Part shown: positions 1 through 64,000 of the stretch, piece after piece | Layout of the letters: every line of letters starts with the position of its first letter | Numbering within the stretch: position 1 is the stretch's first letter | DNA from: an uncultured Alphaproteobacteria bacterium | Lineage (GTDB): Bacteria; Pseudomonadota; Alphaproteobacteria; Sphingomonadales; Sphingomonadaceae | Assembly: GCA_963815345.1 (NCBI GenBank) | Contig: CAWFGF010000002.1 | Coordinates: forward strand, 484,169-548,168 | Reading direction: 5' to 3' | DNA length: 64,000 nucleotides | The notes under the pieces: model-generated | What the model was told of the DNA's origin: nothing | What the model saw: the letters and a program-made list of their open reading frames with translations, nothing else | Databases searched by the model: none | Position numbers and translations under genes: made by a program

Positions 1-588
1 TCGGCTTACAAAATATCCGATAAAAGCAGTGACGATGATCAGCACCATGGATGTTTCGACGTTAACGAATCCCGCCAGAATGGTTCCAGCCAGGATTGCG
101 ATATATGTGCCCGCCTCAACCAGGCCGGTGCCGGGCAAAACCTCATCCTTTTTCAGATGCTGGGGCAGGATAGAATACTTGATCGGTCCCAGAAAAGTGG
201 ACTGTGCGGCGGCAAGGAACACCACGAACAGCAAAAGCGGAATGGCAACGCTTTCGACCGCAATGCCCTGCCACGCCATGAACAAACCGACAGCACCGAT
301 AGTGGCCCAGCCAATTTCGCACAGTTTGACCCGGCGGATGATCATCGCCTTGTCATAGGTGTCGGCCAACTGCCCGGCCAATGCGGACAGAATGACGAAT
401 GGCAGGATGAAAATACCGGTCGCAAGGCCGCTGAACAGCGCTTCCTGCTGTTCGTCGTTATAAACTGTGTACACGACAAACAGGACCAGCGCGGTCTTGT
501 ACAGGTTATCGTTGAAAGCGTTGAAGAACTGCGTCGCCATGAGCGGCAGGAACCGCCGTCGGCGCAAGAGGCGCGTCGATGTAGTCAT
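1..588 (-). CDS. MFS-type lysophospholipid transporter (LplT-like), N-terminal part; the gene continues beyond the window start
   Basis: Absent from the ORF track because it runs off the edge. The reverse complement from ATG (comp. 586-588) reads MTTSTRLLRRRRFLPLMATQFFNAFNDNLYKTALVLFVV...LSALAGQLADTYDKAMIIRR with several hydrophobic helices. The + strand ORFs 29-358 and 157-624 look like shadows. Confidence 0.6.
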   Translation of the reverse strand, partial: MTTSTRLLRRRRFLPLMATQFFNAFNDNLYKTALVLFVVYTVYNDEQQEALFSGLATGIFILPFVILSALAGQLADTYDKAMIIRRVKLCEIGWATIGAVGLFMAWQGIAVESVAIPLLLFVVFLAAAQSTFLGPIKYSILPQHLKKDEVLPGTGLVEAGTYIAILAGTILAGFVNVETSMVLIIVTAFIGYFVSR

Positions 589-761
589 ATTCTTCTTCGC
601 CGCTCCCCGATTGATGTCACATAGCGTCTGCGTGGTGGGGCACAAGTCTGTTCGTCCGAGCCGTATCGAAGGGGCACGGGACGCGGGCGTCACTGCCGCT
701 CTTTTGGGCAAAACCATGCTTGAGTGCTTTTGCGAAACGGCTGCGGGCGCTAAGCGATCAA

Positions 762-1373
762 ATGATGCTTACCTTGCCAAACATCCTTACGCTTAGCCGG
801 ATCATGGCTCTACCGCTGCTCGGGTTCTTTCTATGGTGGCCCGAATGGCGCGCGGGTTATGCAATCGGGTTCGTGCTGTATTGCCTGATCGCGATCACCG
901 ATTTCTTCGACGGCTATCTGGCGCGGGCGCAGGGTACGGTATCGAAACTGGGAATGTTCCTCGATCCGATCGCGGACAAGATCATGGTGGCTACAGTCAT
1001 TCTGGTACTTACCGCCCAAGGATACCTGCGCGGGCCTTATGTAGGCGACATGCATGTCATTGCAGGGCTAATCATTCTGATGCGCGAGATTGCGGTCAGC
1101 GGTCTGCGTGAATTTCTGGGTGGCATTCAGGTCTCGGTCCCCGTTTCGCGCCTCGCCAAGTGGAAAACGACGTTTCAGCTGGTCGCGCTGGCTGCGCTGA
1201 TTGCGGGCGGCGCTGTGCATGGTCAGCCGTGCCAGGCGGTGGGGGTGCCCTGCACGACAATCGCGGAAAGCTGGATCCACATTATCGGGCTGACCGCGTT
1301 GTGGGCTGCCGCTGCACTCACCTGCATTACCGGCTGGGATTATTTGCGGGTCGGCCTCAAACACATGGATTAG
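762..1373 (+). CDS. pgsA: CDP-diacylglycerol--glycerol-3-phosphate 3-phosphatidyltransferase
   Basis: CDP-alcohol phosphatidyltransferase motif DFFDGYLARAQGTVSKLGMFLDPIADK plus multiple TM helices. The track ORF starts at TTG 720; ATG 762 (MMLTLPNILT) is the more likely start. Confidence 0.85.
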   Translation: MMLTLPNILTLSRIMALPLLGFFLWWPEWRAGYAIGFVLYCLIAITDFFDGYLARAQGTVSKLGMFLDPIADKIMVATVILVLTAQGYLRGPYVGDMHVIAGLIILMREIAVSGLREFLGGIQVSVPVSRLAKWKTTFQLVALAALIAGGAVHGQPCQAVGVPCTTIAESWIHIIGLTALWAAAALTCITGWDYLRVGLKHMD

Positions 1374-1619
1374 AGCATGGGCTTGGGACCGGGGTTTCAG
1401 TCTGGGACAGGGCGTTTTCAGGGCCGGTCGGACCGCTGCCTGTTGTACCGGATAAACGCCCTGTCGCCGTTTTCGGTCCGGTGATCGGGCGCGGAAGGGG
1501 TGTTTGCCATGCTGTTAATCTGGCGGACAGAAAACTGTGACAGATGACCGTTCGAACCCGGCGGGTGTGCCATTCTGGCACCCTTTAATGCACCCGCTCA
1601 GGATGAAAGGAGGTCTGCA

Positions 1620-2525
1620 ATGAACGCCATTTCTAATTCGCGCACGACACTTGCCATGATCGCTCTGATGGCCACGGCCATTCCAGGCATCGCATTTGCC
1701 CAACAGGAAGTCGATGATAGCGAGGGCCGGGTGCTAACGACCGTTTATGGCTCCGCTCCCGAAGATCTTTCCAGCTTTCCCGCAGGCCCGGACGTCGAAG
1801 GATTTGTCTCCGCACGCGATGGGGACAAGGTGTCGGTGACCACCGCCGATGGTACGACCACCACTGTCACGGTGGGTGCAGGCACCCAAATCAGGGCCAA
1901 AAGCGGTTTCCTCGGCCTTGGCCGCGACAAGCTGGGTCTCGATCAATTGCTAAATGGTGTGCCCGTGCAGATGGAAACGGTCCAGTGGGGCAGCGGCCTT
2001 GTCGCCAGCAAGGTTCGCCTCAGTTCCGGCGATCTGGAAACGGCGCAGATGATCCGCAACGGCACCTCGCAGAAATTTGCTCAACAAGGCGCTGCGATCG
2101 AGGAAAACGCAATCGCGACCGAAGCTTTGCGCGGCCGCTTTGGTGATATCGACCAGTACAACGTCAAGGGCACGACTAATGTCTATTTCGACACTGGTAA
2201 ATACAACCTGTCCGATCAGGCACGCAACGAATTGTGCGCCGCCGCTGCGCAGGCGGAAACGACCGATAACGCACTACTGCTGGTGGTGGGTTACACCGAT
2301 TCGACCGGCAGTTATGAGGTCAATCAGGAACTGAGTGAAAAGCGCGCGAGCCGGGTGGTGAACTATCTCCAGCAGCAGTGCGGGTGGAAGCCTTTCCGTA
2401 TGTTGACCCCCACCGGCATGGCCGCGTCGGATCCGGCAGCTGACAATTCTACCCCTTACGGCAAGGCGCAAAATCGCCGCGTCGCGGTGAACGTTCTGGT
2501 GAGCAAGAGCGTCGACGGGCTGTAG
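1620..2525 (+). CDS. OmpA-family outer-membrane/peptidoglycan-associated protein
   Basis: Signal peptide MIALMATAIPGIAFAQQ. C-terminal OmpA/MotB domain LLLVVGYTDSTGSYEVNQELSEKRASRVVNYL...NRRVAVNV. Confidence 0.8.
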   Translation: MNAISNSRTTLAMIALMATAIPGIAFAQQEVDDSEGRVLTTVYGSAPEDLSSFPAGPDVEGFVSARDGDKVSVTTADGTTTTVTVGAGTQIRAKSGFLGLGRDKLGLDQLLNGVPVQMETVQWGSGLVASKVRLSSGDLETAQMIRNGTSQKFAQQGAAIEENAIATEALRGRFGDIDQYNVKGTTNVYFDTGKYNLSDQARNELCAAAAQAETTDNALLLVVGYTDSTGSYEVNQELSEKRASRVVNYLQQQCGWKPFRMLTPTGMAASDPAADNSTPYGKAQNRRVAVNVLVSKSVDGL

Positions 2526-2547
2526 TATCGGCTAGTTCGAAGATCGA

Positions 2548-2579
2548 GGGCAGGTCCGTTGGGGCCTGCCCTTTTTTTT
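2548..2579 (+). terminator. Rho-independent terminator after the OmpA-family gene
   Basis: gggcagg-N10-cctgccc hairpin (2548-2571) followed by T8 (2572-2579). Confidence 0.7.
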
Positions 2580-2870
2580 AGCGGTTGCGGCTTTGTTTAC
2601 TGGTCCGATAACCGCATCTTGGCGCCTCACAACCTTGTGGAGGCTCTACCATCGCCGGCAACGGTAAGATCTTCTGCCGATCCCGCTTGCTTATCGCAAA
2701 CCGCCAACTTTAAATCCGTACTATTTATATGAGATGCACTACGAAACCGAGGCCTGAAATGTCTCGTATCAAAGGACACGAGCCACAGGCCGTACTAAGT
2801 TGGGTGCGTATTGTCCGCAGCCTGGAATTCGTCGCCAGCGCAAACTTCTTTTCAGTGCGGAGAGCTTGCC

Positions 2871-3152
2871 TCAGGTACCGGGCGACTGGCGGTCATCATC
2901 ATCGTCGTTTACATCGACGATGATCAACACAATTCCCGCCAACCACAGCCCGGCGAGAAAGTACGCGAACACATTTCCACCGCGACCAAGTTCCTCGCCA
3001 TTCGCCTGACGTCCGGCGCCCGGCTGTGAGGCAGGTGCAGCGTAAGCCACCGAGCTATCGCTTGCACGCGTGTTTGCCTGCGCGGCGACGGGCGCGATTG
3101 CCATGGACGCTGCAGCAAATGCGATGGCGGAATGTGATATCATTTTCAGCAT
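2871..3152 (-). CDS. Small secreted/membrane-anchored hypothetical protein
   Basis: Signal-peptide-like N-terminus MISHSAIAFAAASMAIAPVAAQA. C-terminal TM helix FAYFLAGLWLAGIVLIIV followed by an acidic tail. GAGGG lies upstream of the ATG. Confidence 0.4.
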   Translation of the reverse strand: MLKMISHSAIAFAAASMAIAPVAAQANTRASDSSVAYAAPASQPGAGRQANGEELGRGGNVFAYFLAGLWLAGIVLIIVDVNDDDDDRQSPGT

Positions 3153-3275
3153 GAATTACCCTCGTTGTTGAGTGGCTTTACCACACTCATCCAACCAAAC
3201 GCTTAACAGGTTGGAGGTTTCCGACAGGATGGGTCAAATACGCGGTGGGGAGTTTGCCGTGGGTCGAAACGGCCG

Positions 3276-4172
3276 CTAGCCCGCTCGCAACTCCTGTGCG
3301 AGCAGACGAAAATCGGCCTCTCGCGGCGAATTCTTGCGCCATGCCAGTACGATTTCACGGACTGCGGTATCGCTTTCAACCGGGCGCGCGACAACCCGTG
3401 TGCCGTTCAGAATACCTGCGTCGATGGCCATTTCGGGCAGCATGGTGAGGCCCAGGTCATTGTCTACCATTTGCACCAGAGTGTGCAGGCTGGTCCCGAT
3501 CATGGTGGCGCTGGCGCGCAGTTCGGCCCGGTTGCACGCCGCCAGCGCATGGTCGCGCAGGCAGTGGCCATCCTCCAGCAACATCAATCGGCCCTGATCG
3601 ATCATCGCGGGCGGGATGACGGCAGGCGGATCGCGTGGGTCGTCTTTGGGAAAGGCGACGAACAGCCGATCATTCGCGATGTGTTCCACATCCACTTCCC
3701 CGGTGTCGAACGGCAGCGCCAGCAGTACGCAATCGCTGCGCCCGTGTTGCAGCGATTCGATGGTATCGGCGCTGGTTTCTTCGCGCAGCATTAGTTTGAG
3801 ATCGGGCCGTTCCCGGCGCAGGCGTGGCAACAGGCGCGGCAGCACAAAGGGAGCGATGGTCGGGATCACGCTCATGCGCAATTCCCCTGAAAGCGGCTTT
3901 CCAGCGGCCTGCACCAGATCGGATAATTCCTCGGCTTCGCGCAGTAGCCGGTTCGCCTTGGCCACCACCTGTTCGCCCAGCGATGTAAAGCGCACCACCC
4001 GACGCGAGCGTTCAACCAATGTCACGCCCAACAGCGATTCCAATTCGCGAATGCCCGCGGACAACGTCGATTGCGACACAAAACTAGCATCCGCAGCGCG
4101 CCCAAAATGACCGTGTTCGTATAGCGCAACGAGATATTGCAGCTGCTTGATCGTAGGAAGATAGGTGCTCAT
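3276..4172 (-). CDS. oxyR: LysR-family peroxide-sensing regulator OxyR
   Basis: wHTH TIKQLQYLVALYEHGHFGRAADASFVSQSTLSAGIRELE. The motif LLEDGHCLRDHALAAC has two Cys spaced as C199/C208 of E. coli OxyR. Confidence 0.85.
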   Translation of the reverse strand: MSTYLPTIKQLQYLVALYEHGHFGRAADASFVSQSTLSAGIRELESLLGVTLVERSRRVVRFTSLGEQVVAKANRLLREAEELSDLVQAAGKPLSGELRMSVIPTIAPFVLPRLLPRLRRERPDLKLMLREETSADTIESLQHGRSDCVLLALPFDTGEVDVEHIANDRLFVAFPKDDPRDPPAVIPPAMIDQGRLMLLEDGHCLRDHALAACNRAELRASATMIGTSLHTLVQMVDNDLGLTMLPEMAIDAGILNGTRVVARPVESDTAVREIVLAWRKNSPREADFRLLAQELRAG

Positions 4173-4178
4173 ACGCGA

Positions 4179-5381
4179 CTATTCTGCCGCCAGAGCGTCT
4201 TCCATGCTCGATTGCATGTCGTCGATGTGGGTCATGGCCAATTTCCCGCTCTTTACTGCAAAGGCGAGCCGGCCCTCGACCAGTTCCAGCGCATCGCGAC
4301 CGAACACTTCATAACGCCAGCCCTGCAACACCGGTAGATCTCGCACCCCTGCGGCGAGAGCTTCCATCTCGTCCGCGCGCGTTAGCAGGCGGGCGGCGAC
4401 GTCGATTTCGCGCGCGCGGATCTTCAGCAGCAGTTTAAGTAGGTCCGCCACCAGCGCACCCTCTCGGCCAAGCGGTGCGCCGCGCTTCATTTTCTCTGGC
4501 ATTTCGGATTTCGGCAAAGGCTCGGCATCGGCGATGATTTTCATCAGGCGCTTGCCGATGTCGTTGTCTTTCCACGCGGACGAGAGCCCGCGCACCTTGG
4601 CCAGATCGGCCTGTTTCTTGGGCGGATGACTGGCAACGTCGGCCAGCGTTTCATCGCGCATGATCCGGCCGCGTGGAATATTCTTATGCTGCGCCTCACC
4701 TTCTCGCCATGCCGCCAATCCTTTCAGCCGGCCCAGCACCTGCGGGTTGCGCCCCGGCGAACGAATACGCTTCCATGCCATATCGGGATCGGTCACGTAA
4801 TTGGAAACTTCCGCCAGCTTTTCCATTTCCGCATCCAGCCACGCGCCGCGCCCGGTCTTGATCAGCTTTTTCAGGATCCTGGGAAAGATTTCGGATAGGT
4901 GTGTCACATCACCGATGGCGTATTCGATCTGCCGTTCTGTCAGCGGGCGGCGGCTCCAGTCGGTGAAGCGCGCGCCCTTGTCGATTTGCAGGCCCTGCCA
5001 CGTTTCGACCAGGTTGGCATAGCCGATCTGTTCGGACTGGCTGATCGCCATCATCGCAATCTGCGTGTCGAAAATTGGAAACGGCGTCTTGCCCGTCATG
5101 TTGACGATGATTTCAACATCCTGCCCGCCGGCGTGAAAGACTTTCAGCACGTCCTCATTCTCGCACATCAGGTTGAGCAGCGGCGAAAGGTCGATGCCGT
5201 CTGCCAGCGGATCAATCGCGGCGGCTTCTTCCGTGTTGGCGATCTGCACCAGGCACAGTTCAGGCCAATAGGTGTTTTCGCGCATGAATTCGGTGTCGAC
5301 GGCGACGAATTCGGATTTTGCCAGACGCTCGCACAAATCGGCCAGAACATCGGTGGTGGTAATCAGATCGTGAATTTTCAT
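4179..5381 (-). CDS. rnd: Ribonuclease D
   Basis: DEDD exonuclease motifs FVAVDTEFMRENTYWPELCLVQIA, FHAGGQDVEI and YAIGDVTHL. The 500-aa track ORF carries a roughly 100-aa non-homologous-looking extension, so ATG at comp. 5381 (MKIHDLITT) was chosen. Confidence 0.85.
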   Translation of the reverse strand: MKIHDLITTTDVLADLCERLAKSEFVAVDTEFMRENTYWPELCLVQIANTEEAAAIDPLADGIDLSPLLNLMCENEDVLKVFHAGGQDVEIIVNMTGKTPFPIFDTQIAMMAISQSEQIGYANLVETWQGLQIDKGARFTDWSRRPLTERQIEYAIGDVTHLSEIFPRILKKLIKTGRGAWLDAEMEKLAEVSNYVTDPDMAWKRIRSPGRNPQVLGRLKGLAAWREGEAQHKNIPRGRIMRDETLADVASHPPKKQADLAKVRGLSSAWKDNDIGKRLMKIIADAEPLPKSEMPEKMKRGAPLGREGALVADLLKLLLKIRAREIDVAARLLTRADEMEALAAGVRDLPVLQGWRYEVFGRDALELVEGRLAFAVKSGKLAMTHIDDMQSSMEDALAAE

Positions 5382-5549
5382 GTCATCTTCTTGGCTTTGA
5401 GCGGAGTGCCGCTCGCGGGGTTGTCCCAAAGGTGCGTCAATCTTGACAAAGCAACCGGTGTGCCCTGTTAGCGCGCCGAACATACGTGTAGGGCGTGCGA
5501 TCAATGCCGCGCCCTTTGCGCTATACCCTCGAACAGGACAAGAGTTTAG

Positions 5550-7337
5550 ATGCACCTTTACCGTTCCCATACTTGTGCCCAGCTTTCCGCCGCCAATGTC
5601 GGCGAGACCGTCCGGCTTTCGGGCTGGATGCACAGAAAGCGCGATCATGGCGGCGTGCTGTTCGTCGATCTGCGCGATCATTATGGCATCACCCAGATCG
5701 TCGCGGACGAAGACAGCCCGGCGCTGGCGGTGCTGGAAAAGCTGCGGCCTGAAAGCGTCATCACCATTGATGGCGAGGTGAAGGCGCGCGTGCCCGATAC
5801 CGTGAACAAGAATTTGCCAACCGGCGCGATTGAGGTGTTTGCCCGCGCGATCACGGTGCAGAGCGCGGCGGAAGAGCTGCCAATGCCGGTTGCGGATGAA
5901 CAGCCATATCCCGAGGATATCCGCCTCAAATACCGGTTTCTCGATCTGCGGCGCGAGACGCTACATTCTAACCTGATGAAGCGCACGAAGATCGTTGCCG
6001 ACATCCGCCAGCGCATGACCGCCAGCGGCTTCAACGAGTTTTCGACTCCGATCCTGACGGCCTCCAGCCCCGAAGGTGCGCGTGATTTCCTAGTGCCCAG
6101 CCGCATCCACCCCGGCACGTTCTATGCGCTTCCGCAAGCACCGCAGCAGTACAAGCAATTGCTGATGGTCGCCGGGTTCGATCGGTATTTTCAGATCGCC
6201 CCATGCTTCCGCGACGAAGACCCACGCGCTGATCGTCTGCCGGGCGAATTCTATCAGCTCGATCTCGAAATGAGTTTCGTCACGCAGGAAGAGGTGTGGG
6301 ACACGATTGAGCCGGTGATGGCAGGCGTGTTCGAGGCATTTGCCGATGGCAAGCCGGTGACACCAGCGGGCCAATTTCCGCGCATTCCCCATGCAGAGGC
6401 GATGTTGAAATACGGCAGTGACAAGCCAGACCTGCGCAATCCGCTGATTATATCGGATGTCACCAGCCACTTTGAAAAATCGGGTTTTGGCCTGTTTGAG
6501 AAGATCGTGGGCGGTGGCGGGCGCGTGCGCGTGATCCCGGCCCCGAACACAAACGAAAAGAGCCGCAAGTTCTTCGACGACATGAACGACTGGGCGCGCA
6601 AGGAGGGGTCTGCAGGGCTTGGCTATGTCACGCGCAAAGGCGGTGAATTCGGCGGTCCGATCGCCAAGAACCACGGGCCAGAGCGCATGGCAGAGCTTTA
6701 TGAAGAGCTGGGACTGGGAGAGAACGACGGACTGTTCTTCGCGGCCGGAAAGGAAGCCGACGCGGCCAAGCTGGCCGGTGCCGCGCGCATTCAGGTTGGC
6801 GAGCAACTAGGTCTGATCGACGAGGACCGCTTCGAACTTGCGTGGATCATCGACTTTCCGTTCTATGAGTACGATGACGATGCCAAGAAAGTCGACTTCT
6901 CGCACAACCCGTTTTCCATGCCACAGGGCGAACTGGAGGCGTTGGAGACGCAAGACCCGCTTACCATCAACGCCTATCAATATGACCTGGTGTGCAACGG
7001 CTTTGAAATTGCATCGGGTTCGATCCGCAATCACAAGCCCGAAACCATGGTCAAGGCGTTCGAGATCGTGGGGCTGTCAAAAGCTGACGTTGAAGAACAG
7101 TTTGGCGGGATGTATCGCGCGTTTCAGTATGGCGCGCCCCCGCATGGCGGGATGGCTGCGGGGGTTGATCGCATCGTGATGCTGCTGTGCGGGGCGAAGA
7201 ACCTGCGCGAAGTCACACTGTTCCCGATGAACCAACGTGCAGAGGATCTGTTGATGGGCGCGCCAACACGGCCAGCACCGACGCAACTGCGCGAGTTGCA
7301 TTTGCGCGTTGTGGAACCGCCGAAAAAAGAGGGTTAG
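5550..7337 (+). CDS. aspS: Aspartate--tRNA ligase
   Basis: [13 protein letters not shown]-terminus with an OB-fold. Class II motifs [26 protein letters not shown] and [14 protein letters not shown]. Confidence 0.95.
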
Positions 7338-7369
7338 TGATTTTCCGCTTATTGACTGGGCAAACGAAG

Positions 7370-7403
7370 AAGAGCGCGGAGCCTGTCGGTCCGCGCTCTT
7401 TTT
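7370..7403 (+). terminator. Rho-independent terminator after aspS
   Basis: aagagcgcgga-N9-tccgcgctctt hairpin followed by a T-run. Confidence 0.6.
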
Positions 7404-7520
7404 GAACAATCAGAGAACGCTTGAACAGTTGATGTGGAAATCCTAGGTCTTTCCACAGCGGTTCAAAGGCCCTGACCATTTTCCGCACTGAATTGCGTCT
7501 CGCAATCGTGCGCATTACGC

Positions 7521-7964
7521 TTAGGCGTTTGCGTACTGCTGCTTCAGCATATCGGTGAAACGTTCACCGTCGCGAATGTCCTTGTATGCCTTTTCGATTA
7601 CAGAGCGAACATTTACGTCCAGTCGCGCATCGTCTTCGAGTGCGTCGCGGAACTTGCCGGCGATATAGTCCTCGCCTTCTTCCACCCGCGCAACAACCGC
7701 GTCGTCGCCCCTGGAGAATGCATCTGTAATTCTTGACCAAAGTTCATGCGCCTGACGCGATACGCTTTGGGACGTCACAGCTTCCTGGCCATGGTCGATA
7801 AGTGCGCGGTTTAGCGTAGAGAGTGTCTGTGCTCGCATATCACGACGGCGTTCCAAGGCGCTCTTCAGAGCAGGCGTATCCGCTTTGTCAGCGGCCTTTG
7901 AATATCCGTCGACTGAGTCGCGGGTAATTTGGGTAAGATCTTTGAGGATTTCAATATTGTTCAT
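7521..7964 (-). CDS. PA2169/DUF2383-like four-helix-bundle (ferritin-like) protein
   Basis: 147 aa, all-helical. The N-terminus NNIEILKDLTQITRDSVDGYSKAA resembles this family as recalled from memory. Confidence 0.65.
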   Translation of the reverse strand: MNNIEILKDLTQITRDSVDGYSKAADKADTPALKSALERRRDMRAQTLSTLNRALIDHGQEAVTSQSVSRQAHELWSRITDAFSRGDDAVVARVEEGEDYIAGKFRDALEDDARLDVNVRSVIEKAYKDIRDGERFTDMLKQQYANA

Positions 7965-8368
7965 GGGTCTCCTTACTAGAGTGTTCTATTTGTTTTCGTT
8001 GAGACGCCGATTGCGCCGTGCTTATATCATATCAACGGTCTTAAACCACGAATTGTTCCGAGGAATTGTATTTAATTAGGGATTGTTAACCTTGTCAGAC
8101 TCGGCCTTCATTTTCCGTCGTCAGAACGGCATCTATCACAGAAGGTGAGGTTACTCTTCAGCGAGGGGATCTATCAATGCGCGATTTGGGGAGCCCATGC
8201 TTTCCCGGATGGCCACTCACGAAATCTGTGCAGAATGCATTCGTCCGTTCCGTCGATCGGTGCACTAATTGCATTCCAAGTTTGCGAACATAGCTATCCC
8301 CCTTGCCAGCGTGACTGGCGTTCATTAGGGCGAAAGGCAATTCAACACCCGACATAAGAGGGATACAC

Positions 8369-8605
8369 ATGAGCGATACTGCCGACCGCGTGCAGAAAAT
8401 TGTTGTCGAACATCTCGGCGTTGAGAGCGACAAGGTCACCCAGGACGCAAGTTTCATTGATGATCTGGGCGCTGACAGCCTCGACATCGTTGAGCTGGTT
8501 ATGGCATTTGAAGAGGAATTCGGCGTCGAAATCCCCGATGATGCGGCCGAAAAGATCACGACCGTCGGCGACGCGACGAAATATATCGAAGAGCACAAGG
8601 GCTAA
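8369..8605 (+). CDS. acpP: Acyl carrier protein
   Basis: 78 aa with the phosphopantetheine site [20 protein letters not shown]. Confidence 0.95.
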
Positions 8606-8760
8606 GCCCGCGAGTTCTTGCCCGTGTTCCCGCTCCCACGATCGGGGCCGGTTGTCTTGCCATGCGATCCATAATGGTGATGCTGGTGAAGTGAATGCAG
8701 GGCTTTGACAGGCTCAGTCCCGCACCGGGCCTGAGCCTGTTTTCCTTTGTGGAGAAAGAA

Positions 8761-10020
8761 ATGCGCCGTGTTGTCGTAACCGGACTTGGACTTGTCACCC
8801 CGCTTGGGGGCGATGTCGAAACCAGCTGGAAAAACTTGATCGCGGGCGAAAGCGGCGCGGGTCAGATCACGCGCTTTGATGCGTCGAACCAGAAATGCAC
8901 GATCGCGTGCGAGGTTAAACCAAAGGATCATCCATGGGGCTTTGATCCTGACAAGCGCGTCGATCACAAGGTTCAGCGGCAGGTCGATCCGTTCATCATC
9001 TACGGCATCGATGCCGCCGGGCAGGCGCTGGAAGATGCGGGCCTTACCGACATGACCCAGGCCGAAAAAGAGCGCACAGGCTGCTCAATCGGATCGGGCA
9101 TTGGCGGGTTGCCGGGGATCGAGAGCGAAAGCATCGTCCTGCATGAACGAGGTCCGGGACGCGTATCCCCGCACTTTGTTCATGGTCGCCTGATCAACCT
9201 CATCACTGGGCAGGTGCAGATCAAATATGGCTTTATGGGGCCAAACCACGCTGTTGTGACGGCGTGTTCGACCGGAGCACACTCGATTGGCGATGCCGCG
9301 CGCATGATCGCAATGGACGATGCCGATGTGATGCTGGCAGGCGGCGCTGAGGGCACGATCAACCCGCTTGGCATTGCCGGGTTCGCGCAGGCGCGCGCTC
9401 TCAACATGAGCATGAATGACCGCCCGACCGAAGCTAGCCGTCCCTACGACAAGGACCGCGATGGCTTTGTCATGGGCGAGGGCGCAGGCGTGATCGTGCT
9501 GGAGGAATACGAGCGGGCCAAGGCGCGCGGCGCGACCATCTATGCCGAAGTCACAGGATACGGCCTTTCGGGCGACGCATACCATGTCACCGCCCCCCAT
9601 CCCGAGGGCCGGGGTGCGGAACTGGCGATGCGCATGGCGCTGAAAAAGGCTGGCCTTGGACCGGGCGAGATCGACTATGTGAACGCGCACGGGACCAGCA
9701 CGATGGCCGACACGATCGAACTGGCGGCGGTGATGCGCGTGCTGGGCAATGATCTGGGCGGCGCCTCGATGAGCTCAACCAAGAGTGCCATCGGGCACCT
9801 GCTTGGCGGCGCGGGGGCGGTGGAGGCAGTGTTCTGTATCCTTGCCATGCGCGACGGCGTGGTTCCACCAACGCTCAACCTGCACAATCCCGATGACGGG
9901 ACCGAGGGGATCGACCTTGTACCGCTCAAGGCGAAGCACCGCGAGGTGCGCGCCGTGCTGAACAATTCGTTCGGCTTTGGCGGCACGAACGCCTCGCTCA
10001 TCATGCAGAAGGTTGACTGA
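8761..10020 (+). CDS. fabF: Beta-ketoacyl-ACP synthase II
   Basis: MRRVVVTGLGLVTPLG; active-site AVVTACSTGAHSIG; VNAHGTSTMADT; NSFGFGGTNASL. ATG 8761 is preceded by GGAGAAAG, so the track start at 8695 is an upstream extension. Confidence 0.95.
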   Translation: MRRVVVTGLGLVTPLGGDVETSWKNLIAGESGAGQITRFDASNQKCTIACEVKPKDHPWGFDPDKRVDHKVQRQVDPFIIYGIDAAGQALEDAGLTDMTQAEKERTGCSIGSGIGGLPGIESESIVLHERGPGRVSPHFVHGRLINLITGQVQIKYGFMGPNHAVVTACSTGAHSIGDAARMIAMDDADVMLAGGAEGTINPLGIAGFAQARALNMSMNDRPTEASRPYDKDRDGFVMGEGAGVIVLEEYERAKARGATIYAEVTGYGLSGDAYHVTAPHPEGRGAELAMRMALKKAGLGPGEIDYVNAHGTSTMADTIELAAVMRVLGNDLGGASMSSTKSAIGHLLGGAGAVEAVFCILAMRDGVVPPTLNLHNPDDGTEGIDLVPLKAKHREVRAVLNNSFGFGGTNASLIMQKVD

Positions 10021-10021
10021 T

Positions 10022-10990
10022 ATGCGACGGATCGGGCTGCTGCTGGTAAGCCTGATCGTGCTGATCGGGGGAGGGACGCTGCTGGCGCAATCCTTCATCG
10101 GATCGGCGACGATTAACGAAGAGACGACTTTCACCATTCCTTCCGGCTCATCGCTGGGGGCGGTTGCGGAAAAGCTTGAGGAGGAGGGCCTGATTTCCTC
10201 TGCCGACGGTTTCTTGCTGCGGGCAAAGCTGTTTGGCTCATCTGATCCGATTCAGGCTGGTGAATTCGCGCTGGTGCCCGCCATGAGTCAGGGAGATATC
10301 CTCACAGCATTTCAGTCCGGCGATGTCATTCGCAGGTTTGTGACCGTGCCCGAAGGGATGCCTTCGATCCTCGTGCACGAGCGGTTGATGGCAGAGGAAT
10401 TGCTTACCGGCGACATACCGGTTCCGCCCGAAGGGTCTATCCTGCCAAACACCTACGCCTTTGAGCGAGGGCAAAGCCGTGCTTCCATCCTCGAACAGAT
10501 GCAGACCGCGATGGACAAGGCGCTGGCCGAAGAGTGGGCGAGGCGATCACCCAACACTGTGGTGGGGACGTTGCGAGAGGCGCTGATCCTCGCGTCGATC
10601 GTGGAAAAGGAAACGGGCAAGCCCGAGGAACGCCGGATGGTCGCAGGCCTGTACTCCAACCGGGTGAAAACCGGCATGTTGCTTCAGGCGGACCCGACCA
10701 TCATCTATCCGATCACCAAGGGCAAACCGCTGGGCCGCCGCATCCGCCAGTCGGAAATCGCGGCCATCAACGGCTATAACACCTACACCCGTGTCGGGCT
10801 GCCAGAGGGGCCGATCACCAATCCGGGTCGCGAAAGCATCGCCGCTGTGCTGAACCCGGCGGCAACCAGCGCGCTGTTCATGGTGGCGGACGGCACCGGA
10901 GGCCATGTTTTTGCAGATACGCTGGCAGAGCATAATTCCAACGTGGAGCAATGGTACCAACTGCGCCGCGAACGTGGCGAGATCGAATAG
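10022..10990 (+). CDS. mltG: Endolytic murein transglycosylase MltG (YceG-like)
   Basis: N-terminal TM helix LLLVSLIVLIGGG. Motifs LQADPTIIYP and YNTYTRVGLPEGPITNPG. The ATG lies 2 nt after the fabF stop. Confidence 0.9.
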   Translation: MRRIGLLLVSLIVLIGGGTLLAQSFIGSATINEETTFTIPSGSSLGAVAEKLEEEGLISSADGFLLRAKLFGSSDPIQAGEFALVPAMSQGDILTAFQSGDVIRRFVTVPEGMPSILVHERLMAEELLTGDIPVPPEGSILPNTYAFERGQSRASILEQMQTAMDKALAEEWARRSPNTVVGTLREALILASIVEKETGKPEERRMVAGLYSNRVKTGMLLQADPTIIYPITKGKPLGRRIRQSEIAAINGYNTYTRVGLPEGPITNPGRESIAAVLNPAATSALFMVADGTGGHVFADTLAEHNSNVEQWYQLRRERGEIE

Positions 10991-11088
10991 GCGCAATTTG
11001 TGCAGGAGCGTAAAGAGCATCGCCACGCTACGTCTCAGAATTGACATGACGAATGGGTATACCCCGTCGATTACGCGGGAGAAGACAC

Positions 11089-11823
11089 ATGGCGCATTCC
11101 GACACCGGCTCTGGAAAATCGATCCTCCTGGTTGCATCCAATCCAGCAACCTCGCCAGTTACCGGATGGCCGATTGGCTTCTGGTGGGCTGAGCTTACCC
11201 ACCCGTGGCTGACCTTCAAGGAGGCGGGCTACGACGTGACCATCGCCTCCCCTGATGGCGGACCACTGCTGGGCGATGGCTACAGCGATCCCGAAGATGC
11301 GAGCGGTTACTCTGCCGACGATATCATCTCGCTCGGCTTCAAACATTCGGCCAGCCACGCGGCCCTACTGAAAGACACGCCTGCGCTCTCCACCCTCGAT
11401 CTCGATAGTTTCGATGCGATCATGCTTGCAGGGGGTCAGGGGCCGATGGCGACGTTTTACGAAAACACCGCGCTGCACACAGCCTTCGCCAGTTTTATCA
11501 TCGTCGGGAAACCGGCTTGCGCTATCTGCCACGCGACATGCATTCTTCTGAAAGCAAAGGACGCGGAGGGAAAATTGCTGGCCGTTGGCAAGACATGGAC
11601 CGGCTTTGCCAATTCCGAAGAGCGTGTCGCCGAGAGCGCGGCGGGACAAAAAATCCAGCCGTTCTGGATCGAGGATGAGGCGCGCAAGATCGAGGGCACA
11701 AATTTCATCACCTCGGTGCCATTTTCGCCTTTCGCGCTGCGCGATGGGTTGCTGATAACCGGGCAACAGCAAAACAGCGGCGCGGCGGCGGCACGTCTGG
11801 TCATTGAGGCGCTGGGACGTTAA
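11089..11823 (+). CDS. DJ-1/PfpI-family (type 1 glutamine amidotransferase-like) protein
   Basis: SILLVASNPATSPVTGWPIGFWWAELTHPW and a nucleophile-elbow-like GKPACAICHATCIL. GGGAGAAG lies before ATG 11089. Confidence 0.7.
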   Translation: MAHSDTGSGKSILLVASNPATSPVTGWPIGFWWAELTHPWLTFKEAGYDVTIASPDGGPLLGDGYSDPEDASGYSADDIISLGFKHSASHAALLKDTPALSTLDLDSFDAIMLAGGQGPMATFYENTALHTAFASFIIVGKPACAICHATCILLKAKDAEGKLLAVGKTWTGFANSEERVAESAAGQKIQPFWIEDEARKIEGTNFITSVPFSPFALRDGLLITGQQQNSGAAAARLVIEALGR

Positions 11824-11835
11824 TCCGCGCGGGCT

Positions 11836-12366
11836 ATGCCGCAACCATTCATCCTGACAGCCGCTCTTCCGCCCGATCTGCAAGGTTGGGCCGAGGGACT
11901 GCGCCGCGCCCATTTCCCGCCCGAACGCAATCATCTGCACGCACATGTGACGATGTTTCACTCGTTTGCGCCGACGCTGCTCGATGAATTGCTGGATTTT
12001 ATCCCGCGCATCACCAGCGAGTTCGAAGCACCGCAAGGTAATGTTTCAGGCATAATGGATTTGGGTAAGGGTACGGCCATAGCTCTCAAAAGTCCGTCCC
12101 TGCTTGCCCTACGCGCACTGATCGCGGAACGTTTTCACGGCAGCCTGACAGAGCAGGACTTGCACGAACCACGTCCCCACATCACAATTCAGAACAAGGT
12201 GACGAAGTCCGAAGCAAGGGCGCTGCAAGCAAACCTTCGTGCCGAGGTCGATGTACGTATCTCTGCGGGCCCATTCCGGTTTCCAGCGCTCGAGCTGCAT
12301 CTGTACAAGGGTGGTCCGTGGGAACTGGTAAAGCGCAGTGCCTTTCGCGGTAAATCGCGCCTCTGA
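11836..12366 (+). CDS. 2H phosphoesterase / 2'-5' RNA ligase-like protein
   Basis: Two HxT motifs (HAHVTMFH and PHITIQNK) spaced as in the LigT family. Confidence 0.6.
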   Translation: MPQPFILTAALPPDLQGWAEGLRRAHFPPERNHLHAHVTMFHSFAPTLLDELLDFIPRITSEFEAPQGNVSGIMDLGKGTAIALKSPSLLALRALIAERFHGSLTEQDLHEPRPHITIQNKVTKSEARALQANLRAEVDVRISAGPFRFPALELHLYKGGPWELVKRSAFRGKSRL

Positions 12367-12489
12367 TCGTTCAATTCAGCCACGTGCATACAAGTGGTTG
12401 ACCGCCACCCAATCGCGCCGTAAGTGCGCCGCTCGCCAAGGGTGTTGTCCAGCAGCAACCTGTCGCGGCAAACGCCCGTGGCGACTTGG

Positions 12490-12566
12490 GGCGGAGTAGC
12501 TCAGCCGGTTAGAGCAGCGGAATCATAATCCGCGTGTCGGGGGTTCGAGTCCCTCCTCCGCTACCA
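12490..12566 (+). tRNA. tRNA-Met (anticodon CAT at 12524-12526); tRNA-Ile2 (lysidine) cannot be excluded
   Basis: Manual cloverleaf: acceptor GGCGGAG/CTCCGCT, D-arm GCTC..GAGC, anticodon arm GCGGA-ATCATAA-TCCGC, T-arm GGGGG-TTCGAGT-CCCTC, discriminator A and encoded CCA. Pair 1-72 is G-U. Confidence 0.9.
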
Positions 12567-12691
12567 ATCTCGAATCCGCATGGGTTCGCTTGCTTCCGCA
12601 TACATCCGTAAAACTCAATTAAAACAGAATGATGTGAGTGATTCGCGTCCGCTTGCGTGCGCATGCATTCGCTTGAAGCCGGATTTGGTTT

Positions 12692-12743
12692 GGGGGTATT
12701 TTGGGGGTATTTTCCGGGGGTAGCGAAAAGGAGCGATACCCCC
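12692..12743 (+). repeat. Three direct GGGGGTA repeats plus one inverted copy directly upstream of int (candidate arm-type/regulatory sites)
   Basis: GGGGGTA at 12692-98, 12703-09 and 12716-22. TACCCCC at 12737-43, 1 nt before the ATG at 12745. Confidence 0.4.
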
Positions 12744-12744
12744 A

Positions 12745-13998
12745 ATGTCCTTGAGTGAGATTCAGATCAAAAAAGCGAAGGCGGCTGAGCGTCCATACAA
12801 GCTTGCGGATGGGGAGGGATTATTCCTCCTCGTGCAAAAGAACGGCTCGAAGCTCTGGCGGCTGAAATACCGGTACCACGGGAAAGAGAAGCTGCTTTCT
12901 TTCGGTGCCTACCCCGAAGTCGGAATAGCGGCCGCAAGAGAACTCAAGAGAGCTGCCAAGGGTGTGCTGGCCGAAGGCAGGGACCCGATGGTTCACAAAC
13001 CGGGTCGGGACTTCGAAGAGGCTAAGACCTTCAGGGCGATTGCCACCATGTGGCATGAGAACAGAGCAAGTAGTCTCAATCCCGCCCATGCGAAGCGCGT
13101 GTGGTCGCGGATGGAGCAGGACGTGCTTCCTGTCCTGGGCGAGCTCATGATACATGAGATAACCCCACCAGAAGTCCTGAAGGTCATTCGGAAGATCGAG
13201 GAGCGCGGCGCGCTCGACATCAGTCGACGGGCCAAGCAATGTATTGGTCAGGTATTCCAGTTCGCGATTGCCAGCGGACTTTGCGATTCCGATCCAACGG
13301 CGCATCTTCGGGGGGCTTTGAAACCACGTCCTCGGGTGAAGCATATGGCGAAGCTGCCTCTGGCACAGCTACCCGAACTCATCATGAAGATGGAGCGATA
13401 CCAGGAAGAGGGTGAGAGACGATCCGAAATTACGCGGGCGGCATTGACCTTTGCTCTTCTTACATGGGTCCGGACAAAGGAACTCCGGTTCGCCAAGAAG
13501 CACGAGTTTGAAGATCTAGTCGGAGATTCACCAGTTTGGCGCATTGGCGCTGATCGGATGAAAATGGGCCGCGAGCATATCGTGCCATTGTCGCGACAAG
13601 CCGCTTCTCTTGCTCAAGATATGATCAGCAAGTCCGAAGGCGAATACGTCTTTCCAGGCCAGAAGCCCAAGATGCCGCTTTCCGAGAATACGATGATCTA
13701 TGGTCTCTATCGGCTCGGTTACCACGGGCGACAAACTGTTCACGGCTTCAGGGGTCTGGCGAGCACCTGGGCGAATGAGCAGCTGGTCGAGGTCGGCGAT
13801 CCACCGATGTGGATCCGCCGATATCATGAAGACTGGGTCGAACTGCAATTGGCACACAGCGAAGAGAACGAGGTTCGCGGGGCATACAATGCTGCCGAAT
13901 ATCTCGCTCCCCGTCGTGCAATGCTGCAGGATTGGGCAGACTTCCTCGATTCCATCGGCGGCAAAGCGCAAAACATTGCAGTTTTGAGAGCCGCGTGA
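12745..13998 (+). CDS. int: Tyrosine-type site-specific integrase (P4-like, DUF4102 arm-binding N-terminus)
   Basis: N-terminus YKLADGEGLFLLVQKNGSKLWRLKYRYHGKEKLLSFGAYPEV. Catalytic region TWVRTKELR, HGFRGLASTW and LAHSEENEVRGAYN. Confidence 0.9.
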   Translation: MSLSEIQIKKAKAAERPYKLADGEGLFLLVQKNGSKLWRLKYRYHGKEKLLSFGAYPEVGIAAARELKRAAKGVLAEGRDPMVHKPGRDFEEAKTFRAIATMWHENRASSLNPAHAKRVWSRMEQDVLPVLGELMIHEITPPEVLKVIRKIEERGALDISRRAKQCIGQVFQFAIASGLCDSDPTAHLRGALKPRPRVKHMAKLPLAQLPELIMKMERYQEEGERRSEITRAALTFALLTWVRTKELRFAKKHEFEDLVGDSPVWRIGADRMKMGREHIVPLSRQAASLAQDMISKSEGEYVFPGQKPKMPLSENTMIYGLYRLGYHGRQTVHGFRGLASTWANEQLVEVGDPPMWIRRYHEDWVELQLAHSEENEVRGAYNAAEYLAPRRAMLQDWADFLDSIGGKAQNIAVLRAA

Positions 13999-14005
13999 CC
14001 TGCTC

Positions 14006-14230
14006 CTAGGCGGGCACCTGCCCCAGCCATTCGACGCGAAGGCGGTCGAACCCGACAACGATACCCTCTGCGGTAACCTCAAATCCAAAGTCTTCGTTTG
14101 AGGGTTCGTAGTCTTCGAGAACCCAATGATCTCCGGCATCGGTTACAATTACAGCTCCCCGAGGAAGGTGCTCGAGCCGTCCGCTGATCCTTTTCCGATT
14201 CGTAGTCATATCGAACTGTATGCCATCCAT
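14006..14230 (-). CDS. Hypothetical small protein
   Basis: 74-aa ORF downstream of, and overlapping by 25 nt, the transglycosylase gene on the same strand. No recognisable motif. Confidence 0.3.
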   Translation of the reverse strand: MDGIQFDMTTNRKRISGRLEHLPRGAVIVTDAGDHWVLEDYEPSNEDFGFEVTAEGIVVGFDRLRVEWLGQVPA

Positions 14231-14796
14231 CGGTCGATAACGCTCTTCACATATCCAGGTGTTTCCCGATTTTTCGGTATCCCGCCGGCTCGCGACACAG
14301 CGCCGGGTCCAGCATTGTATGCGGCCAGCGCGAGATGGATCGCACCGAAGCGCTCTAGCATCTGCTTCAGATACCGCGCGCCGCCATCGATGTTCTCAGC
14401 CGGATCGTGGCGATTGCGGACACCAAGTTCCCTTGCCGTTCCCGGCATGAGTTGAGCGAGCCCGGCTGCGCCAGCTGGACTGATCGCCATCGGGTTGAAC
14501 CGCGATTCCTGCCAAATCAGGGCCTGAAGCAGTCGAGGCGGCAATTGGTATCGCGCTTCAGCTTGCCGGATGAGTGGCTCATACAAGGCTTCCTTGAAGC
14601 TTCTATCGATATAGGCCGCGCCGCCATCTGGCTTGCCCAAGTGGATTGCAGTCGGGTTGAAAGCGCGCCCTTTGTCGGTTGTAACCTGAACTGTGCCGAG
14701 GTCATGGTCGAAGACCTGAAACTCCTGCGCGTGCGCGGATCCCGAAATCGCAATCGCGAGCGCACCGCAACCGCAAGCCACCAGCGACATTCGCAT
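14206..14796 (-). CDS. Lytic transglycosylase (SLT domain), secreted
   Basis: ALIWQESRFNP (catalytic Glu), AAGLAQLMPGTA and AAYNAGPGAV. Signal peptide from MRMSLVACGCGALAIAISGSAHA, with ATG at comp. 14796. Confidence 0.85.
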   Translation of the reverse strand: MRMSLVACGCGALAIAISGSAHAQEFQVFDHDLGTVQVTTDKGRAFNPTAIHLGKPDGGAAYIDRSFKEALYEPLIRQAEARYQLPPRLLQALIWQESRFNPMAISPAGAAGLAQLMPGTARELGVRNRHDPAENIDGGARYLKQMLERFGAIHLALAAYNAGPGAVSRAGGIPKNRETPGYVKSVIDRWMAYSSI

Positions 14797-14934
14797 TGAA
14801 TTACCTTTCACCTTGCCTCCATCCGCAAGAGAACATAAATAGAACGCATGGGTGTAGGAAAACGTTTTTTGCAAGTTTATCCGAGAGAAGAGGGGTTCGT
14901 TTGGAGGGGGCAATTGTGAGGCGATGGAGCTGGT

Positions 14935-15849
14935 ATGCCCGTTTCGAATTCAACCCTGTCACGTCATTCGCTCGAGGACACCGCCCGAAGGATCTGCGAA
15001 AACCGAGGGGGCAAATGGTCAGGCACAAGGGGCATGGCCTGCTGCCCTGCGCATGATGACCGCACACCTTCGCTCGGCGTGACGCTCGGCCGAAAGGCTA
15101 TTCTCTTCCATTGCTTTGCGGGCTGCGATCAGCAGAGCGTGCTTTCCGCACTGGCGCGCGAAGGATTCGAGGTGGCCAGGTTTTTCTCGGGTTCTTCAGC
15201 CGAGAATCAATTCAAGTCGACCAGAGTGGGCAAACCCTCGGCAGCAGCGTTGAGGATCTGGCGCGAAGCGGAACCATTGGGTGCCAGTCCGGCGAAGGCC
15301 TACCTTGAGAGCCGCGGCATCCTCGCCGCATCTCCGGCGCTCCGCTTTCATCCACGAACGCCGCTTGGCCCGAAAGTACGGGCCCGCTTTCTGCCCGCCA
15401 TGATCGCGGCAGTCAGCCTCGACGAGGGCCCGATCGCCATCCACCGCACGTTCCTGTCTACCGAGGCTTCAGGCAAGGCCGCTTTCGAAAAGCCGAAACG
15501 CGCGCTCGGCGCGCTCGGTGAAGCTGCTGTCCGCCTTTTCGCTCCGGCCTCCGGCAAGCTCGGCCTCGCTGAGGGCATCGAGAGCGCGATGTCGGCCTAT
15601 GCTCTCACCGGCATTCCCGTCTGGGCGACCCTGGGCAATGAGCGCTTTGGTCTCGTCAGCGTGCCTGAGAGCGTGACCGAGCTTCACCTCTTCGTCGATC
15701 ACGATGCTGGCGGCGAGCTGGCCGCGTCGCGTGGCTTGGCCGCTTATGCCCGCGATGGGCGGACGATCCACGTTCGCAAACCATCCTCACGCGACACCGA
15801 CTGGAACGATGAACTTACAGCATGGCTGCGCCGCAAAGCGGCGCGGTAG
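14935..15849 (+). CDS. Zinc-finger (CHC2-like) + Toprim domain protein, primase-like
   Basis: CCPAHDDRTPSLGV...FHCFAGCD zinc motif. C-terminal Toprim-like acidic patch LHLFVDHDAGGELAA. Confidence 0.7.
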   Translation: MPVSNSTLSRHSLEDTARRICENRGGKWSGTRGMACCPAHDDRTPSLGVTLGRKAILFHCFAGCDQQSVLSALAREGFEVARFFSGSSAENQFKSTRVGKPSAAALRIWREAEPLGASPAKAYLESRGILAASPALRFHPRTPLGPKVRARFLPAMIAAVSLDEGPIAIHRTFLSTEASGKAAFEKPKRALGALGEAAVRLFAPASGKLGLAEGIESAMSAYALTGIPVWATLGNERFGLVSVPESVTELHLFVDHDAGGELAASRGLAAYARDGRTIHVRKPSSRDTDWNDELTAWLRRKAAR

Positions 15850-15924
15850 AGGAGAGAGAGCTTCTCGAATTCCTGATCCGGCAGAGGGCCTGTCCCGATG
15901 CCCTCATCAGGAGGACGAATTGCC

Positions 15925-18900
15925 ATGTTTCAGTCAGACTTGTTTCCCGCCGGCGAGCAGATACCGGCAGTGCCCCTGGCCTTCGCCATCGGTGCCCGGA
16001 TTGCCGCGCTTCTCACCTCGGGTCGTCATCTTACCCGTGCCGACATTTCCGGGCTGTTCGCCGAAGAGACCGGCGCCCTTGACTGGGGAAGCGCCTGGAG
16101 CATCGACGACTACAATAACGCGGTCGAGATCGGGGCGCTGCTCTGGCTTCGCGAATCTTCGCGCATAGACCTGGCGACCAGCGTGCACGAAACCGAAGCG
16201 CGGTTCGACTGGCTCGAAGCAGCCTTGCCGCCCCGGCACGTTCGCAGCGAAGGACAGGTCGAGCTCCAGCAGTTCTCGACCCCGCCGATGCTGGCCTGGC
16301 TGATGGCAAAGGCCGCAGCCATCTCTGCGCACGACACGCTACTCGAACCCTCCGCCGGGAATGGCGCCCTCGCTCTCTGGGGCAGCCTCCAGGACGCCTC
16401 GTTGGTCCTCAACGAGATCGATCTGGCAAGACGAAACGGGCTGGGCCATATCTTCCCCGCGGCCACGATCACTGCGCATGACGGGGAACTGATCGCCGAC
16501 CTGCTTCGCAGCCCGGTTCCATCGGTCGTGCTAATGAACCCGCCATTCGCTCATAGCCATGAACGCGGCGAGGACCGCGAGACCGCTATGCGTCACCTGC
16601 GCGGTGCGATCCGAGCGGCTGCGAATGGGGCGAGGATAGTCGCCATCATGCCCGATGGCTTTGACGCTTCCACATTCGCCAAAGCACAGGACGAAGCGTC
16701 GCTCCTGATTAATGTCCGCTTGGAGCAGATGTTTCGCCGGACAGGGACGGGGATCGCCGTTCGCCTGGTCGTGATCGACAAGACGCAGACTGCGTCTTCG
16801 CCCGCGATCACCGGAGACACCTGCGACCTGGTCGAGCTCCACGAGCTTATCACCGCACTTCCGCGCCGCGCGCAAACACCCGCCAGCCTCCATCGCTTGC
16901 CGTTCAGCAAGCCAATTCGCCGAGTTGGCAAGACTTCGACCCAACGCACTCCGGTCCGTCCGGTGGCGCCTTTCGCAGCGACAGCAGCAGCCAAGGCGAA
17001 TGCGACCACTCTTGCCTATTCGGTCTTGGCCAACTCCGCGCCGGTACCTGAACAGACAGGCATCTACCTGCCTTACCGGCCCAGTCGCATCGCGTTCGAA
17101 GGCGCTCCGGCCCATCCCACCCCGCTCGTGGAATCGGTCGCTATGGGTTCGGTCGCGGCTCCGCAGCCGGAAGTGCGGCCTCGTCTTCCCACCAACTGGC
17201 AGGCCGATGGCCTTTTATCCGAGGCTCAGTGCGAGACACTGGTCTACGCTGCCCAGGCATTCGCGCGCGACCTACCGGGCCAGTTCAAGGTCAGCCAGGA
17301 GGGCACTGCGCTGGAACTGTCCGAAGACGGTCATGAATACCGCCAAGGCTTTTTCCTCGGTGACGGGACCGGAGCGGGCAAGGGACGGCAAATCGCAGCG
17401 GTCATCATGGACCGCTGGCTCGCCAGCGAGCGTCGCCATATCTGGATCACGAAGAACGAGGCGCTGCTCGAAGATGCGCGCCGCGACTGGGAAGCGCTTG
17501 GCGGGCTGCCGCTCGATCTCCAGCCGCTCTCGCGCTGGAAACTCGGCCACCCCGTGACGATGTCCGAAGGCATTCTCTTCGTCACCTATCCAACGCTGCG
17601 CTCGGGACGCGCTGAGGATACGCGGCTCGACCAGATCCTTGCCTGGGCGGGCGAGGATTTCGACGGCGTGATCGCCTTTGACGAAGCCCACGCGATGGCC
17701 AATGCGCTTGGGGGCTCTTCAACCCGCGGCAAGGTCAAGGGCTCCGAACAGGGCATGGCGGGCCTCAGGTTGCAAAACCATCTCCCACGCGCCCGCGTGC
17801 TCTACGCGTCTGCCACCGGCGCTTCGGATATCGCCAACCTCGGTTACACCTCACGGCTTGGCTTATGGGGACCCGAGACTGCTTTCCCGACCCATGAGGC
17901 GTTCATGACAGAGATCCGCGCTGGCGGCGTCGCGGCGATGGAGCTCGTCGCCCGCGACCTCAAGGCTCAGGGCCTCTATCTTGCTCGTGCGTTGTCCTTC
18001 GCCGGGGTTGAGTACGAGATCCTCGAACACAGCCTGACCGAAGCGCAGGTCAAAATCTATGACGCCTACGCCGATGCCTGGGCGATCATTCACCGCAATC
18101 TCGAAGCAGCGCTCGAAGCAACCCGCGTGGTCGACGAGGACAGCGGCGACACGCTCAATCGCAACGCCAAGGCTGCGGCGCTGTCGATCTTCGAAGGCAC
18201 CAAGCAGCGCTTCTTTGCCCAGCTTCTGCTCTCGATGAAATTGCCGAGCTTGATCCCCGCGATGGAAGCGGCGCTGGGCGAAGACCATTCGGTAGTCGTG
18301 CAGCTGGTCTCGACCGCCGAGGCCATGCTCGACCGGCGTCTCGCCGACCTATCCGACGAGGAACGCGAAGCGCTCGATATCGATCTGTCCCCGCGTGAAT
18401 ATGTCATCGACTACCTTAGCAAGAGCTTTCCGGTGCGTTTGATGCAGGTCTTCGCCGACGAGGATGGCAATCTTCGTTCCGAGGCAATGAGCGACGAGGA
18501 GGGCAATCCCGTTTTCTGCCCGCGCGCCATGGCCGCGCGCGATGCGCTGATCGAACAGCTCTGCGCACTGCCGCCCATCGCTACCGCGCTCGATGCGATC
18601 ATCGAGCACTTCGGAACCGAGGCCGTCGCCGAGGTTACGGGCCGGACCCGCAGGCTGGTGATCGGACGCGATGGTCAGCAATGCCTCGAACGGCGTAGCC
18701 CCAGCGCCAATGTCGCCGAAGCGCAAAGCTTTATGGAAGGCACCAAGCGCATCCTGGTATTCTCGGACGCCGGCGGCACGGGTCGATCTTACCATGCCGA
18801 CTTGGGCGCCAGGAACCAGCAGCGCCGGGTCCATTTCCTGCTCGAGCCGGGCTGGCGCGCCGACAACGCCATCCAAGGTCTTGGCCGTACCAACCGCACT

Positions 18901-20172
18901 AACCAGGCATCCGCGCCGCTGTTCCGCCCGGTTACCACAGACGTAAAGGGCGAACGCCGGTTCATCTCGACCATTGCGCGAAGGCTCGATGCATTGGGCG
19001 CGCTTACTCGTGGCCAGCGCCAGACCGGCGGACAGAACCTGTTCGACCCGGCAGACAATCTCGAAAGCGACTACGCGCGCGAAGCGCTCAGCCGCTGGTT
19101 CCAGCTGCTCTATGACGGCAAGCTCGAGGCCACGAGCTTCGGCAATTTCGTCGAGCGGACCGGCCTCCGACTTGAAAGCCCCGATGGCGGATTGACCGAT
19201 AATCTCCCCACGATCCAACGCTGGCTCAACCGCATTCTCGCGCTGCCGATCGCGCTCCAGAACGCCATATTCGACGAATACCTTGGTCTCGTCGAAGCGC
19301 GGATCGAAGCTGCGCGTGAAGCCGGAACGCTTGATCAGGGACTGGAAACCGTGAGGGTCGATCGCTTCACGGTCCTCGCCGATGAACTCCTGCGCACAGA
19401 CCCCGTGACCGGTGCCGAGACCCGTCTCGTCTCGCTCGAAGTGACGAAGCACCTTCGGCCTCTGCGATTGAAGCGCCTGGTGCGGATGCACGAGATTGGC
19501 AGTACGCACGCGATCCCGATGCGCAATGCGCGCTCGGGCAAGGTCGCGCTGTCGGTTCCGACCCGCCGCCTCATCGCCGACGACGGGGCAGTGATCGAAC
19601 GCCGACGCCTTTTGCGCCCGCTCAACTCCGCGAACTGGACAATCGAGGCACTCGCTGAAAGCCACTGGGAAGATATTGGCGTCACCGCATTCACGAGGGC
19701 CTGGCGTGCCGAGGAAGAGCAAGCGGCCAAGTCACCGGTGACCGAGCGCGTGCATCTCGCCACCGGACTGTTGCTTCCGGTCTGGAAGCGCCTGCCAGGC
19801 GATCATGTCCGCGTCACCCGGCTCGTTGCCGAGGACGGTCAGTCGATCATCGGCCGCGAAGTGCTCGATGTCGATCTCGCCGCAATCGCCGAGACCTTTG
19901 GCCTTTCCGGAGTTGCCGGACCATCGGCTGAGCAGATCGGCGAGCTCGTCATCGCCAGCGGCAAGCCGCTGGGCCTCGCAAGCCACGATGCCTTGACCGT
20001 CAAGCGATCACTGGTCGGCGGCGAGCAGCGCCTTGAACTGACCGGTTTCTCGCCGGATCGCCTCGACTGGTACAAGGGCAAGGGCTGCTTCACCGAGATC
20101 ATCCGTTACCGCACGCGGCTGTTCGTGCCAGTCTCCGCAGCCTCGTCCGTTCTTCCCACGCTTGCCGCCTGA
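15925..20172 (+). CDS. Fusion of an N6-adenine DNA methyltransferase and a strawberry-notch/SF2-like helicase (about 1415 aa)
   Basis: MTase motif I LLEPSAGNGALAL and motif IV VVLMNPPFA. Helicase Walker A GDGTGAGKGRQIA and motif II VIAFDEAHAMAN. AGGAGG lies 10 nt before ATG 15925. Confidence 0.8.
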   Translation: MFQSDLFPAGEQIPAVPLAFAIGARIAALLTSGRHLTRADISGLFAEETGALDWGSAWSIDDYNNAVEIGALLWLRESSRIDLATSVHETEARFDWLEAALPPRHVRSEGQVELQQFSTPPMLAWLMAKAAAISAHDTLLEPSAGNGALALWGSLQDASLVLNEIDLARRNGLGHIFPAATITAHDGELIADLLRSPVPSVVLMNPPFAHSHERGEDRETAMRHLRGAIRAAANGARIVAIMPDGFDASTFAKAQDEASLLINVRLEQMFRRTGTGIAVRLVVIDKTQTASSPAITGDTCDLVELHELITALPRRAQTPASLHRLPFSKPIRRVGKTSTQRTPVRPVAPFAATAAAKANATTLAYSVLANSAPVPEQTGIYLPYRPSRIAFEGAPAHPTPLVESVAMGSVAAPQPEVRPRLPTNWQADGLLSEAQCETLVYAAQAFARDLPGQFKVSQEGTALELSEDGHEYRQGFFLGDGTGAGKGRQIAAVIMDRWLASERRHIWITKNEALLEDARRDWEALGGLPLDLQPLSRWKLGHPVTMSEGILFVTYPTLRSGRAEDTRLDQILAWAGEDFDGVIAFDEAHAMANALGGSSTRGKVKGSEQGMAGLRLQNHLPRARVLYASATGASDIANLGYTSRLGLWGPETAFPTHEAFMTEIRAGGVAAMELVARDLKAQGLYLARALSFAGVEYEILEHSLTEAQVKIYDAYADAWAIIHRNLEAALEATRVVDEDSGDTLNRNAKAAALSIFEGTKQRFFAQLLLSMKLPSLIPAMEAALGEDHSVVVQLVSTAEAMLDRRLADLSDEEREALDIDLSPREYVIDYLSKSFPVRLMQVFADEDGNLRSEAMSDEEGNPVFCPRAMAARDALIEQLCALPPIATALDAIIEHFGTEAVAEVTGRTRRLVIGRDGQQCLERRSPSANVAEAQSFMEGTKRILVFSDAGGTGRSYHADLGARNQQRRVHFLLEPGWRADNAIQGLGRTNRTNQASAPLFRPVTTDVKGERRFISTIARRLDALGALTRGQRQTGGQNLFDPADNLESDYAREALSRWFQLLYDGKLEATSFGNFVERTGLRLESPDGGLTDNLPTIQRWLNRILALPIALQNAIFDEYLGLVEARIEAAREAGTLDQGLETVRVDRFTVLADELLRTDPVTGAETRLVSLEVTKHLRPLRLKRLVRMHEIGSTHAIPMRNARSGKVALSVPTRRLIADDGAVIERRRLLRPLNSANWTIEALAESHWEDIGVTAFTRAWRAEEEQAAKSPVTERVHLATGLLLPVWKRLPGDHVRVTRLVAEDGQSIIGREVLDVDLAAIAETFGLSGVAGPSAEQIGELVIASGKPLGLASHDALTVKRSLVGGEQRLELTGFSPDRLDWYKGKGCFTEIIRYRTRLFVPVSAASSVLPTLAA

Positions 20173-20275
20173 TCGCTCGGGCCGACCCCAACTCAGAATG
20201 AGAGTGGAGGGAGCCCTTTGGGCTTGTGGGCCTCGTGATCCTCACCTGCGCCTTCATTCCATCAGGAGAACACCC

Positions 20276-22249
20276 ATGATCCAGTCAATTCCCTTGAAGA
20301 AGCTCGTCCCGAGCCCGCGAAACGTTCGCAAGTCTAGCGACGTGCTGGCCGACCTCCAGCTACGGGCAGACATCGCTGTGCGCGGACTGCTGCAGAATCT
20401 CGTCGTGCGCAAAGGAAAGCGCGGCAAGTTCGAGGTCGAGGCCGGAGGTCGCCGTCTCGCCGCGCTGCAGGCGCTGGCCGAAGAGGGCACTTTACCCGAA
20501 AGCCATGAGGTCACCTGCCTCGTCATCGAAGGCGACGAAAGCGAAGTGCGAGAAGCCAGCCTTGCCGAGAACTTCCAGCGTCTCGCAATGAACCCGGCCG
20601 ACGAGGCACAGGCCTTCGCCTCCATCATCGAGGCAGGGGCTACCACGGAAGACGTGGCGCGCCGCTTCGGCCTCACCGTCCGGTTCGTCGAAGGGCGCCT
20701 GCGTTTGGCAAGTCTCGCACCCTGCGTCTTCGAAGCACTCGCCGAGGGCACGATCACGCTCGACATGGCCAAGGCCTATGGCGCGATCTCCGACGTGGAG
20801 CGTCAGGCACATGTCTATGCCGAGCTGCAGGACGCCTGGTACCAGATCACGCCTGACACCATCCGCCGCATGGTGCTCGATGCCACGGTCCGCGGTTCCG
20901 ATCCGCGTGCCGTGCTCGTCGGACGCGATGCCTACCTCGCCGCGGGTGGCCGGATTGAACGCGAACTGTTCGACGACGATGCCAGTGAAAGCTGGATCGA
21001 TATCGCGCTGCTCGAGGACCTCGCGCACAAGGCCATGGACGAAGCCGCAGAAAAGACCGCACTTGAATATGGACTTGCCTGGGTTCGGCCGACGCTTGGC
21101 AACTACGTCAGCCATGACCTCATCGAAGGTCTGGGCCGCTTACCATGCGAGCCTGCACCGATGACCGAACAAGAAGCGCAAAAGCTCGGCGAACTTGAGG
21201 CCGACTACGACCGCGTCGCCGCCGTGCTCGAAGACGAGGACAGCGACGAGGATGAGGTCGCCAAGGCCGAACAGGAACTCGTGGTAATCGACCGCGCCAT
21301 GCGCGCGATCAATGATCGGCCGCCGGTACTCGCCGACGAGCTGAAATCCGAAGCTGGCGCCTTCCTAGTCCTCTCGCGAAATGGCGAGCCGACATTGGTC
21401 CAGCAATACTACACCGAGACCGAAGTCATCGCTGACGAATGTGTGGTCGAGGCCGTCGAGGAGAGCGGAGCGGCGAAGCCTAAAGGGAGCTCGCTGTCCC
21501 AGCGCCTGCTCGACGAGCTCGCGATGCAGCGCCGCGACATCCTCGCGATCCATCTCGCAAACGATCCGGCACTGGCACTCGACTTCATGGTCTTCACGCT
21601 CGCCGATGCCGATGGGCACGACTGGCACGCGAAGAAAGCGTCGACGCTTGTCGGATCGGTAGCGTCCGGCCCGGTCACCGGGTTTGAGGCCAAGGATGCG
21701 CCGGCGAGTGCTGCTTTGGCCGAATTCGCGGGGTCGCTCGATGAAAGCTGGCGTGCTGGCGAGAGCGATGTCGAGCGGTTTGCCAGGTTCCGGGCGCTTA
21801 CCGACGAGGCGCGCTCGGCCTGGCTTGGTCATGTCGTCTCGCGTGCACTCGTTGCCAGTCTTGCCTGCGAAGGCGAGCGTTCGGTGCCGATGCACGAGGC
21901 GCTCGGCTCGCTCCTTGAAATCGAGACCGCGCAATGGTGGCGTCCCACGGCGAACAACTACTTTGACCGAGTGGCTAAGGCCCGCACGCTCGAAGCGCTC
22001 GATGCCGCCGGCGGTCCCGAACTGGTCAGTCGCTATGCAGCCTCCAAGAAAACCGAACTGGCGAGCGCAGCCGAGCGCATCTTCTCGGGCAACTTCATTG
22101 GCGAGCCCGAGGTCAAGGAACGGGCGCAGGCCTGGGTGCCTTCGATCATGCGTTTCGCCGGTGCCGAGCAGGTCGCACCGGTTGCCGCTGAAGGTGACGA
22201 GCCGGTCAGCGACGACGCGACTGACGAAATTGCCGAGCAGGCTGCCTGA
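20276..22249 (+). CDS. ParB/Srx-domain protein (ICE/plasmid ParB-like, long acidic C-terminus)
   Basis: PLKKLVPSPRNVRK, LLQNLVV and VEAGGRRLAAL (ParB GxRR box). AGGAGA lies before ATG 20276. Confidence 0.8.
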   Translation: MIQSIPLKKLVPSPRNVRKSSDVLADLQLRADIAVRGLLQNLVVRKGKRGKFEVEAGGRRLAALQALAEEGTLPESHEVTCLVIEGDESEVREASLAENFQRLAMNPADEAQAFASIIEAGATTEDVARRFGLTVRFVEGRLRLASLAPCVFEALAEGTITLDMAKAYGAISDVERQAHVYAELQDAWYQITPDTIRRMVLDATVRGSDPRAVLVGRDAYLAAGGRIERELFDDDASESWIDIALLEDLAHKAMDEAAEKTALEYGLAWVRPTLGNYVSHDLIEGLGRLPCEPAPMTEQEAQKLGELEADYDRVAAVLEDEDSDEDEVAKAEQELVVIDRAMRAINDRPPVLADELKSEAGAFLVLSRNGEPTLVQQYYTETEVIADECVVEAVEESGAAKPKGSSLSQRLLDELAMQRRDILAIHLANDPALALDFMVFTLADADGHDWHAKKASTLVGSVASGPVTGFEAKDAPASAALAEFAGSLDESWRAGESDVERFARFRALTDEARSAWLGHVVSRALVASLACEGERSVPMHEALGSLLEIETAQWWRPTANNYFDRVAKARTLEALDAAGGPELVSRYAASKKTELASAAERIFSGNFIGEPEVKERAQAWVPSIMRFAGAEQVAPVAAEGDEPVSDDATDEIAEQAA

Positions 22250-22280
22250 CCCCTCCTGACAGGTCCAGGTCACTCGGCGG

Positions 22281-22313
22281 GCGGTCCGTCCCAATCGGGA
22301 CGGGCCGCTTTTT
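22281..22313 (+). terminator. Rho-independent terminator after the parB-like gene
   Basis: 12-bp stem gcggtccgtccc-aatc-gggacgggccgc followed by TTTTT. Confidence 0.7.
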
Positions 22314-22638
22314 CCATGTCAAATTTTGGGCCGTTAGAGGACAGTCTGCTTTCGTCAAAAAATGCAGCGAAGCGGATTTCTTGTTTCTCCAGCCGGCGGC
22401 GCATTGTGACCATAGCGAAAGGTGACTGTCCCATCAGCGAATGAGATCCTGTTCCGGTTGCGGGGCAGCTATACGGCAATTCGTGGGGAGGTCTGCGTCG
22501 CAATGCGCCTAGCGTGTGAGCCATCGCCGTGTTCCTCTCAGGAATTTTATCAATTGTTTATTTTCTTTACGCAATTGCTTCGAGTTCAATAACGACTACT
22601 GTTGATCCTAACGACATTCTTTCGGCCGAATAGAAATT

Positions 22639-23637
22639 ATGAAACCCAACTTCGCAAGAATGATCTACACGCTCGACGACGATGATCTTGAGCGGTTGAT
22701 CGATGATTGGGTTGGTCACAAGACATCCAAATACCATAGTAGCGAGATCTTTGCCGGCGCGGGAGACATGGGCAGGGACGTCGTCGGTTACCGGACCGCC
22801 TCTAAACTGGAAGGGCCCTGGGACAACTTTCAATGCAAGCAGTTAAAAAAGACCCTGACGAGGCCAGACATGCTTCGCGAGCTTGCCAAGATCTTTTACT
22901 ACAGTAGCCAAGGGCACTTCAGCCTTCCAGCAAGATACACATTTGTCGCCCCTACAGGCATAAACCGTCGAGCGACGGAACTGCTTACGCACCCCACGAA
23001 ACTTGCTGCAGCTCTTAAGGAAGAATGGAATGCCGTCTGCGCCAGTCACATTTCTGACGGCGTAGTCATCAATTTGGACCCTGCATTGGAGGCGATGATT
23101 GATGGCTTCGATTTCAACAACGTTGACAGTTTGGATGCTACAAGGTTGGCGAACGATCCGTCCATGAAGCCGGTCCTGGTGGATTGGTTTGGCGCGGATC
23201 CAGGGGCTCCGCCACGAGGCTCGACTCCTGAGGAAATTCAACCTGAGGAAACGAAATACCTAGAGCAACTGGTTGCAGCATATGGCCAGCGGCGCGGCAC
23301 TCCTTACGCAGATGCAACGGCAGCACTGGAATGCAGCGAGTATGGCGGGCGCTTAAAGGATCAGCGCACACGATTTTTCGAAGCCGCGCGATTCAAGCGA
23401 TACTATCGGGACAACACACCTGGAGAGGTCCTTCAGTCCTTTGAAGACGACGTCTATCACTCAGTGATTGAAACCTATCATGCCAATCACGCAGATGTAT
23501 TGGCCAAGGTAGATGCGGTGATGGAGCGTGCCGCTGCAATCTCAGTTACCGGCGTGCTGCACAAGTATGCTCGCGTGCCGGTTCGGCAGGGGACTTGCCA
23601 CCATTTCGCAAATGACGGGGTGTTGGAATGGAAGTGA
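22639..23637 (+). CDS. PD-(D/E)xK / Mrr-like nuclease-domain effector with an uncharacterised C-terminal domain (LmuA / ABC-3C effector-like)
   Basis: N-terminal motif GAGDMGRDVVGY...WDNFQCKQ (D43/D47...Q65-C-K67), as in the Mrr catalytic core. First gene of a translationally coupled trio. AT-richer than the flanks. Confidence 0.6.
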   Translation: MKPNFARMIYTLDDDDLERLIDDWVGHKTSKYHSSEIFAGAGDMGRDVVGYRTASKLEGPWDNFQCKQLKKTLTRPDMLRELAKIFYYSSQGHFSLPARYTFVAPTGINRRATELLTHPTKLAAALKEEWNAVCASHISDGVVINLDPALEAMIDGFDFNNVDSLDATRLANDPSMKPVLVDWFGADPGAPPRGSTPEEIQPEETKYLEQLVAAYGQRRGTPYADATAALECSEYGGRLKDQRTRFFEAARFKRYYRDNTPGEVLQSFEDDVYHSVIETYHANHADVLAKVDAVMERAAAISVTGVLHKYARVPVRQGTCHHFANDGVLEWK

Positions 23638-24125
23638 CCAAGTCAGATCGGCACAGCCCCTTTAACTCCACCGTAGAGACCGGCTTACGCGCCCTGATCG
23701 TGTTGGAGGCAATGTACCCTCGAAGGTGCAGTTTGGATGAGTTGACTTGGTTCGACTACTTGGTGGTTCACACTAGTGATATGGAGGGTCCAGAAAGCCT
23801 CCATCCTGATTTCGAAGCGAGTGTCGGAGAAATGCTTATTCGTCGGCGCTTAGTTGAAGAGAGCATTGCACTTTTGAGGAAGCTACATCTCGTTGTCGCG
23901 GACTATCATGATGGCTTAAACTATCTGCCTGGCGATGAAGCCCCTGCAATCATCGACCTACTGACTTCGACATACAATCAGAAATTGAAGGCCAGGGCGA
24001 ATTGGGTGGCGCAGACCTTTCAGAATTTCGACTCCGCCGAAGTGGAGGAAATTTTTGCTGACCGCATCGGGAGATGGACGGCGGAATTCCATGCGGATGA
24101 ACAGGCTACGAGTGCACAGCCGTGA
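23628..24125 (+). CDS. Small helical middle component (LmuC / ABC-3C MC-like)
   Basis: 165 aa. Its ATG overlaps the stop of the upstream gene by 10 nt, and its stop overlaps the GTG of the downstream ATPase (GTGA). The call rests on position and size only. Confidence 0.45.
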   Translation: MEVTKSDRHSPFNSTVETGLRALIVLEAMYPRRCSLDELTWFDYLVVHTSDMEGPESLHPDFEASVGEMLIRRRLVEESIALLRKLHLVVADYHDGLNYLPGDEAPAIIDLLTSTYNQKLKARANWVAQTFQNFDSAEVEEIFADRIGRWTAEFHADEQATSAQP

Positions 24126-26011
24126 CCGATCAGCGGATAATCTTACGGTTTATTGGGCTAACAGGGCCATCGCTTGAGCCAGCGCGCGTGGAGTTTTGTG
24201 ACGGCGTAAACGTCATTTTTGGCGCATCAAACACTGGCAAGTCCTTCACCTCAAAGTTGTTGAACTTCATGTTCGGGGGGCAAAGCCCATTGCCCGAAAT
24301 CGAGGAACGGCGAGGATATGACTCGGTCTTGTTGGGCCTGACGTTGCCGGAGCGTGGCGATTGCACACTATACCGTGCTGCCGCCGGTGGGGCCTTTCAG
24401 CTTTTTGCCGGCCTTCACCTCGAAAAGCCCGCCGACGGTTCTGGAGTGAGAATTGAGCCGAAGTTTGATGCCCGTAATCCGTCGAACATTTCGACTCTGC
24501 TGCTGGAAGAGATTGGTTTGGACGGGAAGAAGGTCGTTAGGAATGAAGATGGGGCGCACCTAAGTTTCACTATGCGAGTTCTCGCGCCTTATCTCTTCGC
24601 GGACGAAGAGGCGATCATTGCCGAGTTAAGTCCATTCCTCACAGGCAATAGAGACACCGCGACCGCAGAGAAGAACGGGTTGCGGCTGATGCTTACTGGA
24701 CAGGACGATAGCGCCGTTGTCCCAGTGCAGCCGCAGAAGGTTCGGAAGGCACAGCAAGAAGGCAAGTATGATTTGGTCGAGGAGATGATCGCCGAGATCG
24801 ATGAAAGCCTCGGTGAGAATGCACCTGATAGAGAAGGCTTGAATGATCAGCTTGGCAAGCTCGAGAGCCGACTAAACGAATTTCAAACCGAAATCCTCCA
24901 GCGGCAAGAACAGCTCGACAAGATGACGGGCGCGAGACGAGAAATCAGGGATGCAATTTTTCAGTCGCGTGATCGAGCCAAAGAAGTCGGTCTGACCATT
25001 GAGAGATTTCTGCAGCTGGATCGCGTCTACCTTTCCGACTTGGAGCGATTGGAAGCTGTTGATGAGGGGGGGAGCATTTTGCTCGCGAGAGTTGGCCGTC
25101 CTTGCCCGCTCTGTGGTTCTGGGATCGACGCAAACTCACATTCCCATGGTCAGGATGAAATAGAGCTGGCCAGAACAGCGGCTCTTACCGAACAGAAGAA
25201 AATTCGGAACGAACGTCAACAACTCTTAGAGACTATAGCCGAGTTGAAGGAAGAGCAGTCGCTCCATGACCAAGAAATCGATCATCTAAGCCAGAAACTT
25301 CTCGAACTTCAGCAGATGATCGATGCTGAACTTCCTAAAGAAGCGAATTTTCGAGAACAGTATGAAGACCTCACCTCAGTTAGAGATGACGTTGTCGAGA
25401 AGCTGCGATTGTATAGGCAAAGGGATAGGCTGGCCGTAAGGCTGTCCGAATTCTCTGAGAAGGTTCCGCGCGGTCGTGGTGATGATAAGTTGAAAACCGG
25501 CATCGATGGCCCGACTGGGCACAAGTTTGCGCAGAAGGTCCAAGAGGTTTTGGAGGCATGGAATTTCCCGAATGCTCCGATTGTTTCCTTCGATCCTGAG
25601 CACCAGGATATCCAAATTAATGGGAAGGCTCGTTCGGCTAACGGCAAAGGTGTCAGAGCCATCCTACACACTGCATCGAAGCTCGCCCTGCTCCTCTTCT
25701 GCCAAGAAAAAGGTCTGCCTCATCCTGGGCTCCTTGTGCTCGATACCCCGTTGCTGACTTACCGCGAGCCAATGCACAATCCGAAGTATGGTGAACTTGA
25801 TGACGATGAGAAGATGCTCAAGTCAACGACACTGCAAGAGAGCTTCTACAGGCATCTCATTTCGCTGAAGGGTAAAGCCCAGTTCATCATCTTGGAGAAC
25901 ACAGATCCGCCAGAGGCTGAAGCCTCAAATATGAATCGTATTGTATTCACAGGGGAAGAAGGCCGAGGGCGTTTCGGCTTCTTTCCTACAAAATCTAGCA
26001 AATTGAACTGA
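24122..26011 (+). CDS. SMC/Rad50-like ABC ATPase with coiled-coil insert (LmuB / DUF3732-like)
   Basis: Walker A GASNTGKS (aa 34-41). E/Q/L/K-rich helical middle with CPLCG (aa 328-332) near its centre. Walker B LLVLDTP (aa 537-543) and QFIILEN near the C-terminus. Confidence 0.7.
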   Translation: MTDQRIILRFIGLTGPSLEPARVEFCDGVNVIFGASNTGKSFTSKLLNFMFGGQSPLPEIEERRGYDSVLLGLTLPERGDCTLYRAAAGGAFQLFAGLHLEKPADGSGVRIEPKFDARNPSNISTLLLEEIGLDGKKVVRNEDGAHLSFTMRVLAPYLFADEEAIIAELSPFLTGNRDTATAEKNGLRLMLTGQDDSAVVPVQPQKVRKAQQEGKYDLVEEMIAEIDESLGENAPDREGLNDQLGKLESRLNEFQTEILQRQEQLDKMTGARREIRDAIFQSRDRAKEVGLTIERFLQLDRVYLSDLERLEAVDEGGSILLARVGRPCPLCGSGIDANSHSHGQDEIELARTAALTEQKKIRNERQQLLETIAELKEEQSLHDQEIDHLSQKLLELQQMIDAELPKEANFREQYEDLTSVRDDVVEKLRLYRQRDRLAVRLSEFSEKVPRGRGDDKLKTGIDGPTGHKFAQKVQEVLEAWNFPNAPIVSFDPEHQDIQINGKARSANGKGVRAILHTASKLALLLFCQEKGLPHPGLLVLDTPLLTYREPMHNPKYGELDDDEKMLKSTTLQESFYRHLISLKGKAQFIILENTDPPEAEASNMNRIVFTGEEGRGRFGFFPTKSSKLN

Positions 26012-26261
26012 AGCTCTTTTAGGCCGCTGATCAGTTCTCGCCGACTTCTCTCGCGACAAACTGGGTTCACCCGACAGGAAACGAGCCAGTGACGCTGCCT
26101 TCGGAGTGTAGGGTTCACCGAACGGCAGCTTCTATGTGAATATCGCACACACGTGAACGACCGAAATTGAGGGCGCATAGCGGTCATCATTGAAGGAGAG
26201 AGGAGGGAGCTTGGTCTTCCTGAGCCGGGACATCTCCGTTCCGGCGATCAGGAGATCTCCC

Positions 26262-27191
26262 ATGACCAAGTCCCGCCGCTCTGTTTCGACATCGCCAGCC
26301 CAGCGCATCACCGCCGCCATCATCGAGAAGCTCGAGCAAGGAACAAAACCCTGGGTCAAGCCGTGGCGAGGTGTGCCAGTCTCGCGGCCCTTGCGGTCCT
26401 GCGGGACACCCTATCGCGGCATGAACACTTTCTGGTTGTGGATGGTGGCCGATGGCTGTGGCTACGCCTCGCCCTACTGGATGACGTATCGCCAGTGCCA
26501 GAAACTCGGCGGACAGGTCCGCAAGGGTGAGAAATCGACCATCGCGATCTTCTACAAGAGCTACACCAAGGAGGTCGAGAACGCCGAAGGCGAAGCTGAC
26601 ACCGAGAACCGGCGCGTGCTCAAAGCCTATTCCGTGTTCAACGCGGATCAGTGCGACGGCCTCCCCGAGTTCTACCATCCCAAGCCACTCGTTGCCGCGC
26701 TTGAGCCCGAAGGACGCGAAGATCGCCTTGATGCCTTCTTTGCCGATATCGGCGCAGACCTGCGCCATCATGGTGCCCAGGCCTACTACGAGCCGCAGCG
26801 CGACCGGGTCACCATGCCTCCAGCCGAACTATTCGAAGCTTATGACCACTATTACGCGACACTCGCGCACGAGCTGTCGCACTGGACGGGGCATTCCTCG
26901 CGGCTCGATCGCGATCTCAAGAACCGCTTCGGCAGCGACGCCTATGCGGCCGAGGAACTGATCGCCGAACTTTCCTCGGCCATTCTCGGGGCCGAACTGG
27001 GTCTTCCCGTTACCCATCTCGACCATCACGCCAGCTACATCGCGTCTTGGCTCAAGATCCTCAAATCGGACGAGCGCGCGATCTTGACCGCGGCGGCCAA
27101 GGCCGAGGAAGCGGCCAGCCTGTTGCTTGACCTTGGGGGTTACCAATCTCTGGAAGGCGAGCCCGACATCGATCTTGCTGATGCAGCCTGA
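26262..27191 (+). CDS. ardC: ArdC-type antirestriction protein (ssDNA-binding N-domain + zincin metallopeptidase-like domain)
   Basis: ITAAIIEKLEQGTKPWVKPW, YRGMNTFWL and HELSHWTGH (HExxH). AGGAGA lies before ATG 26262. Confidence 0.85.
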   Translation: MTKSRRSVSTSPAQRITAAIIEKLEQGTKPWVKPWRGVPVSRPLRSCGTPYRGMNTFWLWMVADGCGYASPYWMTYRQCQKLGGQVRKGEKSTIAIFYKSYTKEVENAEGEADTENRRVLKAYSVFNADQCDGLPEFYHPKPLVAALEPEGREDRLDAFFADIGADLRHHGAQAYYEPQRDRVTMPPAELFEAYDHYYATLAHELSHWTGHSSRLDRDLKNRFGSDAYAAEELIAELSSAILGAELGLPVTHLDHHASYIASWLKILKSDERAILTAAAKAEEAASLLLDLGGYQSLEGEPDIDLADAA

Positions 27192-27202
27192 GGAGCAGTG
27201 AG

Positions 27203-27643
27203 ATGGGACGTTCTGTCAGCTATCCAACCGGCTCCGTGGTTGCCTTTCGCCTGCTTGATGAGGGCGAAGACGACGATTTCGACTGGGTCTACCAGTGCTT
27301 GGTCGACGAGGTCATCGATACCGCGAAAGTGGCCTTTCCTTCGTTCGAAACCTTCGACGGATGGCGCGGGCGCGAGGATCGCATTCTCCTGCGAAACGCC
27401 TTCGCTGATTGCGGCGTTTCAACTTATTGCGGGCTCGCCGCGGTCTGGCTCGCCGAACGCGACGATGCCCGGTACTGGGAGGCCGATTTCTACAACCCAC
27501 GAACGGCAAGGGCACGACACTGGCTTGGCCAAGTGTCGGATAGGTTCATCGAATTGTTCGGTGAGCTGCGCATGGTCGGTCGGTTCTCGAATGGCGAAGC
27601 GATCTTCGAGCGCTCCCGATCCACCTGTGACACCGAGTCATGA
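27203..27643 (+). CDS. Acidic hypothetical protein (146 aa)
   Basis: Follows ardC after 11 nt. Hand count gives about 27 Asp/Glu versus about 17 Lys/Arg, including EGEDDDFD. No recognised motif. Confidence 0.5.
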   Translation: MGRSVSYPTGSVVAFRLLDEGEDDDFDWVYQCLVDEVIDTAKVAFPSFETFDGWRGREDRILLRNAFADCGVSTYCGLAAVWLAERDDARYWEADFYNPRTARARHWLGQVSDRFIELFGELRMVGRFSNGEAIFERSRSTCDTES

Positions 27644-27660
27644 TCCTGCCTCATCCCTGA

Positions 27661-27806
27661 CCGCCGGGAGAGGCCCTTGGGCCGGTCGGGGCGCGCCGCA
27701 ACCTGCGGCCCGTCGGCCCGTGTTGCCCGCGCCAGCCTAGGGCCGCAGGTTTCCCGCTACGCGGTGCGTCGCGCCCCTTGTCCCGGCCCTGATCGGGCTC
27801 CGGCGG
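27661..27806. promoter_or_regulatory. Long GC-rich nested imperfect hairpin upstream of the DUF2493 gene
   Basis: Nested inverted repeats: aacctgcggccc (27700-11) / gggccgcaggtt (27740-51); ggggcgcg (27688-95) / cgcgcccc (27770-77); ccgccgg (27661-67) / ccggcgg (27800-06). Confidence 0.5.
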
Positions 27807-27862
27807 ACAGGGTCGAGGCAATGGTGCCTCCTCTCCTTGTCCCCGCGATCAGGAGACACCCC

Positions 27863-28798
27863 ATGTACGACAGCTTCATCGACCAGTTGAGCGGCCTCGA
27901 CCTCTCAGGGCTCAGCATCAGGCCAGCTCCCTTCAACGAAACCGACTTTCCCTGCGAGGACGCGATCGAGCAGACCCTCGCTGCAGTCTGGTCCGATCTT
28001 TTCGCGATGTTTTCCGACACGGCCCTGGAGGCCGATGCCGAGGACATTGCATGGGGCGTGGTCAATCTCTTTCACCGTGCCGCCAGTCGGAAGTCCGCTC
28101 AGCTCGACCGGGCCAGCGACGAGATCCGGGTCCTCCTCGCATCAGCCGATGGCTCCGAAGTGCACTCGAGCAATCTGGAAGAGCAGGTCGAACGCGCGCA
28201 GGCTGCCGAAGCCAGTATGCTGGCCTTCGAGCAGATGCGCGAGGCTGCGGCAGCACTCTATCGCTACGAGACCGGTTCCTCGTGGAAGCCCGTTTCTGGC
28301 TCGCGTACGGGCCATTCGCGCCACCTTACTTCGGCTGTGATCGATGCCCGCGATTTCCTCCGCGCACGTGCTGAGAACCGGCGTCACGCTCTGATTCCGG
28401 AAGGAACTCCGGTCGTTTTCGCCGGTGGTCGCCAGAGCTTCGAGAGCGCCGAGGATGCGCGTGTCTACGCCGACAATATCTGGGCGACGCTCGACAAGGT
28501 TCGCGATGTGGTTCCCGATCTCTTCCTGGTCCATGGCGGCGACGGCAAGGGTGCCGATCGACTCGCCGCGAGCTGGGCTGAACGCCGCGAAGTCCAGCAG
28601 CTGACCTATTCGCTCGATCGTCGGCTTGGTGCCCGCGCCGGCTTCAAGCGCAACGAGCAGATGCTCTCACTCAATCCGCGCTACGTTGTCGCCTTTCCGG
28701 GCAATGGCGTGACCGAACGGCTCGTCATCGATGCCAAGGCGCGCCGGATCACCGTGGTCGATCGTCGTGGCCACTTGGGCACCTCTCCCGGGTCCTGA
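27863..28798 (+). CDS. DUF2493 (SLOG-fold) domain protein with a roughly 190-aa N-terminal extension
   Basis: C-terminus LVHGGDGKGADRLAASWAERREVQQ...YVVAFPGNGVTERLV resembles DUF2493 as recalled. AGGAGA lies before ATG 27863. The track start at 27677 lies inside the hairpin region. Confidence 0.6.
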   Translation: MYDSFIDQLSGLDLSGLSIRPAPFNETDFPCEDAIEQTLAAVWSDLFAMFSDTALEADAEDIAWGVVNLFHRAASRKSAQLDRASDEIRVLLASADGSEVHSSNLEEQVERAQAAEASMLAFEQMREAAAALYRYETGSSWKPVSGSRTGHSRHLTSAVIDARDFLRARAENRRHALIPEGTPVVFAGGRQSFESAEDARVYADNIWATLDKVRDVVPDLFLVHGGDGKGADRLAASWAERREVQQLTYSLDRRLGARAGFKRNEQMLSLNPRYVVAFPGNGVTERLVIDAKARRITVVDRRGHLGTSPGS

Positions 28799-28857
28799 GG
28801 GGCCCTTCATCATCTGCATGAGAATTGCCTGGATGTGCATTCGGCGCCGACCCGACT

Positions 28858-29139
28858 ATGCATGAGGTCATGCAACTTGACGATCTGCTGCAGCGCTACT
28901 TTGCTACCACCGACCTCTCCGCGGTTGCTCCCGACACATTTGCAGCCGGCATCGAGCATTGCCGGGTCGATTTCGGCCTTGAGGAGGACCGGGGCAAGCG
29001 CTTTGCACTGTGGTCGTTCCTGCACATGTTCGGGTCCGCCCCCGACCTCGATGTGGCGTTCGAGAACGAGGAAGACCGGGAAGCTGCGCGCAACTTTATG
29101 GATCTCCTAGCGGCATCGGAAGACGATGGGGCAAGCTGA
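28858..29139 (+). CDS. Small acidic hypothetical protein
   Basis: ORF in the same orientation as its neighbours, with an acidic C-terminus FENEEDREAARNFMDLLAASEDDGAS. The start is uncertain (ATG 28858 or 28870). Confidence 0.4.
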   Translation: MHEVMQLDDLLQRYFATTDLSAVAPDTFAAGIEHCRVDFGLEEDRGKRFALWSFLHMFGSAPDLDVAFENEEDREAARNFMDLLAASEDDGAS

Positions 29140-29409
29140 TTGCATTGGGAACACGCGAGCCTTCAGACCCGCACCCGATACCCATCCGGCTTTTGTCGCG
29201 AACAGTCCTGAACCAGGCCAGCTGAGGACAGCAACCCGTTCCTTTGACGGCCGTGTTGTCGCGCTTCGCGCGCCTGCCCGCACCACCCGTCATGAACAGG
29301 TTTCCCTTGGAGCTTCGCTCCTGCGGTGCAGTCCTCCCATGTCCTGCTTCTTCTGGATGTTCGCAAGCCGGAGATGGTCTCCGGTTTGAGGAACTGAAGG
29401 ACTTACACC

Positions 29410-29808
29410 ATGACCAATATCGCAATCCTCACCGGCCGCATCGCTCGCGATCCCGACACCCGCGAGACCAAAGGCGGCACCAACGTTGCCGGGATCACAG
29501 TCGTCACCGATCGTCCCGCACGCGACAAGGACGGCAAGACCTACAAGGACGAGAACGGCTACACCGCCAAGGAAAGCGAGTTCCACCGGGTGACCTGCTT
29601 CAACGGCCTCGCCAAGACCGTCGGCCAATACTGCTCCAAGGGCCAGCTCGTCAGCGTCCAGGGCCGCATCCACTACACACAGTGGGAGGACAAGGACGGG
29701 GTTACCCGTTACGGAACCGAGATCCTCGCCGACAAGGTCGACTTCCTCTCCCGCGGCAATGGGTCGGCCGACGAGAACGACAATACCGACGCTCCCGATA
29801 TCGACTGA
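29410..29808 (+). CDS. ssb: Single-stranded DNA-binding protein
   Basis: OB-fold N-terminus MTNIAILTGRIARDPDTRETKGGTNVAGITVV...FHRVTCFNGLAKTV...GQLVSVQGRIHYTQWEDKDG, with an acidic tail. Confidence 0.9.
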   Translation: MTNIAILTGRIARDPDTRETKGGTNVAGITVVTDRPARDKDGKTYKDENGYTAKESEFHRVTCFNGLAKTVGQYCSKGQLVSVQGRIHYTQWEDKDGVTRYGTEILADKVDFLSRGNGSADENDNTDAPDID

Positions 29809-29831
29809 ACTCTCCCGTCGATCTCCCTCCC

Positions 29832-29865
29832 GAAGGGGTCCTGTCCAACCGGACAGGGCCCCTTC
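29832..29865. terminator. Hairpin between the convergent ssb and 29875-30141 genes (bidirectional terminator candidate)
   Basis: 15-bp stem gaaggggtcctgtcc / ggacagggccccttc containing one G-U pair. Confidence 0.5.
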
Positions 29866-29874
29866 TTGCTGTTC

Positions 29875-30141
29875 CTACTCTCCGGATGGCTGTTCGGTGC
29901 GAGGAGACGAGCGAGCCGGTGGAAGCAGCTTCTGCAGAGACGCCTCTTCACCGAGCTTTCCGAGCTCTCCGGCAACTCTTGCGAGCGCCTTCTTCGAGAA
30001 GGTCTCAAGCCCCGTTCCCAGGATGATGCGTCCCAGTTCTAGGGCGGCTTGAGCTTCAAGTAGCTTCTGGCGCTCGGCAAGTGCCAGCCGGTCGGCCTCG
30101 AGTTTCCGGAGTGCTGCGACAGCGCTTCGTTTGGTTGGCAT
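29875..30141 (-). CDS. Small coiled-coil protein, possibly a Ti-type TraD-like relaxosome accessory protein
   Basis: 88 aa. LRKLEADRLALAERQKLLEAQAALELGRIILGTG resembles small alphaproteobacterial 'TraD' proteins from memory. Weak call. Confidence 0.35.
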   Translation of the reverse strand: MPTKRSAVAALRKLEADRLALAERQKLLEAQAALELGRIILGTGLETFSKKALARVAGELGKLGEEASLQKLLPPARSSPRTEQPSGE

Positions 30142-30293
30142 CGGGGTTCCTTTCCTGCACCCCTCGGTGGTTCCTCCCTTCGATCAACATGCACCCGGGC
30201 ACAGCCTGTAGGAAAGTCCAATCGCGCTGGTCGTCCCTTGCACTACGTAACGGAGCGGGGGAGGGGGCTGGCTCACCGAATTCCAAGGGTGAT

Positions 30294-30437
30294 GGGCATG
30301 GGGCCGGCGCGTCAAGGACGGCGGGGCCCCACCATTTTGCCTCCCCTGCGCTTTGCTCCGGTCCGACAAAATCGTTGCCCCCACCGCCGCTTCGCGGTCG
30401 CCCTCGGGGCGATCCCTGACCCGCCGGCCCCATGCCC
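30294..30437. promoter_or_regulatory. Long-range perfect 16-bp inverted repeat enclosing a GC-rich structured segment upstream of ORF 30485
   Basis: gggcatggggccggcg (30294-30309) and cgccggccccatgccc (30422-30437). The stem is extended by gtcaagga (30311-30318) / tccctgac (30413-30420), paired 7 of 8, immediately inside the 16-bp arms. Confidence 0.55.
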
Positions 30438-30484
30438 CTCCGCCTGTTTCCTGTCGTCTCAGCGACAGGTTTCAGGAGGATATC

Positions 30485-30706
30485 ATGACTACACTCAGCA
30501 CCTTGGACATGAACGCGCACAGCTATTTCGAAGCGCTTGCAGTTGCCGAAAGGCGCGCCCTGCACAGTTTCTTCGACCAGCACGTGGTGGAAGATGAAGA
30601 CCTGGGCTACTTCGCCCTGGACGAGGGTGACTACAACGCACTGCCTGCGCATCTCGCCAGCCGCGTGGTGCACACGGTCCATGGAGCCATGCTGGACGAA
30701 TACTGA
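30485..30706 (+). CDS. Small acidic hypothetical protein (73 aa)
   Basis: AGGAGGA lies 5 nt before ATG 30485. Sequence MTTLSTLDMNAHSYFEALAVAERRALHSFFDQHVVEDEDLGYFALDEGDY. Followed by a strong terminator. Confidence 0.45.
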   Translation: MTTLSTLDMNAHSYFEALAVAERRALHSFFDQHVVEDEDLGYFALDEGDYNALPAHLASRVVHTVHGAMLDEY

Positions 30707-30718
30707 CGACCATACGAG

Positions 30719-30750
30719 GGCAGGAGCCGGTGACGGTTCCTGCCTTTTTT
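30719..30750 (+). terminator. Rho-independent terminator
   Basis: ggcaggagccg-gtga-cggttcctgcc hairpin followed by T6 (30745-30750). Confidence 0.7.
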
Positions 30751-31386
30751 CGTGTTCGCTGGCACTGGAGCGGGACGAAAAGCGGAGCGGGGCTGGGGTC
30801 GCGCTCGGTCCCGCCCCGCCTTCGGCGGTGCTCCTGCGGGCGCGGCCTTCTTGTTCTGGGCCCCGCACGCACGCCCGAACGACAGCGGGTCGGACCGGCG
30901 CGGTGCCGCGGGAACCGACAGGCCCCGGTCCCGGGCACCGCACGCGCTCCTTTGCCGCCGCCTTTGCGGGGTGTGCGGTCCTTGTGCGTGTTATTCATTC
31001 AAACGCAGATCAGGCTCAATTACGGTCGCGAACTGGATGCTCGCGCCTCCGAGGGCTCAGTTGGAAAATGCCTTAGAGAAAGGAGCGACCATGATCACTG
31101 GATTTCGCCGCACAATGGGGAACAGAATTGGCACACCGTACGCAGCGGGTGCTGCAATGGAAGGCGCGGAATTGCTTCACGAATTCACGAAAATGCGCTG
31201 ATACCATCTTCTGTGCCGGATGCGGTCCACTTGCTTTCTCGTCCGTGCCGAGTTGGCACAGATCCGTTTAATCTGCTGAAAAGCGATGTGAATTTTCCGT
31301 TTTCCTACACCCCATGCTGCGGCCTAGAGTGGCACTTGCCTTTCGAAGGGTGAGCCAGGTTCTTTGAACACAAGGAACTTGGAAAA
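30751..31386. other. Candidate oriT-containing intergenic region (between the leading-region genes and the RHH-traD-traI module)
   Basis: No convincing CDS. Octamer ttggcaca at 31128-35 and 31253-60; gtgcc-N5-ggcac at 31245-59; gtggcac at 31329-35. The nick site was not identified. Confidence 0.3.
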
Positions 31387-31708
31387 ATGCAAAGACACCA
31401 CCGGTTCGTGACCTATGTCACGCCCCTGATCGCCGAATGGATCAGGAAACAAGCAGAAGAGCGCAGGGTCAGCGCGAGTATCGTTGTTCGTGATTCCATC
31501 TGGTCGATGCCTGGCAGCGCGCAATCGAAGCGATCCGAGGACGCCGGCGACCGATCCAGTGCGCCAGAACGTCTTCGTCACTGTTGCACTCGATGCGCTT
31601 CTGACGCATCATCCCGACGAAACGCTGCGCGAGCGTACGATCGCAGCCTATCAGCGCCGTCTGGACGCTCGGGTTGATTGCGCCGCGCCCAGCGGAGACC
31701 GGCGATGA
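31387..31708 (+). pseudogene. Ribbon-helix-helix (CopG/TraY-like) relaxosome accessory gene, apparently split by a frameshift
   Basis: The frame from ATG 31387 gives the RHH-like FVTYVTPLIAEWIRKQAEERRVSASIVVRDSI. A second frame (open from 31484) gives QNVFVTVALDALLTHHPDETLRERTIAAYQRRLDA and ends in an ATGA overlap with the traD start (31705-08). Confidence 0.5.
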
Positions 31709-34021
31709 AGCATAATCTTTTGAATTTTACCCGCGGTAGCCAGCTCCTTGGTCACTTCGGTTTTATGTTTGCAGCGGGCCTTAAGGGCCCGCTTATCGTT
31801 ACTTTGCTCGTTGTTCTGGGCCTTGGTTACTGGGAGGTCTCGAGCAATTTGACCAGCACCAGCTCTATCTGTTGTGGATGGATCTCTATGCCTGCTCTAC
31901 GCCTTTATGGAGTTTGATCCGGACAAGCTGGTGACCCTCCGTCTCGCGAGCGGAGACACGTCGCTTCCCGATCTCGGTCATCCGAAGTTCCCGCCGATGC
32001 GCGAGGCGGTCGCTGCATTCACTATGGCTGCTAAACATGCTTTGAGGTGTCGGGCTGGTATTAGTGCCGCTATTTATCGCCTTCTGGTGGTTCGCTGAGG
32101 CATTCGGCGAGCGTTCCAAACAAAAGAAGCATGTGCGCGGTTCTTCGCTGGCAACGCTCGCCGAGCTGGAGAGCGATATTGCGCGCCACAACCCGCGAAC
32201 GAGCCCGTGAATACACCGCAGAGCTTGGCAGGAACTGGGGGGGCGGCTTCGCGCGGGACTTCAGCGATTCGCAAAGCAGGACTTTATTCACCTGCCCATC
32301 TTGCCGGAATAAGTTGGCCTTGGCGCCGCGAGCAGAGCCACGCCATGCTGGTCGGGACGACCGGTACGGGCAAAACCGTCGCGCTTACCGAGCTCGTGTC
32401 GGAGATTCGCGAGCGCGGCGAACGGGCGGTCATCTTCGATCTGACCGGGGCTTTTATCGAGACCTTTTTCGATCCCGCACGCGATCTCATTCTGAACCCG
32501 CTCGATTCCCGCTGCCCTTCCTGGAGCGTATTCAACGACTGCACCACCAGCGCGGAATTCCATGCCGCTGCGGAATCGATTGTGCCCCATGATGGCGGCG
32601 GATCGGAGCAGTTCTGGGTTCTGGCTGCGCGAACGATGTTCGTCGAAACCTGTATCAAGCTTGCTGCTGCAGGGCGGGGTACAAATCACGCGCTCGCTAC
32701 CGAACTGATGAACGCTGATCTGTCCGATCTGCACAAGCTTCTGGAGGACACCATGGCGGGACCGATCACCACGCCGAGTGCAGCCAAGATGGCCGAATCC
32801 GTCCGCGCAGTGTTCAACGTCAACGCTAAGGCGATGCAGCTTTTGCCCTCTTCCGGAGAGCAGTTCTCGGTCCGCAATTGGGTTCGCGGAGAATGCGAGC
32901 CGGGATCGATCCTGTTCCTGTCGGCGCGCTATGTCGACATGAGCGTGCTCTCGCAATTGCTCACGCTATGGCTCGATACTGCGATCAATACGCTAATGAG
33001 CGGCAAGCGCACCCGCGACTTGAAACTGTGGTTCCTGATTGACGAATTGGGCGCTCTCCACCGGCTGCCCTCGCTTGAAAAGGGGTTGCAGACAGCGCGT
33101 AATTTTGGCGGCGCTATCGTCACCGGCGTTCACACCTTTGCCAAGCTCAAAGAAGTTTACGGAGAGAACATGGCGATGACCCTGTCTTCGCTTGCGCGAA
33201 CCAAACTAATTCTCGCCACAGCAGACCGCGAAACCGCAACCTGGTGTTCCGATGTCATCGGTCACCGGGAGGTTCGCGAGATGGAAGAAGGGTATAGCTA
33301 CGGATATAATAATGCGCGCGATGCGGTTAGCCTGACGCCCCGGAGGCAAGTCGTGCCCTTGCTTCTGCCCGATGAGTTCATGGATCTGCCGAGCCTCGCT
33401 GGTTATATCAAATTTCCCGACGGGTTTCCGGCAGCTCCGGTATCACTAACCCCGAGAAATTGGCCGCGTGTCGCCGAAGGCTTTGTCGCGCGAGACCTTG
33501 CCAAAGTGAAAACCCTATCTGCGTCTGATTCTTCCGGAAATTTGCCTCCGGAGAACTTCGAGGAATGCGACGACCAGACCCATGCAGAGGATAGCGGCGA
33601 GCCGCGCACTCTCATCAAAAAGGGCGCAAAGGGGCCGCGCAAGAAGCAACCGCAGGCAAATAGATCGGCTGAGAAAAAGGACAGTCCTGCCGCCAGAATA
33701 CTCGCGCAAAAGTCTCCTTCTGACATTGCGCGCTTGGGCATCGCGCAACAGGAACAAGCGCAGGCGACGAGCAGCGTCACAAACGGCCGTCAGGCCGAGC
33801 TTCCGCTTGAAAATGCTCCGGCTGAAAAACGGTCGCAGGGTGAACCGTCCTTGTCGCGAGGCAGCGCAGAGAGCAGCAAATTGGGGCAGCAGGAGGAACC
33901 TCGCGATACCTTGATTGACGCCGATCGCAAGCTTCACGAAGAACAGCAAAATGCGCTGCTTGGCGGAGCGGCGCGGGAAAATCCGGATCATGATGTCGGG
34001 GAGATCGAACCCGATATGTGA
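31705..34021 (+). pseudogene. traD: F-type coupling protein TraD (T4CP); the N-terminal membrane domain is out of frame with the ATPase domain
   Basis: 31705 frame: MKHNLLNFTRGSQLL...PLIVTLLVVLGLGYW (TraD_N-like, TM1). Third frame, 32046-32207: VGLVLVPLFIAFWWFAEAFGERSKQKKH (TM2). 32207 frame: Walker A GTTGTGKT, Walker B WFLIDELGAL and F-TraD-like FDLTGAFIETFFDPARDLILNPLDSRC. Confidence 0.75.
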
Positions 34022-34067
34022 TGCCGCTTGGGGAGGCGCGAGGGGCTGACCAAGGATTGCAGACCCA

Positions 34068-36977
34068 ATGCTCTCTGTTGCCAATGTGCGATCATCGTCC
34101 GCCGCTGCCAATTACTTCGCGGCGGACAATTACTACGCGAAAGCCGACGCCGACCGGTCGGGTCAGTGGCTCGGTAAAGGCGCCGAGGCGCTCGGGCTTA
34201 AAGGGCGCGTTGAGACCAAGGCGTTCGATGCTGTCCTGCGCGGTGAGCTTCCCGATGGAACCACGATCGGCAATCCCGGCCAGACTCATCGCCCCGGCAC
34301 CGATCTCACTTTTTCGCTGCCCAAAAGCTGGTCTTTGTTGGCGCTGGTGGGGAAGGACCAGCGGATCATCGAGGCTTACCGTGAAGCGGTCAGCGAAACG
34401 CTTGCATGGGCAGAAAAGAACGCTGCTGAAACCCGGCTTGTCGAGAAGGGTGAGGTGCGCACGGTCAAGACTGGTAATCTTACGGTTGCCCTGTTCCAGC
34501 ACGATACCAACCGCAATCAGGAGCCCAACCTCCACTTTCATGCGGTTGTTGCCAATGTAACCCAGGGCGAGGATGGCAAATGGCGCACGCTCAAGAACGA
34601 CCGGCTGTGGTCGCTCAACACGCTGCTCAACTCGGCCGTGATGGCGCGGTTTCGTACTTCGGTCGAGAAGCTCGGCTATGAGGCTGGTCCCGTTGGTAAG
34701 CATGGCAATTTCGAAGCGCGCGGCATCACCCGCGAGCAGGTGATGGCCTTTTCGACCCGGCGTCAGGAAGTGCTCGATGCGCGGCGCGGGACCGGGCTTG
34801 AAGCAGGCCGGATCGCGGCGCTGGCCACGCGCTCGGCGAAGGAGAATATTGTCGATCGCGGCGTGCTCTCGAAGGATTGGCAGGAAACTGCTCGCAATAT
34901 CGATCTCGATTTGGGAGCCCTGATTGGAGCTTCTCATCTGCGCGCAGCCCAGATCGAGCGGAGCGCCGCGCGGCCTCAATCTCTGCTCGACAGGGGCTTG
35001 GGCCTGATGCGCAATTTTGCTGCGCGGCTCAAAGGTGATGCCCACGATCCGCTTGTTCCGGATCACGTACTTAAAAGGGATGCCCCAACAATTGCAGGAG
35101 CGCAGGCAGTCGCTTCGGCTGTGCGGCACCTGTCGCAGCGCGAGGCGGCATTCGGGCGCGAGGCGCTGTACAAAGCCGCGCTCGATTTCGGATTGCCGAC
35201 CACCATTGCCCATGTCGAACGTGCTACACGCTCGCTGGTTCGCTCGGGCCATCTTATCACCGGCAAAGGCGAGCACCGGGGCTGGCTGGCAAGCCGCGAT
35301 GCTCTCGCTATCGAGAGAAGCATCCTTACCTCCGTCGAGGAGGGCAAGCATATGGTCGAGCCGGGTATCGAGCGCGAAGAAGCGGAGCGGCGCGTGCAGG
35401 CATCGGCCCAGATCAATCACGGTTTCCAGCTCAATGAAGGGCAGCTGGGCGCCGCCTCGCTCATGCTGACGTCAAGTGATCGAACCATAGCGGTGCAGGG
35501 CGTGGCTGGAGCGGGCAAGAGCAGCGTGCTCAAACCCGTTGCGCAGGTGCTTGGCGAACAAGGCAAGCCCGTCATCGGTCTGGCGATCCAGAACACGCTG
35601 GTTCAGATGCTTGAGCGCGACACCGGTATTCCTTCGAAAACGCTGGCAAGTTTCCTCAAGGGCTGTGAGCTCCTGCTGGAGGATCCTGCCAATGCAGGCT
35701 TGCAAGCAGAGGCGAAGGCCGCGCTGAAAGACCATGTGCTGGTCCTTGATGAGGCATCGATGGTGTCGAATGCCGACAAGGAGAAACTGGTCCGTCTTGC
35801 CAATCTGGCCGAGGTCCACCGGCTCGTCCTGATGGGCGACCGCAAGCAATTGGGCGCAGTCGATGCCGGCAAGCCATTTGCATTGCTGCAAAAGGCCGGG
35901 ATTGCCCGCGCGGAAATGAATATCAATCTGCGCGGGCGCGACCCGGTCTTGCGGCGCGCACAGGCCGCCGCGCAGTCGGGTTTGGTCCGCAGCGCGCTCG
36001 ATCATCTAAAAAACCACACGATCGAAGTCGAGGGAGATGGTGCTGTGGTCGCTGCCGAGAAATGGCTTGGCCTTTCACCTGCCGAGCGCGAGAAGACCGC
36101 AATCTACGCTTCAGGTCGCGCGATCCGCTCTGCAGTGAACCAAGCCGTGCAGACGGGCCTGCGCGCCAATGGCGAACTTGGTCCCGGCACCATGCGGCTT
36201 GAGGTTCTCGACCGCATCAATCTGACCAAAGAAGAACTGCGTTATCTGGCAAATTACCGGCCCGGGCAGGTTCTGGACCTGCAAAAGACAGAGCGCGCCC
36301 AGAAACTGAAGCCCGGTGAATACAATGTGCGGGCGATTGACGAGAAGAAAGGTCTGGTCGAACTCGAAGACCGTCACGGCAAGCGTTATCGTTTCAATCC
36401 ATCGCGCATGCGCGCGAACCGCAAGGCTGACACTCTCGCTCTGTTCGAGAAGCGAGACCTCCACATCTATACCGGCGATATGATCCGATGGACGCGCAAC
36501 GACCATAGGCGCAGACTGTTCAATGCCGATCGCGCCAAAGTGATTTCCGTGGAAAACGGACAAATGACGGTCGAGACATCCAAAGGCGAACAGTTGGATA
36601 TTAAGAAGGACGATCCGATGCTGAAGCGGATCGATCTCGCTTACGCGCTCAACGCGCATATGGCGCAGGGGCTGACCTCGGATCGCGGCATAGCGGTGAT
36701 GAACAGCCGCGAGCGCAATCTGTCGAACCAGAAAACCTTTCTGGTGACGGTAACGCGGCTGCGCGATCAACTTACCTTGGTGGTCGACAGTGCCGGAAAA
36801 CTCGGCGCAGCCGTTGCCCGCAACAGAGGCGACAAGGCATCGGCGCTAGAGGTGACAGAGCGTTTGCGATCGGCTGCGGCCAGCGGTCTAGCTGGCAGCA
36901 AGAATGCGTCCGTCGGCAAAAAACCGGAACGCGAACTTGTACAGGAGAAATCGAAATCGTTCGATATCGGGCTTTAG
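34068..36977 (+). CDS. traI: MobF-family conjugative relaxase (TrwC/TraI-like) fused to a RecD-like helicase
   Basis: N-terminus AANYFAADNYY. 3-His motif HDTNRNQEPNLHFHAVV. Helicase P-loop VQGVAGAGKSSVL and LVLDEASMV. Confidence 0.9.
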   Translation: MLSVANVRSSSAAANYFAADNYYAKADADRSGQWLGKGAEALGLKGRVETKAFDAVLRGELPDGTTIGNPGQTHRPGTDLTFSLPKSWSLLALVGKDQRIIEAYREAVSETLAWAEKNAAETRLVEKGEVRTVKTGNLTVALFQHDTNRNQEPNLHFHAVVANVTQGEDGKWRTLKNDRLWSLNTLLNSAVMARFRTSVEKLGYEAGPVGKHGNFEARGITREQVMAFSTRRQEVLDARRGTGLEAGRIAALATRSAKENIVDRGVLSKDWQETARNIDLDLGALIGASHLRAAQIERSAARPQSLLDRGLGLMRNFAARLKGDAHDPLVPDHVLKRDAPTIAGAQAVASAVRHLSQREAAFGREALYKAALDFGLPTTIAHVERATRSLVRSGHLITGKGEHRGWLASRDALAIERSILTSVEEGKHMVEPGIEREEAERRVQASAQINHGFQLNEGQLGAASLMLTSSDRTIAVQGVAGAGKSSVLKPVAQVLGEQGKPVIGLAIQNTLVQMLERDTGIPSKTLASFLKGCELLLEDPANAGLQAEAKAALKDHVLVLDEASMVSNADKEKLVRLANLAEVHRLVLMGDRKQLGAVDAGKPFALLQKAGIARAEMNINLRGRDPVLRRAQAAAQSGLVRSALDHLKNHTIEVEGDGAVVAAEKWLGLSPAEREKTAIYASGRAIRSAVNQAVQTGLRANGELGPGTMRLEVLDRINLTKEELRYLANYRPGQVLDLQKTERAQKLKPGEYNVRAIDEKKGLVELEDRHGKRYRFNPSRMRANRKADTLALFEKRDLHIYTGDMIRWTRNDHRRRLFNADRAKVISVENGQMTVETSKGEQLDIKKDDPMLKRIDLAYALNAHMAQGLTSDRGIAVMNSRERNLSNQKTFLVTVTRLRDQLTLVVDSAGKLGAAVARNRGDKASALEVTERLRSAAASGLAGSKNASVGKKPERELVQEKSKSFDIGL

Positions 36978-36986
36978 CTGTGGGCG

Positions 36987-37307
36987 TTATTCGCAGCCGA
37001 TGCCGTCATTGTCCCGGTCCAGATGCGGACCATAGCCCGGCTGCCCGCGGCGAACTGGCGCGGCACCGGCGTTCCGGGCAGCGGTGCAATTGGGATAATA
37101 TACCTCAACGCCAGATCGTTGCGGCTTGGCGGATTGACCAGCATTTGCACCTCGGTGGCAGTGCCTCCCGCCGTTCTTGCGATCATTGTGACATCCGTCG
37201 GCGGCCAGGCCGCCAGAATGGGCGTTGGCTTGCGTAGAGATACTCGGTGATAGCGCGACCAGACATAATGAGGCGACCATCAGAGCGGAGCTCGATAATA
37301 TTCGCAT
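36987..37307 (-). CDS. Secreted excalibur calcium-binding-domain protein with a YHYH-like motif
   Basis: Signal peptide MRILSSSALMVASLCLVALS; GGLAADGCHNDRKNGGRHCH. C-terminus YYPNCTAARNAGAAPVRRGQPGYGPHLDRDNDGIGCE. AGGAGG lies before ATG (comp. 37307). Confidence 0.75.
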   Translation of the reverse strand: MRILSSSALMVASLCLVALSPSISTQANAHSGGLAADGCHNDRKNGGRHCHRGANAGQSAKPQRSGVEVYYPNCTAARNAGAAPVRRGQPGYGPHLDRDNDGIGCE

Positions 37308-37380
37308 GTCTTTCCGCCCCTCCTTGTGTCTTCTAGGCAGTTCTTTAGCATGCAAAGTCTGAAAAAGTTATGGGGCGGCA

Positions 37381-37941
37381 ATGAAATCAGGATTTCGTAT
37401 TGGTTCGCCACTGTGTGTGGCTCTCGGATTGCTGGCTGTTCCAGCAATTTCTCAGGCGCAAGAATATGATCCGATCTCAGAGACAGGCGGCGAAGCTATT
37501 CGCTCGATCAGTTTCGACCTCTGCCTTCCAGCCGACGGGCATGAGTATGAAGCGCTCGGCAAGAACGCTATCATCATGCTCACATCGTCAACCGCAATTG
37601 CTCCTGAGCTTCCGCTAAAGTCCGTGTTTGTTGAGATCGATGGGAACCGGGTGCCGTTGCAACGCATCGCGCGTGCAGTATTGTCAGCCAAAGGTGACCG
37701 GATCGAACAAGTATCATTCTATCTGGTGTCCATTCAGTTGACCAAGAAAACCTCGCGCCTGGCGGCTGATTTCCAAGGGGCTAGAAGCGATTTCGGCATT
37801 GGAAGTTTTGGGCCAGAATTTTACCCTAGCGATGCACCTGCATTTGTCAGGCTTGATGAGTACGACAATCCGAGCGAGCCTGATCCAGACGTGCTCGCAG
37901 CACTGCTGGCTCGAGAGTACCCAGCATACTTTGCTCGATAG
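37381..37941 (+). CDS. Secreted hypothetical protein
   Basis: Signal peptide SPLCVALGLLAVPAISQAQE. No recognised domain. Confidence 0.5.
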   Translation: MKSGFRIGSPLCVALGLLAVPAISQAQEYDPISETGGEAIRSISFDLCLPADGHEYEALGKNAIIMLTSSTAIAPELPLKSVFVEIDGNRVPLQRIARAVLSAKGDRIEQVSFYLVSIQLTKKTSRLAADFQGARSDFGIGSFGPEFYPSDAPAFVRLDEYDNPSEPDPDVLAALLAREYPAYFAR

Positions 37942-38706
37942 TATCGAGACGGCAGCTATGCGCCCCAATCCCAGACATAGCCATCCGGAATTCTGTCTCC
38001 TGAAAGCGGACATTGTTCGTGGCCATTCCGGCCAAGGAGAAGGAAGATGACATATTCACAATAAGCAGACGTTCGTTCTAACTAGCACTGACCAGTGGGA
38101 TATTGTAGGTTGGGCCGATGTTCGAGAAGCTCACCTTTTCTGCACGATTCGTTTGGAAAGGGCTATTGCATCTGTTTCGAACGCGAGACTGCGAAAAGTG
38201 TAACTCGCGCGGAAAATGCGATGAATGCCAATGGTTAGACGAAAATCCTTGGTGACCTGCGATCTTTCGTCAGCGATACTTGCATTCAGCGCGAGCCTTT
38301 CATTCTAAGCGTAATATATTACGAGGAGCTTATCTGAACATTATTTGAATGACGAGCTGACTCGGACCAAAACGTATTTTAATTTTGATTAATATAGTTC
38401 GTATGGAAATTCTGGACATCAAGATTATTTCTTTTAGCCAAGTTTATCATTGCAAAGCGTATGGCGGCCTCATGTCCATCGGAAAGCTTGGCTTTGTAGA
38501 AAAGTATGCGATGCAGCCTTATCCGATCTGAAGCGCAAACTTATTAACCCTATCTTATGCAATAGGATTTAGCACGAGCGATGCTCTTCCAATGCCAGAG
38601 TTCGCCGGTCGAAAGCAATTAGACTGGTATTCGAGTAGTCACGTTGTAAGCAACGTTAGCAGATGTAACGGCTTAGGATAACGAGAAGTCTTACGCCGGA
38701 GGATGT

Positions 38707-39777
38707 ATGACGATGTCGACTGACGAGATAGCTGACGGGCGGTCGGATTGCACACCTAAGTCAGAGAAGATCACAGCAAAATCCGGTGAGCGCCAAATCG
38801 CAGTTGACCGAGCCAAGGGCTTAGGCATCGCTTTAGTCGTTTGGGGGCATTTGGCGACGGCCGCCACACCTGGGTTACCAACTTGGTTCTACATATCGGT
38901 CACTGCAATCTACTCTTTTCATATGCCGCTCTTTATGTATCTCAGTGGATTTGTGTTTTTCCTGAGCAATAGCGATAAGCGATTTTGGGATACTCCAGCA
39001 CTCTATGTGTGGAAACGGTTCGACCGGCTGATGATACCGTGTGTAATATTTGCAATAGTCGTCATACTGGGCAAATATTTTCTGATGACTAACAATCCTT
39101 TTGGTTCGATAAATTATTTTTCGGATGCGATAGGGTCTGAATTTTTACAGACTTTGGAAAATACGCCCGGCAATCCCGTTCTGTCAATTTGGTATCTTAT
39201 AGTTCTGTTCATTTATTCACTAATAACACCATTCTTGACGCAATTCGTCCCAAAGGCGATTTACCTATTATGTTTTATTGGGCTAGTGTTGTGGCTTTTT
39301 AATTTTACAGAAAAATACTATATTGAAAGAATAGCGCAATATTTTATATTTTTCGCGGTCGGTGGGCTTATCGCTATACACAAAGATCGGATTTTGCCAT
39401 TGCTATCTGCGTATTACATTCCGGCTTTTATCGTGTTTGCCAGTTTGTGCTATCTCACATTGGGTAATGATTTAGCGCTATTGATTGTTGGCTTGGCATC
39501 TCTTCCGGCATTTCACGGTTTGTTTCTTCAAGCCTTCTGGAGAAAGGATAAATTATTTCTGTTCTTAGGAAAGAATTCTATGGCAATTTATCTTATAAAT
39601 ACAATCGTGATTGGGTTAGGACAAATTTTATATACGCGCTATTTCCCATATACGGAGGGTTGGTTCTTCGTTTATTCGCCGATCCTGTTTCTGTTTGGAT
39701 TGCTGGTTCCAATCGCCGTGCGTTACGCGCTTTCCATTAATTCCCGCCTGCAACCTGTGAGGCGATACATCGACTAA
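38707..39777 (+). CDS. Acyltransferase family 3 membrane protein (O-acyltransferase of surface glycans)
   Basis: VDRAKGLGIALVVWGHL...SFHMPLFMYLSGFVF and about 10 TM helices. Distinctly AT-rich codon usage compared with the ICE backbone. Confidence 0.8.
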   Translation: MTMSTDEIADGRSDCTPKSEKITAKSGERQIAVDRAKGLGIALVVWGHLATAATPGLPTWFYISVTAIYSFHMPLFMYLSGFVFFLSNSDKRFWDTPALYVWKRFDRLMIPCVIFAIVVILGKYFLMTNNPFGSINYFSDAIGSEFLQTLENTPGNPVLSIWYLIVLFIYSLITPFLTQFVPKAIYLLCFIGLVLWLFNFTEKYYIERIAQYFIFFAVGGLIAIHKDRILPLLSAYYIPAFIVFASLCYLTLGNDLALLIVGLASLPAFHGLFLQAFWRKDKLFLFLGKNSMAIYLINTIVIGLGQILYTRYFPYTEGWFFVYSPILFLFGLLVPIAVRYALSINSRLQPVRRYID

Positions 39778-39831
39778 GCAAATGTGGACCATGCCGATCT
39801 TGATTGCCTCACGCAAAAATCGCAGCGCAGT

Positions 39832-41286
39832 ATGACACTTGTTTTAGCAATTATCATATTGGCCAGCGTGCCGCTGTTCATTGCATTGCTGAAGCAGCAG
39901 GAGCGGTATCGCTTGTGGGCATTTACAGGTGTTGCGCTGGTCCCGTTAATTCCGGATTTGCCGGTGACAGGCTTCCTGTATGGCTGGCCCGCTTGGCTCG
40001 GCACAGTGAAAGGATTTGCCATCTCTTTTGGCGATGCACTTGCCATCGCGCTGCTCCTGTCGCGCCGAAAATATCTCAAGAAGCTGCCTTTCTGGCCCTT
40101 GCTATTGTTTTACGCACTTAGCTTGTTCATTTCGATCTTTGCCAGCACCAACTTGACCGCAACAATGTTTGTCTGGTGGCAGTTTGCACGAATGCTTCTT
40201 CTTTTTGTCGTTATATCGGGCGAGGCACATATTCCCGAAATCCGCGATCGCCTGATGACTGGACTTGCTCTTGGCCTCATTTACCAGTCCGGCCATGTCA
40301 TTATGCAGAAAGCTTCGGGTGTCGTGCGCGCGGCTGGAACATTTAATAGCCCGAACATGATCGGTATGGTGATGGAGCTTTCGGTTCTGACTTTGATCGG
40401 CGCTATCCTTGCAGGCAGCAAGAATAAGCTACTGTATCCTGGCGCTGTGGCAGGCATGATTTGCGCCGCCGGGACTGGTTCAAGAGCGACCCTAGCTTTT
40501 GCCGGAGCAGCTATCTTTAGCGTGTTACTGACCTCTTTGATACGCCGGTTCACTGCGCGCAAATTTAAGATTGTTATGGCGGCTGTCTTAGGGCTTGCGG
40601 TCACCAGCCCTTTTGCAATCGGCACTCTCAACGATCGTTTTCAGGGTTCGACCATGACGGGCCCTGATGAAGTAAGATTGGCTTTCGAGGAAGCTGCGCG
40701 GTCTATGGCGGCCGACTATCCGATCGGGGTAGGCGCGAATATGTTTATATGGAACTCAATTCATGGAGATTACGCTTCACGTGCCGGGGTATCATGGCAA
40801 GCGCAGGATCGGTCCAAACCCGTCCACAATGCCTATCTGTTAGCGCGAGCCGAAACTGGTTGGCACGGTGAAGTTGCCCTAATCCTGATGCTTCTCATAC
40901 CCATGCTGACTGCGCTGAGAATGGCGTTCGCAAACCGACAAACATCCTCTGGAGAATTGGCACTTGGGTGTGCTTTTGGTTTGCTTGCCAATATCGTGCA
41001 TAATAATTGGGAGTTCGATCTTCATTCGGCAGGCGTGCAAATCATTCTATTTATCAATCTCGGAATCATCGCTGCATTATGGCGAGAGTCGAGAATGCCA
41101 AAGGCTGAGAATGCAAGCAATCAGCATGGGACACTAAACGAAATTGGCAGGCCTAAGCTTGCTGGCTTTATGATCCATTCTCGAAAACCAAAAGTTGACC
41201 CTAAACCCGAAAAGCTTGGAAGAGTAACTAGACAGGGTCGGGCGAAGATTGCCGACTTCATGCTACCAATCAAAAAATCGCGCTAG
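39832..41286 (+). CDS. O-antigen ligase/polymerase-family (Wzy_C-like) membrane protein
   Basis: Polytopic membrane protein with GTGSRATLAFAGAAIF, a large loop and a basic C-terminal tail. AT-rich. ATG 39832 is preferred over GTG 39784. Confidence 0.7.
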   Translation: MTLVLAIIILASVPLFIALLKQQERYRLWAFTGVALVPLIPDLPVTGFLYGWPAWLGTVKGFAISFGDALAIALLLSRRKYLKKLPFWPLLLFYALSLFISIFASTNLTATMFVWWQFARMLLLFVVISGEAHIPEIRDRLMTGLALGLIYQSGHVIMQKASGVVRAAGTFNSPNMIGMVMELSVLTLIGAILAGSKNKLLYPGAVAGMICAAGTGSRATLAFAGAAIFSVLLTSLIRRFTARKFKIVMAAVLGLAVTSPFAIGTLNDRFQGSTMTGPDEVRLAFEEAARSMAADYPIGVGANMFIWNSIHGDYASRAGVSWQAQDRSKPVHNAYLLARAETGWHGEVALILMLLIPMLTALRMAFANRQTSSGELALGCAFGLLANIVHNNWEFDLHSAGVQIILFINLGIIAALWRESRMPKAENASNQHGTLNEIGRPKLAGFMIHSRKPKVDPKPEKLGRVTRQGRAKIADFMLPIKKSR

Positions 41287-41373
41287 CGCTTGAGACTGGA
41301 AGCAAATCTAGGGTGCGGAAGGCTTTGATTGCGAAGTTAGTTTTGTTTAAACTCTGACGGCTTGGTCCTCGAC

Positions 41374-41655
41374 CTAGAGATCGATCATTTGTGGCCAGCC
41401 CTCTGAATCGACGACATCACCTTCGCTGTTCTGTCCATTCAAACAGCGTATCGCTTCGAAAATCGTCGATTTTCCAGTTCCGCGACCTCCGATGATGCAG
41501 TTGAGGTTCGCGCAGAAATTGATCCCTTGCCTGGCCAGAAATCCATCATCGAGAAATATGGCGCGCACAAGTAGCACCTTGGCCGGAATATCTTCGTCAA
41601 TGCTAACGCGCGCATCGGCATCCTGCAGAGCGAGACGAAGCGCTTCGAAGGTATA
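41374..41655 (-). pseudogene. Internal fragment of a P-loop ATPase gene (Walker A region only)
   Basis: Open frame between TAG (comp. 41656-58) and TAG (comp. 41374-76) reads YTFEALRLALQDADARVSIDEDIPAKVLLVRAIFLDDGFLARQGINFCANLNCIIGGRGTGKSTIFEAIRCL. It then stops 21 codons later, with no start codon and no Walker B. Confidence 0.55.
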
Positions 41656-41887
41656 CTACATGATCAAACGTCATCTCGAACATCCAAGTATCTAAGCGAT
41701 GTCGTTTAATCGATTAGGCTATCAGCAGTCTTAAATTATCCGACGAGGATCAACAGCTGATAACAACCACAGTTACAATACCAAATTTGGCTGATTTTCC
41801 TTTTAATGAGGCGGATGAATGTCAGCTTTTCTAAAACCGCGCCTAAAAGCGGTCAGTCCGCTCCCGGCCCAAATGCCGACATTTGAA

Positions 41888-42523
41888 TTATAGTGCCCTC
41901 CCAAACCAAATCACCCGTCCAACCACATGCACCTCAGATCGGTCCATGTCATTCCAGGTCGGGTAGGCTGGATTGTCGCTGGCAATGGTGATCTGTTTCC
42001 CGCCAGGTCTGATCGCAACACGCTTAACGACCAGCGCATTGTCCGCGCGCAGTACGTATATGCCGTCACGCAAGCGCGACGCGTGGTCTGACGCATCGAC
42101 CAATACTTCGTCTCCATCGCTGAGTGTTGGTTCCATGGAATCTCCTGTGACAAGGACAATTGAAAGGCTAGCACTTTTTGCCGAGGTGAGGCTGCGGAGC
42201 CAACGCTCATCGAACCCGAAACGCGTTTGCGCGTTTTCACTGGCTGCCACTGCTCCAAACCCTGCCGAAGCCTCGACATCGAGGATTGGAATTTCAACCA
42301 TCCCGTCAAATACCGGGTTAGCCGTACCGCCAAGAACCTGCTCATCAACGCCGAAGAAGCTGGCAAGCGTTTTTCTGTCTTCGTCATCAAGCTTGCGGGG
42401 AGAACCACGCTTAATAAATTGCTGGATGTAGCTGGGATTGCGACCAAGCAGCCGCGAGATCGAGGCGTAACCATAATTGCGCTTCAGGATCAGCCGGTCG
42501 AGCTCTTCCCTGACATTCTCCAT
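41888..42523 (-). CDS. CI/LexA-like repressor (HTH + S24 peptidase domain)
   Basis: N-terminal HTH ASISRLLGRNPSYIQQFIKRG. Self-cleavage domain VTGDSMEPTLSDGDEVLVD...LVVKRV (Ser-Lys dyad). Confidence 0.85.
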   Translation of the reverse strand: MENVREELDRLILKRNYGYASISRLLGRNPSYIQQFIKRGSPRKLDDEDRKTLASFFGVDEQVLGGTANPVFDGMVEIPILDVEASAGFGAVAASENAQTRFGFDERWLRSLTSAKSASLSIVLVTGDSMEPTLSDGDEVLVDASDHASRLRDGIYVLRADNALVVKRVAIRPGGKQITIASDNPAYPTWNDMDRSEVHVVGRVIWFGRAL

Positions 42524-42556
42524 TCCAAAGCTCCTTCGTCATATTCAATCGCCGTG

Positions 42557-42638
42557 TAGGAATTTTCCTAGACTCGCGGAAATCTTCCTACTAAGAACAT
42601 AACAAGAACACAAGCGAACTACGAGTCGAGGTTAGGAA
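42557..42638. promoter_or_regulatory. Divergent promoter/operator region with TAGGAA half-sites
   Basis: TAGGAA-tt-TTCCTA (42557-70); GGAA-atc-TTCCTA (42578-90); TAGGAA (42633-38) 2 nt before the ATG at 42641. Confidence 0.45.
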
Positions 42639-42640
42639 GA

Positions 42641-42961
42641 ATGACGTTACTGGATCGGATCGAGAAACATTTGAAAGATCACCATATTTCCGCGACGCGG
42701 TTTGGCCGCCGCGCGGCTGGTGACCCGCGCTTCGTGCTCGATCTCAGAATGGGAAGGCGCCCAAGACGCCGTACCGTTGAGCGGCTGGATGCCTATTTAA
42801 ATCAGTTTGACAGCGATGATGTCGATCTGCCTTGCACTACGAAGATTGGTGGTGGCATTGGTCGACCAGCAACTGCTTGTATCGCTGCGCCACATCCTGC
42901 AAAATTTCTATGCCGTCCTTCTCGCCATCCAAAGCGAGACGACCTATCTACTCGGCGATGA
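42641..42961 (+). CDS. Cro-like small DNA-binding protein; the C-terminal half of the ORF is probably a non-coding extension
   Basis: Divergent from the S24 repressor. The N-terminal 55 aa, MTLLDRIEKHLKDHHISATRFGRRAAGDPRFVLDLRMGRRPRRRTVERLDAYL, look like a small HTH protein. The tail is low-complexity and overlaps an antisense ORF. Confidence 0.45.
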   Translation: MTLLDRIEKHLKDHHISATRFGRRAAGDPRFVLDLRMGRRPRRRTVERLDAYLNQFDSDDVDLPCTTKIGGGIGRPATACIAAPHPAKFLCRPSRHPKRDDLSTRR

Positions 42962-43040
42962 ATTCCGGTCCGCGCGTTCCATGGGTCTTCTCGACCCAGA
43001 CGGCCATGCCCCACAGTTCTTGATCGCGGGTTAGCGTCAC
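42837..43040 (-). pseudogene. Small conserved-looking ORF interrupted by an in-frame TAG
   Basis: From GTG (comp. 43040): MTLTRDQELWGMAVWVEKTHGTRGPEFIAE-TAG(comp. 42948-50)-IGRLALDGEKDGIEILQDVAQRYKQLLV. Both halves read like one helical protein. Confidence 0.3.
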
Positions 43041-43167
43041 AGCACGCCGCGGATCGCAGCGATGGCTAAAGCAATCATACACACGCCAAGCACGTATGCC
43101 TCAAGGCGCAGTTTCCATGAATTGGCATAGTCGTGCCGCTATTCTTTGTCGGTCCGCCAATCTTGCA

Positions 43168-43719
43168 TCAGCACCACGGCTCCCGCCGCCCGGTCCAGGT
43201 CCTGGCAAGGCCTTCGGCCACGAGCTGGTCACCAAGCGAGCGACCACCGCGCACAATTACCCGCAATTTGCGCCCGTATTGGTCCGCGTCACGGTTTCCG
43301 ATTGTTTCAAGCGTGAATTCACCTTCGTTGAGCAACACCACCAAGCGGTCGCGCGCGCTGATTCCGAGATCGTATTCGGCATCACATTTGGGAGAGGAAA
43401 TTTCGGGTGTATCGATATCGGCGATGCGGATTTTCACGCTATCGAGCCAAATTGTATCGCCATCTACCACACAGGTCTTGCGGATCATTCCGCAGACCGC
43501 GAAATGCGGTGTGTCTCGAGCCTCTGCAGAGGACGCGATAGTCGGCCAATTGATGCCAATAGCACTGCCGATCACGTCAGCGAGCAAGCCGCCGCCAGCC
43601 ATCATCAGAGCAGAACGTCGGCGGCTATTTTTCTGGTGCCGCGCGACATCGGGAAAATGGGCGATATTCGATTTGGTTCTCGCATCGCTCTGCCCGAACA
43701 ACCGGCTTAAAATCCTCAT
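43168..43719 (-). CDS. Thermonuclease (SNase)-family protein with an N-terminal hydrophobic segment
   Basis: CVVDGDTIWLDSVKIRIADIDTPE...NRDADQYGRKLRVIV matches staphylococcal-nuclease motifs. The N-terminal ALMMAGGGLLADVIGSAIGI is TM/signal-like. Confidence 0.8.
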   Translation of the reverse strand: MRILSRLFGQSDARTKSNIAHFPDVARHQKNSRRRSALMMAGGGLLADVIGSAIGINWPTIASSAEARDTPHFAVCGMIRKTCVVDGDTIWLDSVKIRIADIDTPEISSPKCDAEYDLGISARDRLVVLLNEGEFTLETIGNRDADQYGRKLRVIVRGGRSLGDQLVAEGLARTWTGRREPWC

Positions 43720-43914
43720 GCTGGTGTCCGTTGTAGGATGAGCGGAATATTGGAAGTGTAGCGCCCTGTCATTAACTTAGTCTTGCACCCAAAAAGGGGT
43801 TTGCCAAGATAAGCGGCATCGCTCTTGCGCAGAATTTCTGTTATGTTCGCGCAAGTTTGCCCAGTCCATTTAAGAGTTGAGGGAGCTTTGAGGGATGTGG
43901 AAAGGAGACAGCCA

Positions 43915-44124
43915 ATGAATGATCCCAAACCTACCCGACGCCGCGATGGCGAGGACTGGCAGGGTTTTCGTGAAGTTGATCGCGCGATCGCTGAAAACCG
44001 GGTTTCAGAGTATCGCTGGAAGAAGGCATGGGCTGACCCATGGGAACGCCGTGCCTTGATCGCCACAGTCATACTAATTGCAGCATTCATAATCTATGTC
44101 GCAATTTACGATGGTGTGCTCTAG
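43915..44124 (+). CDS. Small membrane protein (69 aa)
   Basis: AGGAGA lies before ATG 43915. C-terminal TM helix LIATVILIAAFIIYVAIY. Confidence 0.35.
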   Translation: MNDPKPTRRRDGEDWQGFREVDRAIAENRVSEYRWKKAWADPWERRALIATVILIAAFIIYVAIYDGVL

Positions 44125-44125
44125 C

Positions 44126-46828
44126 TCACCATTCTTTGACGTCGTCGGCAGCTTCGTCTGACGCACCCCTCGCATCCTTGGTTCGCCGGTCGAGGAAGGA
44201 TTTGACATTACCGACGCGCGATCCGCCTTGACCCTGCACGCGGCTCACTTCTCCGCTAATATCCTCGCGTTCCGATGACAATGGCGATAAGTTGCCCTCA
44301 GAACTTCCGAGCCTGACCGAGCCGCGCACCTCGCTGGCACTTCCTATAGCGGGTCGCTGCACCGCCGGGGCATCGGGCAAAACGAGATCGCTGGAAATTT
44401 CGTCATGAAGGCGATCGGCATAGGATTCGACGAAGCGTGCCTGAAGCTGCTGGCCACCCGAACTCATCTGGAAATCTATGTCATCGAAGCGCGCTGAACC
44501 GTAATAGTCGCGGTTGCCCTCAATCTCGGCCATCCCCCACTCGCGGTAGGACTGGCTGAGATTCAAAGCCCCGGCCGCATTATTCCCTTCGTACCAGCTG
44601 GCCTGGTTCTCGAGCCGGCTGGCCAGTTCTTCCGAGCGGCGAGCCTCAACCGTATAGCTCTGAGCTTCAGTGAGCGAGGTCGTCAGGCCGGCAGCGCTGC
44701 TTGATACTTGCGCTTCGGAGCTTGAACTCGTCTCGCGCAAGAATCCTTCGCGCGTGCTAGACCAGTTCCGGCTATCGGAAAGCTGGCGGAGCGAACCGAG
44801 AATTCGCGAGCGGTCTTCCGATGCAATTCCGATATCGCTGTCGGTCCAGCTCTGGTTTCGGCCTCCCTTTATCCCGGCGCTTCCGTTGAAAATTCGCCCA
44901 TCGGCCTTCGCGCCTGCGCCAGCTTCACCATTTAGGAACCACGAGACCGTGATGTCGTCTGAAGCCCTACGAGACAGGCCGAATTGCTGTTGGAGGCCGC
45001 GCGAGGCATTGTCGACTTCGCTGAACGCCGTTCCGATACTATCGCTTGTGCCAGTCCCGCTAACGGTTTCGTTCGACCGCGAGCGGCTATAGCTATCCCT
45101 GATCTCGCTGAAACGCGTCACCGCCGAACTCGTCGATTGCTGGGCGAGGTTCGAATAGGTCTCGCTCTGCCCGCGGCTCTGGCTCGCCATGGTCGACATG
45201 CGGCTGGTGAAATCCTGGCCCAGCGTGGGCGTGAATGGATAGCTTGAGGTCGGCACGCTCGCAAACTCTGCATCTGCAAAACTGGTTGTCTGCGTTCCGC
45301 TGGAGGAGATGCCCCGTGTCTGCGCCGCCCCATAGCCAATATTGGGCGCTAGGTTGGCCTGTGCAAATTGCTTTGAGAAAATTGTCGAGTTGTCGAGACT
45401 GGAATTGCCGAGCGAGACATTGCCGGTGCTTGCCTCGCGCGCCGCTTCCTCCGCCGCATTCTGGCTGGGATTGAGGTAGGAGGTTGCCTGGCCGGAAATC
45501 GCCATCGCGCCTCTCGCGACGCCGCCTGCAAGAAACGGTATCGAAGCAACGAGATATCCAGCGAGTATACCGATGTCATTGTTGACGTCGCTCATTCCGG
45601 TGAAGCTTGCAAGGCTTAGTCCGCTGGTGCCCCCGGCGGCCGCAACATCGCTCGCGCCTTTGAACATCAAGATCATGTGGAGGATTACGAAGAGTGGTCC
45701 CCATGCCGCCAGGTAGAAGAAGCCCGTGACATAGCCGCGCAAGGCAATGGGTCCGGTTTTGGGCATCAAAAACAGCGGGAATAGCACCGGGAACAGCGCG
45801 TAGAACACGACCGTCAGCACGACATTGAGGATCGGGACCCATTTCATTGCATTCTGGGCGATCGAGGAATAAGTTCGCTCGGTCTGAATGTCGGCCCGTG
45901 TCTGGGCAAAAACATCGATGCTGGACGTCCCACTTGCGCCCGCAAAGCCGTGCATCGCCTGGTTCATGGCGTTGATCGTCAGAACTTGGCGAAAGATGTC
46001 GCTGGCGTTTTTGGAAACGCCTGAGAGATATTGATAGGCAATCGGCAAATCAGCCATCAGTTTGGCCTTGGCGAGAGCCTCGGTCTGGCGCGGATAGAGC
46101 TGGCGCCCGGTCTTGAGTGTCATATCATCGATCAAGCCCGACCACTGACCTGCAAGCGCAGTGTAGGCCTCGCGGCAGGTCAGAATCGAGGCGGTGACGC
46201 TGTCATCAGCCTGCCGGGTGATGAATTTCTGCGCACGCGCTGCGCTCCCTGGAGCGATGGTTGCCCAGATATCGTCGCTCTCGGACAGCTCCTTCATCGA
46301 ATAGCGGCCGAGCAGCAGATCGTAGAACACGCATTGGCGGACATGTTCGTCATAATTGGCAGCGAACTCGGGATCGGAAATCCGCAAGGACCGGGTCGCA
46401 TCGAGCAGGCGCGCGCCGTAGATCATCCCGTTCTTCGAGTAATTGAGGTCGTCGGGTAGCCCGAATACCACCTCTGCCGAACGGGTGAGGTAATCGCCAG
46501 CCTGACTGGTGAAGCTTGCCATCAGGGCAAGGCCCAGCGGGACGTTCGCAACCGTCGCCGGGGCAAGGCCCGGATTGACGCGGTCGGTGACTTGCACATC
46601 CATGCGCGGAACCATCAGACACATGTAGATGAGCGTCGCGCCCAGAAACCAGTTGAGCCAGGCGCGCCAGTCCTGATTGAACGCCAGCACGATAACCGCG
46701 AGCGCAAGTCCCATGACCATCGTCACCTGAATCAGGCTCTCGTAGCCGCCCGCTCCTGTCCAGGCGGCCACGGCATTGAGGACATTGACGATATATTCGC
46801 CGCCGCCGACCGTGAAAATCTCGACCAT
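44126..46828 (-). CDS. traG: F-type T4SS mating-pair stabilisation protein TraG
   Basis: 900 aa. The polytopic N-terminal domain MVEIFTVGGGEYIVNVLNAVAAWTG is typical of TraG_N. Last gene of the T4SS operon. Confidence 0.9.
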   Translation of the reverse strand: MVEIFTVGGGEYIVNVLNAVAAWTGAGGYESLIQVTMVMGLALAVIVLAFNQDWRAWLNWFLGATLIYMCLMVPRMDVQVTDRVNPGLAPATVANVPLGLALMASFTSQAGDYLTRSAEVVFGLPDDLNYSKNGMIYGARLLDATRSLRISDPEFAANYDEHVRQCVFYDLLLGRYSMKELSESDDIWATIAPGSAARAQKFITRQADDSVTASILTCREAYTALAGQWSGLIDDMTLKTGRQLYPRQTEALAKAKLMADLPIAYQYLSGVSKNASDIFRQVLTINAMNQAMHGFAGASGTSSIDVFAQTRADIQTERTYSSIAQNAMKWVPILNVVLTVVFYALFPVLFPLFLMPKTGPIALRGYVTGFFYLAAWGPLFVILHMILMFKGASDVAAAGGTSGLSLASFTGMSDVNNDIGILAGYLVASIPFLAGGVARGAMAISGQATSYLNPSQNAAEEAAREASTGNVSLGNSSLDNSTIFSKQFAQANLAPNIGYGAAQTRGISSSGTQTTSFADAEFASVPTSSYPFTPTLGQDFTSRMSTMASQSRGQSETYSNLAQQSTSSAVTRFSEIRDSYSRSRSNETVSGTGTSDSIGTAFSEVDNASRGLQQQFGLSRRASDDITVSWFLNGEAGAGAKADGRIFNGSAGIKGGRNQSWTDSDIGIASEDRSRILGSLRQLSDSRNWSSTREGFLRETSSSSEAQVSSSAAGLTTSLTEAQSYTVEARRSEELASRLENQASWYEGNNAAGALNLSQSYREWGMAEIEGNRDYYGSARFDDIDFQMSSGGQQLQARFVESYADRLHDEISSDLVLPDAPAVQRPAIGSASEVRGSVRLGSSEGNLSPLSSEREDISGEVSRVQGQGGSRVGNVKSFLDRRTKDARGASDEAADDVKEW

Positions 46829-46839
46829 CGCGCTCTCTC

Positions 46840-48276
46840 CTAAGGGACGATCGACCGTGACTGGAGGCCGCGCGACCAGTCGAGCGCGGCGGCCATCGAG
46901 GGTGACATCGAGGCGGCGAGCATATTCTCGATCATCGCGGTCTTCTCGATGATCTGCATGATCGCCGAGACCTTCGCTTGCCCGTTAGCTTGGCGCTGCG
47001 CGAGGCTGGACCGGACATCGGCAACCTGCGCGCGCCAGATCGCCAGCTTGGCCTCGTCGGCAGCAATGAAACTCGCCATGGAACGGCCTGCTTCCGAGGT
47101 GATCTGGTCCAGAACCGCATAAAGCAGGTCGACGCTCGCAATTTCTGCAAGGGTCTCGCGGTCGTCGGTTGCCATTCCCCTTCCATAGGCGGCTTGTACG
47201 GTCAGGATTTTGTAAAGCGGGACCGAAGCGACCTGCAGCAGTTCCTTTTCCTCAGAGCCGATCGAGGTGTCGCTGCGGATCGCTTCCACCATATTTCCGA
47301 TCAGCGCGGCCACCCGCGGGCGGATTGCTTTGGCATTGCTGACATTCATGGTCTGGAACACCGGATTGAGGCATTGATCGGGTTCGTCGCAGGCAAACAC
47401 TTTCACGCTCTGGCCTTGGGTCCCATCAAGCAGCGCAGTCACCAGTGTTGAGGATGCATCACCAGCGAAGGGCACGAACTTGCCCGGCTCGTCATCTTTG
47501 GGTGGCACGTAAATCACTGTGCCAATGAGCGTCATGGCATATTCGGCAAGGTCCCGGTCAAATGTGCCGCCAGGGTTGAAGAACGCGCTCTTTTTCAGAA
47601 CATGCCAGGTGTAATTGCGCGGCACTGCCGGGTTGACGTCGGCATAGTCCGTGCCTGCGCCCGAGGTGGTTGAACTGCGCTGGCCGCGCGTACCGCAGCC
47701 ATGTTTGGCGGCAGCGTAATCGGTAAAGATACCTTCGGAATTGCCAATCGCCTCGCAGACCGCTTTGTCAGCCAGATCGCCTTTGGGCCAAATGCCGCCA
47801 ACGAGTCCTTGCGCCATCTCGCAGCTGTTGATCGACAGCTCGTTCATGAGCTGCGCTTTTTGCGAAAACTCCTGCATGATCTTGTTGCATTCGGGGCAAA
47901 TCGTGTCGATCGCGAGGCTGAATGCAAAGCCCACCGCATTATTGGCCACCGCTTTGAGGAGCGCGACCATTTCGCTGGCATTGATGAAAGAGAAGGAGCC
48001 GGCAAAGATGTCGATCCCGCCGCAACCCGCGCGGGCGCGGGGCAGCTGGAGATTGGCAACATTGGTGGTCTTCTGCGGAAAGCGCGTCCAGACATTGCCC
48101 AGGCTGTAATAGCCCGCCGACTGGCCTTCAAAAGCGCTCGGGCCGGTGACATTTGCCGCGCCGCCCATATCGTCCATGAACCGGTCCATACTCTCACCGA
48201 CATTGGCGTTGACCGGACTGACAATCATGCTCGCTGCAGCGAGCGCCAGCAGAGTGGTACGGATCCTAGTAATCAT
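46840..48276 (-). CDS. traH: F-type T4SS protein TraH
   Basis: Signal peptide, then ESMDRFMDDMGGAANVTGPSAFEGQSAGYYSLGNVWTRFPQK and ARAGCGGIDIFAGSFSFIN. ATG at comp. 48276; the track ORF is extended upstream. Confidence 0.9.
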   Translation of the reverse strand: MITRIRTTLLALAAASMIVSPVNANVGESMDRFMDDMGGAANVTGPSAFEGQSAGYYSLGNVWTRFPQKTTNVANLQLPRARAGCGGIDIFAGSFSFINASEMVALLKAVANNAVGFAFSLAIDTICPECNKIMQEFSQKAQLMNELSINSCEMAQGLVGGIWPKGDLADKAVCEAIGNSEGIFTDYAAAKHGCGTRGQRSSTTSGAGTDYADVNPAVPRNYTWHVLKKSAFFNPGGTFDRDLAEYAMTLIGTVIYVPPKDDEPGKFVPFAGDASSTLVTALLDGTQGQSVKVFACDEPDQCLNPVFQTMNVSNAKAIRPRVAALIGNMVEAIRSDTSIGSEEKELLQVASVPLYKILTVQAAYGRGMATDDRETLAEIASVDLLYAVLDQITSEAGRSMASFIAADEAKLAIWRAQVADVRSSLAQRQANGQAKVSAIMQIIEKTAMIENMLAASMSPSMAAALDWSRGLQSRSIVP

Positions 48277-49093
48277 GTCCGGCTTCCTTGGTGGTGAGGA
48301 GGTAGATGCGGTCCTGCAATTCGTCAGCCGAGAGAACGCCGTAGCCAATCGGGATCGCCCGTTTCTTGACGCTGTCCCACAGGACGAGGGCGGGCGTGAT
48401 CTTGGGCTCGAGGCCCATCTTCGGGCGCTCGCCCCTTTCGACGGTGTAATTCGGGAAGTGGCGTGATGGTCCGCCATCGGTTGAGATCGCGCGCACAGTG
48501 ATGCGCCAGCGGTCGGCGACGGATCGGACGATCGGGCTCATGACTTCGCAGGCGCCGCAGGTCTGGGCAAAGAAATAGAACAGGCCGTAACGCTGCGACA
48601 GCCGGGCCATGACCGTGTCGCGTTCCTGTCCGCGCGCATCCTGCCATTGCTTCTTGGCTAGCGCGCCCACCGGCCGCTCGAGCGTGTAATCGAGCGCCGG
48701 ATCCTGCCATAGCGCGCGCTGCCAGACATCGGAAAAAAGCGATGCCCGGTCGAGCTGCGCGCGCTGGAACCGGATATAGTCAGACACGTTTTCAGGCGTT
48801 GGATAGAGGATCGCGCGTGCTTTGAGCTCGCGCAAGGTCTCGGTGATCATTTCGAGCTCAGCAGAAGGCGTAGAAGCGGGAGCGGCGACTGTTTCTGGTG
48901 CTGTTTCAGGCTCGGGTTTCACGCAATAGAACCAGTAGCCGAGCCGGCGTTCTTCGCAGTAAAGCGCATCGGCTGCATCGCCCGAACTGGTTTGGCTGCG
49001 GATTTGCTGATCCTGCGCAAAAACCGACGTTGCAGCTGCCAGCATCAAGGAGAGAACGAGCAAGGCATGGAAAGGCAGTAGCGAAAGTTTCAT
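48266..49093 (-). CDS. traF: F-type T4SS thioredoxin-fold protein TraF
   Basis: YCEERRLGYWFYC and LFYFFAQTCGACEVMSPIV; synteny between traN and traH. Confidence 0.85.
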   Translation of the reverse strand: MKLSLLPFHALLVLSLMLAAATSVFAQDQQIRSQTSSGDAADALYCEERRLGYWFYCVKPEPETAPETVAAPASTPSAELEMITETLRELKARAILYPTPENVSDYIRFQRAQLDRASLFSDVWQRALWQDPALDYTLERPVGALAKKQWQDARGQERDTVMARLSQRYGLFYFFAQTCGACEVMSPIVRSVADRWRITVRAISTDGGPSRHFPNYTVERGERPKMGLEPKITPALVLWDSVKKRAIPIGYGVLSADELQDRIYLLTTKEAGHDY

Positions 49094-50823
49094 TGGCCTT
49101 GCTTCGCATAGTAATCTTCGATTTTCTGCTGGATGAGCGTGCTGGTCTCAAGTTCATCGGGTAGCCGGGCAGCTTCGGTAAACTCGGCATAAACTTCGGA
49201 GAAATCCATTCGGCTGAGATCAAGCCGCGCGAATTCATCGAGCGTAAAACCCTGACAGGTTTCCTCCTTCGGCTTGCCCCACGGTTTGGGCAGCTGCCTG
49301 CGGCCCTGCTCCTGCAGGATGCGGCTCAGCTTGGATTCAAAACAGCAATAGGCCTTCTTTTTGGTCAAACACACACCGAGGAATTTTTTCGAGCAATAGG
49401 TCCCGACATAGGCGCAAAGCCCGCTCGCATCGCGCTCGTGGAGCCGGACTTCCTCCCGGTCGCAGCCAAGCGCGACCAGCAGGCTGATCCCGGGAATGAG
49501 CGGAAAACCCTTGCCCTTGCAGCAATTGAGCACGCCGAAGACCTTCGATGAGCAGGTATTACGCGTGCCCTTGAACAGGGTCAGTGTGCTGGGATCAAAC
49601 TGCCCGCGCGCCTCATTCATGGCGTTGAGCGCGGTGGCAGCATGTTTGAACTCGTCATTGGCCGTGCGCGTAATCGTCTCGCACGAGCCATCGATGCAAT
49701 AGACATCCCCATCGCAGACATATTGCGTGTCATTGGTGCCGGCTGCAGGAAGCGGGCACTCGTAGATGCGTTCCATGGTCGAACAGGGCGCGTCATCGGT
49801 GAGGCAGTCATCTCGCAGGAAACGGCACTCACCGCTGCCATCGAGGTCGCTGCAGTCGTTACCAGGCTGGCGGGCGATGCAACTGTAACTTTGTTCCCAT
49901 GCCCAGCAGGGCCGGGTAACTGCCACGCCGCCGATAGTCCGCGTGACCGGATCACTGTCGCTGCATGTCTCGGCGAGGCGCGTACAATCGGGATTGGCGG
50001 CAAGAGCTGAACACTGGCTCTCATTGCGCGCCGTAGTGACGATCGTTTCGTTCGAGATATTGTAGGATGTTTGACCCTCAACCGGTGCCAAGCAGGTGAG
50101 TTCAGTGATGATATCACCCAGCTCGCTGCACCAGCGCTCCTTGCCGATCTTGCCCCACCTCAGGCAAAACCCGTCCCGGTACCCCGTTACCCTGCAGTCA
50201 GAGCCCGCAAAGCGCTCGCACCACGGAACGCGGTCCAGATTGAACTCGCCGAAATCGCTGCAGAGATATTGATAGGCGGGCTGCTGGGTTACGGTGCCCT
50301 CAAGCGGGACGGTGCAGCGCCTCTGTTCTTCTTCTGCGGTGTAACCAGTGTTGCAGGTGGCCATATAGGTTCCCGCTGTGCCGGAGCCGGGCGGCAGCGG
50401 GACGCAAGTGCCCTGGCTGCCGCCAATTGCCATGCCGCTGGTATAGTCGAGCGGGGTATCGCTTACCGCACCCGCGCGGGCGATGACCGCTTCTATATCG
50501 TAGGGTTCGAAGCGGGCGCGGCTTGCCAGACTGTCCTTGACCGCCCGGTACCCTTGGTGACCAGGAGCACTGCTGCGCGCAGCTGCTTCGATCCGCGCCG
50601 GATCATCGGCCATCGTTTGAAGATCCCGGGCCGCGTCAGGGTCGTAATTGGGAAGCGTGCCTGGTTCGGGCGCGGTCGTGGCAGCAGCCTTCGCCTTTTC
50701 ACGCGCGTCTTCGGCGAACGCTTTGCCCTCCGCTTTGGCCTCTTCGCGCGATTGCGCAGTAGCCGCTGGAGCGGTCAGAACGGTCAGTGCCGCTCCCAGG
50801 AACGTTAGATATGCGCGGATCAT
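49090..50823 (-). CDS. traN: F-type T4SS mating-pair stabilisation protein TraN (Cys-rich)
   Basis: 577 aa, secreted, with many conserved Cys and the C-terminal CCKGKGFPL...CCFESKLSRILQEQGR. Confidence 0.85.
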   Translation of the reverse strand: MIRAYLTFLGAALTVLTAPAATAQSREEAKAEGKAFAEDAREKAKAAATTAPEPGTLPNYDPDAARDLQTMADDPARIEAAARSSAPGHQGYRAVKDSLASRARFEPYDIEAVIARAGAVSDTPLDYTSGMAIGGSQGTCVPLPPGSGTAGTYMATCNTGYTAEEEQRRCTVPLEGTVTQQPAYQYLCSDFGEFNLDRVPWCERFAGSDCRVTGYRDGFCLRWGKIGKERWCSELGDIITELTCLAPVEGQTSYNISNETIVTTARNESQCSALAANPDCTRLAETCSDSDPVTRTIGGVAVTRPCWAWEQSYSCIARQPGNDCSDLDGSGECRFLRDDCLTDDAPCSTMERIYECPLPAAGTNDTQYVCDGDVYCIDGSCETITRTANDEFKHAATALNAMNEARGQFDPSTLTLFKGTRNTCSSKVFGVLNCCKGKGFPLIPGISLLVALGCDREEVRLHERDASGLCAYVGTYCSKKFLGVCLTKKKAYCCFESKLSRILQEQGRRQLPKPWGKPKEETCQGFTLDEFARLDLSRMDFSEVYAEFTEAARLPDELETSTLIQQKIEDYYAKQGQ

Positions 50824-51572
50824 CGCGGTTCTCCTTGTTCGAGACGGTCCAAATGGAGGTGCGCAATAGCCGCGCCGGGGCCTCTCCCGCCGGAGAATGT
50901 TTCCAGCACCTGGCCGACACTGATATTGCCGGCGATCCGGTCATGCGGCGGCACATCGCTGGTGCAATCAAAGCCGTCGCAGGGGGTAAAGTCGCTCGCC
51001 AGCATCACGAAGCTTGGCGCAGCTTTGATGCCGAAAGCGCGGAACAGACGCGGATCGATGCCAAGCGATCCGGTTTCTCCGCCCTCCTGCCAGATCGCTG
51101 CCATCCTTGCCTTGAACAGCGCGGAATCGCCTTGCGGGAAGCCGCGCAGCACAGTGACGCCGCCTGCACGGCCCATATCGCGAACCAGGGTTTTGAGTGC
51201 AGCGGGCGGCATCGACAGGCTGGCAAAGGCGATGAACCGCGGGCTTTGCCCAAGCGCGGCCTTCTCGGCATCGGCCTGCGCCCGAACCATGGCATCGAAA
51301 TCGAGGACTTCGCCGGTTTCGGACGTTGCGACGGTTTTTACATAAGCAGCGCGATTTGCTTCCGCCGTCTCCTGAACGCTGCGCGCATCCTCGGTCAGCG
51401 TTTCGGCGCGCTCCCGAATGTTCGTCGCCAGAGCTTCGGCGTCATCGGTGTGCTCGGCGGCGCGGTCGCGGATCGCGTCCAGATCGATCCCTTCCGGAAT
51501 CGACTGGGCAAACGCCAGTCCGCCGATCGAGACAGCCAGGGCCAGCGGGATAAGGAGGTATTTTTTGTTCAT
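50820..51572 (-). CDS. trbC: F-type pilus assembly protein TrbC
   Basis: FIAFASLSMPPAALKTLVRDMGRAGGVTVLRGFP; 4-nt overlaps with traU and traN. Confidence 0.8.
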   Translation of the reverse strand: MNKKYLLIPLALAVSIGGLAFAQSIPEGIDLDAIRDRAAEHTDDAEALATNIRERAETLTEDARSVQETAEANRAAYVKTVATSETGEVLDFDAMVRAQADAEKAALGQSPRFIAFASLSMPPAALKTLVRDMGRAGGVTVLRGFPQGDSALFKARMAAIWQEGGETGSLGIDPRLFRAFGIKAAPSFVMLASDFTPCDGFDCTSDVPPHDRIAGNISVGQVLETFSGGRGPGAAIAHLHLDRLEQGEPR

Positions 51573-52582
51573 AGCGCGCAGCAGTTCCGTTTGCGCCAGA
51601 CGAGATATCCCATGTCTTCGCCAATGGCGGGGATGACCTGTCCGGGGGCTTGAAAGGTGGTCGAGGCGCCGATCGGCGGGCAGGCATAACGGCCGCTGGT
51701 CGCAGGGCTCGGATTGACGGCCTGTATGCGGTATTGCTGCTTACGCATCACCGGCATCAGATATTTGCCGCACAGACCCTTGCTGCCCATCGTCCCCCAC
51801 GATACCAACTCGCGGTGTAGCTTATAGGCAAAGCGTGAAAGCACGAGCCGCGAGGCCTGAACGTGCCCGATCGAAGCCGAAACATTGCCGTTCATCGGAT
51901 ACATCGAGCCTTGGCACCCTGCGCACCAGAACAGCTCGTCGATCGGCAGTTTCGCGGTAGCAGCGGCGCAGTCGGCCGCGCAGGCGGCGAGCGCCATAGG
52001 GTTGGCGAACAGCACGGCTTCGGGATTGATGATCGCGGTGAGCTCGCTGTCCTGCCACAGCGGATCGATCTCGGAGATATGGAGAATATCGACCGAACCC
52101 GGCTCGAGGCACAGGAAGTCGGCAACGATTTCCATCCAGTAGATCAGCGGATAGGCATACCAATGGACATGCCAGCTCGAATAATACTGGCTCGCCCCGC
52201 CGATGGCCGAGGGCCCGGAGATCGAACGGAACCCGATATCAAAGCCCGGATCGATCTTCATCCCGCCCAGATTGACGAAGCACCACGGTTTCATGCTGAC
52301 ATCGGCCAGGCGCACAGGCTCCCAGAAGCCCATCGCGATTCCCGGACGCAGGCCGCACAGGCATAGAGGGAAGTCGGGATTATCGGGATCGGGCCGGCTC
52401 GAGGGCCATATGTCGAGCCCGCCAACCGAGATCGGGAACAGGCATGACCAGCAGATATCGGTGATCGGATTGACGAAGCTTCCGGTACATTTGCCGGGCC
52501 CGGCATCAGCTGCAGCGGGCGCCGCCATGGCAAGGCCAAGCGCAGCAACAATTGTCAGGGCGAGTGTGCGCAGGCGCGTCAT
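51569..52582 (-). CDS. traU: F-type T4SS protein TraU
   Basis: CTGSFVNPITDICWSCLFPISVGG and WCAGCQGSMYPMNG. Confidence 0.9.
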   Translation of the reverse strand: MTRLRTLALTIVAALGLAMAAPAAADAGPGKCTGSFVNPITDICWSCLFPISVGGLDIWPSSRPDPDNPDFPLCLCGLRPGIAMGFWEPVRLADVSMKPWCFVNLGGMKIDPGFDIGFRSISGPSAIGGASQYYSSWHVHWYAYPLIYWMEIVADFLCLEPGSVDILHISEIDPLWQDSELTAIINPEAVLFANPMALAACAADCAAATAKLPIDELFWCAGCQGSMYPMNGNVSASIGHVQASRLVLSRFAYKLHRELVSWGTMGSKGLCGKYLMPVMRKQQYRIQAVNPSPATSGRYACPPIGASTTFQAPGQVIPAIGEDMGYLVWRKRNCCAL

Positions 52583-53220
52583 GGCCGGGACCCCTTGCTG
52601 GCATCGAGGGCGACTTCGGTAATCTCGAGCAGGCGACCTTGCTGCCGCACACGCGCCGGAACGGCCCTGATCCCGAACTTGTCCGTGAGCTTGCCGCCCT
52701 GGTCAAAATAGAAACGGCGTTGACGGGCTTTCATCAGCTTAAGCGGTGCGCCGTTGACCAGGATAAGTCTTGCATCCGAGCTTTGTTTGAAAGCCCAGGC
52801 CAATTGGTCGGCATCGTCGCCGTCGATGAACAGCAATTCGGCGCGCAAGCCAACGCTGTCGAGCGGATTGACCTTCGTGCCAGCGGCATGGATCAGCTCA
52901 CCCTTCGCGCCCCTGATATCGGCGGCGAGGGTGATGGTTGGATCGAACTTCCAGCGGCGTTCTGTCGCCGCGGATGTAATACCGGAAACTGGATTTGGCC
53001 GGTTGACCCGCGCAACTGTTTGCCGCTGCAGTTTTGTGTTGAGCCGCGCGGTCTCGCCGGACTTTTCCATGGCGATCAGACGTGACTGGATCTGTTCGAG
53101 GAGATCGCGCTCAATCACCGGGAAGACGGTTCCCTGCTGGCCGTAGTCGCGCGCGGTCGCTCCGCCAGAAGCCATAAGAAGAGGGGCGATGAAGAGAGTG
53201 AAAGGGACTAGATGCTTCAC
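52579..53220 (-). CDS. traW: F-type T4SS protein TraW
   Basis: Co-linear with F TraW: FPVIERDLLEQIQSRL...FDPTITLAADIR...LLFIDGDDADQLAW...RFYFDQGGKLTDKFGIRAVPARV. Confidence 0.85.
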   Translation of the reverse strand: MKHLVPFTLFIAPLLMASGGATARDYGQQGTVFPVIERDLLEQIQSRLIAMEKSGETARLNTKLQRQTVARVNRPNPVSGITSAATERRWKFDPTITLAADIRGAKGELIHAAGTKVNPLDSVGLRAELLFIDGDDADQLAWAFKQSSDARLILVNGAPLKLMKARQRRFYFDQGGKLTDKFGIRAVPARVRQQGRLLEITEVALDASKGSRP

Positions 53221-53750
53221 AGGATTGCCCTCCCACTGCCGATTATCTGGCCACGGCAGACGAACCCGATCGCGCCGTAGCGGCTATCCAGCCCGCGCGG
53301 GTGATCGGTTCCCGTGTAATAGCAGTCCCCAGGAATGGGTCCCTCGGGTCCTTTGGTGAGCGGAATGCCGAGGCGTGTCTGTTTGAGGCGAGACGCAACC
53401 CGTTGGCCGTTGATGAAAACCTCGCTTCCGCGATGCCTGACAAAATCGCCGGGCACCCCGAGCACATGCTTGCCGAATAGCTGCGGGTTCTTGCCAAAAT
53501 GTGCCTCGACAAGTGCGCTAGCAGGCGGTTCGAAGAAGATCAGGCTACCGCGCGCAATGGGCGCTTTCTTGTCGAGCCAGAAGGCCCAGTTGGGCAGGCT
53601 CGGGCTCGCATTGATAAGCAGCGCGTGATCCTTCGCGAAACTGCTTGTCGCAGCCCAGGTAAGCGGCAGCGCGACCAGCGCGGTCAATATCAGCGGGCGC
53701 TTGATCGCTTTGAGCAAGCGAGCTGTAATTGCGGTGTTTTGGGCGCTCAT
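53217..53750 (-). CDS. S26-family signal-peptidase-like conjugative peptidase (P-type TraF-like)
   Basis: 177 aa with an N-terminal TM helix, then LINASPSLPNWAFWLDKKAPIARGSLIFFEPP...VLGVPGDFV. Embedded between trbI and traW. Confidence 0.65.
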   Translation of the reverse strand: MSAQNTAITARLLKAIKRPLILTALVALPLTWAATSSFAKDHALLINASPSLPNWAFWLDKKAPIARGSLIFFEPPASALVEAHFGKNPQLFGKHVLGVPGDFVRHRGSEVFINGQRVASRLKQTRLGIPLTKGPEGPIPGDCYYTGTDHPRGLDSRYGAIGFVCRGQIIGSGRAIL

Positions 53751-54127
53751 GGACGGGGCTCCTGCTGAAGGCGGCGCGCGATGCGCGTTTCAAGCTCGGC
53801 GGTGGCATCCTCGGCATCGCCCGCAAGCACGGCTTCAGCGACCAGAACCACGCGGCCATCGGTGCCCATCTCGGCAACCGCCTGTTCGGCGGCTTTCAGA
53901 TAGGCGAGGCTTGCAGCCTGCACCGATGCCGGATTGGCATCGGCGCGCGCTGCTTCGTCGATGAAGGAGCCGATTGTTTCGGCAAGGCGGACCGAGACAA
54001 TGCGCTGCGGTTTGGCCTGAGTAATGTGATGCGTGATCCACGCTGCCCACAAGAGAGCTCCGGAAGCTGCGAGCACGGCCAGACATTTGAGCGCCAGTTT
54101 GCGTATCTCGGGCTGCGTCCTATCCAT
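53747..54127 (-). CDS. trbI: F-type T4SS protein TrbI
   Basis: 126 aa with a single TM helix. The C-terminus VVLVAEAVLAGDAEDATAELETRIARRL parallels F TrbI (VILVSPAVVQGAPDITREIQQDIARRM). Confidence 0.6.
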   Translation of the reverse strand: MDRTQPEIRKLALKCLAVLAASGALLWAAWITHHITQAKPQRIVSVRLAETIGSFIDEAARADANPASVQAASLAYLKAAEQAVAEMGTDGRVVLVAEAVLAGDAEDATAELETRIARRLQQEPRP

Positions 54128-54512
54128 TGTCTGGTTCTCCTTCGGCGAGCTTGCGCTCGAGACGGCGTAGAAAGGTCGGGATGCGCAGAAGTGCGAACCC
54201 GCCGCTCGCGATCAGGAAAGCGGCCTTCAGGTCCTGACTGAAGAACAGCTGCTGTGTCGGGTCGGCGATCCGGTAATGCTCGGCCAGATTGCCAAGCTGC
54301 GCGAACAGCAGGGCAAGATCCCATCCGGCCAGAAACAGGAAGATAAACAGCGGCAGGCCCAGTACGATAAGCAGCGTGCTTGCAGCAAAGCCCGCGGTCT
54401 CGATCAGGACGAGGCAGGTGCCTTGGACAAAAGCCTTGATGTCGATGGCACGGCGCATCTCTCTGCGAACCGGTGCGCGAACTTGCGGAGGTTGGATATC
54501 GGCGGTCATCAT
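54120..54512 (-). CDS. Hypothetical membrane protein within the T4SS operon
   Basis: 130 aa with 3 predicted TM helices; overlaps traC and trbI by 4 and 8 nt. Confidence 0.45.
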   Translation of the reverse strand: MMTADIQPPQVRAPVRREMRRAIDIKAFVQGTCLVLIETAGFAASTLLIVLGLPLFIFLFLAGWDLALLFAQLGNLAEHYRIADPTQQLFFSQDLKAAFLIASGGFALLRIPTFLRRLERKLAEGEPDNG

Positions 54513-57070
54513 ACGCCTCCCTCGTGCGCCGGCGCGATACCGGCGACATGAGCAATGGCGCGTTCGAGCGGCATGCCTTGTTCGACATGATTGTGGATCG
54601 CGGCATAGGTGTCGGGATCGGAGGAGAAGATCGTTGCCGAAAGCGGATCGAGCACCAGCCTTCCGACCGCTTCAACCTCGGGACCTTTGATATAGACTTC
54701 GCTATAGTCGGTGCCCGAGCGCTTCAATGAACGGATCAGCGTTTCGGTGCGGTCATCCATGTCGAGCCGTGCTTCCTTGCGGAAGTCGGCAATCGTCTCG
54801 GCCTTTTGCTGGAGCACCAGCATCCAGTCGCTGTTTTCGAGCGCAGCGCGCGCGCCGTCCGATTTGTAATAGTCGTTGAGCGACTGGGTCGCGGTCGCCA
54901 GCGCGCCGCCATATTTGCGCGCTGTGCGGGCATAGGTCTCGACGAATTCGCCCATCGATCCGCCCTTGAGCATTGACCAGGCTTCATCGATCAGCAGCAA
55001 TTTCTTGGTGGCGCGCGAACTGCGGGTCATCGCCTGACCGGTCATGAACATGATCGCCGAAAGAACCACGCTGCGCAATTCTTCGCGCGCGGCGAGATCC
55101 GACATCTCGAACACGGTGAAATCATCGTCGAGCGCGAAACTCGCCTTGCCTGCAAAGAACCCGGCATAACTGCCGCCGCGGCAGAAGGGCGCGATCGAGG
55201 TTGCAAGGTCGCGGCCTGCCTCGCTCTCGCCGCCATGGAGCGCATGCGCGACGTCGTCGATGCTTCCGCCGCTACCCAGCGCTTCCCACACGGCGGTGAC
55301 CGCGCGGTCGATCAGACCGCGTTCGGTGTCGCTGGGTGCCTGGCTTGGCCGCGCCATCTGGCCGATGATAGCCTTGATCATCGCGAAACAGTCGAGACGG
55401 TAGTCTTCGTCCTCCTCGGCTCTGGCATCGTCAACCAAAGAGAAGGGATTGAGCGAGAAACCCGAGGCGAGCGTGAACTCGACGAACCGTCCTCCCTGCA
55501 GCTTAACCGAATGCTCGAAGCTGCGCCCGTCATCGATCACGACAACTTTTGCGCCCGCGCCTCGCAGCGCTGCACACAGCTCCTGCAGCAGGACCGATTT
55601 GCCAGAGCCTGACTTGCCGCAGATCGCGATATTGTGGTTGCCGGCATCGTTCTCGAAGGGCGACCAGAAGAAGGGCTGGCCGCGCCGGCCGACCAGCAGC
55701 AGGTGCGGCACTCGTCCGCCAAGATACTCGCCCTGCATTGGCGCGATGTTGGCCGCAGTGGTCGAGAGCATGGTTTTGAGGCGCTTGAGGCGCTTCATGT
55801 CGTCGCCGAGCCCATCGGCAAGGCTCATCGGGAAGGCTGCGACCAGGCCTTGGAGCTGGAGGAAGCGTTCATCCGATAGGTCCCAGCCTGCCGCCTTGTA
55901 GATCGCCTTGATCACCCGTTCATGGGTGTCGCCGTCGCCCAGCGGCGAAAAACTGGTCACCCCATAAAACAGCTTCACCAATTTCTTGCCCGCCTGGAGT
56001 TCGCTCTGGACATGGCTCCATTCGGCCGATTGTTCGGCAAGTTTGGGCAAGAAGCGCGCGCTTTTGGTCTGGCTGAGGCTGGTGGTGCGCATGAATTTGT
56101 AGCCCGCGCGCGCCGAGGCCGCTTCCTGGTCAGGATAGACAAGACACAGCATTGTGGCTGTCGGGCAAGGAAAGCGCAGCTTGTCGGCGAACATGTCGCC
56201 GATCAGCCGCGCGCTCTCCCACGGAGCCCAGCGATCGGGAGTCGAGCGAACCGCAAAATGGCGGATATCGAACCGGTCGGGATAGCATTCGCCCATTTCC
56301 GGGTTCCCGTCACGGTCGCGTCCGGTCTCGCGGAACCGCTCGGTGCGCAGCAGCAGCCGGTCGTCTTCGACCTCGAGTTCGATGTCCCGGCGGATCGCTT
56401 GAACGTCGAGCGTGTCGTTCGGATTCCAGATGTGGCTATCGGCCTCATTCGCTGTGGTTGGCGAGGTGAGCTCGTCGATCAGCGCCAGCAGGCCCTCGGG
56501 CGGCAATACCTGCGCATGGAGCCCCAGCGAATGAAGCATGCCCAGCAGGCCTTCGCGGCATTCTGTCAGTTCTGTGTCGGTGACGTGTCCGGGAGCAGGC
56601 ACGCCGAGCGAAATGATCAGCCGGCTCGTGCGGGCATGGAACGGCGCACTCGCCGAGCCCGATGTCCAAACGAGATCGTACAGCCGCTGCGAACGCGCCC
56701 GGGCAATGGCTTCGTAAATCCCGCCTTGCTCATAGCGAGGGCCAAACCACGGGCCGATAATGTTGCCGATCCTCGGAGAGGCGAAGTTCAAGACTTGCAG
56801 ACAAGACCCTTGCGGCAGGCCTTCGGAAAAGAACTGCCCGAGAATTTCTCCGGTACGCTCGTCGGCCCCAATGAGCGGGGTCACTTCAAGGATAAAGCCT
56901 TTTGACCGCGTGTTGCGGTAGAGTTTCGCGCCCTCATCATAAACGCGGTACGGTAGCCAGTCCGACAGCATATCGAACCCGAAATGCACGTGCTCCTTTT
57001 CGGCGGTGTCCGTATCAGCAAACAGGCCGCTCATGAGAGCGTCGCGCGCAGCGGCTAGTGAAAGGATCAC
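54509..57070 (-). CDS. traC: F-type T4SS ATPase TraC (VirB4 family)
   Basis: 853 aa. Walker A ICGKSGSGKSVLLQEL and Walker B KKLLLIDEAWSML. Confidence 0.9.
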   Translation of the reverse strand: MILSLAAARDALMSGLFADTDTAEKEHVHFGFDMLSDWLPYRVYDEGAKLYRNTRSKGFILEVTPLIGADERTGEILGQFFSEGLPQGSCLQVLNFASPRIGNIIGPWFGPRYEQGGIYEAIARARSQRLYDLVWTSGSASAPFHARTSRLIISLGVPAPGHVTDTELTECREGLLGMLHSLGLHAQVLPPEGLLALIDELTSPTTANEADSHIWNPNDTLDVQAIRRDIELEVEDDRLLLRTERFRETGRDRDGNPEMGECYPDRFDIRHFAVRSTPDRWAPWESARLIGDMFADKLRFPCPTATMLCLVYPDQEAASARAGYKFMRTTSLSQTKSARFLPKLAEQSAEWSHVQSELQAGKKLVKLFYGVTSFSPLGDGDTHERVIKAIYKAAGWDLSDERFLQLQGLVAAFPMSLADGLGDDMKRLKRLKTMLSTTAANIAPMQGEYLGGRVPHLLLVGRRGQPFFWSPFENDAGNHNIAICGKSGSGKSVLLQELCAALRGAGAKVVVIDDGRSFEHSVKLQGGRFVEFTLASGFSLNPFSLVDDARAEEDEDYRLDCFAMIKAIIGQMARPSQAPSDTERGLIDRAVTAVWEALGSGGSIDDVAHALHGGESEAGRDLATSIAPFCRGGSYAGFFAGKASFALDDDFTVFEMSDLAAREELRSVVLSAIMFMTGQAMTRSSRATKKLLLIDEAWSMLKGGSMGEFVETYARTARKYGGALATATQSLNDYYKSDGARAALENSDWMLVLQQKAETIADFRKEARLDMDDRTETLIRSLKRSGTDYSEVYIKGPEVEAVGRLVLDPLSATIFSSDPDTYAAIHNHVEQGMPLERAIAHVAGIAPAHEGGV

Positions 57071-57669
57071 GGGCGCTCTCCTGTTTCGGGATTCGGCGAG
57101 GAATGATCATCGGAAAAAGGGTGGGGCACCCGATCGGGGGAGGCATGACGATCGGGCACCCCGGGAACCGGAGCCTGAGCGCCGGTTAACGCCGAAGCTG
57201 GCTGCGAGGGGATAAACAGCTGCTCCGGCGAATTGGGGGACGGGGGTGTTGAACTGCTTGGCGCTGCGGCTGTGCCAGGCTTCGGGCTTAAGAGACTATT
57301 GCCGATTGAGCGGAGTACTTGGCGGCCCTTGAGCGGCGCACGCCAGGTATTGGTGGGCGTCTCGGGCAGTACCACGCGAACGACGCGCGCTTCATGCGCG
57401 CGGCCTGCGGCATCGCGGTAAGCTGCGATCACGATTTGCAAGGTGCGAAGCGACGGTTCGAGCGACTTGCGCGCTACGAATGCAGTTGCTTTGGTTGCAG
57501 CGCTAGACCCAGTGGCTTCAGCGTCGATCACTGAAGTTGGCGCGCAAGTGCCTTCGGGCGCGCGGCAGGAAAAGTCGCCCTTGACGTTGCCGCCAAGGCT
57601 GGCGCAGCCGCCCGCCAGCAGGGTGATAGCGGCGCTGGCGGTGAGGCGCATTTTCATGTGAGGGCTCAT
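57067..57669 (-). CDS. traV: T4SS lipoprotein TraV
   Basis: Lipobox LLAGGC, then FSCRAPEGTCAPTS with the conserved Cys pair. Confidence 0.75.
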   Translation of the reverse strand: MSPHMKMRLTASAAITLLAGGCASLGGNVKGDFSCRAPEGTCAPTSVIDAEATGSSAATKATAFVARKSLEPSLRTLQIVIAAYRDAAGRAHEARVVRVVLPETPTNTWRAPLKGRQVLRSIGNSLLSPKPGTAAAPSSSTPPSPNSPEQLFIPSQPASALTGAQAPVPGVPDRHASPDRVPHPFSDDHSSPNPETGERP

Positions 57670-58538
57670 TGGCGCGCGCCCTTCTTTTCACTATCGCTTA
57701 CGAAGCGGCGGATTGTCTGGGCGTCGCGGTAGCCATGCAGCACCGCGCCATCGCTCGCCCGGACCATCACCGGCGTTCCGGCAAAGCCGTTTGCCCGGGC
57801 AAAGGCTTCGTTTGCATCGAGGCCCTTGGCTGCGCATCCCTTGAGCGCCCGCGGCTGCTTTCCGACATAGGCATCGTGCAGCGCACGTTCGGGATTGGGT
57901 GCGCACAGCACCGCCTCGGACAGTTTCCGGCTTGCCTCGCCGAAGATCGAGATCGGGCGCTCTTCGACAAACAGGTCGGTCTTCTGCAATTCAGCGGTCA
58001 GCCGCTTGCAATAGCTGCACTGGAAGTCCGAGAAGACGACCAGCTTTTGCCCCTTTGGATTGCCCCAGCGGATCGCGCCCTCTGCAGGCAGGACGGAGAG
58101 ATCGACCTTATCGGCCGCGGCTTTGCCAGATGCTTCCTGGCGGGACCTAGTGTCATTGGATGCGCGCGCTCCGCCTGCCGCGAACAGGTCAGGGTTGAGC
58201 TCGAGCAGACGCGCAGCGGTTACATCGCGGCGCTCTTCCATGTCGTAGAGTCGCCCGACAAACAGATAGCGCGCAGTTTCGTCGATATAGAACAGCGTGT
58301 CGCCCGACACGACTTCGCACCAAGGCCCAAGCCGGTCGCAACTGAGCGCATCAATCGGTGTTTTGGGTAACCGCAGCTTGAGTGCAGCCGCGACATCGCC
58401 CGCCACTGCCGCCGCGCTTACCGGGATCGCCGTCACGGCCGCTACACCCAGCGTTAGCACAGTCGCAGCGCTGGTCATGGCGAGCGTAATATGGGCGGCA
58501 CGGGCTTTGAGGCCTGGACGGTGATCGCGAAAATTCAT
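57666..58538 (-). CDS. DsbC-family thiol:disulfide interchange protein (T4SS-associated)
   Basis: VVFSDFQCSYCKRL CxxC motif; signal peptide present. Confidence 0.8.
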   Translation of the reverse strand: MNFRDHRPGLKARAAHITLAMTSAATVLTLGVAAVTAIPVSAAAVAGDVAAALKLRLPKTPIDALSCDRLGPWCEVVSGDTLFYIDETARYLFVGRLYDMEERRDVTAARLLELNPDLFAAGGARASNDTRSRQEASGKAAADKVDLSVLPAEGAIRWGNPKGQKLVVFSDFQCSYCKRLTAELQKTDLFVEERPISIFGEASRKLSEAVLCAPNPERALHDAYVGKQPRALKGCAAKGLDANEAFARANGFAGTPVMVRASDGAVLHGYRDAQTIRRFVSDSEKKGARQ

Positions 58539-59836
58539 TATTTGGTACTCCTGACATGGACGCCGTCGAGAAAGACGATTTCGACTTCGATGCCGGTCGG
58601 CATCTCGACAACGGGTTGATATTGTTCGGCGCGTTCGATGAGATATTTGCTGACTGTGTCGGCCGCCTCGCCTGCGCCTTGGCCAAAGCCGCCCGCGAGA
58701 ATGTCGGTCGGTGAGAGCGCTGCACGCTTGCCGTCGCTGCCCACCTGTCCGGTGAAAACACCATTGGCGTTGGCCGAAAAGCCGCGGCCGAACCCGCCGA
58801 CGATTCCGGCGAGCAGCGCCTGGCTGATAAGACTGCCTTCACGGCTGACCACGCGGCCGCGCACGCCTGACTTGCCGGCAAAGGATATGAACCCCTTGAC
58901 CTCGCTCACCGCAAAGCGCCCGCCGGGCTGCGCGCAGGTCATGCGCACCAGCTTGACGTAGACCTTCTCCGAAGAGAGATCGCCGCGCGCAGCGCCATTG
59001 ACGAGGCAGCCGGTGATGTCGGTCGTCAGCAGCTTATTGCCGCGCATGACCGAGCGCGCGGGACCGGTTATCCGCAGCACAACGGGAAGCGGGTCGCTCT
59101 GGCTGGAAACACCGGTCGACGCGTCAACCCCGACGATCACGCGCGCCGGAGCGTAGCTGTTGGGCGGCAGGTATTCTTTGCTTGCTTCAAGCAGCAGCGG
59201 CGGCGCGGAACCGGCCGACTTGGCTTTGGCCTCCGAGCCCTTGTCCGACGCAAAATTAAGCAGGCTGAGTTTGCTGTCTTCGTTTGAGGGAAGGGGGGCG
59301 GATTGGGAAGCCGGACCTGAGGCGGCTGTACCCGGCCCGTAAGCGGGCGGCGGCATTACCGGTGCAGCAGGTTCGCTAGCCGCTCTGTCCAACTCGCCGC
59401 GCAGGTTAGCATTTTCGGCCGATATGGCATCGATTGCGGCCTGGCCGTCGCTGCGCATCTGCGCATTCTCGCTGCGCAAGGCGTCAAGCTCCTGTTCGAT
59501 CTGAGGGCGGGGAAGCTGCGCGTCTTTCAGGGCTTTGAGATCGCGTCCCTGCGCATCGAGACGGTTGCCGTAAGTGGCCACGAATTCGCGCTGCGAAAGG
59601 TTGCGATTGACGAGCCCGGCTGTGTCGATGGTCGCTGCGCCGTTTTCACCCGGCGCAGTCTCGTCGTCTCCGCTGAAGATGAACATGGCTCCGCCGATGA
59701 GAGCAACGGCGCCGATGCCGCCGAGCAAGAGTTTCTGGCGCTGCGCTATCTGGCGATTGAGATTTGTGCGTCCGGTCTGCTTTGCTTCCTGCGGCGATGC
59801 GGCAGCTGTTCCGGTGTCTTTGCTGCGGTCCATCAC
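58538..59836 (-). CDS. traB: F-type T4SS protein TraB (VirB10-like)
   Basis: N-terminal TM helix, a coiled coil and a Pro-rich linker. C-terminal beta-domain YLPPNSYAPARVIVGVDAS...GRVVSREG. Confidence 0.85.
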   Translation of the reverse strand: MMDRSKDTGTAAASPQEAKQTGRTNLNRQIAQRQKLLLGGIGAVALIGGAMFIFSGDDETAPGENGAATIDTAGLVNRNLSQREFVATYGNRLDAQGRDLKALKDAQLPRPQIEQELDALRSENAQMRSDGQAAIDAISAENANLRGELDRAASEPAAPVMPPPAYGPGTAASGPASQSAPLPSNEDSKLSLLNFASDKGSEAKAKSAGSAPPLLLEASKEYLPPNSYAPARVIVGVDASTGVSSQSDPLPVVLRITGPARSVMRGNKLLTTDITGCLVNGAARGDLSSEKVYVKLVRMTCAQPGGRFAVSEVKGFISFAGKSGVRGRVVSREGSLISQALLAGIVGGFGRGFSANANGVFTGQVGSDGKRAALSPTDILAGGFGQGAGEAADTVSKYLIERAEQYQPVVEMPTGIEVEIVFLDGVHVRSTK

Positions 59837-60648
59837 AAGGGCCCTCCGGCGTGGAAGACCAGAAAGGCGCTGGTCGTTTCGCCGACGGGCAGCTCGGAGC
59901 GGCCATAGGCAAAGGCCGCCGCCCCAGCAGGCGCTTCGCGCTCACTGCCGAGTTCGAGCGTCTTCTTGCCAAGATTGCGGATCAGAAAACGCTGCCCGGT
60001 CAGCTCGGCGCCCGCATATTCGGCAACCTGCTGGACTTCGATACTGCCGGTGCGGCGCGGGGCGGAAAGCTCGGCGCGCGCTGTGAACCCCGGCAGCGTG
60101 GCATCGTTTGCCATCGCTTCGATCAGGCGGATCGCGCTGTCCTCGGGCCCGGCCTCGGCTTCCCACTCCTGCGCTTCGCTTGCGACCAGCGCCGGATTGG
60201 TGATGAACAGCTGCGTGGCTTCGCTGCCGCCCAGACGGCAGGTGAATTTATAGACATAGCCGGCTTTGCTGGTGGCGAAGAAGTTGATCCGGTCGGCCGC
60301 ATAAGCGGGCGGAACAGAGATATAGATATCTCCGCGCACGGGTTCATGCGTCACCTGGAAGTCATTATAGGGAAAGCCGCTGGCGATCTTCGAGACATTG
60401 GCGAAGCCGTCGCCAACTAATGCGATACGGGTGAGCTCGCCGCGCGCCAGTTCGCAATCAATTGCGCTGTTGTCAGCCGCTTCCACGAACTGATCGGCCA
60501 GCGCCGGGGCAGGCGTTAGCGCGAGTGCAAGCGCGGCCAAGCCGGTGAGTTTGAAACCGGTGTCGGAGCGGCGCACGGTGCCGAGGCTAAAACAGGCAAG
60601 CCCGGTTCCGGCGAGCGCTGCAAATAATAGAGAGGAAAACAGGCTCAT
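59833..60648 (-). CDS. traK: F-type T4SS protein TraK (VirB9-like)
   Basis: Secreted 271-aa protein in the traE-traK-traB position, translationally coupled to traB. Confidence 0.75.
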   Translation of the reverse strand: MSLFSSLLFAALAGTGLACFSLGTVRRSDTGFKLTGLAALALALTPAPALADQFVEAADNSAIDCELARGELTRIALVGDGFANVSKIASGFPYNDFQVTHEPVRGDIYISVPPAYAADRINFFATSKAGYVYKFTCRLGGSEATQLFITNPALVASEAQEWEAEAGPEDSAIRLIEAMANDATLPGFTARAELSAPRRTGSIEVQQVAEYAGAELTGQRFLIRNLGKKTLELGSEREAPAGAAAFAYGRSELPVGETTSAFLVFHAGGPL

Positions 60649-60654
60649 GGCGGT

Positions 60655-61215
60655 CTATTCCTTGGTTTCGGTAAGAAGTTGCTCGAAGCCGGTCAGAGCG
60701 AGGCGCAGCCCGCGCTGCGACCAGCGGAAGGTGAAGGTGCGCTCGTTGCTCGCGATCACCTGCGCGCCGACAAAGGTCTTGAGCGTCCCAGTTGCGCTCG
60801 AGGTCAGGGTTTTGGGATCGACCCGCATCGATTTGATCACAAAGGCCTGTGACACGTCCGATCCGCGCTGCTCGTCGACTATCCTGACGAGCTCAGCTTT
60901 AAGACTGCCATGCGCTGCTGGATCGGCGAGTTCCAGGATCTGTACCATCCAGTAGTCGAGGCTCTCGGGCGAGCGGTTGAGCAGCATCAGCGCAGTATCG
61001 CGGGTTACCAGTTCGAGATAATGCTTATCGACCCCGCCACTCGAAACCGTCAGCGTTTCCGAGGTGATCGGCACCAGCACCACTTCGCGGTCGCCTGTAA
61101 AAGCAGCGCCTATTGCCGCGATGCTGGTCAGGCCCAGCACACCTGCAAGCACGGCGAAGCGGTTCCTTTGCGCCAGATGCTTCTGCGCATGGATATGGGC
61201 AAATTCTGATTGCAT
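60655..61215 (-). CDS. traE: F-type T4SS protein TraE
   Basis: 186 aa with the N-terminal TM helix NRFAVLAGVLGLTSIAAIGAAF. Size and position match F TraE. Confidence 0.8.
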   Translation of the reverse strand: MQSEFAHIHAQKHLAQRNRFAVLAGVLGLTSIAAIGAAFTGDREVVLVPITSETLTVSSGGVDKHYLELVTRDTALMLLNRSPESLDYWMVQILELADPAAHGSLKAELVRIVDEQRGSDVSQAFVIKSMRVDPKTLTSSATGTLKTFVGAQVIASNERTFTFRWSQRGLRLALTGFEQLLTETKE

Positions 61216-61227
61216 GGGATACCTCCT

Positions 61228-61515
61228 TCAGCCTGCCAGCAAACGGCAATGGGAGGGCGGCGTGGCTTTCAATCCGAGGAAACGTCCCGGAAGGTACCAA
61301 TAAGCAGCATGCACCAGTTTCGACCCGACATTGCCTGACTTTGCCTTCCGCAAGGCGAACCAGGTTATGACCGATAGGCCTGTGCCGATGATGATGTGCT
61401 GCGCTAATATGCCCCAGGCGAAGGGGATCAGAAGTCCCGCAAACTCGTCGATGGTCCAGAAGCCGATAAGCTCCGGGTCGTCGAGCCGCTGTGGAACAAG
61501 GTACCTGTCAGCCAT
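61228..61515 (-). CDS. traL: F-type T4SS protein TraL
   Basis: YLVPQRLDDPELIGFWTIDEFAGLLIPFAWGIL is typical of TraL. Confidence 0.85.
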   Translation of the reverse strand: MADRYLVPQRLDDPELIGFWTIDEFAGLLIPFAWGILAQHIIIGTGLSVITWFALRKAKSGNVGSKLVHAAYWYLPGRFLGLKATPPSHCRLLAG

Positions 61516-61544
61516 GATGCCGCCCTCCCGTCGCTAACCCGCGC

Positions 61545-61859
61545 TCAAATGACCGCGGTTACGACAGAGGTGACGATCGGCACGCCTGTGCCAACGCCAA
61601 TCCCGACACCGACGGGCACTGCGACTTGGCCGAGCGCAAACCGCCCTGAAGCGAGAGCAATCAGGCCGCCAGCAAGCGACATCACCGTGATGATTTTGCC
61701 GCCCGATCCTTCGAGAAAGTCGGTGAATTTTTGCAATGCCGGATCGAAGGTGGTGTCGGCGCCGGCATAGGCGGCGGCTGCACAAGCGAGCACCACACAG
61801 GCGGGCAAGATATAGTCCTTGAGCTGCGGCCCGGCAGATGCGGCAGATTTGGTCGTCAT
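61545..61859 (-). CDS. Pilin precursor (TraA/TrbC/VirB2 superfamily)
   Basis: 104 aa from ATG (comp. 61859): leader ending AAAAYA, then two hydrophobic helices (IITVMSLAGGLIALA and VGVGIGVGTGVPIVTSVVTAVI). First gene of the T4SS operon. Confidence 0.6.
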   Translation of the reverse strand: MTTKSAASAGPQLKDYILPACVVLACAAAAYAGADTTFDPALQKFTDFLEGSGGKIITVMSLAGGLIALASGRFALGQVAVPVGVGIGVGTGVPIVTSVVTAVI

Positions 61860-62230
61860 AATGTCACTCCAAAGAAAATTGAACAGGCAGCTTGGCATGA
61901 TGCGTTCGCTGTATGTTCTTTCCTTCACTTGAAGCCTGGGTGTAGGAAATGGGGAAAGGGATTTTGCAGCTCGCCACCAAACGAAAAGCGACAATTTTAG
62001 GAACTGGTATCGCGATCTGCGCATCGCGGTACGCCAAATGCGTTGCGCATGCCGGAGATTGCGTTGTCGCGGCCGCAATGTGCGTCATAGTTGCCGGATT
62101 CTGCGCGAATCATCCAGATATAGCGAGAGGCGCCTTCCTACATGTTCCTTTAATGTTCTTTTGGCTTTCCTACAGTTTTCCTTCTGAGTTAGCCCTAGAG
62201 CCCATCACAAAGACTGAACAGGAGCGACAT

Positions 62231-62722
62231 ATGACCGATAGGACCATAATCGGCGAACAACAGGTCCGCGCTGACCTTGCTGCCGTGCTTCTCGCTGCGG
62301 TTAAAGCGAGCGGGCGAACGCGTTGCGCCATTGCGCATAATGCAAACATTCACAAAGATGCACTGCGCCGTACGCTTTCCGGCACGCGCTCGGCGAGTCT
62401 CGGCGAAGCGCTTCGCATTCTTGCTGCCGCTGGCATGCCTCCGCATGCGCACCTACTCCTATTCTTGAGCAGCAGCGGCGATCATGCGATTGCCTGGCTG
62501 CAATCCGATCTGGCTTCATTTTTCGATGAGTTCATTTGCGAGCTGCCGATGGCGCTTGAGCGGATACTCGGCAATCAGTTGCATGACGTAAAGCCTCGTT
62601 GGGCCAAAGGCACAGCGCAACGGGTTGCCCGGCTCCTCTCTGACCATATCGACGAGCTTGAACGCAAGGACGCGTTGCTAGGTGATATTTTCGCTGGAGC
62701 CCAAGGAGGAAATTATGGGTGA
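62231..62722 (+). CDS. HTH-type putative regulator, divergent from the T4SS operon
   Basis: AGGAGCG lies before ATG 62231. HTH-like GRTRCAIAHNANIHKDALRRTLSGTRSASLGEALRILAAAG. Its stop overlaps the alpA-like start. Confidence 0.4.
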   Translation: MTDRTIIGEQQVRADLAAVLLAAVKASGRTRCAIAHNANIHKDALRRTLSGTRSASLGEALRILAAAGMPPHAHLLLFLSSSGDHAIAWLQSDLASFFDEFICELPMALERILGNQLHDVKPRWAKGTAQRVARLLSDHIDELERKDALLGDIFAGAQGGNYG

Positions 62723-62924
62723 AGAGTACGCTAGCTCCCGGTCCAGGCAGCCGACCCGGCTGATCCGGATGAAAGAGGTTCAGCACCGCGTAGGCCTGGG
62801 GCGATCAACAATCTATCGCTGGATGGCTGAGGGTAATTTCCCCAAGCCAGTGTCGATTGGTCGTCATTGTGTTGCATGGCCAGAGGCGCAAATCGATGAT
62901 TGGATCATAAGCCACCTTAACTGA
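62715..62924 (+). CDS. alpA: AlpA-family (phage CP4-57-type) transcriptional regulator / excisionase-like protein
   Basis: RLIRMKEVQHRVGLGRSTIYRWMAEGNFPKPVSIGRHCVAWPEAQIDDWI. AGGAGGA lies before ATG 62715. Confidence 0.8.
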   Translation: MGEEYASSRSRQPTRLIRMKEVQHRVGLGRSTIYRWMAEGNFPKPVSIGRHCVAWPEAQIDDWIISHLN

Positions 62925-63352
62925 ACAGGAAGCCACTTGGACTCTATACGGCTTTGTTCGAGCCAAGCTCATTCGATGGTTCGAGTTAGGAAACTGGGCG
63001 CTAGAACGGCCATCTTTTCTTGAATTTAGAACGCGACTACCTCGATACGCGTAACCTGACGATCTCTATAACACCTGGTGTAAAATGCGCTCTTGCGGAG
63101 CGCTTAGGCGAGCCAGTTGTCGATGCAGTAAGAAAAAAGAGCAATGCCGTTCGTCGGATTGCGAAAACCACGAAGATTTGGTCAAACGCCAACGGTCGAC
63201 GCACCACCAGCCGTTATCTCCATACCCAAATCGAACCGCAGTCGGCACGTGACCTTACTTGCGTCGACAAAGAGCGTTTATGTAGCACAAGCTGCTTCTG
63301 CGTCCGCGGTTAACTCAGCAGCGGAATGGTAGCTATCAGCTGTCGAAAGTCA

Positions 63353-63905
63353 GAAGCGGACTGTCAGCTCCTGGCTCAATTTTGGTCGCTTATATCATAT
63401 CAAAGCAACCGCAGTGGCTGCTTTTAAGATGTCGGCCGCCTTGCGGTTTCGTCCGCAATTGGGTAGGAAGCGGACACTAAGATCTCACTTCTTTTGGAAC
63501 GAGAAATAGACGAGAGATTGCGAGAACACCTATGCAAAGCCCAACGAAAAGGAGTGCTAATTCCGCCGTGGTCTCCGTTCGTCCTTTCATTACGTAGTAG
63601 ACGACCAAAGCCCCCAAAGGTATCCAGTAGTTGCGCGCGATCAGTAGTTTAGCATCGCAATTTTTATAGACAAAAGGCTTACCCAGCCCCCATTGAGTGT
63701 TTTTGAATGGGAGTGTCGTTCCGCATCTGGGGCAAGGTGGTGAGAGTAAGCTCATAGGGTGCGAAATACCAAAAATTTCAATATCCACAAGTGGGTCGTT
63801 AACTGATTGGCCGCTCTCATCTTAAAAAAAATAATTATCTGCAGGTTCACTCATGGCAAAATACAAGGCGCTACCGAATGACCGATTTTAGGGTGGGAAG
63901 CGGAC
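63353..63905. repeat. Dispersed short repeats sharing the core GAAGCGGAC
   Basis: GAAGCGGAC at 63353-61, 63467-75 (preceded by the inverted GTCCGC at 63451-56) and 63897-905 (GGGTGGGAAGCGGACGTT). A related aaaagcggtcagtccgc lies at about 41846-62. Confidence 0.3.
63477..63788 (-). CDS. Hypothetical zinc-ribbon + 2-TM protein
   Basis: CPRCG...C motif, then helices YWIPLGALVVYYVM and LALLFVGLCIGVLAI. AT-rich. The start is uncertain. Confidence 0.35.
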   Translation of the reverse strand: MDIEIFGISHPMSLLSPPCPRCGTTLPFKNTQWGLGKPFVYKNCDAKLLIARNYWIPLGALVVYYVMKGRTETTAELALLFVGLCIGVLAISRLFLVPKEVRS

Positions 63906-64000
63906 GTTCGGTTAGGGCCGAATTCATACGCAACCAGACCATACTGATTGGCTCATTACCAGTTCAACTAATTAGGCTAAGATACTACCGTGGCTTTGAT

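Follow-up and report, generated by a model that had tools for sequence, protein, structure and literature searches.

A tRNA-Met-integrated ICE with a probable type II ("short") Lamassu system as accessory cargo of a variable slot

The Vibrio cholerae DdmABC system (Lamassu Vc-Cap4; structures 9ny1, 9ny5 and 9uxh) is the reference for an abortive mechanism against phages and plasmids (PMC12663957, 10.1101/2025.06.23.660979). In Salmonella enterica, LmuACB (PDB 9hqu and 9hqx) is encoded in the order lmuA-lmuC-lmuB, and a sub-family has been defined by LmuA CTD6-12, LmuC MC2-8 and a small LmuB (10.1101/2025.03.14.643221). The CTD6 (PF20282) and MC2 (PF20288) domains were both defined for ABC-three-component (ABC-3C) systems. 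Lamassu-Mrr and Lamassu-PDDEXK defend by abortive infection and need lmuC in addition to the ATPase and the effector (10.1101/2022.05.11.491447). In ICEs and genomic islands, hotspot slots often hold defence systems, Lamassu and Gabija among them (Pseudomonas PAPI/PAGI/LESGI, PMC12629846; ciMGE survey, PMC10201445).

The window, the whole stretch of 64,000 nucleotides of a Sphingomonadaceae contig that was analysed, contained three overlapping ORFs, and their coordinates agreed with the sizes and starts given in an earlier note made from the sequence alone:

22639-23637, + strand, lmuA (332 aa)
23628-24125, + strand, lmuC (165 aa)
24122-26011, + strand, lmuB (629 aa)

The ATG of lmuC at 23628 was located 10 nt inside lmuA and the GTG of lmuB at 24122 shared letters with the TGA of lmuC (GTGA). 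The assigned start codons were supported because the N-termini line up with those of homologues. That note had read the trio as effector, middle component and SMC-like ATPase of an ABC-3C system of the Lamassu/DdmABC kind, and this was borne out by PADLOC, Pfam and LmuB profile matches. Overall, the trio is very probably an intact type II ("short") Lamassu system, LmuA-LmuC-LmuB (ABC-3C, DdmABC-like), which is selectively maintained and rides in a variable ICE slot as accessory cargo.

LmuA showed a full-length match to the PADLOC model LmuA PDLC03852 (3.3e-86), and two domains were delimited by fold and Pfam:

approximately aa 1-195 of LmuA, PD-(D/E)xK-fold nuclease domain
aa 204-331 of LmuA, CTD6 domain

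The CTD6 match (PF20282, 1.1e-27, far over the gathering score) lies in the approximately 230 aa that had earlier been called unassignable. The motifs GDMGRDVVGY (aa 42-51) and DNFQCK (aa 62-67) were present in the N-domain, and D43, D47, Q65, K67 and E81 were invariant in the homologue alignment. The AF2 model had a mean pLDDT of 94.7 and, taken in full, was most similar in structure to the solved LmuA 9ny1_C. Fold matches of the N-domain with Cap4 (prob 0.96), MspJI, HamA, Avs3 and AF1548 nucleases were all weak, though consistent (lowest E = 5e-3, TM 0.38-0.44, none ≤1e-3), and a Pfam search gave no match of LmuA to Mrr_cat. The predicted model thereby supports the PD-(D/E)xK fold that had been proposed for the N-domain. 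More than 500 homologues of approximately 333 aa had the same domains.

LmuC was assigned to Pfam MC2 (PF20288, 1.7e-38, far over the gathering score) and matched PADLOC LmuC PDLC03871 (9.6e-46), while LmuB was a full-length match to PADLOC LmuB PDLC03863 (8.6e-162). A search with the LmuB family profile placed the solved LmuB proteins at the top (9hqu_A, 3e-15; 9ny5_D/9uxh, 2.4e-7), followed by SMC, SbcC and Rad50 heads. No Pfam or NCBIfam model matched LmuB over its cut-off, and the Rad50 and SMC scores of NCBIfam were far under theirs. Walker A (GASNTGKS, aa 34-41), Walker B (LLVLDTP, aa 537-543) and CPLCG (aa 328-332) were found, as were the LmuA motifs, at the residues reported before. 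In 25 homologues, the most distant at 29% identity, no variation was seen at Walker A residues G34, S36, G39 and K40, Walker B residue D541 and hook residues C328, C331 and G332, and LLVLDT fits the published short-Lamassu Walker B form hhhhD[Q/S/T/E]. Conservation of the CxxC mid-way in the predicted helical insert supports the Rad50-type hook suggested earlier. The composition of residues 200-470 (49% E/Q/K/R/L) and weak coiled-coil matches suggest that this insert is a coiled coil.

Direct HMM membership places the trio with the ABC-3C systems that have a CTD6 effector and MC2, with no difference in kind, and it belongs to the sub-family with CTD6-12 and MC2-8. The gene order is that of Salmonella, and LmuB shares with its Salmonella counterpart the size (approximately 600-660 aa), the Zn hook and a Walker B that is non-canonical in both (LDTP here, LDQP in Salmonella). 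However, identity to Salmonella LmuB was low (E = 0.076 only in a single-sequence search), and the Salmonella effector is Cap4-type whereas LmuA here has a restriction-endonuclease-fold domain without Pfam assignment. No sequence similarity of LmuA and LmuC to Cap4-type Lamassu counterparts, Salmonella included, was detectable. DdmABC of V. cholerae has the same three-component architecture but differs in its CTD and MC types, is chromosomal instead of ICE-slot cargo, and its LmuB does not have the Zn hook (PMC12663957), in contrast to the invariant CxxC here. By description, LmuA of Lamassu-Mrr and Lamassu-PDDEXK is likewise of restriction-endonuclease fold. As a system the trio is not new; within the known Lamassu (ABC-3C) family it is an ordinary member. 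The earlier suggestion of an undescribed subtype was not upheld, since CTD6 and MC2 are known for ABC-3C, each of the three proteins has a full-length model in PADLOC 2023, and both hook-bearing short LmuB and Mrr/REase effectors were already described (PMC12663957, 10.1101/2025.03.14.643221, 10.1101/2022.05.11.491447). Carriage by a conjugative element had also been called unusual, but LmuB homologues were found on 125 PLSDB plasmids (76 conjugative), and a further ICE type has them too. RefSeq names the plasmid homologues H1 and H5 "ABC-three component system protein / middle component 2", and they were located inside defence islands.

The host element is a tRNA-Met-integrated ICE of a Sphingomonadales/Erythrobacteraceae bacterium, with an F-type T4SS and a TrwC relaxase, and a literature search found no paper on this ICE family (Erythrobacteraceae/Sphingomonadaceae). 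The slot that holds the trio was framed by the following features:

20162..22249, + strand, parB-like gene (ParB_N + HTH_ParB in Pfam), left backbone flank
22272..22313, + strand, left slot border, intrinsic terminator that follows the parB-like gene (-30.3 kcal/mol hairpin with z = -4.95, then UUUUU)
26262..27191, + strand, ardC (ArdcN + zincin MPTase-PolyVal in Pfam), right backbone flank

The location between a parB-like terminator and ardC was thus correctly described before, as the hairpin is real and the ardC domains were found; the true start of ardC is probably ATG 26262, not TTG 26190. In sister ICEs, the parB-like gene (80 elements) was 87-95% identical and ardC 80-99%, and the terminator was kept in all, with the slot empty or occupied. 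The comparison with related ICEs lacking the insert, which the earlier note had advised, showed that backbone homology stops at 22314 and resumes at 26195. The trio was absent from 80 of 80 sister ICEs, five of which have an empty slot, and is not conserved backbone. The parB-ardC interval measured 166 nt when empty and over 9 kb at its longest, and its cargo, in either orientation, included SPARTA, Gabija, CBASS, Pycsar, pAgo and another Lamassu as well as mer-like genes and genes for efflux and iron uptake. The slot is a hotspot for cargo in general, not special to Lamassu. The three-gene block was AT-richer than the ICE flanks, as had been noticed (GC 0.518 vs 0.611; GC3 approximately 0.57 vs 0.73), and a foreign insert adjoining establishment genes is supported. 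SXT/R391 hotspots are another instance of ICE cargo slots. The location, which had been considered unusual, has published precedents of Lamassu in ICE and genomic-island hotspots (PMC12629846, PMC10201445), which likewise are backbone-flanked fixed intergenic slots of variable content. The slot here differs from these in belonging to another ICE family, in holding metal and transport cargo too, and in the motifs LE and RE that frame most cargos.

The cassette and its frame comprised the following features:

22326..26181, + strand, Lamassu cassette of 3,856 nt, with the same ends in each of three unrelated flanks
22326..22638, + strand, conserved non-coding cassette leader (75.5% identity to the Sphingorhabdus soli copy)
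26095..26128, + strand, weak hairpin 3' of lmuB (-15.6 kcal/mol, z -1.16, not significant alone)
22315..22354, + strand, left frame motif LE, CATGTCAAATT / TTGGGCCG..GACAGTC (nhmmer E = 2e-9 in the window)
26152..26194, + strand, right frame motif RE, ..CCGAAATTGAGGGCGCATAGC / GGTCATCATTGAA (nhmmer E = 2e-7 in the window)
37946..41872, - strand, second cargo slot in this ICE, framed by LE..RE, with acyltransferase_3 and Wzy_C genes

The cassette was 99.3% identical over 3,856 nt to L082:3683-7537 and 82.3% identical over 3,858 nt to L081:8140-11992, with unrelated flanks in both cases. These two other contexts were a different slot adjoining the relaxase in the sister element L082, equivalent to the second slot here, and a chromosomal island in S. 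soli, whose protein was the nearest named one (84-86% identical to the window copy). In the L082 copy, the gene caller gave a shortened lmuC (97 aa). The leader had no codon periodicity, no conserved ORF and no Rfam match, and its identity to the S. soli copy compares with a difference of approximately 42-56% at synonymous sites of the genes. The best-conserved non-coding stretch of the cassette was at approximately 22566-22625. The AT-rich spacer described as promoter-like (22525-22638) indeed had a GC of 0.377, but a consensus scan found no sigma-70-type promoter in it; this proximal part of the leader is likely the promoter/operator region. The hairpin region 3' of lmuB was conserved in the other two cassette copies and is a possible operon terminator.

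LE was common to unrelated cargos of sister ICEs (nhmmer 1e-9 to 1e-5 in 31 loci), and its inner part, from 22326 onwards, moves with the cassette. RE was found in approximately 31 loci with unrelated cargo (1e-7 to 1e-3); within it, the cassette stops at 26181 and the backbone restarts at 26195. These conserved motifs of approximately 40 nt recurred at the second slot (a minus-strand RE at 37946 with E = 6e-3, and an LE-like sequence at approximately 41872, spotted by eye) and in the chromosomal island. The RE core GGGGCGCATAA is similar to the XerC arm of dif (10/11) and the outer LE part CCATGTCAAAT to the XerD arm (8/11); the cassette stops on the right where the XerC-like arm stops. Acinetobacter pdif modules, Xer-dependent IMEX elements and integron cassettes are gene modules between short conserved sites in different replicons. 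As a lead only, the cassette is like them in being a discrete module with short conserved border sites in several replicons. Unlike in pdif modules and IMEX, neither border is a complete 28-nt dif-like site and the putative central regions differ. Neither an attC-like hairpin nor an intI gene was found, and 1.6 Mb of related DNA did not contain an RE-LE tandem junction.

Purifying selection was detected on all three genes against the 82%-identical S. soli copy (dN/dS 0.087 for lmuA, 0.096 for lmuC and 0.125 for lmuB). A decaying or inactive passenger, which the missing promoter consensus and the short lmuC call in L082 could suggest, is very improbable against these values (0.09-0.13), three intact ORFs with overlapping junctions, the presence of every invariant family residue, and a leader more conserved than synonymous sites. 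Scarcely credible is a Rad50/SbcCD-like DNA-processing module for ICE transfer or establishment, i.e. a backbone function: LmuB has a distant relationship with the heads of Rad50, SbcC and SMC and the trio lies among DNA-handling establishment genes, but sister ICEs with a closely similar parB-like gene do without it, its composition is foreign, an Mre11/SbcD partner is absent, and its best matches are defence-specific LmuA/B/C models, with the Rad50 and SMC scores given above.

A more serious though still rather unlikely alternative is that the same machine was selected for inter-element competition and ICE stabilisation, eliminating incoming plasmids or rival ICEs or acting like an addiction module, and that it would be expressed early through its place in the establishment region, the first to reach a recipient. 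DdmABC of V. cholerae restricts plasmids (cited in 10.1101/2025.03.14.643221 and PMC12663957), and 76 of the 125 plasmid carriers are conjugative. The cassette points the same way as the primase-like, parB-like, ardC, SLOG and ssb genes and lies upstream of T4CP and the relaxase, and homologues on two plasmids and another ICE type lie near ParB-family, DUF932, DUF736 or YAcAr genes. A "leading region" is plausible from this gene content, but oriT was looked for and not located. Moreover, the slot cargo varies in kind and orientation, so that position and orientation are not tailored to early expression; the cassette also occupies the L082 slot and the S. soli island, and carries its own conserved leader. 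Such a role is compatible with phage defence and not exclusive of it.

For the preferred reading, a maintained Lamassu system carried as cargo, a mechanism can be proposed from the homologous complexes solved for Salmonella and Vibrio, which are Cap4-type (10.1101/2025.03.14.643221; PMC12663957; 10.1101/2025.06.23.660979). Two LmuB protomers, joined by the Zn hook and folded back, would together with LmuC sequester the C-terminal domain (here CTD6) of a single LmuA monomer and so keep it inactive. With ATP, contact with free ends of phage or plasmid DNA, or with intermediates of its replication, would release LmuA, which may then oligomerise via its CTD and unite the PD-(D/E)xK domains (D47, Q65-x-K67). 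The active oligomer would cut DNA indiscriminately, and the infection would be aborted or the plasmid-bearing cell eliminated. For the ICE, the cassette would be a payload of host benefit and competitor exclusion, not a transfer function. What is new here is a cassette with identical ends in three unrelated flanks, and conserved motifs that frame most cargos.

The three open reading frames of the trio and their overlaps were as the earlier note had read them, and each motif that it had quoted was found at its residue.

22639-23637, plus strand: ORF1, lmuA, effector, 332 aa
23628-24125, plus strand: ORF2, lmuC, middle component, 165 aa
24122-26011, plus strand: ORF3, lmuB, SMC-like ATPase, 629 aa

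In the sequence, ORF2 starts 10 nt within ORF1 and the GTG start of ORF3 overlaps the TGA of ORF2. The start codons are credible because the N-termini of the proteins align with those of their homologues. The trio block was AT-richer than the backbone of the integrative and conjugative element (ICE), as had been claimed, with a GC content of 0.518 and a GC3 of approximately 0.57 compared to 0.611 and approximately 0.73 in the surrounding element. The terminator proposed between the parB-like gene and the trio was borne out by folding, which showed a strong hairpin (-30.3 kcal/mol, z = -4.95) with a U-run after it; the promoter/terminator scan had missed this terminator. The 114-nt spacer 5' of ORF1, described earlier as AT-rich and promoter-like, was AT-rich (GC 0.377), but the scan found no consensus promoter in it. 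The hairpin downstream of lmuB was not significant (z = -1.16).

The reading of the trio as effector, middle component and SMC-like ATPase was right, as PADLOC full-length models matched all three proteins (LmuA 3.3e-86, LmuC 9.6e-46 and LmuB 8.6e-162, the last over residues 6-623). In Pfam, LmuA residues 204-331 matched the full profile of CTD6, the ABC-3C C-terminal domain 6, at 97.4 bits (cut-off 26.4), and LmuC matched MC2, the ABC-3C middle component 2, at 132.2 bits (cut-off 26.9). The lmuC gene is encoded between lmuA and lmuB, with overlaps, as in Lamassu type II. More than 500 LmuA homologues of approximately 333 aa exist, and RefSeq names the plasmid homologues of the trio 'ABC-three component system protein' and 'middle component 2'. 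NCBIfam had no model matching LmuA or LmuC, and single-sequence searches of the PDB with LmuA, LmuC and LmuB gave nothing significant.

The Walker A motif of LmuB, GASNTGKS at residues 34-41, conformed to Gx4GK[ST], and G34, S36, G39 and K40 were invariant across homologues down to 29% identity. The Walker B motif, LLVLD-T at residues 537-542, had an invariant D541 followed by T or S in homologues (D-T or D-S) and fits the form hhhhD[Q/S/T/E] published for short Lamassu (PMC12663957). CPLCG was located at residues 328-332, with C328, C331 and G332 invariant in 25 homologues. Residues 200-470 consisted of 49% E/Q/K/R/L with few P or G, while coiled-coil and ASRP matches were weak; from this composition, a helical or coiled-coil insert carrying a candidate zinc hook is predicted, in agreement with the 0-2 CxxC motifs that Lamassu ATPases carry at the tip.

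The similarity of ORF3 to LmuB proposed earlier was significant in HMM searches, as the PADLOC match of 8.6e-162 was accompanied by a profile of the 25 LmuB homologues which found solved LmuB chains first (9hqu_A at 3e-15, 9ny5_D/9uxh at 2.4e-7) and then the heads of SMC, SbcC and Rad50. An assignment to Rad50-Mre11, SbcCD, Wadjet (JetABCD) or MukBEF would draw on these later hits and on the SMC/Rad50 scores given by NCBIfam. However, LmuB scored only 9-18 bits with the Rad50 and SMC models of NCBIfam against cut-offs of 567-1087, no curated Pfam or NCBIfam family was above threshold, and JetC reached an E-value of only approximately 0.08 against LmuB. LmuB is also 629 aa long compared to the more than 850 aa expected for those ATPases, and its partners are CTD6 and MC2 proteins, not Mre11, SbcD, JetD or a kleisin. 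These assignments were rejected. The dN/dS ratios against the Sphingorhabdus soli copy of the trio were 0.087 for lmuA, 0.096 for lmuC and 0.125 for lmuB, which indicates strong purifying selection on each of the three genes. Overall, the trio is an intact and ordinary member of a catalogued Lamassu subtype (type II or short, ABC-3C, DdmABC-like).

The roughly 230 residues of ORF1 for which the earlier note saw no assignment proved to be CTD6 together with helical elaborations of the nuclease domain. AlphaFold models had a pLDDT of 94.7 for whole LmuA and 93.3 for the N-domain alone, and the whole model best matched the solved LmuA 9ny1_C in the structure search. The N-domain model matched the nuclease domains of Cap4, MspJI, HamA, Avs3, AF1548 and Can2; these fold matches were coherent yet weak (probability ≤0.96, best E-value 5e-3, TM 0.38-0.44). 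D47...Q65-x-K67 and E81 were invariant among homologues. The LmuA family profile had no match in the PDB, and the Pfam scan gave no Mrr_cat match for LmuA at E ≤1. Since the restriction endonuclease (REase) fold matches were weak and Mrr_cat was unmatched, we call the N-domain, on its model, a putative PD-(D/E)xK-fold nuclease with the signature D47...Q65-x-K67 (+E81), and not a member of the Mrr family, to which its REase similarity extends at the level of fold class only. Thus, of the Mrr/PD-(D/E)xK motif named earlier, the PD-(D/E)xK part is retained and the Mrr part is not.

A mechanism can be proposed by homology to the Salmonella and Vibrio Lamassu structures (10.1101/2025.03.14.643221, PMC12663957, 10.1101/2025.06.23.660979). 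A LmuB dimer, here joined by the zinc hook, would, with LmuC, hold the C-terminal domain of a single LmuA monomer and so keep LmuA inactive. Release of LmuA would follow when DNA ends or replication intermediates from an invading element are bound in the presence of ATP, and the freed LmuA may oligomerise and cut DNA so that infection is aborted or plasmid-bearing cells are removed. Complex, trigger and nuclease activity are thus those expected by analogy. The solved Lamassu systems differ from the trio in having a Cap4-type LmuA, and their LmuA and LmuC share no sequence similarity with the window proteins.

The suggestion that the trio may be an undescribed subtype did not hold, as CTD6, MC2, a short hook-bearing LmuB and Mrr/PDDEXK effectors are already published. 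A Lamassu sub-family with CTD6-12, MC2-8 and small LmuB is on record (10.1101/2025.03.14.643221), short LmuB with 0-2 CxxC hooks and Mrr-type effectors have been described (PMC12663957), and PDDEXK and Mrr effectors were reported along with one tested Lamassu-Mrr (10.1101/2022.05.11.491447). Carriage on a conjugative element, which had been considered unusual, is common for Lamassu. LmuB homologues were present on 125 PLSDB plasmids, 76 of them predicted to be conjugative and 16 mobilizable, and two of the plasmid loci sit in defence islands near ParB-family genes. Published surveys also found Lamassu in hotspots of ICEs and genomic islands (PMC12629846, PMC10201445). The 3,856-nt cassette that holds the trio (window 22326-26181) had no match to plasmids by megablast.

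Two related loci were observed in other elements. In Sphingomonas sp. PAMC 26617 (JH594425.1, 5497-8881), a 47%-identical CTD6/MC2 Lamassu is carried by another type of ICE, where a YAcAr/SLOG gene and DUF736 flank it and a TraF-like peptidase, SLT and TraD are nearby; it is again among establishment genes. The IncC/IncP plasmid of Citrobacter sp. CRE-46 (NZ_CP029730.1, 6406-10854) carries a four-gene variant of the Lamassu family in the order separate 'restriction endonuclease' gene, ABC-3C CTD protein, MC2 and ATPase; it adjoins a Gabija-like pair of AAA ATPase and helicase, with DUF932, ParB-family and DUF736 genes nearby.

An integrated conjugative element was recognised in the window, with the following genes.

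12490-12566: tRNA-Met
12745-13998: tyrosine integrase
between the integrase and the helicase-like giant, plus strand: primase-like gene
before the parB-like gene, plus strand: helicase-like giant, 1424 aa, AAA_34/Helicase_C_4
20162-22249, plus strand: ParB-like gene, just before the trio
start probably at 26262, plus strand: ardC, after the trio
between ardC and ssb, plus strand: SLOG/YAcAr gene
29410-29808, plus strand: ssb
32207-34021: TrwB-type coupling protein
34068-36977: TrwC relaxase
44126-60648, minus strand: F-type type IV secretion system (T4SS)

The genes around the trio (primase-like, helicase giant, parB-like, ardC, SLOG and ssb) are typical of an establishment or leading region and are all on the plus strand. 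A leading region is the first-transferred side of oriT, with uniformly oriented genes (PMC11541004). The label stays inferential here because oriT was not located: an R388-like nic was absent from the candidate region 31000-32200, across the window the single match, with 3 mismatches, was an unrelated site at 2806, and inverted repeats in 30900-32250 were unremarkable. Nevertheless, oriT and a relaxosome accessory gene would most likely lie in 31000-32200. This intergenic stretch comes just before the genes for the coupling protein and the relaxase, and its part 31000-31500 has a low GC of 0.53; a 96-aa ORF at 31387-31677 in the low-GC stretch had no Pfam match. The 3' end of the tRNA-Met is not repeated within the window, and attR therefore lies outside it. 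The mechanical ORF of ardC starts at TTG 26190, whereas ATG 26262 is favoured by alignment to the sister ICEs and by conservation of the N-terminus MTKSRR.

The interval between the parB-like gene and ardC was compared in 80 sister ICEs from Erythrobacteraceae/Sphingomonadaceae, one genome per species, whose ParB-like protein is 87-95% identical. The trio was found in none of the 80, and the possibility that it is a conserved backbone component of related ICEs was thereby set aside. Between the parB-like stop and the ardC start, the sister ICEs had from 166-170 nt (five empty slots) to more than 9.6 kb. As the earlier note had anticipated, comparison with ICEs lacking the insert defined the insertion junctions: backbone homology with the empty site stops at window 22314 and restarts at 26195, and all occupied loci share these two break positions to within ±2 nt. 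With ardC starting at 26262, the right frame of the slot lies approximately 65 nt upstream of ardC.

More than 30 distinct and unrelated cargos occupied the slot among the sister ICEs, and half of the 30 large cargo proteins sampled (15) matched PADLOC defence models. These included TIR-APAZ with short pAgo (SPARTA-like), QatC with a RmrA-like partner (Qat-like), Tmn, PDC-M23B/Hachiman-like helicase, Gabija GajA/GajB, a methyltransferase with a LmuB-like ATPase, REase-APAZ pAgo, a second and different Lamassu type, a CBASS E1-E2 protein and a Pycsar cyclase. Other cargos were an AcrB-type (RND) pump, TonB-dependent receptors, an FTR1 permease, a MerA-like reductase, a TPR-PIN protein, an ORC/Cdc6-like protein and a DUF4238 protein. 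The slot is therefore a hotspot for cargo in general, and defence systems are frequent there. Because cargo genes were seen on both strands, the shared direction of the Lamassu operon and the backbone is no feature of the slot as such.

Many large hotspot proteins had no PADLOC match and little or no Pfam annotation, also in the sister loci L059, L005 and L035. Four of these cargos, all on the minus strand, are listed below; because of their neighbours, the large unmatched proteins are candidate uncharacterised defence systems.

L037, 12734-14260, minus strand: 509-aa protein, no match at all
L016, 13562-16036, minus strand: 825-aa DUF4238 protein
L009, 12384-19583, minus strand: five-gene operon with an ORC/Cdc6-like ATPase
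L020, 14234-18043, minus strand: 1270-aa TPR and PIN protein (TPR-GreAB-C-PIN)

Two further copies of the Lamassu unit shared its end points (window 22326 and 26181). The copy on a metagenomic contig (L082) was 99.3% identical over 3,856 nt, whereas the conjugative element carrying it is only 70-78% identical to the window ICE; there the cassette lies between a S24-peptidase repressor-like gene and hipBA with trwC. The copy on the S. soli chromosome (L081) was 82.3% identical over 3,858 nt, with a large serine recombinase nearby. The three copies have unrelated flanks, and neither terminal inverted repeats nor target-site duplications were found at the cassette ends. In L082 (5189-5482), lmuC was called at 97 aa compared to 165 aa in the window, which could reflect a frameshift or an alternative start.

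In addition to the trio, the cassette includes a 313-nt leader and a 170-nt trailer. Between the window and S. soli the leader shows 75.5% identity, whereas approximately half of the synonymous sites differ; the leader is best conserved at approximately 22566-22625. It showed no codon periodicity and no conserved ORF; an 84-95-aa minus-strand ORF was rejected as a small gene, being broken in S. soli and crossing the cassette border. Rfam gave no match on 22200-26300. The cassette leader is probably regulatory.

Alignment of cargo ends in the sister ICEs showed that most of the unrelated cargos begin with a left motif (LE), CATGTCAAATTTTGGGCCG-N-GAC.GTCCG, and end with a right motif (RE), ..CCGAAATTGAGGGCGCATA(G/A)CGGTCATCATTGAA. 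In another form, the framing motifs read ..TTGGGCCG-N-GAC.GTCCGCTTT.. for LE and ..CCGAAATTG.GGGCGCATAGC for RE. The window carries both, and a second framed slot.

22315-22354: LE, approximately 40 nt, at the same positions in approximately 31 sister loci
26152-26194: RE CCGAAATTGAGGGCGCATAGCGGTCATCATTGAA, approximately 40 nt, at the same positions in approximately 31 sister loci
approximately 37946-41872, minus strand: second slot framed by LE and RE
38707-39777: acyltransferase_3, in the second slot
39784-41286: Wzy_C, in the second slot
41888-42523, minus strand: HTH and S24-peptidase repressor-like gene, bordering the second slot

Matches to LE and RE in nhmmer were almost confined to slot borders (E-values 1e-9 to 1e-3), and the order was always LE then RE on the parB-to-ardC strand. 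The cassette ends fall within the motifs, from TTGGGCCG... to ...GGGCGCATAGC, and the bases outside are slot-specific. The second slot lies between a 186-aa gene on the trwC side and the repressor-like gene, and its equivalent in L082 holds the 99.3%-identical Lamassu cassette and hipBA. In S. soli (VOPY01000001.1, 6950-13314), an LE at 6950 is followed by DUF2188 and 208-aa genes, a further LE at 8140 and the Lamassu unit, and then by an RE at 11965, a 359-aa gene and an RE at 13281; a DUF3489-DUF2924-serine recombinase module (13709-16048) comes after the frames. The Lamassu unit seems nested there inside a second LE...RE pair, which suggests that one cassette was inserted within another.

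Several explanations of the frames were considered. If LE and RE were intrinsic to Lamassu, they should accompany its relatives, but they were absent around homologues at 35-56% LmuB identity. As structured elements they had no conserved secondary structure or hairpin, and they did not resemble the tRNA/att region. Integron cassettes would be expected to carry attC hairpins with a GTTRRRY core near an intI gene; no such hairpin was seen in LE or RE, and the window has no integron integrase; RE-LE tandem junctions, as in cassette arrays, were found neither in the window nor in 88 loci. Exchange as pdif (Xer) modules is the reading that the motifs themselves bring to mind, as the core of RE is similar to the XerC arm of dif, and the outer part of LE to the XerD arm. 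By eye, this resemblance is half-site-like only and no complete 28-nt XerC-XerD site was present at either border, so the likeness to Xer/dif is treated as a lead.

The cassette was thus seen in three settings: between the parB-like gene and ardC in this ICE, in a slot close to the relaxase gene of a diverged conjugative element and, nested in a framed unit, in a chromosomal island. We raise tentatively, and with considerable doubt, the possibility that the Lamassu operon is the payload of an undescribed class of mobile cassette, bounded by short motifs, in Sphingomonadales mobile elements. If so, a dedicated cassette-exchange mechanism would stock the ICE slots. Exchange could be site-specific, perhaps Xer-like, or could proceed by recombination through the frames as short homology arms.

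The trio itself adds one intact Lamassu with an REase-fold effector bearing CTD6, an MC2 protein and a hook-bearing short LmuB. This subtype is still without a solved structure or a tested representative, and the window copy could therefore serve as a compact non-Cap4 Lamassu model. The hotspot and the travelling frame motifs are more interesting by-products than the Lamassu system. In a widespread marine and soil ICE family, the slot is precisely delimited and samples at least 10 known defence system types along with many unassigned large proteins, which makes it a ready-made place to seek new defence genes. Finally, the frames, and one cassette with identical ends in three contexts, raise the question of how defence cassettes move between mobile elements.
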